Assembly: GCA_052327205.1 (NCBI GenBank)
Contig: CM126208.1
Coordinates: forward strand, 109,430,001 to 109,494,000
Direction: 5' to 3'
Origin: Somniosus microcephalus
Lineage: Eukaryota
DNA length: 64,000 nucleotides
Of the stretch, positions 1-64,000 are shown piece by piece (positions within the stretch are counted from its first letter, which is position 1; each line of letters opens with the position of its first letter). The notes below the pieces were generated by a model. The model was not told the DNA's origin and ran no database searches. It saw nothing but the letters and a program-made list of their open reading frames with translations. Both the position numbers and the translations under genes were made by a program.

Positions 1-704
1 GGAGTTGCTGCCGCAGCGACCTCTGTACAAAGTCTGCTTCACAGTCATTAGTAAATAGTATTAAAAGACATTTCTACATTGGTTGTAAAGTGCTTTGAGA
101 TATCCTGAGGGCACGATAAGGTGCTGTATAAATATAATTTCTTCCTTTTAGTGTAATACGTTTCTGTTGTGTCTCTCTACAGATCCTCATTCATTTTAGG
201 TGTAATTTTTTCAAGCTCCAAGGGTAGAAAAAAGACCTGCAGATTTTGTAAAGAAAACTCAGTATTTGTGCAGTGAACAAATGTAATATTCAGAGTTCAA
301 TGAATTATTATTCAGAGGTAATGGATCAGTTCCACTGGCTTTGAATATTACAGCCTGGAAATGGGTTAATGCCTCATTAAAATAAAGGAGAGAAGAATTT
401 GATGTCAATGCTTTAAGTGGGAAGTAATTTCTAGGCTTAGCTAAATTTAAATAATCTAATTATAAGAAACAAATAATTCGAAGTTTATTTCAGGGCAGAT
501 ATGCATGTGGTAGGTTAGCTGATTTTGCTGAACTACTCAAACATTGATCTTATGGTATGTCATACCATCTGAATCCCTCAACTAGTTCTGTAGCATGCTG
601 TCAGACATCTATTATATCATATTCTATGTGGATTGGGAATAATCAAAGCACCCTCAGTAGTGATAATTTACAACTCCTGGAATGCAAACAATAATACACA
701 AATA

Positions 705-1075
705 CAAATGACAAAGGTGTTGAAAGCCTCATTCTGCCAGCTATAAGGGTCTAATTTGAATTGAGTTTGGGTAGTCTCAATCCAGTTGCCAATGGATTTG
801 AGTCTAAATCACAAAACAGCCGTAGTTTGTTACTAATTGACAACCTCACTCAGAAAGGCAATAAGGATGGCTGGTTTTGGAAATAAAAAAGTGCTGGAAA
901 TACTCAGCAGGTAAGGCAGCATCTGTGGAGAGAGAAAAAGAGTTAACGTTTCAGGTCGATGACCTTTCGTCAGAACTGGTTCTGTAAAAATTGATCTGGC
1001 ACATTGGGGCGCTCTTGTGAGGTTGAAGGTTGAGGCAGAATAAAGGGAGCTGTGCTCTGCATCTGGCTGTCATTG
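705..1075 (+). mobile_element. LF-SINE-like element, split by a Penelope terminal fragment
   Basis: GAGTTTGGGTAGTCTCAATCCAGTTGCCAATGGA...ATCACAAAACAGCC...ACTAATTGACA...GGTTGAGGCA resembles the recalled LF-SINE consensus. Confidence 0.5.
941..977 (-). ncRNA. Minimal type I hammerhead ribozyme in a Penelope terminal fragment (880-980)
   Basis: AGUU-CUGACGA-aAGGUC-auc-GACCU-GAAA-CGUU-AACU: intact core, stem II and stem I. Confidence 0.75.
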
Positions 1076-1612
1076 CAGGAGGGCATAATCAGGTTAGCAG
1101 AATGGGCCAGATATAGCTCAATGCAGAAAAATATGAACTAATACATTTTGGGAGTAAAGAGCAAAAGGGGGAACACCTTAAATGGTAACATTCTTATCAG
1201 AATGGAGGTGCACATACATTGCTCTTTAAAGGTGGAAATGCAGATAGAAAAGATGAGTAGAGAAGTGCAAATGAGACTCTAGGTTTTATATCTAGGGGCT
1301 TCAAATATAAAAGTGAGGAACTGATGCTGAATTTGTGCAAGATGTTGGTTAGGTCACAGTGTGTATGTTGTATGCAGTTCTGGGCTCCCATTATAGGAAG
1401 GATATTAGTGCCATGGAAAAGGTGCAGCAAAGATTCATAGCAAAGATTATAGTTCTGAAGAAAGGCTTGATTAATTAATGCTTTTTTCACTGGAGTAGAG
1501 AATGTTAAGGGGGATCTAACAGAGGTTTTCAAAGTTATGAAAGCTTTTGAGGGGGTAGGTAGTGAAAGATTGTTTCCACTGATTAGCAAATCGGTAACTA
1601 GTGGGGAATAGA

Positions 1613-3988
1613 CTCAACAACAACAACTTGCATTTATACAGTGCCTTTAATGTAGCAAAATGTCCCAAGGCGCTTAACAATAACGTAATCAATAAATATT
1701 TTGACACCGAGCCACAAAAGAAGATATGAGGACATATGATCAAAGCTTGGCCAAAGAGATAGGCTTTAAGGAGCATCTTAAAGGAGGAGAGTGAGGTAGA
1801 GAGGCAGAAAGATTTAGGGAGGGAATTCCAGAGCTTAGGGCCAAGGTAGCTGAAAGCACGGCTGCCAATGGTGGTGCGATTAAAATCAGGGATGCAGAAG
1901 ATGCCAGAATTGGAGGAGCGCAGAGATCTCGAAGGCTTGTAGGGCTGGAGGAGGTTACAGAGATAGGGAGGGATGAGGCCATGGAGGGAAAACAAGGATC
2001 AGAATTTTAAAATTGAGGCGTTGTTGGACTGGGAGCCAATGTAGGTAAGTAAGCATAGGGGTGATGGACTTGGTGCGAGTTAAGGGGGCAGATTATGCAG
2101 CGGTTATGATGGCATACACTGAGAGTATGCCATCATATCACCTTTGAAATATAACGCAAGTTCGGGAATTCCGCATACGCTTGGGCATGCGCTAAATCCT
2201 GAACTTGCAATGTGTCAAGGTACGCCTTGGCAGATGATCCGCACCGACGGGGAAATACCAATTGCTGGCGCAGAGTTGGGCTAACTGCCCACCAACTGCC
2301 CAGCAATTACGTCTGAAAATTTTACGGTTAGTGAAAGCAGGCGCAGGAGTCTGTTTCACTGTGAAAGGAACACATTAGAGTGTGTCTGAAAGGATTGTTA
2401 GCTGTTCTGGTATCACTTCAGAATAAAATACATGTAGCTCGTGGCAAAATTTAGAAACATTAAAAATATAAAATCTGACAATTAATATTTAAAATTATCA
2501 ATGTTTTCTGCAGTCCAATTGTATGATCAAGAACTGTGCATTTGGCACAGATCCTTTATACTTCCTCCAAATGTATGAAATAAAACCATTTTGCTATTTA
2601 ATTATTTTAGATAATACATTTAAAGCTGCACCACAGCTGGTGTGCTATGTGCATGATGTATAGTAAATCAAAAGGATCATTGCCAACGCTTTTCAGTGCT
2701 ACTGAATCGCAATCCGTTGTAATGGACCTTTGACAGGATATTAAATGTTAGCCTTGAAAGAATAAAAAACTTACTGATTTACATAAAATAAATCTGAACA
2801 CATCCTTAATTTAAAAAGCCGGGATATATGAAGTACAGCACAGGTAATTCTTTGGGATAGCAAAACACTCTATAATGCTCTACAATGTTCCTTAGTACAA
2901 ATAAGAAAGGGAACATGTTTCTTAGTACAAAATATAAATAATGTAACGTTTAATACACTTCCCAAGTGATAGAAACTGTTTTAAACTCAGTAGAAGGTTG
3001 AATAACTAAACAATTTATTTCACTTTAGTAAATGGTCAAAGGACGAGAATCTTTCCATTGACTTCAAATGATTTTTTTTTAACCTTCAAGTGGAAAACAG
3101 ATGCCAAATTATTGTTGGTCATTTGTTAATTTTAACAAAATGCTGATATATGAAATAAGTCCAAGTACCAATTTAATTAAAAGTTTTTAAAATGTAATTT
3201 CAATGGAAGAGACTGAAAGAAGTTTCTGTGGGCGTGGCTTCGTTTTGACAGAATTTGTGGGCGTGTCTTCCCTTACGCATAGGCTGTATGCTGTGCTGCT
3301 GGTCTTTGTGATGTAATATGCTGCGCACAACTCTGCAGCGCCAAGGTAAGTTTGTATTCTTTTCAGAGGTCAGCGGCATACTCCGTAGCTACGTCACTGA
3401 CCGCAATTTTTAGGCAATTATATGAGCACATGTTTATGTAGGGTGGAAGATGGGAGGCTGGCCAGGAGAGCATTGGAATAGTTAAAGCTAGAGGTAACAA
3501 AGGTATGGATGAGGGTTTCAGGAGCAGATGAGCTGAGTCAAGTTCAGAGTCAGGCAATGTTACAGAGGTGGAAATAGGCAGTCTTGGTGAGGGAGTGGAT
3601 ATGCATTTTCTTTTTTAGCTCATCTCAGGGTCAAGCACGACACCAAGGTTGCGAATGGTCTGGCTCAGCTTCAGACAGTTTCCAGGGAGAGGGATGGAAA
3701 TGGTGGTCAGGGAACGGAGTTTGTGGCGGGGACCAAAGAGAATGGCTTCGATCTTCCCAATATTTAGTTGGAGGAAATTTCTGCTCAACCAGTACTGGAT
3801 GTCAAACAAGCAATGTGACAAATCAGAGACAGTGGAGGGGTCAAGCGAGGTGGTGGTGAGATAGAGCTGAGTGTCCTCAGCGTACATGTGGAACTAGATG
3901 TTGTGTTTTCAGATGATGTCGCCGAGGGGCAGCATGTAGATGAGAACTAGAAGGGGGCCAAGGATAGATCCTCGGGGGACTCCAGAGG
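1613..3988 (-). mobile_element. L2 LINE 3' fragment (1613-2083, 3437-3988)
   Basis: (CAA)n tail; YAEDTQLY and RAFSYLGPKLWNSLP L2-type motifs. Confidence 0.85.
2084..3416. mobile_element. Divergent, longer member of the same MITE family, inserted in an L2
   Basis: Shares ACCTTTGAAA..GCAAGTTC..AATCCTGAACTTGC start and CTGACCGCAATTTT end with the 22194 and 60032 copies. Confidence 0.65.
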
Positions 3989-5522
3989 TAGACACGGCAT
4001 TATCACTACAACAAAGAGGGAAGTTATAACAATTTTTTTTCACAGAGTGCTCGTAGAACTTGGAATACTTTTCCACAAATGGGTATTAAGGTAGAGACTG
4101 TAACATCATTTAAAAGAAAAGGCATGTAAAAAAGTAACACCAAAATATATATGATTGGACTATGGCCTCCTCTGTGCTGTAATTTCTATGATTCTATATC
4201 TGATGTTTCTTTAGTTTCCTTCTTCTAGTATCTCTCCAATCTCTGCTCATGCCCTCTCTGAGCTCATCTTGCCCATGAGATCCACCCCCTGCTTCCACTA
4301 AACTGCTGACCACCCAACTTCCCTTCCTGGACCCAAGGTTAGCTGACATTATAAATGATTCCCACTTCTCAGCTACTGTCCCCCTCTTTTTCAAAATCGT
4401 TATCATCACCTTCCTTCTCAAAAAAAATTCCTTGACCCATCTATCCTTGCAAACAACTGCCCCATCTCCAACCTTCCTATCCTCTCCAAAGTCCTTGAAT
4501 GTCTTGCTGACTCCCAAATCTGTGCACACCTTTTCCTGATTGAATCTCTCAAATCAGGTTTCCATCTCTGCCACAGAACTGAAACGACCCTAATCAAAGT
4601 CACAAAAGACATCCTCTGTGACTGTAACCATGGTGTACTATCTCTCCTCGTCCTTCTCAACCTCTCCGTGACCTTTGCCATACCATCCTCCTCCAATGCC
4701 TCTGCTCTGTTGTCCAGCTCAATGGGATTGCCTTTGTTTGGTTCCACTCTTAACAATCCATTCCTAGCCAGAGAATCTCCCGCAATGACTTCTCTTCTCA
4801 CCTTGCACTGTTACCTCTGGAGTCCCCCAAGGATCTATCCTAGACCCACTTCTGTTCCTCATATACCTGCTGCCCCTTGGCGACATCATCCAAAGACATG
4901 GGCCCAGGTTTCATATGTATGCCAATGATACCTAGCTCTACCTCTCCATCATCTCTCGACCTCTCCACTGCTTCTGACGTCCAGTCATGGATGAGCTGCA
5001 ATTTCCTCCAGTTAAATATTAGGAAGAGCAAAATCATCATCTTTGGCCACAAACTCTGTACCTGTGCCACCGATTCCATTCCCCTCCTAGCCACTCTCTC
5101 AGGTTGAACCAGACTGTTTGCAACCTCGTTGTCATATTGGATCCTGAGCTGAGCTTCTGACCCCATATCCTCTCCATCACAAAGAGTGCCTATTTCCATC
5201 TCCGTAATATCACCCGTTTCTGCCCCTGTTTCAGCCCATCTGATGCCGAAACACTCATTCATATCTTTGTCACCTCCAGTGTTCTCCTGGCAGGCCTCCC
5301 ATCCTCCACCCTTCATAAACTTCAATTGATCCGAAACTCTGCTGCCCGTATCCTAACCCGCACCAAGTCCCGCTCACCTATCACCCCTGCACTGACCTAC
5401 ATTGGCTCCGGGTCCCCCAACGCCTCAAATTTAAAATTCTCATCCTCATGTTTAAATCCCTTCATGGCCTTGACGCTCCCTATCTCTGTAACTTCCTGCA
5501 GGCCTACAACACCCAAGAACTC

Positions 5523-7582
5523 CGGTCCCGATATTTAAGTTTGGAGCGGGGAGGAGGAGTTGTGGACCCAATCCTGAAGTATGGGTTTCCCGGACGTCCT
5601 GAAATTTTATCTGCCTTTTTCCAGCCCGACAGCCAGACACGTTGGTTGCCTGTCGATTAGGAAAGCCTGCGGCACAAGGACATGGCCAAACAGGTAATGA
5701 GGCAGGGAGAAATCGCAGTCCGGGGGTTGGGGGGGGTGGGGCTCCATGGTGGTCGGAGCGGTCTCATGGTGGTTAGGGAAGTCTTGCTGTGGTTGGGGGA
5801 TAGGGCGGGGGAAAAGTGATCAAGATGTAGAGTGTGGTCGGGAGGTGAGATGGTGGTCGGGGGGAGGGGAGATGGTGGCCGGGGGGGTGAGATGGTGGTT
5901 GGGGGGGGGGTGGCGGTGAGATGGTGGTCGGGGGGGGTGAAATGATTGTTGGGGCGGTGAGATGGTGGTCGGGGGGGTGAGATGGTGGCCGGGGGGGGGG
6001 CAGTGAGATGGTGGTCGGGGGGTGAGATGGTGGTTGGGGGGTGAGAAGGTGGTCGGGGGAAGGGTGAGATGGTGGTCGGGGTGGTGGTTGGGGGGGAAGG
6101 GGTGAGATGGTGGGCCGGGGGTGGGGTGAGATGGTGGTCGGGGGAGTGATATGGTGGTCGGGGGTGGTGATATGGTGGTCGGGGGGAGGGTGAGATGGTG
6201 GTCAGGGGGGGTGAGATGGTGGTCGGGGGGATGATATGGTGGTCGGGGGGAGGGTGAGATGGTGGTCGGGGGGGTGAGATGGTGGTCGGGGGGATGAGAT
6301 GGTGGTCGGGGGGATGATATGGTGGTCGGGGGGAGGGTGAGATGGTGGTCGGGGGGGTGAGATGGTGGTCGGGGGGGAGGATGAGATGGTGGTCAGGGGG
6401 GGTGATATCGTGGTCAGGGGGGAGGGTGAGATGGTGGTCGGGGGGGTGAGACGGTGGTCGGGGGAGGGTGAGATGGTGGTCGAGGGGGAGTGAGATGGTG
6501 GTTGGGGGGTGAGATGGTGGTCGGGGGGGGTGAGATGGTGGTCGGGGGGAGGGTGAGATGGTGGTCGGGGGGAGGGTGAGATGGTGGTCGAGGGGGGTGA
6601 GATGGTGGTCGGGGGGGTGAGATGGTGGTTGGGTGGGTGAGATGGTAGTCGGAGGGAGGGCAAGATGGTGGTCGGGGGGAGGGGGAGATGGTGGTCGGGG
6701 GGATGAGATGGTGGTCGGGGGGGTGAGATGGTGGTTGGGTGGGTGAGATGGTGGTCGGGGCGAGGGTGAGATGGTGGTCGGGGGGAGGGTGAGATGGTGG
6801 TCGGGGGGAGGGGGAGATGGTGGTCGGGGGGGTGTGATGGTGGTCAGGGGGTGAGATGGTGGTCGGCGGGGGGCGAGATGGTGGTCGGGGGGGTGAGATG
6901 GTGGTCGGGGCGAGGGTGAGATGGTGGTCGGGGGGAGGGTGAGATGGTGGTCGGGGGGAGGGGGAGATGGTGGTCGGGGGGATGAGATGGTGGTCGGGGG
7001 GGTGAGATGGTGGTTGGGTGGGTGAGATGGTGGTCGGGGGGGTGAGATGGTGGTCGGGGCGAGGGTGAGATGGTGGTCGGGGGGAGGGTGAGATGGTGGT
7101 CGGGGGGAGGGGGAGATGGTGGTCAGGGGGTGAGATGGTGGTCGGCGGGGGGTGAGATGGTGGTCGGGGGGTGGTGAGATGGTGGCAGGTGTTGGTGGGG
7201 GTGGGGTGCGGGGGAGATTGCGGGTAGGGGGAGTCAGCGATCCTGGATCTGGAAGCAGTTAAACTTGCTGGGCTGGGGGGAACTCTCCTGTTCCTCTTGG
7301 CCCACAAGCAGAGCTATAAAGGCACTTACTTTATGGATCCAGCTCTTCTTACTTCCTTTTACCTAAATGGGTTAAAAATAAAATGCTTGTAAAAATGGAG
7401 GCACGCAGCCTCCTTAAAAGCTGTTACTGACTGAACCGACCTGAGAGTAGATTGATTGCCCGCTCCCCAATTCATCTCCGTTAAAACCGATAGTGGGTGG
7501 ATTGGGGTCAGGATTGAAATAATTTAAATTTTAACTTCTCACCTGACTCAAACCCACCGCGCTTGCGGGTTAAAATGACCCC
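5523..7582. mobile_element. Harbinger-type MITE with an expanded internal minisatellite
   Basis: Ends GGTCCCGATATTTA / GGTTAAAATGACCCC, CTC duplication, interrupts an L2; inverted relative of 47381-48319. Confidence 0.75.
5840..7185. repeat. G-rich minisatellite (GGGTGAGATGGTGGTCGGGGG)n
   Basis: ~18-23-nt unit repeated over ~1.3 kb. Confidence 0.97.
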
Positions 7583-8286
7583 CTCTGTGTTTCTCCAGCT
7601 CTGGCCTCTTGTACATCCCGCAGTTCATTCGCCCCACCATTGGTGGCTATGCCTTCAGCCATCTATGTCCTAAGCTGTGGAATTCCTTCCCTAAACCTCT
7701 GCAACTCTCCACCTCCCGCTCCTCCTCTAAGACCCTCCTTAATACCCACCTCTTTGACTTAGCTTTTAGTCACCCCTCCTAATATCTCCTTTGGTTCTGT
7801 GTTGATTTTTGTCTAATTATGCTTCTATGAAGCACCTTGGAATGTTTTTCTACATTAAAGGCACTATGTAAATACAAGCTATTGTTATTGTTGATCTAGA
7901 AGTGTTCAATGCTGACACTGGGTGACAAAGTTGGCAAAGAAGTGTTCCATCCCCTAGTACTGACATTAATCATTTTGATGAGTACTAAAAGTCACCCAAA
8001 GTGGGCTTGGAAGATCTTAATTCAAGCTGAACAGTCAGAATAGGAACAACCACACAATTGATGACCACTTTCATTTCCTCACAAGGAAGATCTTGGTAGT
8101 TCATTTGACCAATGGTACCAGTGAGTTACTGCTTGTGCCTGCAGGTGCAAAAGGTCCAGGTGCATGTTCTTTTTCATTTATACTGCATATAGTCAGACTG
8201 TCGAGATTCATCAAAAATACATCTGGCATACTTAGAAGGTGATTAAATTAATGACGCACATGACTGAAAACAAAGTACTTAAATAC

Positions 8287-8376
8287 CTCTGGATAGAAGC
8301 ATATGTCTGTGCACGTGGCAGTGGAGTTGAATGTCTGGTTCTTCACGGTTGTCGATTTATCTGAATCACACCAAAA
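8287..8376 (-). CDS. adcy8: Adenylate cyclase 8 coding exon (exon 11 equivalent, extracellular glycosylated loop)
   Basis: 90 nt, phase 0-0, AG/GT; [30 protein letters not shown] with two N-X-S/T sequons. Not in the ORF track. Confidence 0.94.
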
Positions 8377-8773
8377 CTGAAAAAGAAGTTCAAGTGTTAG
8401 GTGGGATATATTAAATATCATTCACAAATCCCATATCTAGTAATTTTGAAATGGGTTTGATCTAATTATTTAGGAATGATATAAAGATATCAAAACACAT
8501 ATTTGAAAAGCAATCTGTTAAATACAGGTGTGTATTTTAATCTGTCAATAAAGGCATCACTACATGATGGTCTGCCATCTGTCTATATAAAAAAATATGT
8601 AATGTCTATCAAACATCTAAAGCAGTATTCTTCACACTACAATACTTCAATTTTTAGATTTCTAGATAATTATGACTAAATGAAAGAATTCAGGGCACGC
8701 CGTTTGATATTTCCCAAATAAACAATGCGGGGGGGGGGAGGTGGTGGTTAACAATACATAAGAATGATACCTA

Positions 8774-8913
8774 GGCCGAAAATGTCCTCGGAGTAGCTCC
8801 GTCTACACCACTGTGATTTTGCTGGAAGTGCAGTACATAAATGAGGTTTCAGCCTCACTTCCAGCTGAGTTACGACGTCGGAGCAGGAGCCATTCCGAGG
8901 AAATTCCCAGCCC
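8774..8913. mobile_element. Short hairpin MITE (~140 bp)
   Basis: GGCCGAAAATGTCCTCGGAGTAGCTCC ... GGAGCCATTCCGAGGAAATTCCCAGCC inverted arms. Confidence 0.6.
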
Positions 8914-8929
8914 TCATCTTATTGGTCTT

Positions 8930-9465
8930 ACAAAGACAGGCTCAGGGAACTGGAGCATTTTGTCATTGGGAAAGTATGGACCCTGAGGGGAAATGATAGG
9001 TCTTTTAAATGATGCAGGGAATAGATACTGTTCAGATCGATAGGTTATTTGAGCTAGTTAGGGAGGGGAGGATTAGGGCCATAAAAAAAGTTAGGTTAGA
9101 TGCCAGTAAGTGTTTCTTTTTGATTTCTGGAATAAGTTGCTAGTGCGGTGAGTGTGGATTTGCTACAGACCTTCAAAAGGGAGCTGGATGAGTTCCTACA
9201 AATGGAAGACATCGCGAGTTGTAGAAGACAGGCGGGGTGATAAGTCACTAGTGTTATTAGTTATTGCAGTCTCCTGGAGACTTGTTTGACCGCCTTTGGG
9301 AGTCAGAGAGGAATTTCCCAGAGTTTTTTTCCTAAATTCTCCTAAGGTTTTTAATTCTCCATTTTTTATTTTGCCTCTCCCAGGAAAGTGCGTGGCTTTG
9401 AGGATGAGTTGACTGTGCATGTAGGCTGGATGGACCAGTTTGTCCTTCCTTTTCCTGTTTGTATA
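8930..9465 (+). mobile_element. 3' end of the old CR1-family LINE
   Basis: Degenerate C-terminal coding sequence; 3' UTR similar to 58890-59220. Confidence 0.6.
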
Positions 9466-9537
9466 AATGGTATTGAACCCTTGCATTTCTCCTGCCTTCA
9501 GTGGGGGAAAAATACTGGCGAAATCCCTATATTGATA

Positions 9538-9932
9538 ACAAAAACAACAATTTATATTTATACAATGCCTTTAATGTAGTAAAATGTCTCAAGGTGCTTC
9601 ACAGGAGCATTATTAAACAAAATTTGCTGAGCCACATAAGGAGATATTAGGGCAGATGACCAAAAGCTAGGCCAAAGGGGTAGGTTTTAAGGAGCATCTT
9701 AAAGGAGGAGAGAGAGGTAGAGAGGCAGTGAGGTTTCGGGAGGGAATTCCAGAGCCTAGAGCCCTGGCAACTGAAGGCATTGCCGCCAATGGTGGAGCGA
9801 TTAAATTTGGGGATACTCAAGAGGCCAGAATTGGAGGAGCGCAGAAATCTCGGAGGGTTGGAGTGCTGGAGGAGATTATAGAGATAGGAAGGGGCGAAGC
9901 CATGGAGGGTTTTGAAAACAAGGATGAGAATT
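9538..9932 (-). mobile_element. L2 LINE 3' end
   Basis: Close match to 1613-2010, including the tail. Confidence 0.88.
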
Positions 9933-11020
9933 CACAGGAGAAAATTGCCTGCATTAAAAGCTAACATACACATACACACATGGATAAAAATATGAAACAG
10001 CCTGTTGGATTCAGAATATCACAAAGATCTGCTGGAAAGGTTAGTTTATGTGGCAGCAGGATGTTTCCTGCCAGAAGCCTTTAGTCATTAAGCCTCTGAT
10101 CCATCCAGAGACCCAAACTGTCATTCAAGACAAGCAACATTTTCATGCCAGATTTAAGCTTCAATACCTTAAATGTAAAAATAGAGCCAACTATTATTTT
10201 TTCTGGAACGGGGAATTACAAGACAGAAAGGTAGCAGTACGCACTGTCGAAAAGGCGATGCTGCTTTGCATATCATGCCCATATTATGTATAAGATGGGA
10301 GCCCTACACCATTTCTACTGGGGAATTAACAGTTATCCAAAAAATCAGTTCAAAAGGGAAGTTATTCACTCGATAAGAGGCATTGAAGTATATGTGCAAA
10401 TTTCTTCTTCTCCCCAGTGAGTTTCTGGGGCGGGGGGGGGGGTGGGTGGGGTGGTGCTGCAACTCCAATGATCCAGCTGTACAAGGTGGAGTATGCACAC
10501 ACTAATTTTGAAAGAATTAGATTTGAGAAGCTGGTGAGTTCAGGGGAGAATTTCACCCTGAAACTCTCATTAAAACTAATCATTAAGGACGGTAGCTCTA
10601 ACTGTGATCTTATCAATGTTTAACATCAAATTTTATCCAAATGGTATAATCAAGTAATGAGATGACTTGACATAAATCGGATTAATGGTATATTTAATTA
10701 TGAAAGAGTTGGCCTTATGTCCTATTACATTGTATGTGACTAATAGCCTAATATTCTTCAGGAAATTTGATGGCAAGCTATCGTTTCTCTGCATTTATAA
10801 ACATCTACTTTAGTTTGCTGAATATTAAAAGTATATCTGACTGGGAAATCATTGGACCTCAATTTCATTGAAGGTTGTAAAGTAGACTGCAGTACATTTA
10901 ATAGGACTTCAATATTTAAAAAGACACGGAGCCCAACAGTCTTCTATTTAAACCTGTATTAAAATTACTTAATTTAGACATATCTCAATAAAAATAGCAC
11001 AATAACAACTTAATACGTAC

Positions 11021-11222
11021 TATATTTATTATAGCACCAAGAAAGTTTATCATAATGGAGGCAAATATGATGACATTCCTTGCAAAATGCGTTTCGTTGA
11101 TCCAGCAGCATGATTTCCGAAGCACTAAAGGCAGACATTTATAATCCTCTGCAGTAGTAATTAACACCAGTGCAGCATGCAACATGATCAGAATGGTAAA
11201 CTGGATCACCATTGGCATTGTT
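11021..11222 (-). CDS. adcy8: Adenylate cyclase 8 coding exon (exon 10 equivalent, TM helices)
   Basis: 202 nt, AG/GT; [67 protein letters not shown]. Confidence 0.97.
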
Positions 11223-11371
11223 CTAAAGAGAAAACATAGCAAGGTCATTTTGTTTCACCGTATACAGTCAAAGTATCACTCTAAATAACGCTTCATTTGA
11301 AATACCATCCAACTTAGGATCACAAGTTTTACTACGAACTGTACTGGTGTGGCCAGACAATAAAAAAAGAC

Positions 11372-12178
11372 GGGCTGAATTTTCGCTACAGCGGCTTTTC
11401 ACTGGTAGAAATAGAAATAAAATACCGGGGCCGATTTTCACGCCGCCACTGGGCAGGAACAGGGTGGTAGCATTCCTAAATTCAGGGGGTTGACATTACC
11501 ATTCCTGATCAACTGGCTGTCATTTTGTTTGGGGCCTTCACATGGGTGGCCTAGGTGCCTGCCTGATTCAGGCAAGAGCGTACTTGTAACTTGAAAATCA
11601 GAGTCCTATGACATACATAGGACCGCAACACATTTATGGTACGAATGGGTGGACCATGGCAAAGGCAAATTCTTTCAAAGATTGTTGTGGGTATAATAGG
11701 AGCATGAATACTCCGCCTGGCACCATAAAAATCTTCCCACCTGCTGCTGCCCCCTCCATGCCCTCCTGCTGCAATTGCCTTGCCCCTTTAAGTTATTACT
11801 TCAGGCTCGGCTCTGTTTAGGAGTCACGAATCCCCCTGCCCTGGTTGACGAGATACCTCTGAGAACTAGTTCAGTGTTTGCAACATGCCGTGCATATTGA
11901 AATGAGGTCTAACCATAATTGAAAATTGGACGGCCTGCCCGATGTACACTCAAAGTTAAAATTGGCCCCACTATTTTCACCTTTTGGCCATGCCAACAAA
12001 ATTACTATACTCAACTGGCTACTGAACAGACTACACAAGGAGGTTGCTATTTCACTGGTGAGCATTAGGTGAGCTGGCCACTTGAGCAGTTAAATTCATC
12101 AATGGAATGAAAATCGGGTAGTTTCTATAAGAGGTGGACAAATTACCACCCATGTGGTGAAGACGAAAATTTACCCCC
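11372..12178. mobile_element. Nested MITEs (inner element 11427-11969)
   Basis: Outer ends GGGCTGAATTTTCG/CGAAAATTTACCCC; inner ends GGGGCCGATTTT/AAAATTGGCCCC. Confidence 0.65.
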
Positions 12179-12977
12179 ACTTGTGGATCTGTTACTATTA
12201 GTGAGGACTCTTAGAATGTGCTAAACTTCTTATCCTTTTATCAGTGGTACAGAACCAAATTCTGTCACCAAATGTTTGAACTATTTTTAAGCTATTGTCC
12301 TCCACTGCTTCAGTATCTATCTATCTATATATCTATCTAGCTATCTATCTATATATATAAAAGGATAGTGGTGTCTGTCTGTCTGTCTGTCTGTCCGGGC
12401 ATCACTCAAAAGTTATAGAGCGTACCTACACATATGTTATATCAAAAGAAAGATTAAGATTAGGAGGGTGTCCTAGGTGTATTTACTTTTTGGTCAGACA
12501 AAAATTGTTCGGCCAGTAGACAAAAAACGTTCAAAATTCCGCTCATTAGCGGTTGGCCAATCATACGGGGGAAATCCGCTCATTAGCATTGAGTGACGTG
12601 AAGGTTGACCAATCCTACGGGGGGAGCGCGCTGCATCACGGGGAGCATTTCATGGCGTGTGTGGGCGGGGCCTAATCTTTCAAACTGCCGTTAATTCGGT
12701 CATCTTTACCTCAGCTTTTACTTTTATTCACTTTTTAACAGCTGCCACCTTCCTGTTCTATATGGCTTAATGCCAGATCATGTAGTGCAGTTGTCTTCTT
12801 AGCTATGGGGTGCTTAAAAACCTGAACTTTAATACAGGGAACTAAGGAAAAGAACAAATTAATTCAGTTTTAAATAGTATTTAGGAACAGGTAGAAATGA
12901 AGTGATCCATTTCAAGTATGAAGGAACTCAGTTGTCTTCCAGGGAAGGTCTCCCCACCTTGTGGAGCTGGAGGCCCC

Positions 12978-13400
12978 AGCCGGGGACTCGGGCGTTCCCC
13001 CCCCTCGGCCCGGTCCTCGGCTCCGTTTGCGGCCGGGGACTCGGGCTTTCCCCCCCTAGGCCCGGTCCCGGGGCTCGGCTCCGTTTGCGGCCGGGGACTC
13101 GGGATTTCCCCCCCCCCAGCCCGGTCCCGGGGCTCGGCTCCGTTTGCGCACACGGGCTGGGGACTCGGCCTTTCCCCCCCTCGGCCCAGTCCCGGGGCTC
13201 GGCTCTGTTTGCGGCCACGGGCCGGGGACTCAGCCTTTCCCCCCCTCGGCCCGGTCCCGGCGCTCGGCTCCGTTTGCGGCCGCGGGCCGGGGACTCGGCC
13301 TTTCCCCCCCTCGGCCCGGTCCCGGGGCTCGGCTCCGTTTGTGGCCGCGGGCCGGGGACTCGGCCTTTCCCCCCCTCAGCCCAGTCCTGGGGCTCGGCTC
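12978..13400. repeat. GC-rich minisatellite (~60-66-bp unit, ~7 copies) inside the Helitron
   Basis: Repeating GGCCGGGGACTCGGCCTTTCCCCCCCTCGGCCCGGTCCCGGGGCTCGGCTCCGTTTGC. Confidence 0.93.
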
Positions 13401-13419
13401 AGTGTCCGGGCCTGAGGTG

Positions 13420-14515
13420 CCAGGGAGGGAGAGGGGATGGAGGGAGAAGGGAGGGAGGGACAGAGAGGAAAGCAGGGAGAGACAGGGGGAGGGAGAGAGA
13501 GAGGGGGAGGGAGGGAGAGAGGCAGGGAGAGGAGAAGGGGAGAGGGAGAGGGAGAGAGAGGGAGGGAGAGAGAGCGGGGAGGGAGGGGGAGAGGGGAGAG
13601 ACAGGGGCAGGGAGAGAGAGAGGGGAGGGAGGGGGAGAGGGGAGAGACAGGGGCAGGGAGAGAGAGAGGGGAGAGAGAGAGGGGCAGGGAGAGGGGGAGG
13701 GAGAGAGAGAGGGTGAGGGAGGGAAAGAGTGAGGGGGTGGGAGAGGGAGGGAGAGCTCGCCTTCTTCCTTCCTTCCTTCCTTCGCAGGGGTCCATCGGGC
13801 CAGGCCTGAGGCGCTCCTTCCCCCCCTCTCTCTCCAGGCTAATCCCGAACTAAATCCAGCAGTCTCTCTCTCTCTCTTCCCCCCCGTCTCTCTCTTCTCC
13901 CCCCAGTCTCTCTCTCTCTCTCTTCCCCCCGTCTCTCTCTTCTCCCCCCAGTCTCTCTCTCTCTCTCTCCCCCCAGTCTCTCTCTCTCTCTCTTCCCCCC
14001 CCAGTCTCTCTCTCTCTCACTCCCCCACCAGTCTCTCTCTCTTCCCCCAGTCTCTCTCTCTCTCCCCCCCAGTCTCTCTCTCTCTCTCTCTCCCCCAGTC
14101 TCTCTCTCTCTCTCCCCCCAGTGTCTCTCTCTCTCTCTTCCCCCCAGTCTCTCTCTCTCTCTCTCCCCAGTCTCTCTCTCTCTCTCACCCCGTCTCTCTC
14201 TCTCTCTCTCCCCCCCAGTCTCTCTCTCTCTCCCCCCCAGTGTCTCTCTCTCTCTCCCCCAGTCTCTCTCTCTCTCTCCCCGTCTCTCTCTCTCTCTCCC
14301 CCCAGTCTCTCTCTCTCTCCCCCCAAGTCTCTTTCTCTCTTCCCCCCAGTTGCTCTCTCCCCCCCAGTCGCTCTCTCCCCCCCCAGTCTCTCTCTCCCCC
14401 CCAGTCTCTCTCTTCTCCCCCCAGTCTCTCTCTCGATCCCCGGGCCTCTCTCCCCCCCCCCCCCCCCCAGTCTCTCTCTCTCTCTTTCACTCTCTCTCTC
14501 TCTCTCTCCTTCCCA
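13420..14515. repeat. Polypurine (GA-rich) tract followed by polypyrimidine (CT-rich) tract inside the Helitron
   Basis: GGGAGAGAG-rich 13420-13755 and (CCCCCAGTCTCTCTCT)n 13860-14515. Confidence 0.95.
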
Positions 14516-15024
14516 TGCAGACAGACAAACTCATTTATATATATATAAAAATTATTTCTACTTTTTTCATAACAACATGCCCTCAAAAAAACCCTCCGGC
14601 ACCGCCGGGCACTCCAGCTAGTAATTGATAAGCTGCCAGTTGGTAGTATGCACGTAATTTGGAAGGGAACAAGTGTACCCACATGAAAGCTAATACTCAG
14701 CTAATATTCCTGCTTCTCTAGTGACCCAAGTTTTTAGTTTGTGCCAATGAATCCAGATGGTTTAATCTTGCCTTATTGCTACTAATGTCTTGCCAGCTTT
14801 TTGTCCTGTTCTTAGTGTTTATGAATCATCCTTTTTATATAGTATGCAAATACGTCACAATCTCAGTTCAATGTGAAGTGAAAAGATCAGTCAGATCTTT
14901 TTTGTTTTGATGTTACATTTCTACGGCAGGCCTTGCCTTGCCTTGGCCATGAACCGGTTGTTTAATACTACTGTCATTTGCATTAGGAAGGCATTAGTCT
15001 TTGCCTCCTGCTACAAACTGTCAC

Positions 15025-15660
15025 TAATTTGATCCCCCTCCCTGGCCACTATCTCAGGTTGAAGCAGATTGTTTACAACCTCGGCGCCCTATTCGACCCT
15101 GAGCTGAGTTTCCAACCCCCATATCCTCTCCATCACAAAGAGCACCTACTTCTAGCTACATAATGTCGCCTGCCTCTGCTTCAGCCCATCTGCTGCTGAA
15201 ACTCATTCCAGGCCTTTGTCACCTCCAAACTCAAGTATTCCAATGCTTTCTTGACCGGCCTCCCATCTGTCAGCTCATCCAAAATGCTACTGCCCAAGTC
15301 CTATCCCGCACCAAGTCCCGCACACCCATCAGTCCTGTCCTTGCTAACCTACACTGGCTCCTGGTCTTCCAACAGCTCCAATTTAAAATTCCTATAATCA
15401 TGTTTGAATCCCTTCAGGGCCTTGCCCCTCCCTATCTCTGTAACTTCCTCCAACTGTACAATCCCCTCCCTCAGAATTCTCCATTCCTCAGGCTCCGACT
15501 CTGGCCTCTTGTGCATCCCATCCTCCCTTCTCCCCATCATTGATGGTCATGGCTTCAGCCTCCTAGGCCACACACTCTGGAATTCCCCCCCTAAACCCCT
15601 CCACTGCATCTCCTGCTGCTCCTTTAAGACCCTACATAAATCCCACCTCTTTGATAAAAC
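15025..15660 (+). mobile_element. L2 LINE fragment
   Basis: Similar to 5070-5520; LHWL...FKI...LAPPYL motif. Confidence 0.85.
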
Positions 15661-16261
15661 TTGCTGTTTGGTGGCATCGCCACTAAAACATTAAGGGGGA
15701 GAAATTCAGTATTGCCACGTTTGGGGCGTTATACTCGAGCGGGCGCGAAATTTAGCGCCCGGTGCAAATTATCGCCACCTACTGCTAAATTGACCTGCTT
15801 CGCCCCGGGAGGTGCTTGGAGCGCTAAAACAGGCGCGGCACGACTGTCTTAAGGTGCTAAGCCGGAGAAGCGAGGCGCTACCACCGAGGGCGGGTGCAGC
15901 GCAGGTGCAGCCTGTAGTGTATGTGCCTTTAAGTCAGAACTACTTTTTACAGCTCCTGTATACTGTAGTACCGGCAGTGACCACACCGGTATATAAGCTG
16001 TGCGCATGCCTCTGTACCCCAGTCTAGAGATTATCCTCCTCCAGTAAAGACCTGTTATTTGTTAATGTACAGCATCCGTGTGATAATTTATCCACTGAAT
16101 CACGGATCTAACACGGCCAGTTAGCGATTGCACGCAGACACGCTGGCGCCGGTCAGCTCTTAAAGGGGAGGTTCGATCTTGGATTGCAGCCACACCCTGC
16201 GCATCGGAGCCCTGATTCTCAGCCTGGACAGACCTGCTGCCACATTCTAATGCCTAGGACC

Positions 16262-18103
16262 ATGGAGAGGGCCAGGGAGTGAGCGCATCGGTTCAGTGAG
16301 GGGGCCCTGCAGGTTCTGGTTGGCGCAGTGGAGCGCAGGCGATCTATCCTGTTTCCGGACAGTGGCAGGAGGCCGCTGCCCAACGACTATCGCAAAGCTT
16401 GGAGGGAGGTGGCTCACAGAGTGACCTCCAGCAGCATGGTGCCTAGGACCCCTGTGCAATGCAGGAAGAAGTTCAACAACCTCACTCGGGTCATCAGGGT
16501 GAGTACCCTTTTCAGTATCCTCCTCATCCCTGCATGTCCACCTCACTTTATGGCCAAAGGGTCCTGAAAGCCCCAATGTCCAGCCCTCATCCAACACCTA
16601 TGGGCAGCTCACACGCACATTCAACACGTTACACACTGTAAGGGCTATTCCACCATGGGAGGCAGTGCAGCCAAGATCAGGGCTTCACACTGTAAGGGCT
16701 ATTCCTCCATGGGAGGCAGTGCAGCCAAGATCAGGGCTTCACACTGTACTCAGAGCCCGTCCTTTCTCTTGCAGAGCAAGCTGGCCCATAACAGGAGGAA
16801 GCAGCAATGGACCGGGGGAGGCTGGCCTCACCTTCAAGACCTCAGCGATCTGGAGCAATGAGTCCAGCATATTATGGCAGGCCGGATGATTGGCCCAGTC
16901 GCCACTGGAGATGCTGACCCCGTTCTGGAGAGCAATGGTAAGGTCATCACCTTTTCGACCTCTCTCCTTCCACTTGTGCCTCACACCAGCATCCTTTGCC
17001 ACTATCGAACCAATACAGTGCATTGCAGCACTCATGCCTCCCTCGCTGCCGCCCTGTCCTCACGCTAAAGCAACTCTTGTACCTCCCTGCTTTCAGATGC
17101 TGATTCGCCAGGTGAGGAGGCGGGCCCTCAAGCTGCCACTGTGAGTGATTCTGAAGGCGAGGAGGAAGAGGAAGCCGGACCATCAGTGCCACCCTCAGCC
17201 GAGGCAGCCCATGGCCATAATGGGGACACGTCTTCCCTGGAGGGGAGCAGGGGGGAAGAGTCTGAGGAGGGTGAAGCTCCGGGGCCCAGCGGGCTGCAGC
17301 AACGCGGGGGGGGGGCGGGTAGGTAAGCTCGGCGGCCTTCTCCACGGAGGGAGAGTCTGGCCTCCAGTCCTGCTACAGTGAGCGCAGAAGAGGTGCGGCT
17401 CCTCGCTGAAATGGGTGCCCAGGCAGAGCAGAGGCACACTGAGCTCATGGCTGCAGTGGCAAGGATGCCCGAATCCATTGAGTCACTGACAAGGAGTGTC
17501 CAGGACTTCGGCACAGCACTGGCAAGGAGTCTGCAGGACTTCAGTGCAGCACAGGCAAGGAGTCTGCAGGACTTCGGTGCAGCACAGGCAGCACAGACGG
17601 CTTCCACGCAAGTGCTTAGTGGTGCAGTGCAGTCAGTGGCTGGTCTGATGCAGACGCAGATTGAGGCCACATGAGCACTGACTGCTGCCACCCTCGCTGG
17701 ATCGGGCAGGAATCAGCGGGGCCCTCGCCGCGCCGCAGCAGGCCAGCAGTCTGTGCTTCAGCAGATTGCACCGCATGCTGCAGTGTTGCCCCGTCGGAGT
17801 GCCAGTGTGTCGTCCGACCAGGGAGTGGCTGTCCTCTGTCAGGATGGCAGCATTCCTGCTGCCAACACTGTCACTTCTCCACTGCAGCTGCCACTACCTG
17901 TAGGACAGACTGCTGCCGCCCATGCAGAGTTGGAGCAGTCAGCAGCCGGGCCCTCCAGGCCCAGTGCTGGTCCAGGCCATCCTTCAAGGGCATCTGCCGA
18001 CTCAGTTTCTGACACTCAGCAGCCTTCCCCCAGCCTTGCTGCAGCCACTGGGGTCCCATTGCGGAGGAGCTGCAGGGTGGGAAGGGGCCAATCTTGCAAG
18101 TGA
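16262..18103 (+). pseudogene. Harbinger Myb/SANT partner gene, inactivated (exons 16262-16498, 16775-16937, 17097-18103)
   Basis: First two exons have the same sizes (237, 163) and splice sites as the intact copy; in-frame TGA at codon 7, 16859 and 17672, plus a frameshift in a G run near 17310. Confidence 0.85.
16631..16748 (+). repeat. 54-bp tandem repeat x2 in intron 1 of the decayed Harbinger Myb gene
   Basis: Unit ACACACTGTAAGGGCTATTCCACCATGGGAGGCAGTGCAGCCAAGATCAGGGCT. Confidence 0.93.
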
Positions 18104-18440
18104 AGCAGATCACCCTCGAAGGGCAAAAAGTAGGAGGTGTGGCAAAATGCTGTTAATTTTTTTAGTGAAGGCCGAGGGTCGTGGTCATTTTTTGTTAACT
18201 CTTTTGTTCATTGTCTCCAGGTTGTGAGAGCCAGTTATGTGTCTGACTGCTTTTTTTTGGGTTTCTCTCTATTACTTTGTGATGCGGGAAGGGCACACAG
18301 TTTGTTAAATAAAGAAGTGTCTTTATTCAGATTGTGCATGTTTGCTCTTTGAACTATTTGTTGCCTTGACCGGCTCAGGGGTTGCAGAACGGTTCCATTC
18401 ATGTTCTTTCAATGGCACAAGCCATTCCCTCAGAGGGGGC

Positions 18441-19565
18441 CTAGAACCGACTTGCAATAAGCTGCTGACGGACGGCCCTTGCACTTTGTGCCTCCCTCCC
18501 GTCCTGGTGCTCTTCCTCCTCCTCATCCTCCTCTGCTGGTGCTCCAATGTCTGGTGGCAGTGGCTGAGTCCTGAGGATTGCCAGGTTGTGCAGCATGCAG
18601 CACACTACAACAAAATGGGAGACTCGCTCAGGTGAGTACTGAAGGGCTCCCCCGGAATGGTCCAGACAGCGGAACCATTGCTTTAGCATGCCGATTGTGT
18701 GCTCAATTATGTTCCTGGTCGCTTGATGGCTCTCATTGTATCGTTCTTCAGCAGGGGTGCTGGGCACACAGAGCGGGGTCATCAGCCAGGTGCACAGAGG
18801 ATAGCCCTTGTCCCCAAGAAGCCAGCCTCCTGGGTGAGCCGGGGCTTCGAAAAGGTCTGCCACAGAAGTCTGGCGCAGGATGAAGGCATTGTGGCTGCTG
18901 CCTGGAAAGCGGGCATTGACAGCTAGTATCAGCTGTCTGTGGTCACACACCAACTGGACGTTCAACGAATGGAACCCCTTCCAGTTGTGGTAATCCTCGG
19001 CATTCTCTTGCAGCGCCCGCAAAGCCACATGCGTGCAGTCAATGGCGCCCTGAACCATGGGGAAGCCCGCTATTCTTGCAAATCCCATTGCGCGCTCTTG
19101 CTGCTTGTCCAGGGTCATGGGGAAGGAAATGTACTGACGTCTCCTTTTAAAGAGGGCATTCATGACTTGGCGGATGCAGCAATGCACTGCGAATTGGGAG
19201 ACATTGGCAATGTCCCCAGTAATGGATTGGAAGGAGCCGGTGGCATAGAAGTTGAGAGCCACTGTCACCTTCACTGCCACCGACAGAGACGTCCTGCTCC
19301 TCAGTTGAGGCTGCAGATCTGGCTGAAGCAGGTGGCAGAGCTCAGTGACCACCTCCCTGCTGAATCGCAGCCTCCAGAAACACTGCTCCTCAGACATGTT
19401 GAGGTATGAGAACTGTTGGCGAAATACCCTGGGAGGGTAAGGCCTCCTGTGACGATGCCTGTTGGCCCTCCTCCGTCTGGCCATGATTGGCACTCTCTCT
19501 CGGCATCTCTGAGCCCTCTCAATGCAATGGAGAAACCCAACGTTTCCATCCATTGCAGCCCCCAT
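18441..19565 (-). CDS. Harbinger transposase (HARBI1-like), open but with substitutions at conserved sites
   Basis: 374 aa from MGAAM; GAIDCTH and GDKGY present, but SHD>SHN, YRNRK>YHNWK and QRF>QWF relative to the other copy. Confidence 0.88.
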   Translation of the reverse strand: MGAAMDGNVGFLHCIERAQRCRERVPIMARRRRANRHRHRRPYPPRVFRQQFSYLNMSEEQCFWRLRFSREVVTELCHLLQPDLQPQLRSRTSLSVAVKVTVALNFYATGSFQSITGDIANVSQFAVHCCIRQVMNALFKRRRQYISFPMTLDKQQERAMGFARIAGFPMVQGAIDCTHVALRALQENAEDYHNWKGFHSLNVQLVCDHRQLILAVNARFPGSSHNAFILRQTSVADLFEAPAHPGGWLLGDKGYPLCTWLMTPLCVPSTPAEERYNESHQATRNIIEHTIGMLKQWFRCLDHSGGALQYSPERVSHFVVVCCMLHNLAILRTQPLPPDIGAPAEEDEEEEEHQDGREAQSARAVRQQLIASRF

Positions 19566-20084
19566 AGTATGTGGCCACTCAAGGTTATGCCAGCGAAAAA
19601 GCAAACCAACTACAAAGTTCTGGGCCAAAGCCAGAAGTACCTCTGCGAACGCTGACTCAATGCAGAAAGCTCTCTCCCTTTGTCTCTCTGCAAATCTCTC
19701 TCTCTCTCACAGAAGGGGTGGTCCAAAAATGGTTACCACAAAGAAGCCAGGAAGAGCCCCCTTTAAATAGCGCCCCCTCAGCCCCACAGCGACTGGGAAC
19801 CGTTCCAGTCAACTAGTCGCTGGGTGCGCCAGGCGGAAAGGAGGGGGAGGCGCCACTGAAGTTCCGGTTCGGGGCGCCCCAAGGGCGTTGCACCATGAAA
19901 TGACATCAGGATCTGCGCGCAGCTGAGCGGGCATTGCGGTTTTGCACCGCCGCTAAATGTCTGCTCAATTTCGTGAGAGGCGCAGGTCTTGCTGCGCCCG
20001 GGCGCTAGCCGCATCGCGCCCCACTTATCACCCTCTTAAGGCGCTAACGGATGGCGCTAACAACTGAATTTCTCCCCCGAACAG

Positions 20085-22030
20085 TTTTTTTTCTTTTTAA
20101 AAAAATTTTTGTTCTCAGAATGTGGGTGACGTTGGGAAGGCCAAATTAATTGTCCATCCTTGGTTGCCCTGAGACAATGGTCATGGGCCTTCTTTTTGAA
20201 GTACCACAGTCCTTGCGATGATGGTGCTCCCACGATAGGGAACTCCAATATATTGACCCAGGGATGAGGAAGAATGGTGATATATATCCAAGTCAAGATA
20301 GTATGTGAAGGCTAACTTGGACGTGATGGTGTTCCCACAACAATGCTGCTTTTGACTTTCTCAGTGGTAGAGGTCACAGGAGAGGGAATTGCTGTCGAAA
20401 TAAGCTTGGTAAGTTGCTACAGTGCATCCTATAGATCATATATAATGCAGCCACAGTGTGCTGATGGTGGGGGTGAGGTGGATACTGAGTCCAGGAGCAG
20501 GTGTGTCAATCAAAAGAACTTCTCTTTCCTGGATGGCGTTGAGCTTCTTGAGTCCTGTTGTGGCTGCAACCATCCAGGCAAGTGTTGAGTATTCCATTAC
20601 ACTCCTGACTAGAGTCTTGTAGATGGTGGAGAGGCTTTGAGGAAATGAGCCGGTATTGCAGTCATGGTGTTGATATGGCTGCTCTATTGAGGTTCTGACC
20701 AGTGAACATGTTGATCGATGGTGACTTGGCAGTGGTGGTATAATTGAAGGTCAGAGGGAGGTGGTTGGGCTTTCTCTTGTTTGAGTGGGTTATTACTGGG
20801 CACTGTGACGTGAACACTACCTGCCACATCAGCCTAAGCCTGAATGCTGCTCAAGGCCTACTGTAAGCTGCCATGGGCTGCTTGATTATTGGAGGAGTTG
20901 CAAATGCAGCTGAAAACTGTGGAATCACCAGCGATCAACCCGACTCCTGATCTTATGATGATGAAGCAGCTGCCTAGGGTTGGGTTGAGGATGCTTCCCT
21001 GAGGAAATCCTGCAGTAATTTTCTGGAGCTATGATGATTAGCTTAGGAGAATCTTGATTATCTTCCTTTGTGAATGGTATGACTTCAGCCACTGAAGCAT
21101 TTTCCCTTTGACCTCAGTTTTGTTTGGGTTCTGTGGTTCTTTGCTTGGATGAATGCTACCTTGATGTTGAGGGCAGCTTCTCTCATCTCTCTTCTGGTAT
21201 TCAGCTCTTGTATTCACATCCAGATTAAGGCTGTGATGAGATCTAGAGCTGAGTAGCTGCCAGTGTCATAGCTCAACTGGAACAGCTTGGTTAGGGGACT
21301 AGCTAACTCTGGTGCACAGATTTTCAGCATCACAACTGGGATGTCATCAGGGTCATAGCCTTCACTGTGACCAGTGCACTGAGCTGCTTCTTAATGTCAC
21401 ATGGAATGAACCAAATTGACAGGACACTGGCACCTATGATTGTGTGGACCTCAAGAGGAGGCTGAGTCGGATCGTTCACTTGGCAAATTTTGACTGAACA
21501 TACTTGCAAATACTTCAGCCTTGTCTTTTACACTTCCATGCTGGGCTCCACCATAGTTGAGAAAGGGGATGTTCGCAAAGACTCCTCCTCCTGTTATTTG
21601 ACTAGTTGTCCACCGGCATTCTCGACTGGATGTGATGGAGCTACAGAGCATTGCTCTGATCTGTTGGTTCTATAGCCTTACCACATCCTGTCAAAAATGA
21701 TGGTGTTTAGCTCTGTCTATAGCCTAATGCTTTTGGTCTTTAGCATGCAGGTAGCTCTGTTGTGGTTTCACTAGATTGATGCCCCATTCTAAGGTATACC
21801 TGGTGCTACTCCTGGCACACACTTCTACACTCCCCTTTGAACCAGGCTTGGTCTCCTGATTAGGGGCTAATGGACGCAAGAGAGGGATGTGCCAGGCCAG
21901 GAAATTAAAGAATGTGGTGGTATACAAGTCCATGGTGGATGACGGCCCATAGCATCTCATGAATGCCCAGTTTTGGGTCGTTTGATCTGTCCTTTGTCTA
22001 TCCCAGTCAGCATGATGGTGATGCCACACT
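20085..22030 (-). mobile_element. Degenerate LINE of a further CR1/L2-group family; 3' fragments also at 27430-27575 (-) and 40950-41075/42665-42790 (+)
   Basis: Minus strand encodes DIPVVMLKICAPELASPLTKLFQ-like RT sequence; shared 3' UTR GGGCAATTAGGGATGGGCAATAAATGCTGG. Confidence 0.7.
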
Positions 22031-22193
22031 ACACTATTATTTTTTCATACCTAACAGGATTTCTATTTCTTTTCACTTTGTCATTTCCTTTTATCTCTAT
22101 ATCTCTTCCCCCTTCTCTTTTCTATTTTTATATATGCTTATTTGGTTTTTAGACCCTTTATAAAAACAGTCTTGGCGTGAAAAAAAATTAAAT

Positions 22194-22934
22194 GGCCCAG
22201 AATTTATGTTAGCTGTTATTACACCTTTGAAACTGACCGCAACTTCAGGATTTAGCGAACGCACATCCTAACGTGGAAATCCTGCAGTTGCAGTCAGTAA
22301 TTCACTGCTCCGACACTGGCTGCACTGTGGCCACCCCCACCCCCGCCCAAAGCCGGCAATCAGTGTAATCAGTGAAACTGACGAAAACTCGGGCTTTTCC
22401 ACGGTAATATCGCTGTTAAATACCCCATTCAAAGTTCGACCTTGTTGGATTAGGTGTAATTGGGATTTTAACAGAGTATTGACTGCTAAACAAATGTTAT
22501 GGCCCCGAAAAACTCATTTTAATTTTGTGGAGTGTCAAATTTCTCTATTATAATAAAAATTACAAATTTTAAGAAACTTACATTTTTAAAATATATTTTA
22601 AAAGTTTGTTCATATTTATTTCAGTTTTACCTTTCCCCCATGTGAGAGCCTCAATCTTTGCTTTGCTCTCTATAACATTTTTTAAAAAGTCAGAATAAAA
22701 GGAGCTTCTTCACTTCCTGGTTCCCTGTCTGTGAGAATTCTGCATTGTGATTGGCTGCTTAGACAGCTTGTTGCCGTCACAGCAGTTCACGCCATGGGAT
22801 TCCCACTACACTGCACTGATCTCAATTGCACATCGAAAAAGCCAAACTTCTCGCCACAGAGATGTTTGTGGGCAGCTTTCTTCAAGGCCAGCGGCGAACG
22901 TCTTTGCTTCACCGCTGACCGCAAATTACGGGCC
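22194..22934. mobile_element. Harbinger-type MITE (family also at 60032-60801 and 2084-3416)
   Basis: GGCCCAGAATTT...AAATTACGGGCC, AAT TSD; collinear with 60032-60801. Confidence 0.85.
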
Positions 22935-23110
22935 AATATATTTGCAAAGACACTTTTAGGCTTCTGAATAACACTGGGGCAAATAAATAACAACACTGTC
23001 CCCCAAAAGCTATGGAATCTAAAATAAAAAGTTCCATGTTACACCACACCAAGCTGCAAAAAAATACACAATTTATCATTCAAGAGGGAAGGGAATTCAT
23101 TTCTATTTAC

Positions 23111-23211
23111 CTTGATGTAGGAAGTAAACTTTGTATTGCTGTGATAAATATAAGAACAATAAAAGCACACACCAGATTTGACTTGAAAACTTCATCTCGC
23201 ATCTGCGAATA
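23111..23211 (-). CDS. adcy8: Adenylate cyclase 8 coding exon (exon 9 equivalent)
   Basis: 101 nt, AG/GT; [33 protein letters not shown](R). Not in the ORF track. Confidence 0.96.
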
Positions 23212-23708
23212 CTGGAAGAAAGAAGCACAAAACATTAACAGACTATGTGTTGCAGATACCACAGTGATTTATCTGTCTCTATGGGGGTTCTGGGAAATTA
23301 GCAAGATTATGCCTACCAGAAGGATGGGCTGTGTCAATTAAAAAAAGAACAATACTAAATTTCTAATGGTATTGTCAGGGTTACTTTACAGGGAGTTTTA
23401 AAAAATGATCTGATAAATAACTAAATCCAATGGACGAACTATTAAAATAACCAGTCTTGATTAACACAGTAAATTACCTTTCTTTTTTAATTATCTTTCC
23501 TTCCACAGTTTAATCATGTCTCTATTCATTGAATTAACCACTTTAAAACTTTTTTTGTGTGAAAGGTATACAATAATAGAAATGTTTACTTTTCAAATGT
23601 CAAATTTTGTGATTGCACCTTTTTCCCTTAAAGCTTTGATATCTTTGTTTCCACTTAAAGTGTCCTTTTTGCTAAGGCTGCCAAAATGTGTACTTGTGGC
23701 CCAGCTAC

Positions 23709-23906
23709 CTTTTCCTCCAGGCTGGAGTCTTTAAACATCAGTGAGAAAGGCTTGATATGCTCTCTTCTTAATTTATCCCCACTCCTTAAGTCGATGGTAT
23801 GTTCTATTCGCTTGTTAATTTCCTCAGGCCCAGACTGGACATGCAAAGCTTGTGCAAGGTGGTTTGGAAGCAGATTTATTGAATTTCTTGTTAGGGCAGC
23901 CAGAGT
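23709..23906 (-). CDS. adcy8: Adenylate cyclase 8 coding exon (exon 8 equivalent, C1b)
   Basis: 198 nt, phase 0-0, AG/GT; [66 protein letters not shown]. Confidence 0.97.
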
Positions 23907-24733
23907 CTAGGGAAAGCACATGCAAACAGAATAAACCCCGCTAGACCTCTGTTCAATTGCATTAGAGTGAATAGTTAAAGGACATGTGACAAGGTGGGGA
24001 TTTATCTGTTACTGAATCAAGAAGAAAAATTTCTATATTTTTTTTATTCCTTTTACTCCCAGGTCCCTGTTCTACAGGTACTGCATCCTCAACATTTTGG
24101 ATTAATACCTTTCACAGCATGTCTGTAATTTATCCACCAAACCACATAAACACCATAAAATGAGTCAAAGCTGCCATCATGAAATTTTAATTTTTCAGAG
24201 CTGCGGTAAGCTTTCGATGTCAAACTTTAAACTAGAAAATGCTGCAATTTTTTAGGTTTTCTCCTTCCCTCTCCAAGGACTCTCCAAGATAAGAAGTTTG
24301 AGCCTAGAAATTATATTTGGTATTATTAGCAGACAAATGCTTCTCCTAGAGGGAAAGAGAAGTGAGATGTTCCTCTGCCTGCTGTTAATGGAGACATTAA
24401 CCATTTAATTTAATGGATTAATAAAACGGTGGACACAGCAATGTTATACAAGCACTTAAGTGTTTGCTGTTAATACTGTGTACTAATTTTAATAATCTAT
24501 ATATTTTTCTAATTTTATTTTCCAATATTTACAGAAATCATTTTTGCTGAACTTTAATGGTGGAACAATTAATGTAATTTTGAAACAGAAAACAGTCTAT
24601 CATAACTCAAAGGATTAAAGGTTAAAAGACCAAGTACTAAAGGGGGCAGGGGTTAAATAGTCCTATCTCTGTATAAGTAAAAATAAGATAAAAAGGAGAA
24701 AAATTCCTTATACATTTAAAAAAAAATTATAGT

Positions 24734-25310
24734 GGGCCAACATTTGCGATCGGAGGCTTCCCACGGGCGGGTGCCTCCGACCTGCAAAAATTCTATGAAT
24801 GTACCTGGTGGCCCGAAAAGTACGGAGGCTTGCGATCATGGGCCTCTCTGGGTCCGCGCAGGCAGAGGTCCCCGTATCCCAGGGGTGCAGGTGGTTCGTA
24901 GGCGCCCCTGGGATCACGTGGGCCGGCCCAACCAATAAAAGGGAAGGGTATGTACAGAACTCCAATAAGTATGAATGGCGATCACTTAAAAAAATACACC
25001 AACACATGAAATAATGTTTTTTATTACATATTTAAAATTAATTAAAATGCCATTTAATTAAATATTTTAAACAAAAATTAAATTTTTTGAAGAAAAAAAA
25101 TTATATGTATTTATGGGGCTAAAAATAAACTTACCTTATTGAAGAGTATTTTTAATTTATAAATGAGTGTTAAAATTTTATTTTTCTATTTTTTAAGACT
25201 CTTATGCTTACGCCTGCTTTTACCATGCATGAGAATTTGACAGGCATACAGCGAGCGGAAGTTGTGCAAACATCACAACTCTCCACCCGCAGAGGCCCAT
25301 TTCCCATTTT
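24734..25310. mobile_element. Truncated MITE of the 28241 family
   Basis: Start resembles the reverse complement of 28940-29002; shares CCTGGGATCACGTG and CCAATAAAAGGGAA. Confidence 0.7.
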
Positions 25311-26149
25311 CGGTGAAAGCACAAAACAGGCAATAGCGAATTGGCAGACCGTTTAACACTGCCTTTGATTTTCTTTTCCATTGAAGTCATTGTGTTCTCT
25401 GAATTGATTTATTTTACTTTTCCCATAATTATTTGCAAAAAAGATGGCAAAAAGCCAGAAAGTACCTTCATATTTCCAGATTAGAAAAGGGAAATTAATG
25501 CTTCATGGTCAGTTTCCCCTCCTTTCCTGGCCCACCGTCCTTAAAATGACCCAGGCAATATTAAGCATACTTCTCCTCTCCCTCAAGGAGAAGCCCATGC
25601 TTTGTAATGATATGCTACTATCAAATATAAATATTTTAATTAATTACTCATAATTTTTCAGTTGATATGAACCCTACTTTTTGATTGGTGCAGAACAGTG
25701 GCTTTAATTTATTAGCATCAGTAAGGCTAAATGGTTAATATTCCATGTTTTTACCAGCAAGGAGTTAAAGCTTTGGTAATCCACAACCATCAGCCATGAC
25801 CTCAATGGAGCAACATGGAAAGTAAATAAAACTAAAGGTATTGACAATTTCCTCTTATGTTGCTTAATTCATGGTTAAGAGGATAAAACAGGCACACACT
25901 CACCAACAGTTTAGATTACTAAGTGGAAAACCTTGTCAAATGACCTTTAAGCATGTTACAATGCTTAGCAAACGTGCACTTTACAAACTCAATCATATCT
26001 TCAAACCGTTATTTATGAAACATACACTAAAGGTTGAAGCTGCAATATCCCTTTTCATAGGTTTGTAGAATTGGTTTGTTGTTTAAATGTTTTACAGCTC
26101 CTGGGAAAGATGGACTACCATAATCTACAGTATATACAAATGTTGTGCT

Positions 26150-26540
26150 CATCTCTAGAGGTTGACAGATCAGAACATAATCATTTCATCTTTAGGCCTT
26201 GTGTTTGATTCCAGTTCTGATGGAGGTGAAAGACAGTCCGTTCCCTCTGACTGCTGTGGGCAGTACTGAAATGAGTCTAAATGGAGGCCCAAGTGGACAA
26301 AAGCCCACAGCATAGAAATGGTTTCAAATCTGGTGTTGATTTACACTGATCTCGCAATCTTATTCAGAAGTTATAAGAACAGAGAGAGTGTAGGAATGGA
26401 AATGTGACACTACTGAAGCAAAAGACTTTCTGAAGTTGGGATTGAGGTATTTTATTAGAGGGAAGGAGGAAGCTATGCATTGTAGCCATTTAGCCTGTGA
26501 CATAGCAGACCTTGCTGTATGATGTATTGAGTGCATAGTT
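26150..26540 (+). mobile_element. LF-SINE-like element
   Basis: TTTCATCTTTAGG..GTTTGATTCCAG head, TGAAATGAG, AGTGGACAAAAGCCCACAGCA, GGGATTGAGG; collinear with 705-1075. Confidence 0.45.
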
Positions 26541-28240
26541 TAATTCCCGAGCACTGCATTTGGGAGCACATATGTAAAAAGATAATTAAAGCAACAGAAA
26601 ACTTACCAAAGTGGAATAAAGCTCCAGTAGTGAAGTCATTCCTTTTATTAAAAAACTCGCATTGCTCTCCATTTGATTATTGTGAATGTTTCTCAGCTGG
26701 TTCTTATCCTTCTGATAGATGCATTGTGTGACCACTTATTTAGGTTACCTGCATTTCTAGGATATTGTTTTCCTGCTATGGACTATGGTTAAGTGACACA
26801 ACAGTTCCTGTGTAAAGTTAGAATGACATCACTTTAATTACTTAAATAAGAATAAATCCATGGGGCAGGGAATCCACAGGAGATAGAAGTCCACTGTGTT
26901 ATAAAATGCCAATAATGGGCAATTCATGGTTCATAAGTCAAGGGTGATTTCCTGTGCTGTCATTATATTTCAAGGAAGTCAAACCCAAGTCTGTAAGATG
27001 AAAGGAAAATATGATCCGGCAGCCCGTGCTTTAACTACCAAGTTTTTTTTTAATAAACAAGAAAGAACTAGAATAATAAGTTCAAGTGAGTATGGAGTAC
27101 TGTGACCAGAGGTGTACTAAATAGCTGAGAAATATTCACAGCAATTATAAAGGAGCGAACTACTTCACCCCAGGGGTTTAAGTTCCATTTTTTTTCAAAA
27201 AATGTATGAGGAAGGTCGTCTAAGTAATCAAATAAGAGTTTTATACAGTGATAATTGTAAACCACTTCGCAAACAGCAACAAAGTGAGATAATGCAGTTG
27301 CTTACTTTAAAAAAAATCTTTTTGAAAAGAAATGTAATGCCTATAATAACCCCCAACTTAAAATTTGGAGAGGATACAATTATATCTAATATAACTATAT
27401 ATATATGTTATAAATAATATATTTTAAAAATTCGTTTATGGGTTGTGGGCATCGCTGGCAACGCCAGCATTTATTGCCCATCCCTAATTGCCCTTGAGAA
27501 GATAGTGGTGAGCTGCCCTCTTGAACCGCTGCAGTCCGTGTGGTGAAGGTACTCCCACAGTGCTGTTAGGTAGAACATATAATGTTGTTCCTTGAAGAAA
27601 AACCTTTAAACATGCATTACTAGATGTCTATTCTAACTGTTGTAATAATTGATTGCAAAGTTGAACATCAGGCACTATCTAATAGCAATAATAAACTCAA
27701 AGGCATGCAGATTTTAGAAACAATGCAGATGTTTCATTCATTGTTATGTAATTATGCATGATCATTAAGTGATTATTGACCAGTTATATCTACTGAAAAT
27801 GTTGCATGCATGGTTTCATGTTATAAATGCAGGAGCTGCTTATTGAGCTATATCCCTTCAGTCCTAGACAGCCATACCCACACTATCTAAGTTCATTGAC
27901 AGAGCCCAGCATGCAGATACTGTATTTCCACAAGCACTATCGATACTGCTTTTTGATCAAGCCACCATGAGCAATATCATAAGAGGTTCTACTCCCTCAT
28001 TAAATTTCTCTTCCTTTCCTCCCTTATTCTCAAATGAACCAGTCATCATTAGAAAACTGTTCTACCTCTTCAGAAGAAGCCCACAAACCATCACTCTTTA
28101 ATACAAATTTTGATATCACGCATAATGTCTATTTCTCCCTCATTACTAAAACTAGTCAGCACTGTAACACACTTATTTCATCATTCTGTAACACACTTCT
28201 TTGGTCATCTGTAAAGACAGCCTTACAGCAAGGATTTATT

Positions 28241-29002
28241 GGCCCAGAAATTCGGGTCCCAACGCGTGAGTACGCACGGGGTACTCACGCGTGGACCCGA
28301 TGGAAGTGCCGGTTTCTTGCATGCACTGCGCATGCGCGGGAAACCGGCACTTCCGATCCTCTGAACGAAGAGGTTCAGAGGTCGAACGTGCACGCAGGGG
28401 AGGCTGCGCGTGCGCTTTGAACTTAGTTTTTTTTTGCAGGTTTTCCCGGGAGGGTAAGCCTGCAGGATTTATACATTTAAAAAGCAGGCGTAAGGCCTGC
28501 TTTTTACAAGGTAAGTGGTCAATTAATTAAAATTAAAACATTTTTTCCACAGGTTTATTATTTTTAAATACTTTAAAGCAAGGTAAGTTTATTTTTAGCC
28601 CCGTTTTTTTATTAAATTACTTTTTTCAAAAATTTAAATTATTGTTTAAAATAGTTATTTAATGTAATTTATAGTTTATTTAAAAAGTGTGATTTAAAAA
28701 AAAAATTATTTGAAGGTTTACTGTTATTTTGAGGCCCGTAGCATTCATAAGTTTAGACAGGTCTTCCTGTCAATCTTATGAATGGGCATTTCCCTCCGAT
28801 TGGCTGCCCATGGCTCACGTGATCCCAGGGGACGCATCGCACTAACTACGCCCCTGGGACACACAAGCACAGCGCGCCGGCAGCTGGGCCAGGCCCCGGA
28901 GCGGAATTCCACAGGGCCCTACAGCTCAACTGCCGGCACGCAAGGTAAGTGCAGGTCGGGGGCTTGCACCCGCGGGAAGCCCCCGACCCGAATTTCTGGG
29001 CC
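28241..29002. mobile_element. Harbinger-type MITE (inverted, truncated relative at 24734-25310)
   Basis: Perfect 18-bp TIR GGCCCAGAAATTCGGGTC/GACCCGAATTTCTGGGCC; GC-rich ends with an AT-rich core. Confidence 0.88.
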
Positions 29003-30211
29003 ATGATATCTGATTATGGGTACCCTTCCAAAATGTCATAACCTTTTTTTTTCTCTTTACATATGCTGACTGATCTGTGTATTTCCAGTATTTTATATTT
29101 TTATTTCAGATTTCTAACATTTTCAGTTTTCTTTTTTATTTTACCATATCTTGATAATTTCAGATTACAAATGGGAAATTAATGTTAATTTGAATGAATT
29201 TACCCATAACAGCAATTGAATAGTGAGTGAATAACTGGGTCCATGAGCAATAATCAAATCATTATTAGAATAGCCTTCAGAAAGTGTATCCCAGGATAGA
29301 ACAATAAAAGGTTCTTATCCTTTAATTCCACGCATCAAAGACAATTCTCTTTTGACCTGCTTATGGCATGCCGACGGTATAATTGACTTGATTACATGCA
29401 GATAAATGACTGAAGCTCGGTGTAATAGCAAAACAACCACTGATTGCAATTTTCAGCAAAAGGTTTAAATAATTTTTTCCCCTCTTTCCTGGTTTGCACA
29501 CACAACTGTCACTGTAAAACATTTCTGTAAATCGACCTGGCAGATGAAACAGGGCACTATCAGTAATTGCTAAAACCTTTTATCCTACCACCACCTGGGT
29601 CCCTGAGATTCTACAATGCTCTGGATGCTGAAACTCGCTGCAGAATTTAATGTTTGCTGCAGAAATCACCCGCTGTTCTGGATCAGACAGAAAAGATAAA
29701 TCTGAAAAATGAATATGCTTCCAAATTTCCTGTCCAAATCCAAAGTGTCAACTTGGCTCAGTGGGGAGCACTTTTGTTTCTGAATCTAATGGAAGCAGGA
29801 TAGGGAGCAGGAAGAGGGGAGAGGAGGAGGCAGAAGAGAGGGGGGAACAGAAGAAATGTCAAAGGAGGGGAAGGGGAAGGTAAGAGGGGGAAGGGAAGTG
29901 GGGAGGGAAGTGGAGGAGGAGGAAAGAGAAGGGGAGGAGAATAGAGAGAAAGGAGGGAAGAAGGTGAGGGAAAGAACATAAGAACATAAGAACATAAGAA
30001 ATAGGAGCAGGAGTAGGCCAATCGGCCCCTCGAGCCTGCTCCGCCATTTAATAAGATCATGGCTGATCTGATCCTAACTGCCAATCCACTATCACAGAAC
30101 CATCTCCTGAATCTAACAGAATTAGATACACGAAATAGGAGCAGGATCAGGCTACACGGCCCCTGGGCCCGCTCCGCTACCCACAGGGCCACGACCGATC
30201 CGAACCCAGAC

Positions 30212-33030
30212 TCATGTCCAAATTCCTGCCCGCTCCCCGTAACCCTTAATTCCCTTTACTTCTAGGAAACTGTCTATTTCTGTTTTAAATTTATGTAATG
30301 ATGTAGCTTCTACAGCTTTTCGGGGCAGCATATTCCATGGACCTACCACCCGCTGAGTGAAGTAGTTCCTCCTCATCTCAGTTTTGAAAGAGCAGCCCCT
30401 TATTCCAGGTCTATGCCCCCTAGTTCTAGTTTCACCCATCATCGGGAACATCCTCCCCGCATCCACCCGATCCAACCCCTTCACAATCTTATATGTTTCA
30501 ATAAGATCGCCTCTCATTCTTCTGAACTCCAATGAGTAGAGTCCCAATCTACTCAACCTCTCCTCATATGTCCATCCCCTCATCCCTGGGATTAACCGAG
30601 TGAACCTTCTTTGTACTGACTCGAGAGCAAGTATGTCTTTTCATAAGCATGGACACCAAAACTGTACGCAGTATTCCAGGTGCGGTCTCACCAATACCTT
30701 GTACAACTGAAGCAATACCTCCCTATTTTTATATTCTATCCCCCTAGCAATGAAAGCCAACATTCCATTGGCCTTCTTAATCACTTGCTGCACCTGCATA
30801 CTAACCTTTTGAGTTTCGTGCACCAGGACCCCCAGATCCCTTTGTACTTCAGTACTTTCCAGTTTCTTGCCATTAAGATAATAACTTGCTCTACGATTTT
30901 TCCTCCCAAAGTGCATAACCTCACACTTTCCAGTATTGTATTCCATCTGCCAAATCTCTGCCCACTTACTTAGCCTGTCTATGTCCCCTTGCAGGTTTTT
31001 TATGTCCTCCTCACTCACTACTTTCCCTCCCATTTTAGTATCATCTGCAAACTTTGATATGTTACACTCGGTCCCCTCCTCCAAATCGTTAATATAGATT
31101 GTAAAGAGTTGGGGACCCAGCACTGACCCCTGCGGAACACCACTAGTTACTGATTGCCAGTCTGAGAATGAACCATTTATCCCAACTCTCTGCCTTCTGT
31201 TAGATAGCCAATCCTCTATCCATGCCAGAATATTACCCCCAATCCCGTGATTTTTTATCTTAAGCAATAATCTTTTGTGTGGCACCTTGTCAAATGCCTT
31301 TTGGAAGTCTAAATACACTACGTCCACTGGTTCCCCTTTATCCACCCTATATGTTACTTCCTCAAAGAATGCCAGCAAATTTGTCAAACATGACTTCCCC
31401 TTCATAAAACCATGCTGACTTTGTCCTATTAAATTATGATTATCCAAATGTCCTGTTACTGTCTCCTTAATAATGGACTCCAAAATTTTACCTACCACAG
31501 ATGTTAGGCTAACTGGTCTATAGTTTCCAGCCTTCTGTCTACTGCCCTTTTTAAATAAGGGTGTTACATTAGCAGTTTTCCAGTCTGCCGGGACCTTTGC
31601 TGAGTCCAGGGAGTTTTGGAAAATTATTACCAATGCATCCACAATCCCTACCGCCACTTCCTTCAAGACCCTAGGATTTAAGCCATCAGGTCCAGGTGAT
31701 TTATCCGCCTTGAGTCCCATTATTTTACAGAGTACCACTTCCTTAGTGATTTTGATCGTGTTTAGCTCCTCCCCCCCATAGCCCCCTGTTTGTCCAGTGT
31801 TGGGATATTCTTAGTGTCCTCTACTGTAAAGACTGATACAAAATATTCATTCAGTGTTTTTGCCATCTCCATATTTCCCACCATTAATATCCCGGTCTCA
31901 TCCTCTAAGGGACCAACATTTACTTTAGCCACCCTTTTTCTTTTTATATAACTATAAAAACTCTTACTATCTGTTTTTATATTTTTTGCTAATTTACTTT
32001 CATAATCTATCTTCCCTTTCTTAATCAATCTTCTTGTTATTTTTTGCTGTCTTTTAAAGTTTTACCAATCCTCTATCCTCCCACTAGATTTGGCTACCTT
32101 ATATGCCCTTGTTTTTAGTCGAATACTATCCTTAATTTCTTTACTTAGCCACGGATGGCTGTCTTTTCTTTTACACCCTTTTCTTCTCAGTGGAATATAT
32201 ATTTTTTGGAAGTTGTAAAATAACTCCTTAAATGTACACCACTGATCATGTATCGTCTTACCCTTTAATCTATTTTCCCAATCCACTCTACTCAATTCCG
32301 CTCTCATAACTTCATAGTCTCCTTTATTCAAGCTTAGCACGCTTGTTTGAGATCCAACCTTCTCACCCTCTAATTGAATATGGAATTCAACCATGTTATG
32401 GTCACTCATTCCAAGGGGATCCTTTACTAGGACATTTTTTATTAATCCTGTCTCGTTACACAGGACCAGATCTAAGGTTGCTTGCCCCCGGTCGGTTCAG
32501 TTACATACTGCTCAAGAAACCCATCCCTAATACACTCAATGAACTCATCCTCAAGGCAGCCCTGCCCAATTTGATTTGTCCAATTAATATGATAGTTAAA
32601 ATCCCCCATAATTATAGATGTTCCCTTATTACAAGCCTCAACTATTTCCTGATTGATACTCCGTCCAACAGAGTTGCCACTGTTCGGAGGCCTATAGACT
32701 ACACCCACTCGTGTTTTTTTCCCCTTACTATTCCTTACCTCCACCCAAACTGTTTCATTATCCTGATCTTTTGACCCAATATCATTTCTCTGTATTACAG
32801 TGATTCCTTCCTTTATTAACATAGCCACCCCACCTCCCCTTCCTTCCTGCCTGTCCTTCCTGATTGTTAAATAACCTGGTATGTTTAATTCCCAGGCATT
32901 GTCACCCTGCAGCCATGTTTCTGTAATGGCCACAAGATCATACCCCTATGTAGTTATTTGTGCCATTAACTCGTCTATTTTGTTATGAATGCTACGTGCA
33001 TTCAGATAGAGAACTTTCAAATATGTTTTG
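30212..33030 (-). pseudogene. CR1 ORF2 (APE endonuclease + reverse transcriptase), broken by stops/frameshifts
   Basis: LKVLYLNARS, ITETWL, GDFN, SDH, KSPGPDG, YLDFQKAFD, GVPQGSVLGP and KFADD motifs spread across ORF fragments. Confidence 0.93.
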
Positions 33031-33400
33031 TGACACTTAGGCCTAGAAATTCATTGTAGCCACTTTTGGGGCGGTAAAGTCGGGCGGCCGCTAAAGTTTG
33101 CGCCCGGCGCAAAATCGAGGCCACTTCTCCGATATTCATTAGCTTCGCCCTAAGAGTTTGCTCGAGCGCTAAAACTGGCGCTGCACGCCTCTCTTTAGGC
33201 GCTAAGCCGGAGGTGCTGAGCGAGAGCGCCGAGGCCGGGCGCAGCGCAGGTGCGGCCATCTCGTGATTGACAGCAGACACCCTGGCGCCGGCCAGCTCTT
33301 AAGGGGGAAGGGTCGACTTGGTCTGCTGCCACGCCCTGGATAGTGGAGCCCTCCAGCTAGGCCTGAACACTGCTGCTGGACCCAAATAGCACCTGAAGCC

Positions 33401-35626
33401 ATGCAGAAGGCCCGTGAACGAGCGCAGCGCTTCTCAGAGCTTGATCTGAGTGTGCTGGTTGGTGGTGTGGAGAAGAGGCGCCATATTTTGTACCCGGACA
33501 ATGGCAGGAAGGCGCTGGTCCGTGTCTACCGGAGAGCGTGGAGGCACGTCGCCAGCAAGGTGTCAGCCAACAGCGAGGTCCCCAGGACCGGTGTCCAATG
33601 CCGCAAAAATTTTAATGACCTCACTCAGATTGTCAGGGTGAGTACCCTTTCCAGTGTCCTCATCCTTGCATGTGCACCTCACATTATGGGCAAAGGGACC
33701 TGAAAGCCCTAATGGCCAGCCCTCATCCAGCAGCTATTGGACAGGCATGAACATCAATTGCACATTCTGCACTTAACACACTGGCCAAGCTATTCCACCA
33801 TGGGAGGCAGTGCACACAAGATCAGGGCTACACACTGGCCAGGCTATTCCACCATGGGAGGCAGTGCACACAAGATCAGGGCGACACACTGGCCAGGCTA
33901 TTCCACCATGGGAGGCAGTGCACACAAGATCAGGGCGACACACTGGCCAGGCTATTCCACCATGGGAGGCAGTGCACACAAGATCAGGGCGACACACTGG
34001 CCAGGCTATTCCACCACGGGAGGCAGTGCACACAAGATCAGGGCTACACACTGTACTTAGAGGCCGTCCTTTCTCTTGCAGGCCAAGCTGGCCAATAATA
34101 AGAAGAGCCGGACTGCGACCGGGGGAGGCCGACCCCAGATCCAGCCGCTCACCGAGCTGCAACATCGCGTGGAGCGCATCATGGGTGGCCGGGTGATTGG
34201 CCCCGTTGCATGTGGAGATGCCGACCCTGTTCTGGGCACCAATGGTAAGGACATCACCTTTTGGACCTCTCTCGTCCCACTTGCGCATCAGATCTACATC
34301 CTTTGCCACTGTCCGACCAATGCGCTGAATGCCACCACTCATGCATCCCTCGCTGATGCCCTCTCCTCACTCTAAAGCTACTTTTGTGCCTTCCTGCTTT
34401 CAGATGGTGAGGAGGAGGTCCCTGAACTTGCCAGTGACAGCCCCTCAGAAGAGGAGGAGGAGGAGGAGCAAGAGGAAGGCGGCCCATCAGGGGAACCCTC
34501 AGCCACGGCAACCCATGCGAATGTAGGGGACACGTCTTCCCTGGAGGGGAGCGTGGCGGAAGTGTCGGAGGGGAGGGGAGCTCATGGGACCTGCGGCCTG
34601 CAGAAACGCGGGAGGGGGGTGGAAGCTCAGCGGCCTTCTCCCCAGAGGGGGGAAGGGTCGGAGGGGAGTCCAATTGCTGGGCCCAACGGCGTCCAGCAAC
34701 GCAGGAAGGGTCGGCCAGCTCGGCGGCCTTCTCCCCAGAGGGGGGAAGGGTCGGAGGGGAGTCCAATTGCTGGGCCCAGTGGCATCCAGCAATGCAGGAA
34801 GGGTCGGCCAGCTCGGCGGCCTTCTCCCCAGAGGGAGAGTCCGGCCTCCAGTCCGGAGATGGTCTTCGCCGAGGAGATGGAACGCGTCGAGGACTTGTCC
34901 GCGGACTCGGAGCGCCGGCACACGGAGCTCATGGGGGTAGTGGCACGGTTGCCTGAGGCCATCGAGTCCCTCTCTCGGAGTGTGACCGAAGTCGGGGCCT
35001 CACAGGCCATCAGTTTGGCGGAATTCGGGGCAGAGCAGGCAGCGAGTCGGGCGGCATTCGGGGCAGATCAGGCAGCGAGTCGGGCGGCATTCGGGGCAGC
35101 TCAGGCAGCGAGTGGGCAGCTGATCAGTGGTGCCGTGCAGTCACTGGGTGCTCTGATGAGGTCACTGAACAGGTCAACACGGGCACTCACTGCTGCCACA
35201 CTTGCTGTGTCAGCCAGGCATCGCCAGGGCACCCGGCGCGCTGCAGCAGCACAGCGGTCTGTCCCTCGGCAGATTGGTGCACATGCTGCAGTGCTGGCCC
35301 GGGCGAGTGCCAGTGTCTCAGGCGACCAGCGAGCGCCTGCCATCCGCCAGCTTGCCCCCATTCCTCCAGCCGCCACTGCCACTCCCCCAGTGGAGCTGCC
35401 AGGAGCTGCTGCAGCGACTGATGCTGGCCAGCCACAGCTGCAGCATTCAACAGCCGCCCGCTCGACGGCCAGACCTCGACTAGGCCGACCCCCAAGGGCA
35501 TCTGCCGTCACGACATGTGCCCCTCTGGAGCCTGCCCCCAGCCTTGCAGCAGCCAATGGCCTTACTTTGAGGAGGAGCAGCAGGGCGGGCAGGGGCCACA
35601 CAAAGATGGCCAAGGCATCGCCCTAG
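33401..35626 (+). CDS. Harbinger Myb/SANT-like DNA-binding partner protein, 3 exons (33401-33637, 34082-34244, 34404-35626), 540 aa
   Basis: RAQRFSE...AWRHVA...RTGVQCRKNFNDL followed by AKLANNKKSRTATGGG; donors gtgagt and gtaagg, acceptors ttgcag and ttcag; phases 0 and 1 join into one 1623-nt open frame. Confidence 0.88.
33776..34053 (+). repeat. 54-bp tandem repeat x5 in intron 1 of the Harbinger Myb gene
   Basis: Unit ACACACTGGCCAGGCTATTCCACCATGGGAGGCAGTGCACACAAGATCAGGGCG; homologous 2-copy array at 16631-16738. Confidence 0.95.
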
Positions 35627-36059
35627 CGGGCCAAAAAGTCGAATGTGTGGCCAGTTGTGTTTGTTTTTTGAGGCCGAGAATTGGATGTTTGTTTTTTGAG
35701 GCCGAGAATTGGATGTTTGTTTTTTGAAGGCAGAGAATTGGATGTTTGTTTTTTGAAGGCCGAGGATGTGATGTTTGTTTTTTACGAAGGCCGAGGATGA
35801 TGGCCATTTTAGTTGCACTGTTTTGTTAATCCTCTCCAGGTTGTGGGAGCGAGTAATGTGTTTGAGTGTTTTTTGGGGGTTTCGTCTGTTTTTGGTTTTC
35901 ATGTGGGAAGGGCCCTGAGTTTGTACAATAAAGCATTTTATTTATTAACATTGTCCATGTTTGATCTTTGAAGTGTTTGTTGCCTTAACCGGCTGAGGGC
36001 TTGCGGAGCGGCTGCAATCATGTTCTTTCATTGGCACAAGCCATTCCCTGACAGGGGGC

Positions 36060-37205
36060 CTAGAAGTGACGTTCAATAAGCCGCCGATGAGTGGCCCTTG
36101 GACCTTGTGCCTCCCTCCTGGGCTGGTACTCCTCATCCTCCTCCTCCTCATGCTCCTCCTGCTCCTCCTCCTGAGGTGGTGGTCCAACGTGAGGTGGCAG
36201 TGCCTGAGTCCTGCGGATAGCCAGGTTGTGCAGCATGCAGCAAACGACGACGAATTGGGAGACTCGCTCCTGCGAATATTGGAGGGCTCCCCCGGAGTGA
36301 TCGAGACAGCGGAACCGTTGCTTGAGGACGCCGATTGTTTCTTCTATAATGTTCCTAGTCGCTTGATGGCTCTCATTGTATGCCTCTTCAGCAGGGGTCG
36401 TGGGCGCGCGGAGCGGGGTCATGAGCCAGGTACACAAAGGATAGCCTTTGTCTCCGATAAGCCATCCTCTTGGGTGAGGCTGTGCCTGGAACATGTCAGC
36501 CACAGTTGTCTGTCGCAGGATAAAGGCATCGTGGCTGCTGCCTGGAAAGCGGGCATTGACAGCTAGGATGCGCTGCCTGTGGTCACACACCAGCTGTACG
36601 TTGAGGGAATGGTAGCCCTTCCGGTTGCGGTAATCCTCGGCATGCTCCAGAGGTGCCCGCAAAGCCACATGCGTGCAGTCAATGGCGCCCTGCACCATGG
36701 GGAAGCCTGCTATTCTTGCAAATCCCACTGCACGCTGCTGCTGCTTGTCCAGGGTCATGGGGAAGGAGATGAATTGATGTCTCCTTCTGAAAAAGGCTTC
36801 GGTCACCTGCCGGATGCAGCAATGCATGGCGAACTGGGAGATGTTAGCGATGTCCCCAGCAGCGGATTGGAAGGAGCCGGTGGCATAGAAGTTGAGAGCC
36901 ACCGTCACCTTCACTGCCACCGACAGAGACATCCTGCGCATCAGCTGTGGCTGCAGATCTCTGTGAAGCAGCTGGCAGATGTCTGCAACCACCTCCCTTC
37001 TGAATCGCAGCCTCCTAACACACATCGCGGCAGACATGGTCAGATAGGAGGACTGCTGGCGGTATACCCTGGGTGGGTAAGGCCTCAGTTGGCGACGCCT
37101 GTTGCCCCCTCTGTGTCTAGCCAGGGCTGCCACTCTCTCACAGCGTCTGTAAGCCCTTCTGGCATAAGGCTGAAAGTCAGCGTTGGCACCCAATGCAGCC
37201 CCCAT
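36060..37205 (-). CDS. Harbinger DDE transposase (HARBI1-like), 381 aa, intact
   Basis: Uninterrupted ORF with GAIDCTH, YRNRKGYHSLNVQLVCD, PGSSHDA, GDKGYP, R..IE and CCMLHN motifs. Confidence 0.95.
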   Translation of the reverse strand: MGAALGANADFQPYARRAYRRCERVAALARHRGGNRRRQLRPYPPRVYRQQSSYLTMSAAMCVRRLRFRREVVADICQLLHRDLQPQLMRRMSLSVAVKVTVALNFYATGSFQSAAGDIANISQFAMHCCIRQVTEAFFRRRHQFISFPMTLDKQQQRAVGFARIAGFPMVQGAIDCTHVALRAPLEHAEDYRNRKGYHSLNVQLVCDHRQRILAVNARFPGSSHDAFILRQTTVADMFQAQPHPRGWLIGDKGYPLCTWLMTPLRAPTTPAEEAYNESHQATRNIIEETIGVLKQRFRCLDHSGGALQYSQERVSQFVVVCCMLHNLAIRRTQALPPHVGPPPQEEEQEEHEEEEDEEYQPRREAQGPRATHRRLIERHF

Positions 37206-37874
37206 TATATGCTGGCAAACACTGAGCTCTCAATGAAGGCAAAGATAATTGCTAAGCTCTGGCCTGAGCCAAAAATACCTGTCCTAGTGTTGGTCCAAAC
37301 CAGTAAGCTCTCCTCCTTGGTCTCGCTCCAAAAAACCGTTGCACAAGAGTGAATGCTGCAAAATGGCTGGCCTTTATAGTGCAGGGTAAGTGCCCTTTAA
37401 TTAGCGCTCCCCGCGGCCTGCCTCGGCTGTGTACCGTTCCACTTCACAGTTGTTAGGGCCGCCCGGCGCACAATGGGCCGGCGCGAGTGAAGTTCCGGTT
37501 CGGGGCGCACAAAGGGCGTTGCACGACGAAATGACGTCATGATCTGCGCGCGCAGCAGGGCGCGCGCTAAGACTTTGCGCCGGCGCTAAATGTGTACTGA
37601 AGTTGGGGCAAGGCGCAGATCGCGCTGCGCCCGGGCGCTAAGCGCCTGGCGCTCGAGATCTACTCCTCCTAAGGCGCTAACGGCTGGCGCGCCCAACTGA
37701 ATTTCTAGGCCTTAGTTCCTGCATTTGCCCTTTTTATTACTTTACCTTTTACTCCATACCTTCTGCCCCTTCCTGACACGCTCTGGTTTTTAATTTCTCC
37801 ACTGCTACCTAAGTCTATGACCTTCTCTGTTGTCATTTTTATTATTTGCTCTCTAGGAACCTCCCCCCCACTAG

Positions 37875-38811
37875 TTAGTTTAAAGCCCTCTCTACAGCCC
37901 TAGTTATATGATCCGCCAGGACTCTAGTCCCAGCACTGGCCAAGTGAAGCCCGTCCCAACGGAACAGCTGCCTCCTGCCCCAGTACTGGTGCCAGTGTCC
38001 CAGGAAGCAAAACCCATTTCTCCCACACCAGTCTTTGAGCCACGCATTTAACTCTCTAATTTTATTTGTCCTAGCCAAATTCGCTCATGGCTATTACCCT
38101 TGTGGTTCTGCTTTTTAATTTGGCCCCTAGCTGCTCAAACTCCCTCAGCAGAACCTCCTTCCTTGTCCTATCTATGTCGTTGGTACCAACATGGACCACG
38201 ACAACTGGATCCTCCCCCTCCCACTCCAAGTTTCTCTCCAGTCCAGAGGAGATGTCCTTAACCCTGGCACCGGGCAGGCAACACAGCCTTCGGGACTCTC
38301 GCTCTCGGCTGCAAAGAACTCTATCTATCCCCCTAACGATACTATCCCCTACCACTACAACATTTCTTTTAACTCCCCCCACTTGAATGGCCCCCCGCTC
38401 CACGGTGCTGTGGCCAGGTTGCTCATCCTCCCCGCAGTCCCTGTTCCCATCCTCACAGGGAGTAAGAGCCTCGAACCTGTTGGACAAGTGCAAGGGCTGC
38501 GGCTCCTCCAACACTACCTCCTGGATCCCCGTACCTGCCTCACTTGTAGTCATACCATCCTGACCCTGGCCACGGACTACATCTGAATTAATTAATCTAA
38601 TTGGTGTGAATACCTCGTGATACACAGAGCCCAGGTAACTCTCCCCCTCCCTGATGTGTCTCAGTGTTTGAAGCTCGGTCTCCAGCTCTTCAACACGGAG
38701 CCGGAATTCCTCGAGCAGCCAACACTTACTGCAAATGTGATCACTGTGAACATCAATGGTGTCCACCAGCTCCCACATATTGCAGCAGCAACACATCACC
38801 TGATCTCCCAT
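37875..38811 (-). pseudogene. CR1 ORF1 (Cys-rich N-terminus, coiled coil, SGNH/GDSL esterase), frameshifted near 38075
   Basis: CNMWE...CSKC...LRVEELETEL; VGDSIVRG, CLPGARV, HVGTND and WDGLHL esterase blocks. Confidence 0.9.
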
Positions 38812-39034
38812 TCTATGTAATTAATTAAATTTATTAATATTATTCTTAAATACCCTCTGCCGCGATTCTAGATGGTGAATATCAAAGCTTAGAAACTATA
38901 AACCAAAGAGATTTAAGCTTAAAAAGGGAGAAATACTCACCAACCAATCACTTACCTGCTTTCTGGTGACGTCACACTTGGGTTACTTTTTACCTCTCTC
39001 CTTCCCTCCGAGTTCCCAGACTGGAGACTGGAGA

Positions 39035-39447
39035 GCCTTACCTGGTCTCTGGGACTTTTATAGCCCCGCTCTGCCGCTGAGTTCCCGCCGACGCACTGAC
39101 GCCTTACCTGGTCTCTGGGACTTTTATAGCCCCGCTCTGCCGCTGAGTTCCCGCCGACGCACTGACGCCTTACCTGGTCTCTGGGACTTTTATAGCCCCG
39201 CTGCTGCCGCTGAAACACCCGCCGACGCACTGAGGCCTTACCTGGTCTCTGGGGCTTTTATAGCCCCGCTGCTGCCGCTGAGTTCCCGCCGACGCACTGA
39301 GGCCTTACCTGGTCTCTGGGACTTTTATAGCCCCGCTGCTGCCGCTGAAACACCCGCCGACGCACTGAGGCCTTACCTGGTCTCTGGGACTTTTATAGCC
39401 CCGCTGCTGCCGCTGAAACACCCGCCAATGCACTGAAGCCTTACCTC
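39035..39447 (-). repeat. Tandem 66-68-bp monomers (x6) in the CR1 5' UTR
   Basis: Element-sense unit ...GCGGGGCTATAAAAGTCCCAGAGACCAG|GTAAGGC; two unit variants. Confidence 0.92.
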
Positions 39448-41079
39448 AATGGTGAGGTAAGGAGGGTATGAGGAGAGGAGGGTATGAGGAGGGCAGGGTG
39501 AGATGGAGAAAGGGGAGGAGCGAGAGAGGCAAAGAGGAAGGAAGGAGAGAGAAAGATGAGGAGAGGGGAATAGGGAAAGAGAAGCAGAGGAGAAAGAGGG
39601 AAAATGGGGAAGGAATGGCTGGAGGGGGGAGAAGAAAGGAGAGTGGAGGGGAGGAGAAATGGAGGGGATGAGAAGAGGAGAAGGGAATGCAAAGGAGGAA
39701 AAAGAAATCTAGGTCAAGGACAGGAATGTGGATTGGGATTTAGTGGCAAACTGTCTGAGCTGAAGGTGGGGGGTGCGCCTGGTGGGAAACAACCTCTGGG
39801 GAATATCCCGGGCAACAAAAGAGCTCAGCAGGGAGAAGCCAGGTGACAAGATGCTTTGGGGGACAGATGTCAACCAGAAAATTGCCATGGAGGAAGAGAA
39901 GAACGGAAAAGATCCTGAATGAGGAGTGGATGGTGCTGGGGGGTTTGTACCATGTAGAGTAACACCTGTACTGCAAAGGTAACGGTGTCAGTGGAATATT
40001 CTTAACCATTCCTAATTGTTACCGTCCTTTATATTTCCTATTCCTATCATTCGCTTGTCTGATTTCTTGCTCTTCCTGCCATTGTCCTGTGTTACTTTCA
40101 AAATCTGGCTAGTTTATCATCCATGGAATTGCTCATACACAAAATGGACAGGTTTTGTAATAGCAGATCTGATATAAATTAATTCAAGCAAACAAAAATT
40201 CCAATGTTAATTGAAGTTAAGAACTCATAGATTTATAATGTATTTAATAAATCGATATTTAAATATGGGGAGGCATTTCTTAACTATTATTAAAGAAATG
40301 TAATAAGCAATTTAATTATTAAATGTAATCATTAATTTAATTATGAAATTGAGTGATTTATATTAATGAATTAATTATTTTAATAAATTATTACATTTAG
40401 TAAGTCATTTAATTATAAAATAGAATGAGTAGCTTAGTTATAAAATGGAATGAATTCCTTCCCCCTGCCCTGCCTCCCCTGACATCATGGGCCATGTTTG
40501 GGGTTGATGACTGTTTTGCCCCAGTCAGGCACCGACAGAAACTCACAGCCGAGTCTGAGACCTAGGGTACCTGAGACCCGATTTCCATGATGCTATGCTG
40601 CACTCCTGACCAACTTATGTCAAGACTCACCACAGGCCCTGTGGAAATTCATGGTGTTGTTATCTAAGATAACCAATGAAGAATAGCCCCTTGTGCGGGT
40701 ACAGAAGGGCAAGTATTGCCAATAGAAGATGGAAACTGAGCTGAGCAAGGAGCTATCCCCTTTCGGAGAAGGGGAGGGAGAGAACTGTCAGAAAAAGAAG
40801 AGATAAAAGAAAGAAAAAGAGGTGACATTTAAAATAATTAATCCTAGATTACAAAGGACTCATAGGTTGTGGCTCTCTATTTCTTCTCATCCTCCTCAAC
40901 CTGTCTGTCAACATTGACAGTATTGACCACTCTATGTTCTTCCAATTGTAGGAACACCATCACCTACAAATTTCCCTCCAAGTCACACACCATCCTGACT
41001 TGGACACTGGAATTCCATCGTTATTGTTAGGTCAATATACTGGAATTCCTCAACTAACTTCATGGGAACACCACAGAAT

Positions 41080-42665
41080 GATAGAAAGTTACAGCATGGA
41101 AGGAGGCCATTTCAGCCCATCGTGTCCACGCCAGCCAACAAAGAGCTATCCAGTCTAATCCCACTTCCCAGCTCTTGGTCCATAGCCCTGCAGGTTAGAA
41201 CATCTCAAGTGCACATCCAAGTACTTTTTAAATGTGGTTAGGGTTCCTGCCTCTATCACTATTTCAGGTAGTGAGTTCCAGACCCCCACAATCCTCTGGG
41301 TGAAGAAATTTCCCCTCAAATCCCCTCGGAACCTTCCACCAATTACTTTAAATCTGTACCCCCTGGTTTTTGACCCCTCTGCTAAGGGAAATAGGTCCTT
41401 TCTATCCACTTTATCTATGCCCCTCATAATTTTAGACACCTCCCCTCAGCCTCCTCTGTTCCAAGGAAAACAGACCCAGCCTATCCAGTCTTTCCTCATA
41501 GCTAAGATTCTCTACTCCTGGCAACATCCTTGTAAATCTCCCCTGTACCCTCTCTAGTGCAATCACATCTTTCCTGTAATGTGGTGACCAGAACTGCACG
41601 CAGTACTCTAGCTGAGGCCTAACTAGTGTTTTGTACAGTTGAAGCATAACCCCCCTGCTCTTGTATTCTATGCCACAGCTAATAAAGGCAAGCATTCCGT
41701 ATGCCTTCTTAACCACCTTATCTACCTGGCTTGCTACCTTCAGGGATCTGTGGACATGCACTCCAAGGTCCCTTTGTTCCTCTACACTACTCAGTGTCCT
41801 ACCATTTAATGTATATGCCCTTTCCTTGTTAGCCCTCCCTAAATGCATTACCTCACACTTCTCCGGATTGAATTCCATTTGCCACTGTTCTGCCCACCTG
41901 ACTAATTTATTGATATCTTCCTGCAGTCTACAGCTTCCTTCTTCAGTATCAATCACACAGCCGATTTTAGTATCATCTGCAAACTTCTTAATCATACCCC
42001 CTATATTCAAGTCTAGATCATTGATATATACCACAAAAAGCAAGGGACCTAGTACTGAGCCCTGCAGAACCCCACTGGAAACAGCCTTCCAGTCACAAAA
42101 ACACCCATCAACCAATACCCTCTGCTTCCTGTCTCCGAGCCAGTTTTGAATCCAACTTGACACTTTGCCCTGGATCCCATGGGCTTTTAACTTCGTGACC
42201 AGTCTGCCATGTGGAACCTTATCAAAAGCCTTGCTAAAGTCCATATACACTACATCAAATGCACTACCCCCATCTACCCTCCTTGTTACCTCCTCACAAA
42301 ATTCAATCAAGTTTGTCAGACATGACCTTCCCTTAACAAATCCGTGCTGACTATCCTTGATTAATCCGTGTCTTTCTAAATGAAGATTTATCCTGTCCTT
42401 CAGAATTCTTTCCAATAATTTTCCCACCACCGAGTTTAGGCTGACTGGCCTGTAATTACTCGGTCTATCCTTTTCTCCCTTTTTAAACAAGGGTACCACA
42501 TTAGCAGTCCTCCAGTCCTCTGGCACCATACCTGAAGCCAGAGAGGATTGAAAAATGATGGTCAGGGCCACTGCTACTTCCTCTTTTGCTTTGCTTAACA
42601 GCCTGGGATACATTTCATCTGGGCCTGGGGATTTATCCACTTTTAAAGCTGCTAAACCCCTTAAT
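41080..42665 (-). mobile_element. 5'-truncated CR1 LINE (RT region)
   Basis: ORF 41432-42712 with KSPGPD, MDFSKAFD, QGSVLGP and KFADD; CR1 3' end near 41080. Confidence 0.93.
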
Positions 42666-43417
42666 ACTTCATCTCCACAAGGACTGTAGAGTTCAAGAAG
42701 CAGGCCCACCACTACCTTCTCAAGGCGCTAGAAATGGGCAATACATGTGGCTTGGCCATCATCAACCACATCCTAAGAACAAATTTTTAAAAAGGTATTG
42801 GAAGGAGGGTTCTGGAGTTTGGGAGCAGTGGTCATGGGATGTGGAAGCACTGGGAAAAATGGTGATGACGTTTGACAGCACTGAGACTAGGGTCTGGCAG
42901 GGATGATAATGAGATGATGGGGTATGGCAGCGCTGGGGGGGTGGGGGGTGGGGTACCCTAGGGTGTGGTAGAAGTGTGAGACAAGCCCAGGGTTTCGGAG
43001 CATAGGGAGGGATATGGTGGTGTGTGGGACCATTAGGGAGGACGTTACTAGGTGTGTGTGTCCTGGGAGAAGAGTTTCAGGATGCCACTGGTGATAGCAT
43101 TTTTCTCAGGGCATATCAGCAGTGGAAATACATGGATGTTTGATGTGAGGATGGAAGCAATGAGAGCTGTCAGAAGAGAGTAGTGGGGGGAGAAGATGTG
43201 GATACTCAGTTGGGAGAGTTGAGTTTCAGGAGGAGTGGATTTCTGAAAATGTTTCCTGAGCCGTAAGTTAAGGAAACCTGCATTATTTAATTTTTTCTGT
43301 GCATTTTAAATGAGTAGCTGTACTGATTTTAAAAGTTTTAAAGGTTTTGGAAGCCAGTTCCCAGTAATGGCCAGGACTGCAGCGACAGTGGGAGAATTGT
43401 TGGGGAGGTGGCAGCTG

Positions 43418-45171
43418 GAGACCAACTAAATACATATTTTGGTTCTGTCTTCACAAAGGAGGACACAAATAACCTCCCAGAAATACCGCAGAACATAGGG
43501 TCTGATGAAAGGGTGGAACTGAAAGAAATCAGTATTTGTAAGGAAATGGTGCTAGGAAAATTGATGGGACTGAAGGTCGATAAATCCCCAGGGCCTGATA
43601 ATCTACACGCTAGGGTACTTAAGGAAGTGGCCCTAGAAATAGTAGATGCATTGCTGGTCATCTTCCAGAACTCGATAGACTCTGGAACAGTACCCATGGA
43701 TTGGAGGGTAGCTAATGTTACCCCACTATTCAAAAAAGGTGGCAGAGAAAAAGCGGGGAATTATAGACCAGTAAGCCTGACATCGGTAGTGGGGAAAATG
43801 CTAGAGTCCATTATAAAAGATGTAATAGCAGAGCACTTGGAAAGCAGTGACAGGATCGGACAAAGTCAACATGGATTTACAAAAGGTAAATCATGCTTGA
43901 CTAATCTACTGGATTTTTTTGAGGATGTAACTGGTAAAATAGGAAAGGGAGAACCAGTGGATGTGGTGTATTTGGACTTTCAGAAGGCTTTCGATAAGGT
44001 CCCGCATAAGAGATTAGCATGCAAAATTAAGGCACATGGGATTGGGGGCAAGGTATTGACTTGGATAGAGAACTGGTTGGCGAACAGAAAGCAAAGAGTT
44101 GGAATAAACGGGTCATTTTCCGAGTGGCAGGCAGTGACTAGTGGGGTACCGCAAGGATCGGTCCTAGGACCCCAGCTGTTCACAATATATAATAATGATC
44201 TAGGCGAGGGAATTGGATGTAATATCTCCAAATTTGCAGACGACACAAAGCTGGGTGGGAGGGTATGCTGTGAGGAGGATGTCGTGAAACTCCAGTACGA
44301 TTTGGACAGTTTAGGTGATTGGGCAGAAACATGGCAAGTGCACTATAATGTGGATAAATGTGAGGTTATCCACTTTGGTGGCAAAAACAGGAAGGCAGAT
44401 TATTATTTGAATGGCAATAGATTGGGAGAAGGGGAAGTGCAAAGAGACCTGGGTGTTCTTGTGCACCAGTCGCTGAAGGTAAGCATGCAGGTGCAGCAGG
44501 CGGTTAAGAAGGCAAGTGGTATGTTGGCCTTCGTAGCAAGAGGGTTCGAGTACAAGAACAAGGATGTCTTGCTGCAGTTGTACAGGGCCTTGGTGAGACC
44601 GCACCTTGAGTATTGTGTGCAGTTTTGGTCACCTTACCTGAGGAAGGACGCTCTTGCCATGGAGGGAGTTCAGCGAAGATTCACCAGGCTGATACCTGGG
44701 ATGGCAGGAATGACGTACGAGGAGAGATTGTGTCAATTGGGCTTATACTCACTGGAGTTTAGAAGATTGAGAGGAGATCTCATCGAAACCTATAAAGTTC
44801 TGTCAGGTCTGGACAGACTAGATGCAGAAAGGATGTTCTGATGGCCGGTGAGTCCAGAACCAGGGGTCATTGTCTAAGGATAAGGGGTAAGCCATTTAGG
44901 ACTGAAATGAGGAGGAATTTCTTCACCCAGAGAGTGGTGAACCTGTGGAATTCTCTGCCACAGAGGGCGGTGGAGGCCAGTTCATTAAATATATTCAAGA
45001 AAGAGTTGGATATATTTCTTGAGGCTAAAGGGATCAAGGGATATGGGGAGAAGGCAGGGACAGGGTACTGAATTTGGATGATCAGCCATGATCTCATTGA
45101 ATGGCGGAGCAGGCTCGAAGGGCCGAATGGCCTACTCCTGCTTCTATCTTCTATGTTTCTATGTTTCTATG
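43418..45171 (+). mobile_element. 5'-truncated CR1 LINE, young
   Basis: 477-aa RT ORF; 3' stem-loop and (TTCTATGT)n tail. Confidence 0.95.
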
Positions 45172-47380
45172 GAGAGAGGCAGGCCTAGAAATTGGATATG
45201 GCCTGAAAACGGGCGGTGTCATGCCCCAGCACTATTTGGATATGCCTGTTCAGAATGGTCCAGGCAGCAGGCAAAATTCATGCTGAATGCTCATTTACAC
45301 GACTGTAGTGCTGATCTCAGCACTAAACACGTTGCTGATTGGCTTACCGCTCAATGGGTGGGTCAATATCAAGTGATGTCTAAAGGCCAGTAATGTTTGA
45401 CCTAGTCTTCTCCACTATTTAAAAGGGGCGGTGCTTTGATGCGGCAGCGCCTCATTGTCATTGGAGTTGGAACTGGAATTGGAATTGCAGTTGTTGTGTG
45501 AACACAAGGCTGAGCACCAGCAAAGAGAACGAGCCAGAAGGTTTTCCGATGCGGCTGTAGAGGCTGTGTTGAGGAGTTGGGAGACACAAAACTTAGGTGT
45601 TATAACACTGTCACTGGCTGGGAGGTGCAACTGCAGGTTGATGTCTTTACATAGGCAATTTCCATTATAAATGTGGACTTAGAAATTTATAGTAGGAAAA
45701 GTTGGCAGGAAGTGTGTGTAGTGGTAAGACATTTTTAATATATTATGGATTTTTTTTTAAGTATATATAAAATAGAACAGCTCTCCTGTTAATCACAGTT
45801 AGTCTGGGGTCTGGAGAATGGTTGTGATGCTTAACCGCTATCCTGCCCTGTCCTTGTGGAAATCTAGGTAATTATCGCTGCTTGTAATTGCAGCTGGTTA
45901 TAGCTGAGGTCAATTGGAGGTCAGTAATTTACTTGTAATTTTAGGCTCCAGGTCAATGGCTGGCTTTCTTTTTTAAAGATTTTTTTGCAACTGTAACAAT
46001 GTATGACACTTTGGAGTGTAATGTTTGGTGTGTAACATCTGGAGTGTGATGGACTCAAGCTAGCTCCAAGACATAAATAGATGAAAGTCCTTGCTGAAAT
46101 GCTCTGCAGCCCCAAAAGACAAAACTCTTCTATTTGTAATAAAAGCCCTATTTTCAAGGCTGTTTTATCCATTGTGACACATCATGTTAAGCCTCTGTTA
46201 GTAAACCTGTCTTGTCAAGAATAACAGATTAACTCTTATTACTGCAACTACACTGTCATAGTATTACAGATTATTTAATAATTAAACGTCCTATCAGAAT
46301 TGATCCAAGTGTCAGTGAAGTTTACTGATTTGGAACTGATCCTTTAAATACCAAATAACATTTTATTTATGCAAGTTTATTGATCCGAAGCGTTTCATTC
46401 CTAATGCTACAGTTATTCTGCAGCAAGTGTACCAACATCAGTAGGTCAATGGAGGCTGTCTAGTAGTATTATAAAATGCAGGAAGTCAGAATTCCATACA
46501 TTTATATGCAAAAACAAACACATGAACACAGTGCTGCTTGCACGCTTCTGACTGCAGCTGCTGTTTTCTTCAGTGACTACCAACTGCAGGCAGAGCAATA
46601 TATTTCAGTCCTTTAAAAACTGAATAGTACTGTGGTTTGCAAGTTTCTTTTGGAAAACTTTATCTGAATGTTATCTTTGTGATATGCATACACAAATCAG
46701 GCCCTTACAGATTGTAGTACATCCCCTACAGTTACTTGAACATTAATATCACATCTGCAAAATCCTCCCATGCTGTCAATCTAATTGTAACTGGACAAAG
46801 ACTGTCTTCAACACAGTTCCTTAGGTTTTGATGAAATAATTTCTGTTCTATTGCAGGTGTTGTGTTCAGACTGTTTGCAAATATTGAGAAAGCCTCCATT
46901 TTATTTCAAATTAAACTGTCTCTTCAGAGGATCAACTTAAATTTGAATCACTCTCAGTCTATTTCTGCTAAGTCCCTTTTGTTTTTCTTCTTGTATAGAT
47001 CCCTTCTCTCCACCAACTTATCCCCTGTGACCATCTTAGCTTCTTTGCTTAAGAGTACATTTCCATGGGATGGGCATCAATGTTCCTCCATAATTATTCT
47101 GGCAGGAAGCACACTGGGATATAGGAAAAGACCCATTTCCAGCCCATTTTCCCTCTCAATCCCAGATAATTTGGCTGAAAACTACTAACTCTCCCTTAGG
47201 GGAGTCCACGTCGGTCAGAACTGGGATCTAAACCACAGTCTCCTCGCAGACAGACTAGTTATCGGGAATAAAATGCTTATTTTTGATTTGCAAAATAGCC
47301 TTAAGAAAGCTGAATTATGGTCTATCAACACTTATCAATCAACCATAAGTACAAGAATCCGTACATTATACAGCAATATT

Positions 47381-48319
47381 GGGGGGAATTTTAACCCCCA
47401 CTTCTGGTTCTAACGGAGAAAGGATGGGGACGGGCGACCGATCCACTCACAGGAGGTGGGTCCCTCATTTTAATGAGGCTGCGTGCCTCAGATTTTTTCT
47501 CCATTTTAGGTTTAACCCTGGCCAACTGGGTTTCCCGGGCTTCAGGAAACCTGGCAGCTAAAGTGAGATGAGGACTGCTGCGTGGAAGAGGTAAGTGCCT
47601 TTCCAGCACCGCTTGTGGGCCAGGAGGAGCATGAGTGCTTCCCCTCAGCCCCCCAAGCTAACCTGCTTTCCCCCCGCAATTGGAGCCCCTCATCCATGTG
47701 ATCGGACCCCCCCGCGATCTGATCCCCCCCCCCGAGCCACGTTGTCCACCCAACCTGGCCTATCAGATCCTCCCCACCCCCGGCCCCAAGGTATTCCCAA
47801 TCCCTATTCCTCCCTCCTCTGTGCTCCCCGGCTGCGGCCTCAAATCTCCCCCTGACCTTTCCGATCTCCCCCCGTGTCTTCCAATCTCCCCCTGAATCTT
47901 CTGATCTCCTCACCATCACCAGCCCCCGATTTCCACCCCTCCCACCCCTGACACCAGCCTCCGATCACCCCTCCCCCCACCCCTGACCACCGGCCTCCGA
48001 TCACCACTCCCCCTCACACCAGCCTCCAATCACCCCTGCCCCCCACCCTGGACACCAGCCTTCAAACACCCATCCCTGGCCTTTCCAATCCCTCCACCCC
48101 TTCTCTCCGCTCCCTGGCTGCATCCTGGCACTGAAGGCCTACACGCCTGACAGTTAGCCACCCTCTCAATCTGGCTGTCTGCAGCCGGGAAACAGAGACA
48201 AAAAAATGTTAATCAGGTCCTGCTGTTAAAATTGTCAGGACCTGAGGGAAACACGTTCTTCCAGGTTTCCCGAATGCAAAACAGCCACCCCTCCCCGCCT
48301 CACCATAAATATCGGGGCC
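47381..48319. mobile_element. Harbinger-type MITE
   Basis: GGGGGGAATTTTAACC...TAAATATCGGGGCC with ATT TSD; internal C-rich repeats. Confidence 0.78.
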
Positions 48320-48621
48320 ATTATGTCCAAGGGGGCGTGAAAAATAAAATTGGCAAATCTGCAGAATAAGTGGGGTGCTTTACTGCTTTGTTTTCTGTCT
48401 CATTACAAAATTGCTGGTTATATTTCCAAAGAAACAAGAAAACTATCGGTACTAATATGTGCAAGACTTCACAGGTATGATTTCAAAAAGTAAGTACATG
48501 ATGATGGTAGCAGGATTTCATGGGAAGATTATCACTTCTACTGATCGGTAAATAACTCCATTACATGAATTACACTAAACCACAACACCTGAGAAGTTAG
48601 ATCAGATAAAAGTTGTCTTAC

Positions 48622-48892
48622 GTTCTGTTTTCCAACAATATTATCAAATGGAAGTTCAGGACTCCAGGAACCTTCAGTAAATGTTGTGGCGCTATTTCTT
48701 CTGTCACAAGATGTACTGGATTCTTTCATAATGTCTTCAGGCAAAGTCAAAAGGCTTTCTTCTGGTTGCTTTATCAGGTATGTTTCAATATTGTGTTTTC
48801 GCAGAAACTCATTTCTCTCTTTTCCGTGCCCTTCTTCTACCTCATAATCATCATTTAGACAATCCAGTGTTGCCTTAGAAATGTGAATCCTC
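48622..48892 (-). CDS. adcy8: Adenylate cyclase 8 coding exon (exon 7 equivalent)
   Basis: 271 nt, AG/GT; [40 protein letters not shown]...[20 protein letters not shown], an ADCY8-specific C1b sequence. Confidence 0.97.
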
Positions 48893-49037
48893 CTGCAAAC
48901 CAGCAGATGAAAGAAAACACATTCAGATCCCACCAAGAAACCATCCCTCCCAGAAACCTTAATAACAAGAACATTTGTTGTAAATTTATTATTATTAGAA
49001 GAAGAAATTGCTTATGGCTTGTATAAATGATATTTAC

Positions 49038-49196
49038 CCAGGGATTCCACCAGACTCCAGTTTGTTTGCAATATCGACATCCCAGGACCAGACATCAAAT
49101 TGCCATTTCCGAAGCCCAAGCACTCCACAAAGCACAGATCCAGAGTGTATTCCTATACGCATGTCAATCTCATGCTTCGTATGGACTCTCACATAT
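49038..49196 (-). CDS. adcy8: Adenylate cyclase 8 coding exon (exon 6 equivalent, C1a)
   Basis: 159 nt, AG/GT; [52 protein letters not shown](G); phase matches the previous exon. Confidence 0.97.
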
Positions 49197-49647
49197 CTAT
49201 CCAAACAAAAAGAAATAAAAATTACAGACATTTTCCAACATTAAAACAAGCTAACTGCTGTAAACTTAAAATTATGCTATGCAAATATAAATGGTTTAAC
49301 GCCTTCATTAAAACAGTGGTCAGAGCAATATGTTAAATGTTTATATTCACACAGCATAATTTCAACAGCATTGTAAATTAAGGGTCAGTTTTCCACTTGT
49401 GCACTCCTGTTAGAAAATCATGGGCTGCACAGTAGCAGGAAATGTATCTTTTAATCTCAGTTATTTAGAGTTTAGATATGCCTTTTTTTAAAGTTGTTTA
49501 TAAATGCATATACCAAAGCACTTAATATCTACTACAGAAAATTCATGAATTATTTCAACATTCACTGTCCTCTTAAATGTTATTGATGTCTTAACTGCAG
49601 TAACTTGCTGGATCACTCCGGAATAAACTTCAATACCAAAAGCTCAT

Positions 49648-50344
49648 GGAGGAAAAATTGAGTCATGCCCCCTTTGGGGTGCCAACTACGCCGGGGCACT
49701 ACTTTTAGCGCCCCCAAAAAATTAGCACCCCGCGACTGAAATTCATCGGTAGCACCTCAAGAGGGAAGCGGGGTGCTACTGGAAGTGCCCCGCCTCCCTC
49801 TTGGGGTGCTGTGAGGGAATATCGCGGCGCTATGTGCTGCGGTACTGCAGGCCTTCCTCCCCTTCTTAAAGGGAAGGGGCCTAACGCAGTGTGACCCCGG
49901 GGCCCAGCTGGGCCACCAGGGATCGAAGTGCCGGCAAAAGAGCCCGGCACTCAAGAGAAGTGCCGGGCTCACGGGGCACAGCCGGCACTCCACGGGGGCG
50001 GGGTGGCTGCAGAGGGGGCAGGTGCTGGCAGGCGGCCAGCAATATAAATGGCCACCCGGCACCTCGCCTTTGATTAGCACCATCCTGGCCGTATGTAGGC
50101 CCCCTTGATCCCGTAGCATCCGGCGGTAAGTCAGGGGGCACTACCTAAGTTCGTGGCTGGGGCACAAGCAGGGCGCTGTGCACGGCGATGATGTCATTGC
50201 TGGCAGTGCAGCCCCGTGGGCCGCTAACACTGAATTTCGCAGAAGGTGTTGGCGGCACCGCGCCCGGGCGCTAGTTGCTTTGCGCCCCGTTAGCGCCCTC
50301 TTAGGGCACTAATGGGAGGTGCAAAGCAACCGAATTTCTCTCCC
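49648..50344. mobile_element. Non-autonomous derivative of the long Harbinger family
   Basis: Ends resemble 15695/20078; shares GCGCCCGGGCGCTA and CTCTTAGGGCACTAA subterminal motifs; possible CAT TSD. Confidence 0.78.
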
Positions 50345-52191
50345 CATAAATTGATTTTGAGACATGAGGGATTTTGAATTGACAAATCATTGCCATAAAA
50401 AAGTTTTAACCAGTTGAATGTGCCAGTTGAAATACAATGATGACATTTTGTTGCATTTTAAGTGCCAGATCCTTTCTCAAGAGAGCATGGTTAAATGTCA
50501 TATAATGAATCTTACAAAGAGTTCTTCTTCTTAGGGCAACTGCCTTCCCCCGATCAAACGGCCACAGGTCTGAGCAGCAGCTCAGACAGGCATATTCAGG
50601 TCTTGGCAAGGTGATAACGGTGTGCTCCACCTTGGTTAAAGCAAACATTGATATAGCCCACCTCGCCATCACTGCAAACACATTTGTTGTCTGAACTTGA
50701 AGAGCCGTTAGCAACAATTGTGGCAATGTTTGGAGACTGGACCGCAGCATGTTTTTAGTTGAATGGTGCACAGAATAGTGCATAAATAAGGCTTTGGGAT
50801 ACAGTGGCAGAGGGGGTAAAAACTAGGAATAAGGAAGAAATATAAATATTTGAAATATTCCAACTTGCTTTTCTTTACCTAATCTAGTCCATTCAAATCT
50901 ATGCAATAAAATAATTTATCACATATTGGGGTCATTTTCAATTTCACTGCTTGGGTGGTAACCTGATGGAGCATATTATTCGCTCAATATAGAACCTGTC
51001 CGATTTTCATTTCCATTAATTTTAACTTGTATTTATGTAGCACCTTTTACATGGAAAACGTCCATCGGACTTCATAGAGAAGGAGAAAAATGGACAATGA
51101 ATCTTGGAAAGAGTGTTGGGAAGGTAACTGAAATAAGGGAAGAGAGGTAGTGAGACAGAACCATTTAGGCAGGGAGTTACAGAAAGTAAGGTGAAGACGG
51201 CTGAATACTCTGCCACCATTACAAAAGAAAAATACTGCGGATGCTGGAAATCTGAAATAAAAACCTGGAAATACACAGCAGGTCAGGCAGCTCTGCCACC
51301 ATTGGTGGGGTGGGAGGATGCACGGAAGGCAAGAGGGCGGTTTACATATGTGGCTTGGCAAATTCATTTGAATTAACAATAAGTTCTGTCTATTGGATTG
51401 ACACATGGTTTAGAACACCCCTTTGTGAACAGGAGCAGCTGCACTGAGCCTTACGCTGAATCCAGCTGTGAGGGGTGGTGCCTTGTTGCTGCCATTCAAA
51501 GCTCAACTAGAGCATCTGATCCTCAAAACTACTACTTTGTTGTTGTTCCTTATACTTTCAATGTTATTTCATGCCAGTTCTGAAACAATGATTGGCTCTC
51601 AAAGCCAAGAGCCCTGGTCGTGTGGTATGAGTAAACTCTGTGCTGAGATCACTGACTGTGCGGACAGGCTCAGGTTAGGAGTATAGAAGGATGGCTATGG
51701 CTGATTTTGTGAAGCCAGTGGCTCCTACTGATTTTAATAGGATCCCTGCAAGTAAAATTGCAGCTACAGGCAAAAGTATTGCATGAAAGAAAGAAGTAAC
51801 TAAAAGTCTTGCAATGCAAAAAATCGGCCTTCCATAGCAATAAAAATTAATGCACAAAGAAATTTACCTTGGGTTGTATTGGATCGACCACCTGTTATAC
51901 GCAGCACCAGATATTCAGTTCTATTGCAGTCCCTGGATCAGACACTATGTATAACAGGCGGCCGACCCAATACCAACTGTTACACACCACCGCCTGCCAC
52001 CCACCCCCCCACCCCGAGACCAATTTCTACCCAACTAAGTTTTAATAAATCAAACTTTGCAACCAATGTTCAAAACTACTATACAATTTAAAAAAAGTTT
52101 TCTATAAGCCAGGATAGCAAAATATGAAAGCTTGCCATTTTTGTTTACACCTCCAGTGAAGCTTCACAAAATTGTGAAGAAATTAATACTA

Positions 52192-52655
52192 AATAAGAAA
52201 GAATTTGCAATTCTGTAGTGCTTTTCATGAGCTCAGGATTTCCCAAAGTGCTTTACAGCCAATGAAGCTGACATCTTTGAAGTATCGTTATTGTTGTAAT
52301 GTAGAGAAATGCGGCAGCCAACTTGCACACAGCAAGATCGCACCAAAAACAATGAGATCAATGACCAGAGAATCTGTTTTTTAATGATGTTGATTGAGGG
52401 ATAAATATTGGCTAGGATATGAGGAGAACTCCCCTGCTCTTCTTCGAATAGTACAATGGGATCTTTTACCTCAACCTGAGAGGGCAGATGGGGGCTTGGT
52501 TTAACATCGCATCCAAAAGGCACCACCTCCAGCAGTGCAGCACTCCCTCAGTATTGCACTGAAATGTTAACCTAGTTTATATGTTCTGGAGTGGGGCTTG
52601 AACTCGATCTTCTAACTTAGAAGCAAAAGCACTTCCACTGAGCCAAGACTGACAC
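52192..52655 (-). mobile_element. tRNA-derived DeuSINE (SacSINE1-like)
   Basis: Head TGGCTCAGTGG (A box) and GTTCAAG (B box); central GTAAAAGATCCCAT...GAAGAAGAGCAGGGGAGTTCTCC Deu-like domain; L2-like tail. A related 3' tail is at 1-150. Confidence 0.8.
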
Positions 52656-53121
52656 TTTTTAATAGATCTACCACAAGTATATCGAAATGAGGTGAGCAAA
52701 ATAGATGTTTTATCGATTCAATATGTTTGTGTAATAAAAATGTATCTCAATGTTTCTTGCATAATTTAACAAGGGGAATTGTCACTAAACCCACCACTTG
52801 CGAGCTCTGGCTGGAAAACGCAAACTGAACGAACAAGGTTTTTTCAGGATGTTATTGTTGACTGCACATTTAACCAGTACATCATACCATTTATAATATT
52901 ACCACAATAATGAATCAAAGTATTCAATTAATGTTTAGTCTGTTGAAAACCTAAAATCCATTTAAATCCCCAGTAAAATTCCATATTTAGTATGTTTAAT
53001 CATTTCAGTAATAATCATTAGTAAACACACAACTTTACATAAGTGCATTATGTAAGTTTACTGCCTTAAAGCTAGATTTTTAATGAGCTGAGGCAGACTT
53101 GTATAATTGTGATGAAAATAC

Positions 53122-53249
53122 CTTATAGTTTTGATCATGTTAAGACCCATTTCAACACAGCAGTGTGCGTGGTCGTGACGTGGCTCAGGGAGTCCAGATA
53201 CACAGTAATAGCAATCTCCCAGGATCTTAATTCTAAGACAGTGATGTTC
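53122..53249 (-). CDS. adcy8: Adenylate cyclase 8 coding exon (human exon 5 equivalent, C1a)
   Basis: 128 nt bounded by AG/GT; translates [42 protein letters not shown](R), including the GDCY catalytic motif. Not in the ORF track. Confidence 0.97.
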
Positions 53250-54286
53250 CTAAAATGTTATTAAAAATGCATTACTTTAATTAATATACGGTACTACAGA
53301 ATTGTGTCAAGTGGAACTTTTTGCATGCACGGTATAACAAGAAAAAATCATTGTCTTACTGTACACTTGTCAAAGCTGCTATTTGCTATACATTTACAGC
53401 GAAGAGAGTATTGTTGCACATTTTCATACTTTCGCATTTATAGAACATTCTGAAAATTATATTTGAGGTAAAAACCAGAAAATAGTCATTTCTCTTCAGT
53501 GACATATCAGGAGATTAGGGATCTGGGAAAAGCACTCCAGGCACTTTAAAAAGGCAATCTCAAGAATCCTTGAAATATTACAACTTATCTAGAATTACTG
53601 GGCTACATATGAAGCCTTGAAATATGTATTTAAATTCAAATTTAAGTAAGTAAAGTGTTTCCTTTTGCTAAACACTGTGACACAATGCCACATGTCGCAT
53701 AATAATGTATTGTTCTGCCTAGAAAATAACATTTCATGAATCACGGGTAATATGCAATATAAACGACTCTTTAAGCTAATAGTTGAGTTCTGAGGGCTAC
53801 GACCTATTCTAATTAGCACTACCTCTCCAGAGGTGCTATATGTCTGTGTCAATTTGATTATAAAACATAGTGGGGTTGAAATTGGTCTTCGCCAGTAATG
53901 TAAAATGGGCTCAGAGCAAATGGGTGTCAAAGGAAAAGAAAATAGTCCATCAGCTGAAAGATTTATTTATAGATATAAACAATTGTTTGCTTATACAACA
54001 TGTTAAGAGGAACTTAGGAGTAAAAAGGCACCTGGACAGCAGTGACCATAATATTATTAGAATTAATTTGATCAACCAAAGCAAGACAGCTGAAAGTGTA
54101 ATGCTAGTACCAGATTATTAGAGGGCTAAATTTACAAAGATGGCAAATGACTTGAGTAAAATTGGGTGGGAGGTCCTAATGAAGAAACACTGAAGAGAAA
54201 TTGAATACTGTTAGAACCATCCTTACACAGAAGGAAGCAATGCAAGTCTCCAGGATTAAAAGAGAGGCCTACGGTAAAATAAAACT

Positions 54287-55365
54287 AAAGAACAAAATAC
54301 TGTGGATGCTGGAAATCTGAAATGAAAACAGAAAATGCTGGAAATACTCAGCAGGTCAGGCAGCAACTGTGGGGAGAGAAACAGAGTTAATGTTGCAGGT
54401 CATTGACCTTTCATCAGAACTGGAAAAAGTTAGAGATGTAACAGGTTTTAAGCAAGTACAGAGGCAGGGAAAGGGGGGGAGGGGAGGAAAGAACAAAAGG
54501 GAAGGTCTGTGATAGGTGGAAGGCAGGAGTGATTAAATGACAAAAGGTATGATTGTACAAAGCAAAAGGAAATGGTAATGGGACAAATAAAGAAACAAAA
54601 GATGAGTCTAGAAGAGGTGTAAATGGGAATATCAGAATCACCAGCAACAGCTGCCGTTCGAAAAAATGGGGGCAGAGGTTATGATCTGAAATTATTGAAC
54701 TCAATGTCGAGTCCGAAAGGCTGTAAAGTGCCTAATAGAAAGATGAGATGCTGTTCCTCGAGTTTACGTTGAGGTTCATTGGAACAGTGTAGGAAGCCAA
54801 GTACAAAGAGGTCAGAGTGGGAGTGGAGCAGAGAATTGAAATGACAGGCAACCGGAAGCTCGGAGTCACGCTTACAGACTGAACGGAGTTGTTCTGCAAA
54901 GCGGTCACCCAATCTGTGTTTGGTCTCCCCAATGTAGAGGAGACTGCATCATGAGCAGCGAATACAGTATACTAAATTGAAAGAAGTACAAGTAAATTGT
55001 TGTTTCACCTGGAAGGAGTGTTTGGAGCCCTGGACGGTGGGAAGGGAAGAGGTAAAAGGGCAGGTGTTGCATCTCCTGCACTTGCAGGGGAAGGTGCCAT
55101 GGGAAGGGGAGTGGGTGGTCGGGGTGATTGAGGAGTGGACCAGGGTGTCGCGGAGGGAATGGTTCCTTCGGAATACTGAAAGGGGAGGGGAAGATGTGTT
55201 TGGTGGTGGGATCACGCTGGAGGTGGCGGAAATGACGGCGGATGATCCGTTGAATGTGGAGGCTGGTGGGGTGAAAGGTGAGGACAAGGGGAACCCTATT
55301 GTGGTTTTGGGAGGGAGGGCAAGGGGGTGAGAGCAAAGTGCAGGAAATGGAACGGACACAGTCCA
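54287..55365 (-). mobile_element. Penelope-like element fragment (GIY-YIG endonuclease + terminal repeat region)
   Basis: CNTC...VYCIRC...YIGETK.RLGDRF.E...PVACHFNS..HSH...RKLEEQHLIF.LGTLQP.GL. Confidence 0.92.
54385..54421 (-). ncRNA. Mutated minimal hammerhead ribozyme in the Penelope element
   Basis: CUGAUGA and stem II retained, but GAAA>GCAA and CGUU>CAUU. Confidence 0.6.
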
Positions 55366-56336
55366 TTAAAATTAAATTGGCTAACTGGTTATGTCCAAAG
55401 ATGAATTATAGGTTTAAAGAAAAGAACTCTCAGGGGAACAGGAATAGGTATCAAACTCAGCAGGGGGCAACGGAAGCTGCTGTCAGAGCAGCCAGAAGGA
55501 CATTAGCGAAGAGGATCCTGCAGAGGTGTGCTAGTAATAGCAAGGTCTTTTTCAATTATGTTAGCCACAGAGCCATTAAGGACTGTATAGGGCCATTGAA
55601 GGATTTCACAGGACAAATTCAGGTAGACTCCCAGGCTTTGGTAGAGATTTAACATGGTTACATTGCATCAGTCTTTATTATTGAAGATAATGCTGGATTA
55701 TCAATAATATAGAATAGGATTGATGTAACTGAATGTATTAAAGTAGATATGGATGTAGTCCTGGCTAGAATTAACTTTTCCAAAATAGATTGGACTGCTG
55801 GCTCTGATAGCATTTACTCAAAGGTGCTCAAAGAAATGGGAGCTGTGCTTTGTGAGACCCTTGCTCATATATTTAATATCTCACTGGGATCTGGGATTAT
55901 TCCCATGGACTGGAAAGAGGCCCACATGTGCCATTGTTTCAAAAGAATTTTTGGCTCATTAGTGAAGGAGTGTATGTACAACTTGTACCATTTTCTGGAG
56001 GTGCAGGAAGTGAAGAAACCATACACAATCATGTATTTGTAATAAGGAAGTGGACTTCATTTAAATGTATGGTTTACTTGACCAAAGAAAACTACCCAGT
56101 AAGCCTTGTGCATAGACAGTGGAAACTATTGCAGCTAACAAAAAGAAAAACTTGTCCTTGGAGGCTTTAGCAGTTGATTAGATCTTATGCTCCTCTGTGA
56201 TAAGTGCTTAGGAACCACAAAGGCCTATTCAATTCATAGATTCTTCGATAAGAAAGCTATGGAACTCCAAAGTGTCCTTGATTATATCTCTTACATTTAA
56301 TCACTGCTATTGATTGAGTTTGCTAACACTGAATCC

Positions 56337-56760
56337 TGTGGGTATGTGCTGAAGAAGATATGATTGTATTTGAAACCTTGAGACAAGAGCGGAACATCAT
56401 GTTGAGACTTGGTCAAAACCCTAATTGCCGAGACGGCTGGTACGGCATGACGCACCAAGAGTGGACGAACAGGAAAAACATCACGTAAAGGACAGATAGA
56501 TAACTGCCCGGTCATATGACTGACCCAGGGGATATAAAGGACTATGAGACTAAGCAGCTGTACTGCTGCCGGGTGGGTTGGTTCCCCACACAAAGATCTA
56601 CAAGAGCTCAACCGAACTAATCAATCGTTTGGACTTGCACCAAGGGAGTGTGTGTATTGTTTGCTTACTGTTGACTAATCAAGTAAAATGTTGAACTAAG
56701 ACTACCTGTTGTTGTGTCTTTCCTACGGGTCAACCCTTAAGCTTCTCAGTTGAAGAAGCA
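56337..56760 (+). mobile_element. Solo LTR (424 bp)
   Basis: TG...CA ends; 6-bp TSD GAATCC on both sides; TATA (GATATAAAGG, ~56530) and AGTAAA polyA-like signal (~56681). Confidence 0.78.
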
Positions 56761-56838
56761 GAATCCTACATTAGTTTGGCTTTGTTTAGAGGCAGGTTGC
56801 TAGAGGGATTGCTAAAGTTGCTAGAAATACACTGTATC

Positions 56839-57084
56839 CTTCCCAGGCGTCGAAGACCTCGAGTCTCTTCGCCGGGAGCAAGCGGAAGCCAAGCGCAAGC
56901 AGCAGAAGGAGCGCACATCAACCCAAGCACCCCACCCACCCGACCCTTTAACCACCGTCTGCCCCACCTGCGACAGAGACTGTAGGTCCCGCAGTGGACT
57001 CATCAGTCACCTGAGAACTCATTTTTAGTGTGGAAGCAAGTCATCCTCGGTTCCGAGGGACTGCCTAAGAAGAAGAGAAGAAGA
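56839..57084 (+). mobile_element. RTE-clade LINE 3' end
   Basis: Terminal CPTCDRDCRSRSGLISHLRTHF* zinc finger, short 3' UTR, (AAG)n tail, GTATC duplicated at the flanks. Confidence 0.78.
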
Positions 57085-57280
57085 GTATCTCTTGACAGAG
57101 AAGGGCTTATTAGAGAGTCTCAACATGTCTTCTGGAAAAGAAGATCCTGTCCCACCAACCTGGTTGAATTTTTTGAGGAAGTCACAAAGCTGGTGGATGT
57201 TGTAAATCTAGACATTGTGTACCTAGACTTTAAAAAAGCCTTTGACTAATTGCCACACAAAACGCTATTAAGTAAATTGA

Positions 57281-58343
57281 TTGAATTTTTTGAGGAGGTA
57301 ACAAGAAGGGTTGATGAGGGTAGTGCATTTGATGTAGTCTAGGTGGATTTTAGCAAGGCTTTTGACAAGGTCCCACATGGCAGACTGGTCAGAAAAGTAA
57401 AAGCCCATGGGATCCAAGGGACTGTTGCAAGTTCGATCCAAAATTGGCTCAATGGCAGGAGCAAAGGGTAATGGTCGTCTGGTGTTTTTGTGACTGGAAG
57501 GCTGTTTCCAGTGGGGTTCCGCAGGGCTCAGTACTAGGTCCCTTGCTTTTTGTGGTATATATCAGTGATTTAGACTTCAATGTAGGGGGCATGATTAAGA
57601 AGTTTGCAAATGATACAAAAATTGACTGTCTGGTTGATAGTGAGGAAGAAAGCTGTAGACTGCAGGAAGATATCAATGGACTGGTCAGGTGGGAAGAAAA
57701 GTGGCAAATGGAATTCAATCCGGAGAAGTGTGAGGTAATGCATTTGGGGAGGGCTAACAAGGCAAGGGAATACACTATAAATGGTAAGATACTGAGAAGT
57801 GTAGAGGAACACAGGGACATTGGCGTACATGTCCACAGATCCCTGAAGGTAGCAGGGCAGGTAGATAAGGTGGTTAAGAATGCATATGGGATACTTTCCT
57901 TTATTAGCTGAGGCACAGAATATAAGAGCAGGGAGGTTATGCTTGAACTGTATAAAACATTAGTTCAGCCACAGCTAGAGTACTGCATACAGTTCTGGTC
58001 ACCACATTACAGGAAAGATGTGATTGCACTAGAGAGGGTACAGAGGAGATTTCCAAGGATGTTGCCAGGACTGGAGCATTTTAACTATGAGGAAAGATTG
58101 GATAGGCTGGGGCTGTTTTATTTGGAACAGAAGGATGAGGGGAGATTTAATTGAGGTGTATAAAATTATAAGGGACCCAGATAGAGTTGATAGGAAGGAT
58201 CTATTTCCCTCAGAGAGAGGACAATAACCAGGGAATATGGATTTGAAGTAATTGGTAGAAGGGTTACAGGGGATTTGAGGAGAACATTTTTTACCCAGAG
58301 GGTGGTGGAGGTCTGGAACTCACTGCCTGAAAGGGTGGTAGAG
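57281..58343 (+). mobile_element. CR1 LINE RT fragment, same subfamily as 41080-42665
   Basis: GVPQGSVLGPLLFVVYI...KFAND; near-identical to the reverse complement of 41.3-42.3 kb. Confidence 0.92.
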
Positions 58344-59781
58344 AATGTAGATAAATAGTATTATGAACTTGAATAGGTGCAACGCCAAGCATATATACAC
58401 CATGCATAATGAGGTGTTCAAGGCTGCTGAACAGGGGAAGGATCAAGTTAGGTAGCATGAGTCATTGACGGTCCATGTCCAATGCCACTAGGCTATTATA
58501 AATGCAAATAGGGTGTTAGGATATCTTGCCAGGACAATTAAATACAAAACAAGAAATATCATCCTTTCTCTGTGTAAGGCCTTGGTCAGGTCACATCTAG
58601 AATACTGTGCCCAGTTTTGGTCCCCTCACATGGTGGGTGGTATAGAGGCAATGGAAAGTGTTCAGAGGAGGACCACTAGATTGATTGCTAGTTTAAGGGC
58701 ATTCAGTAACTTGAAAATAATGAAAGAATAGAGTATTTGAGCTAGATAGGGCAGGGAGGATCAGGGGACATGCATAAGTTATGAAAGCATAGAAATAGTT
58801 TAGAAGTTCGGAGGTATTTCTTTTGGCAGTGTTATTGACCTCTGGAATAATTTGCCAGCACGTGCAGTGAGTGCAGATTCGCTGCAAGTATTCAAAAGGG
58901 AGCTGGGCGAGTTTCCAAGAATGATTAACATGTCTACACATAGAAGGCAGGTGGGTCATTGGGGTTGTGTCACACAGTCATTGTAGTCTCCGGGAACTTG
59001 TTTGATCAGCTTCAGAGGTCAGAAATGAATTGCACAGAGATTTTTCCTGGGTTGGCCTATGGGTTTTTTCTGGGGTTGTTTTTGCCTTTCCAGGAGATTG
59101 CATGGCTGTGAGGGTGGGTGTTGGGGTTGAGGGGTGGGGATGGTTTTCAGAAGTTACACCATGCCAAGAGAGGACTTGTTTGGTGGATCAGCTGGTCTTT
59201 ATCTTTCTTTTTTGTATGTTTTTATGCAAGCTTTTGGCCATCTGCTCTAATATCTCCTTATGTGGCTTGGTGTCAAATTTTGTTTGATAATGTTTCTGTG
59301 AAGCGCCTTGGGACATTTTACTACGTTAATGGTGCTACATAAATGCAAGTTGTTGTTGTTGTTGCTTGCAAATTCCCAGCAGCCTATTTTTGTTTGTAAT
59401 GTATTTGCATGAATTCCAACTAATTAATATGCACTTTGTAGTGTTTAGCTATAAATGCCAGTTGCAAATAAGTACTTAAAATTAACTTAGCTTTCATCAT
59501 CTTTCAAAGCAATTGTTAGACTATAGCCATGTTCTTTGTCTTTTAAGTCATCCATCTGGCTGTTTTGATTATCAGTTCAGATTATTAGAGGACTGTGACT
59601 GAAGTTATAAAGAGCCGCTTAAACAGGTCCTTCCAGATTATTAGGTGGCCATGATCAACATGATACCATTTAACCCTTAAAGCACTGACATCAAAATGCT
59701 GGTATTAATCTTGTAGCCCTCTGATTAACTCTTTCCAATAACATATCACTTTTGAAGTAGGGGCCCAAAAGTGGACACAAT

Positions 59782-59964
59782 TGACGGAACTTTCAACTTT
59801 GACAGGGGTGTAGAACGGGTAATATTAGATCAGCTGTCCACTATACACCCCGCCCAATTTTCCTTTTCATTGAAGTCAATGAAGACAATCGGGCAGGGTG
59901 TATAACAGGTGGCCGATCTGATATCGGCCGTTTTACACTCCCGCCATAGTTAAAAGTTCCACCC
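59782..59964. mobile_element. Palindromic (foldback) MITE; relatives at 51865-52032 and 50928-51020
   Basis: Long imperfect inverted arms around a central TTCATTGAAGTCAATGAA; interrupts a CR1 fragment. Confidence 0.75.
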
Positions 59965-60031
59965 GATACTCCAGATGCAGTCTTACCAAGGAAACAGACC
60001 ATTTAAAAGAAGCTGCTTCAATTTAAATGTT

Positions 60032-60801
60032 GGCCCGGAATTTGCGGTGGGTCATAACAGTGAACGAACAGCCTTCGCCGTTATTACCACTTTGAAACTA
60101 ACCGCAACTTTAGGATGTAGCACATGCGCATCTAAATACAGAAATCCTGAAGTTCTGGTCAGTTATTCACTGCTCCAACACTAGCTGCACTGTGCCGCTC
60201 CCACCTCCCCCCCACCCCCCATAGCCGGCAATCAGTGAAATCAATGAAACTGATGAAAACTTGAGCTTTTCCGTGGTAATATCCCTGTTAAATACCCCAT
60301 TAAAAGTTAGGCCTTGTTGGTTTAGGTGTAACTGAGGTTTTAACAGCATATTGACTGCTAAATTATAGACCTGAAAAGCTATTTTCAATTTTATGGAATG
60401 TTAAATTTCCCCATAATGATGACAATTACAATTTTTAAGAAACTTAAAAAATATATATTTTTTAAAAGTTTGCTCATATTTATTTCAGGTTTACCTTTTC
60501 CCCATGTGAGAGCCCCAATCTTTTGCTCTCTCTAACATTTTTAAAATGACAGAATAAAAGGAGCTTCTTCACTCCATGGTTCTTGGTCTGTGAGAATTCT
60601 GCATTGTGATTGGCTGCTTAGACAGCTTGTTGATGTCACAGCAGCTCGCACTAGAGATTCCCCACTATTGAACACTGATCTCACGTACGCGTCGAGAAAG
60701 GCAAGCTTCTCGCCACAGAGATCGCACGATCTTTGTGGGCAGCTTTCTTCGGAGCCAACAACGAACGCCTTTGCTTCGTCGCTGACCGCAAATTCCGGGC
60801 C
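60032..60801. mobile_element. Harbinger-type MITE
   Basis: Perfect 17-bp TIR GGCCCGGAATTTGCGGT/ACCGCAAATTCCGGGCC; flanks GTT/ATT. Confidence 0.88.
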
Positions 60802-61229
60802 ATTATATCCTTTGCTATACAGCCAAACATTTTGTTTATTCTCTTTGCAACCTGGGAATAGTAAGTTGATTGTGTTGGTGAGCTGTCCACTAAATTCTGA
60901 GACCCCTTTTGGCTCTGATCCCTCCACTATGTTCCCACTGTGTGTATATATTCCATATCCCCTTTCTTGCCAGATCTTACCACTTTATATTTACCTGCAT
61001 TAAATGCAGTTGCCATTATTCTGCTCATAAACAAAGCATCTTTCTGAATTTGTGCATGGTGAATCTTATTATTTGTCACTGTTCATATTTTGGCGTCATT
61101 CTCAAACTTGAACTGATTCCAGTCTCTAAGTCATCTATGAAACTGATAAACAACAGTGCTGAAGCAATATAAAACATATATTTGAATAATAAACAATGCT
61201 AAAAGCCAAAGAAATTGTCCTTGTGGAGG

Positions 61230-63900
61230 GTTGGCTGTGGAGGAGGAATTCCTGGAGTGTTTACGGGATGGTTACCTGGACAAATATGTCGAGGAACCAA
61301 CCAGAGATCAGGCAATCTTAGACTGGGTATTATGTAATGAGGAAGGATTAATTAGCCATCTTGTTGTACGAGACCCCTTGGGTCGGAGCAATCATAATAT
61401 GATCGAATTCTTCATTAAGATGGAAAATGAAGTAGTTGACTCAGAGACTAGGGTCCTGAATTAAAATAAAGGAAACTACGATGGTCTGAGGCGCAAATTA
61501 GGTAGGATTGATTGGGGAATGTCACTCAAAGGGTTAACGGTGGATAGGTAATGGCAAACATTCAAAGACCGCATGGATCAACTACAGAATTTGTTCATCC
61601 CAGTTTGGCATAAAAATAAAACAAAAAAGGTGACTCAACCGTGGCTAATGAGGGAAATTAGGGATAGCATAAGATCCAAGGAGAGGACATATAAATTGGC
61701 CAGAAAAAGCAGTAATCCAGAGGATTGGGAGCAGTTTAGGATTCAACAAAGGAGGGCAAAGGGATTAATTAAGAAAGGGAAAATAGAATATGAGAGTAAG
61801 CTTTCAGGGAACATAAAAACTGACTGTAAAAGCTTTTATAGATATGTGAAGAGAAAAAGATTGGTGAAGTCAAGCGTAGGTCCCTTGCAGTCAGAATCAG
61901 GGGAATTTATAATGGGGAACAAAGAAATGGCGGACCAATTAAACACATATTTTGGTTCTGTCTTCACAAAGGAGGACACAAATAACCTCCCAGAGATGTC
62001 GGGGAACATAGGGTCTGATGAAAGGGAGGAACTGAAAGAAATCAGTATTTGTAGGGAAATGGTGTTAGGGAAATTGATGGGATTGAAGGCCGATAAATCC
62101 CCAGGGCCTGATAATCTACATCCTAGGGTACTTAAGGAAGTGGCCCTAGAAATAGTAGATGAATTGCTGATCATCTTCCAACATTCGATGGAATCTAGAA
62201 CAGTACCCATGGATTGGAGGGTAGCTAATGTTACCCCACTATTCAAAAAAGGTGGTAGAGAGAAAACAGGGAATTACAGACCGGTAAGCCTGACATCGGT
62301 AGTGGGGAAAATGCTAGAGTCCATTATAAAAGATGTAATAGCAGATCACTTGGAAAACAGTGACAGGATCGGACAAAGTCAACATGGATTTACAGAAGGT
62401 AAATCGTGCTTGACTAATCTACTGGAATTTTTTGAGGATGTAACTAGTAAAATAGATCAGGGAGAACCAGTGGATGTGGTGTATTTGGACTTTCAGAAGG
62501 CTTTCGATAAGGTCCCGCATAAGATATTAGCGTGTAAAGTTAAGGCACATGGGATTGGGGCAAGGTATTGACTTGGATAGAGAACTAGTTGGCAGATAGA
62601 AAGCAAAGAGTTGGAATAAACGGGTCTTTTTCCAAGTGGCAGGCAGTGACTAGTGGGGTACCACAGGGATTGGTCCTTGGACCCAGCTATTCACAATATA
62701 TATTAATGATCTAGACAAGGGAACTGGATGTAATATCTCCAAATTTGCAGATGACACAAAGCTGGGTGGACGTGTGTGCTGTGAGGAGGATGCCAAAAAC
62801 TACAGGATGATTTGGACAGGTTGGGTGATTGGGCAGATGCAATATAACGTGGATAAATGTGAGGTTATCCACTTTGGTGTCAAAAGCAGGAAGGCAGATT
62901 ATTATCTGAATGGCAATAGATTGGGAGAAGGGGAAGTACAATGAGACCTGGGTGTCCTTGTGCAGCAGTCGCTGAAGGTAAGCATGCAGGTGCAGCAGGC
63001 GGTTAAGAAGGCAAATGGTATGTTGACCTTCATAGCGAGAGGGTTTGAGTACAGGATCAAGGATGTCTTGCTGCAGTTGTACAGGGCCTTGGTGAGACCA
63101 CACCTTGAGTATTGTGTGCAGTTTTGGTCGCCTTATCTGAGGAAGGATATTCTTGCCATGGAAGGAGTTCAGCGAAGATTCACCAGGCTGATACCTGGGA
63201 TGGCAGGAATGACGTAGGAGGAGAGATTGGGTCGATTGGGCTTGTACTCGCTGGAGTTTAGAAGAATAAGGGGGGATCTCATTGAAACTTATAAAATTCT
63301 GACAGGACTGGACAGACTAGATGCAGGGAGGATGTTCCCGATGGTCGGGGAATCAAGAACCAGGGGTCACAGTCTAAGGATAAGGGGTAGGCCTTTTAGG
63401 ACAGAAATGAGGAGGAATTTCTTCACCCAGAGAGTGGTGAACCTGTGGAATTCTCTACCACAGAAGGCAGTAGAGGCCAATTCATTAAATATATTCAAGA
63501 AGGAGTTGGATATATTTCTTAAGGCTAAAGGGATCAAGGGATATGGGGAGAAAGCAGGGACAGGGTGTCATAAATCTCATCATCGAGAAACTACCTATGC
63601 AATAACACTGGATGGCCAGCTGGTGGCGCCGTCCAAGGAGTATAAATACTCGGGCATTGGCCCCAGCTTGCCTGGGACATTTTGTAAAGACAAGGGAGCT
63701 AGTGGATACAACTAGACTTCCATGTTCTGAAATAAGTTGATTAAAGCCTTGCTTTATGCTGAAACCAAGTGCATAGTGAGTTTTATTACGTCACAGGGTA
63801 CTGAGTTTGGATGATCAACCATGATCGCATTGAATGGCAGAGCAGGCTCGAGGGGCTGAATGGCCTACTCCTGCTCCTATCTTCTATGTTTCTATGTTTC
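61230..63900 (+). mobile_element. 5'-truncated CR1 LINE, same subfamily as 43418-45171
   Basis: End of endonuclease through RT ORF fragments, highly similar to the 43.4-45.2 kb copy; (TTCTATGT)n tail; contains an LTR-like insertion. Confidence 0.95.
63566..63793 (+). mobile_element. Solo LTR (228 bp) inserted in a CR1 3' end
   Basis: TGTCATAA...TTACGTCA imperfect inverted ends; 5-bp TSD CAGGG; TATAAATA and ATTAAA; empty site visible in the paralogous CR1 at 45061. Confidence 0.85.
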
Positions 63901-64000
63901 TCTAGTCTCTCCACGTAGCTGAAGTCTTTAATTCCTGGTACCATTCTAGTAAATCTCCTTTGCACCCTTTCTAAGGCCTTGACATCCTTCCTAAACTGTG

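Follow-up and report, generated by a model that had tools for sequence, protein, structure and literature searches.

The 64-kb window analysed here, a stretch of Somniosus microcephalus DNA, raises the question of what the block at 33040-37711 is, how it came to lie there and whether it still works. An earlier note had read it as an apparently intact, potentially active two-gene Harbinger transposon. With a probability of roughly 0.85, we consider it a PIF/Harbinger element of the shark/ray lineage that inserted at a TTA in a pre-existing CR1 LINE within an ADCY8 intron.

Results

Structure of the element

We found that 33040-37711 is a full-length, autonomous-type PIF/Harbinger cut-and-paste transposon with two genes. 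Its non-coding features are the following.

33037..33039, no strand: left TTA target-site copy (flank sequence and empty-site frame test)
33040..33053, plus strand: left terminal inverted repeat (TIR), 14 bp, exact reverse complement of 37698-37711
33097..33205, no strand: four GCGCWAA motifs clustered in the left subterminal region, candidate Myb-binding sites
35927..35942, no strand: adjacent opposed AATAAA signals, putatively serving the two convergent genes; both kept in the sister copy (see below)
37564..37680, no strand: five GCGCWAA motifs clustered in the right subterminal region (motif scan), candidate Myb-binding sites
37698..37711, minus strand: right TIR, 14 bp, exact reverse complement of 33040-33053
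37712..37714, no strand: right TTA target-site copy (flank sequence)

The perfect TIRs and TTA duplication described in the earlier note were borne out, and in the whole 64-kb window they form the sole 14-bp perfect inverted repeat paired with a 3-bp direct repeat within 10 kb spacing. The element thus combines perfect TIRs and a 3-bp target-site duplication (TSD; typically TTA or TAA in this superfamily) with a DDE_Tnp_4/HARBI1-type transposase and a second gene of the Myb/SANT trihelix type. Its TIRs are shorter than the 25-50 bp given as usual in the available text of PMC9179366, and close to the 15 bp reported for Pong/mPing in the portions at hand of PMC2836001 and PMC11254759. We rejected an assignment to ISL2EU, which the same text of PMC9179366 defines by a YqaJ exonuclease second ORF, since the second gene is Myb/SANT and a Pfam scan of its three exons gave no YqaJ match.

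The two terminal 200-bp stretches contain nine GCGCWAA motifs against 0.79 expected (0 of 5000 simulations), for a motif picked post hoc, after inspecting the sequence. A TATA-like site at 37373-37378 was given no weight because its position is not conserved in the sister copy. The element has a GC content of 0.59, compared with 0.46 for the window, which is free of N, and no near-identical copy of it was found in the 64 kb.

Insertion site and sister copy

The element interrupts a dead CR1 LINE inside an ADCY8 intron, and a related copy lies 13 kb away.

15695..20078, plus strand: decayed sister Harbinger, 75% identical, with 16-bp TIRs and TAA/GAA flanks
23907..48621, minus strand: ADCY8 intron, 24,715 nt, GT..AG, holding the LINE and the element
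30224..33039, minus strand: host CR1 LINE ORF2, endonuclease and reverse transcriptase, with three stops and two frameshifts
37712..38820, minus strand: host CR1 LINE ORF1, GDSL-like with a single frameshift, together with the beginning of the ORF2 frame

The LINE, ADCY8 and sister-copy context was absent from the earlier note, which had spoken of a vertebrate intron; its flanking exons indeed match residues 550-639 and 640-705 of ADCY8 (PDB 8buz). Taking out the element and a single TTA makes the ORF2 frame of the LINE continuous again. The resulting one-TTA empty site aligns upstream, with no added gap, to a named LINE protein of a stingray, the only informative sequence upstream of the junction among the eight named cartilaginous-fish proteins that we used of the 120 listed LINE matches. 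In the sister copy, the transposase frame is open but carries D226N, the Myb gene has four internal stops, and the outer bases of the TIRs differ from those of the element.

The transposase gene

36060..37205, minus strand: Harbinger DDE transposase, 381 aa, with D176/D226/D252/E288 (open frame, Pfam, homologue alignment)

As had been claimed, this frame runs without a stop; all four catalytic residues are present, a set kept in 45 of the 106 homologues having residues at all four positions. The Pfam DDE_Tnp_4 match (E 9.3e-39) covers 158 of 158 positions. We counted no mismatch at the 33 columns that are at least 90% conserved and two at the 91 columns that are at least 80% conserved, compared with a median of 10 at the same columns in 86 well-covered homologues. 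The closest relatives that carry a name come from sharks and rays, with a best identity of 67% and none higher among the best 120 of 422 matches; a PDB sequence search with the transposase profile returned 0 matches. In a tree of 51 of the 122 rows (those with good coverage that were either named or from the window), the two copies of the window form a clade (support 100/97) nested in an all-elasmobranch clade of 28 rows (100/99).

The Myb/SANT gene

33401..33637, plus strand: Myb exon 1, aa 1-79, DNA-binding trihelix, ATG at 33401 (Pfam Myb_DNA-bind_5, E 8.3e-12)
33638..34081, plus strand: Myb intron 1, 444 nt; 33776-34045 holds a tandem array of five 54-bp units (repeat scan, sister comparison)
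34082..34244, plus strand: Myb exon 2, with a helix (KLA.N...GGG...LTE) conserved in homologues (homologue HMM)
34245..34403, plus strand: Myb intron 2, 159 nt, length and sites the same in the sister copy (sister comparison)
34404..35626, plus strand: Myb exon 3, with acidic linker, 93-bp and 33-bp repeats, helical segment and basic tail

The three proposed exons splice into 540 aa with a single terminal stop, and the plain ORF list does fragment this gene, both as previously noted. We do not accept the open frame as establishing the splice model. It is weak evidence: of 525 GT-AG combinations lying up to 30 nt from the four splice sites, 119 are likewise open. The model is backed by consensus donors (GTGAGT and GTAAGG), by pyrimidine-rich acceptors and by the recurrence of all four sites in the sister copy. 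Moreover, an HMM of 19 homologues scores the spliced form at 152.1 bits and the unspliced form at 111.4. On these comparisons the first predicted junction (33637/34082) is strongly supported, while the second (34244/34404) rests on the consensus sites common with the sister, as the HMM does not resolve it, ranking the proposed model third of the 119 open ones, at most 3.1 bits below the best.

The homologues were drawn from a HMMER search of representatives with exon 1, which gave 59 matches, 19 of them used (identity of 43% or more, E no higher than 1e-6). In a 5.8-billion protein set queried with exon 1 for longer proteins, none of 39 candidates passed. The helical segment of exon 3 (aa ~290-400) is found in homologues too, and an Atlas search with it gave no usable match.

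We also observed stronger conservation in the Myb introns than at synonymous sites. No clear codon periodicity is visible in the intron substitutions, and just one of 24 intron frames, located in intron 2 of the sister, is free of stops. A search of the element against Rfam (E up to 1) gave no match, which leaves the conserved introns without a known RNA family to account for them.

Selection and age

Comparison with the sister copy gave a dN/dS of 0.20 for the transposase core and 0.41 for the Myb N-terminus, ratios that show purifying selection on both genes along the lineage. Among CpG-type changes, those in the Myb gene of the element are non-synonymous in 4 of 17 cases (neutral expectation 69%, p 1e-4) and those in the sister's in 19 of 26; in the transposase the count is 8 of 11, indistinguishable from neutral.

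None of the 2,769 coding nt of the element carries a disabling change, compared with six such changes in ~3,800 nt of the host LINE and four in ~2,490 nt of the sister (Poisson p ~0.012 each). It inserted more recently, after the LINE and the sister began decaying, and its age probably lies within ~1-1.5% divergence. In simulations at 1% divergence, both frames were still open with a chance of 2-45% across the indel and CpG settings used. With the shark mutation rate taken as 7e-10, 1% divergence equals ~1.4e7 generations, and ~1-1.5% can mean about 10^7 generations in these slow-mutating animals. Because of this low rate, intactness is a weak sign of recency.

Private substitutions

At conserved sites the transposase carries private substitutions that include T92M, P312Q and L138F. 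It departs from the homologue majority at 12 residues where the sister keeps that majority (reverse count, 8), and for six of the 12 the codon differs from the sister's at two positions. In the Myb N-terminus there are six such departures (reverse count, 1). Those in the third helix include K70N and R76Q, at positions that are basic in 19 of 19 and arginine in 18 of 19 homologues, respectively. At 22 conserved Myb columns we counted three departures, inside the homologue range of 0-4.

Discussion

Considering all the above results, the identity and the structural intactness proposed by the earlier note stand, and the element is younger than its surroundings, whereas the rarity that the note implied was overstated: 269 intact copies have been described in the sea krait Laticauda colubrina, a transcribed one is known in L. 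laticaudata (see below), and 45 of 106 homologues keep the D/D/D/E set. The notion of a naturally competent source element would likewise have to contend with the private Myb and transposase substitutions and with an age of possibly ~10^7 generations. That the copy still works is possible, and we lean slightly against it, since a handful of private missense changes fall at conserved sites; these could be either subfamily traits or post-insertion damage.

If they are damage, the copy would be open but dead, a few missense mutations having abolished DNA binding or catalysis, with the family extinct or driven from elsewhere; we give this even odds. R76Q, T92M and R373H are each a single CpG transition relative to the sister, the altered Myb positions 70 and 76 are those almost invariably basic, and the simulated odds leave room for both frames to stay open by chance. 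However, the two-position codon differences in half of the transposase departures fit lineage evolution better than recent point decay, all eight CGA codons are intact, the Myb departures stay within the homologue range, and the TIRs and TSD are perfect. Should the private residues instead be subfamily traits, for example a Myb specificity fitted to its own GGCCTAG-type TIR, the copy might be a currently competent source, a reading that we rate somewhat below even odds. Agreeing with it are the frames without stop or frameshift, the catalytic residues and splice sites, all intact, the opposed polyA signals and the mainly synonymous Myb CpG changes, and a shifted recognition helix is plausible because the outer TIR bases differ from the sister's. 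Against it stand the low shark mutation rate and the finding, in the available part of one shark genome paper, that DNA transposons make up just 1.58% of the genome and that recent activity is mainly of LINEs. The stronger version, in which this copy is a live source from a so far undescribed Harbinger family of elasmobranchs, still moving in the germ line and with native genes able to mobilise cargo in vertebrate cells without reconstruction, seems unlikely to us.

Domesticated Harbinger genes occur in vertebrates, and some elasmobranch homologues in our tree look domesticated; a HARBI1/NAIF1-like transposase/Myb pair could have both frames held open by host selection. We consider this very improbable, as domestication of the HARBI1/NAIF1/MSANTD type would entail a conserved orthologue across species and the loss of TIR and TSD, whereas here TIR and TSD are retained, the location is inside a dead LINE, a mobile-type sister lies nearby and the best annotated shark protein among the matches listed reaches 67%. 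The GC-rich block, and the collapse of repeats that can occur in assemblies, might raise suspicion of foreign DNA or of an artefact in the assembly or consensus. Yet the base-precise junctions with a TSD in a continuous LINE frame, the elasmobranch-type proteins and the window without N make this extremely improbable. We retain the insertion of a shark/ray-lineage Harbinger into the older LINE as the best explanation.

By analogy with the Harbinger3_DR and Ping/Pong literature, the spliced Myb protein would bind the ends of the element, most likely at its TIRs and GCGCWAA clusters, and also the N-terminus of the transposase, bringing it into the nucleus, where the DDE enzyme may excise the element and reinsert it at TTA/TAA with a 3-bp duplication.

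In the literature that we searched, mostly without subscription papers, we found neither a description of a full-length elasmobranch Harbinger nor a cell assay of a native vertebrate one; the one two-component assay in animal cells met there used a reconstructed element, and plant Pong is already an engineering tool. The 2024 study of Zhang et al. in Cell reportedly covers 130 transposons and may include Harbinger tests. If the native ORFs work, they offer a ready test case for two-component (Myb and transposase) transposition in animal cells. A live source would further provide a native animal two-component transposase fit for Pong-style targeted integration, mean that DNA transposons still move in one of the slowest-mutating vertebrate genomes, and suggest that the conserved Myb introns serve the element in cis. 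Should the native ORFs fail to work, the copy exemplifies how poorly an intact frame signals recent activity in sharks.

Comparison with known systems

Zebrafish Harbinger3_DR/Harbinger3N_DR likewise combines DDE transposase and Myb-like genes with TIRs and a 3-bp duplication. The earlier note's background, that both proteins are needed and that Harbinger3_DR was reconstructed, agrees with the available text of papers citing the original study (Sinzelle et al. 2008). That element was rebuilt from a consensus and is mobile in human cells, whereas ours is a native copy known from its sequence. Its flanks match 7 of 12 outer positions of the reported Harbinger3_DR target consensus (p ~0.014, post hoc, one site), and the duplication core is CWG there and TTA here.

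The element is not the first intact vertebrate Harbinger, as intact copies are already reported in the sea krait. Harbinger-Snek is likewise native with both ORFs intact; the available sections of PMC8437027 give the 269 intact L. colubrina copies and, in L. laticaudata, a single intact copy whose two genes are both covered by reads. Harbinger-Snek is a horizontally acquired family documented genome-wide, whereas we describe one copy in an elasmobranch clade. Coelacanth LatiHarb1 and the newt and teleost Harbingers, as far as PMC3787270, PMC5741667 and PMC9179366 were available, are two-gene elements, abundant or transcribed, of non-mammalian vertebrates from other host lineages. In its accessible text, PMC9179366 reports no such Harbinger in elephant shark and calls for study of other cartilaginous fish; the occurrence of full two-gene Harbingers in elasmobranchs is a small-scale answer. 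One shark genome paper, in the part at hand, already lists Harbinger-type repeats. The "putative nuclease HARBI1" proteins of Pristiophorus japonicus, Heptranchias perlo and other elasmobranchs fall in the same clade, at up to 67% identity among the matches listed, but the labels are automatic and many lack the full catalytic set.

Rice Ping/Pong with mPing also requires two proteins, with binding to 15-bp TIRs and a TTA/TAA target, according to the available text of PMC2836001 and PMC11254759. These are plant elements of demonstrated activity that became a targeted-integration tool through hyperactive variants. Since excision in yeast was negligible with the native Ping and Pong proteins unless these were mutated, intactness such as that of our element does not imply usefulness as a tool.

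Structure and insertion site of the element

The Harbinger transposon lies at 33040-37711, exactly where the earlier note had placed it, and the perfect terminal inverted repeats (TIRs) and TTA duplication described there were both found. The features of this element and of its decayed relative, hereafter the sister, are as follows.

33040-33053 and 37698-37711, TIRs of the element, perfect reverse complements (14 bp), with TTA on either side
33401-33637, 34082-34244 and 34404-35626, plus strand, Myb/SANT exons (ATG at 33401; 540 aa)
33638-34081 and 34245-34403, Myb introns of the element
37205-36060, minus strand, transposase ORF (381 aa)
15695-20078, sister, full length, same orientation, 75% identical to the element
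16499-16774 and 16938-17096, Myb introns of the sister

No second pair of 14-bp perfect inverted repeats with a 3-bp direct repeat within 10 kb occurs in the window. GCGCWAA motifs are bunched at the element ends (9 against 0.79 expected, for a motif chosen post hoc), and the two convergent genes have adjoining, opposed AATAAA signals, also present in the sister. At the sequence level, the element has all the features of an autonomous-type PIF/Harbinger.

The element interrupts a minus-strand CR1-type LINE, with a GDSL-like ORF1 on its right and the endonuclease and reverse transcriptase on its left. Excising it in silico together with one TTA made the LINE ORF2 frame continuous, and the rejoined ORF2 upstream of the junction aligned to a named stingray LINE protein with no extra gap; keeping both TTA copies gave one residue too many. 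This empty-site test draws on the one informative LINE homologue of eight. The host LINE is dead (ORF2 has three stops plus two frameshifts, ORF1 a single frameshift) and sits in a 24,715-nt GT-AG intron (23907-48621). The flanking exons match ADCY8 residues 550-639 and 640-705 (PDB 8buz), in line with the vertebrate intron proposed previously. Four ADCY8-like exons are seen on the minus strand at 23.1-53.2 kb (near 53.2, 48.7, 23.8 and 23.2 kb), two of them confirmed against that structure.

The sister, beyond the ADCY8 exon at ~23.1 kb, has 16-bp TIRs and TAA/GAA flanks. Its transposase frame is open but carries D226N and several R>W/C changes, and its Myb gene has four internal stops. Upstream of that gene, a 201-bp insertion (15913-16113; TG...CA ends, CAGCC/CGGCC flanks) resembles, by eye, a short solo LTR. 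A 762-bp non-coding element at 28241-29002 (~18-bp TIRs akin to Harbinger ends, GGCCCAGAAATTC...; CpG o/e 1.02) is probably a MITE; no clean 3-bp duplication surrounds it, and 24874-25185 holds a partial, diverged relative. Additional Harbinger-like single ends or remnants, with AGAAATT-type termini, occur at ~49650-50345 (with GCGCWAA motifs at 49705-50296), 45182 and 53872, and their partner ends were not found. Other CR1-type reverse-transcriptase ORF remnants lie at 41432-42727, 43342-44841, 57366-57911 and 61552-63715, and simple-repeat blocks at ~5.7-7.3 kb and ~12.9-14.7 kb.

Gene models

The transposase matches DDE_Tnp_4 across 158 of 158 model positions (E 9.3e-39), and the conserved motifs attributed to it are present as D176, D226, D252 and E288, a D/D/D/E set kept in 45 of the 106 listed homologues having residues at all four positions. 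Against the 120 homologues listed of 422 matches, it shows no mismatch at the 33 columns conserved at ≥90% and two at the 91 conserved at ≥80%, where the well-covered homologues (86) have a median of 10. Upstream of the ATG, a possible short 5'-UTR intron (~37212-37279, minus strand) could change this model.

Exon 1 of the Myb gene encodes the Myb_DNA-bind_5 domain (Pfam). The open 540-aa frame of the proposed three-exon model was borne out, but it is weak proof of splicing, since 119 of 525 neighbouring GT-AG combinations are likewise open. The four splice sites are consensus-like and fall at the same aligned positions in the sister. With an HMM made from 19 homologues alone (of 59 matches), the spliced N-terminus scored 152.1 bits against 111.4 unspliced, and all seven top-scoring candidates used junction 33637/34082. 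The HMM did not settle junction 34244/34404, the proposed model ranking third of 119, 3.1 bits below the best; this junction would rest on a GTAAG donor, a pyrimidine-rich acceptor and a 159-nt intron in both copies. Downstream of the stop, an acceptor-like pyrimidine tract ending CAG/G (35821-35841, plus strand), conserved in the sister, could alter the Myb model.

The Myb introns are 80-84% identical between the copies, compared with 69% at fourfold-degenerate sites and 71% in Myb exons. At non-CpG-prone sites, in this single pairwise comparison, introns exceeded fourfold sites (139/174 vs 51/80; Fisher p 0.008). A 54-bp tandem unit in intron 1 has five copies in the element and two in the sister, and an Rfam search gave no match explaining the introns. 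Their conservation may stem from a cis-acting role or from local variation in rate.

Age, selection and competence

Across its 2,769 coding nt the element carries no disabling change, against six in ~3,800 nt of the host LINE and four in ~2,490 nt of the sister; at either density, such a complete absence has p ~0.012. Neutral-decay simulation set the 5% bound at ~1-1.5% divergence when indels were included; with neither indels nor CpG excess it rose to as much as ~3%. At the rate of another species, the epaulette shark (7e-10 per base per generation; PMC10587355), 1% corresponds to ~1.4e7 generations, so an intact copy is not thereby a recent one here. For the pair of element and sister, the transposase core gave a dN/dS of 0.20 and the Myb N-terminus one of 0.41. 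Of the CpG-type changes in the Myb gene, 4 of 17 were non-synonymous in the element and 19 of 26 in its sister, with 69% expected under neutrality; in the element transposase, 8 of 11 were, indistinguishable from neutral.

Polarised with homologues, the element carries 12 derived transposase residues (sister, 8) and six in the Myb N-terminus (sister, one). K70N and R76Q fall in the Myb segment CRKKFNDLTR, presumably the DNA-recognition helix of the trihelix domain, where homologues are basic in 19/19 and 18/19. Single CpG transitions are the usual mark of post-insertion decay, and R76Q, T92M and R373H are of this kind. On the other side, for six of the 12 derived transposase residues the codon differs from the sister's in two of its positions, a pattern that subfamily evolution would fit better than such decay. 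The element departs at three of 22 conserved Myb columns (homologue range 0-4). We put the probability that this copy is competent for transposition at roughly 0.4, with specific residues in doubt, and consider it unlikely to be a live, natively usable transposon.

Relatives

The best named transposase matches among those listed come from Pristiophorus japonicus (67%), then Heptranchias and rays. In a tree of 51 rows, element and sister form a clade (100/97) nested in a larger one (100/99) whose 28 rows are all elasmobranch. The host is therefore probably an elasmobranch. The element is a real, well-formed and comparatively young Harbinger of a shark or ray. Elsewhere among the homologues, P0004, P0011, P0014, P0015, P0016 and P0018 (six shark/ray genera, one sequence each) form a 100/100 clade with short branches and degenerate catalytic aspartates, which resembles a domesticated Harbinger transposase specific to elasmobranchs; the smaller cross-species groups P0069/P0020/P0026, P0053/P0063, P0013/P0017 and P0007/P0008 may be similar.

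Comparison with known systems

By analogy with studied systems, the Myb protein would bind the TIRs and the transposase N-terminus and import the transposase into the nucleus, both proteins being required and insertion occurring at TTA/TAA (PMC2836001, PMC9392472, PMC11254759). The part of the protein that follows the Myb domain may bind the transposase, by analogy with HDP1/HDP2 (PMC5339849). The target consensus for Harbinger3_DR was taken from PMC3016246.

Among the papers listed by our literature searches, none described a full-length elasmobranch Harbinger, and none tested a native vertebrate Harbinger in cells. PMC9179366 reports no Harbinger in the elephant shark and requests testing of further cartilaginous fish; Harbinger-type repeats are listed for a reef shark genome (PMC12498223). 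An intact vertebrate Harbinger is not new, because 269 intact native copies are reported in Laticauda colubrina, and L. laticaudata is reported to have one whose two genes are both covered by reads (PMC8437027). Coelacanth, newt and teleosts are also described as having abundant or expressed Harbingers (PMC3787270, PMC5741667, PMC9179366), and a bioRxiv study (10.64898/2026.05.26.728016) describes a family active in a nematode. In yeast, excision by the wild-type Ping and Pong proteins was reportedly negligible (PMC2836001). Altogether, the element belongs to an already known transposon type and is a candidate for activity; as a tool, its rivals would be Pong (PMC11254759) and the native PHIS-group cgSpy (PMC11304231).
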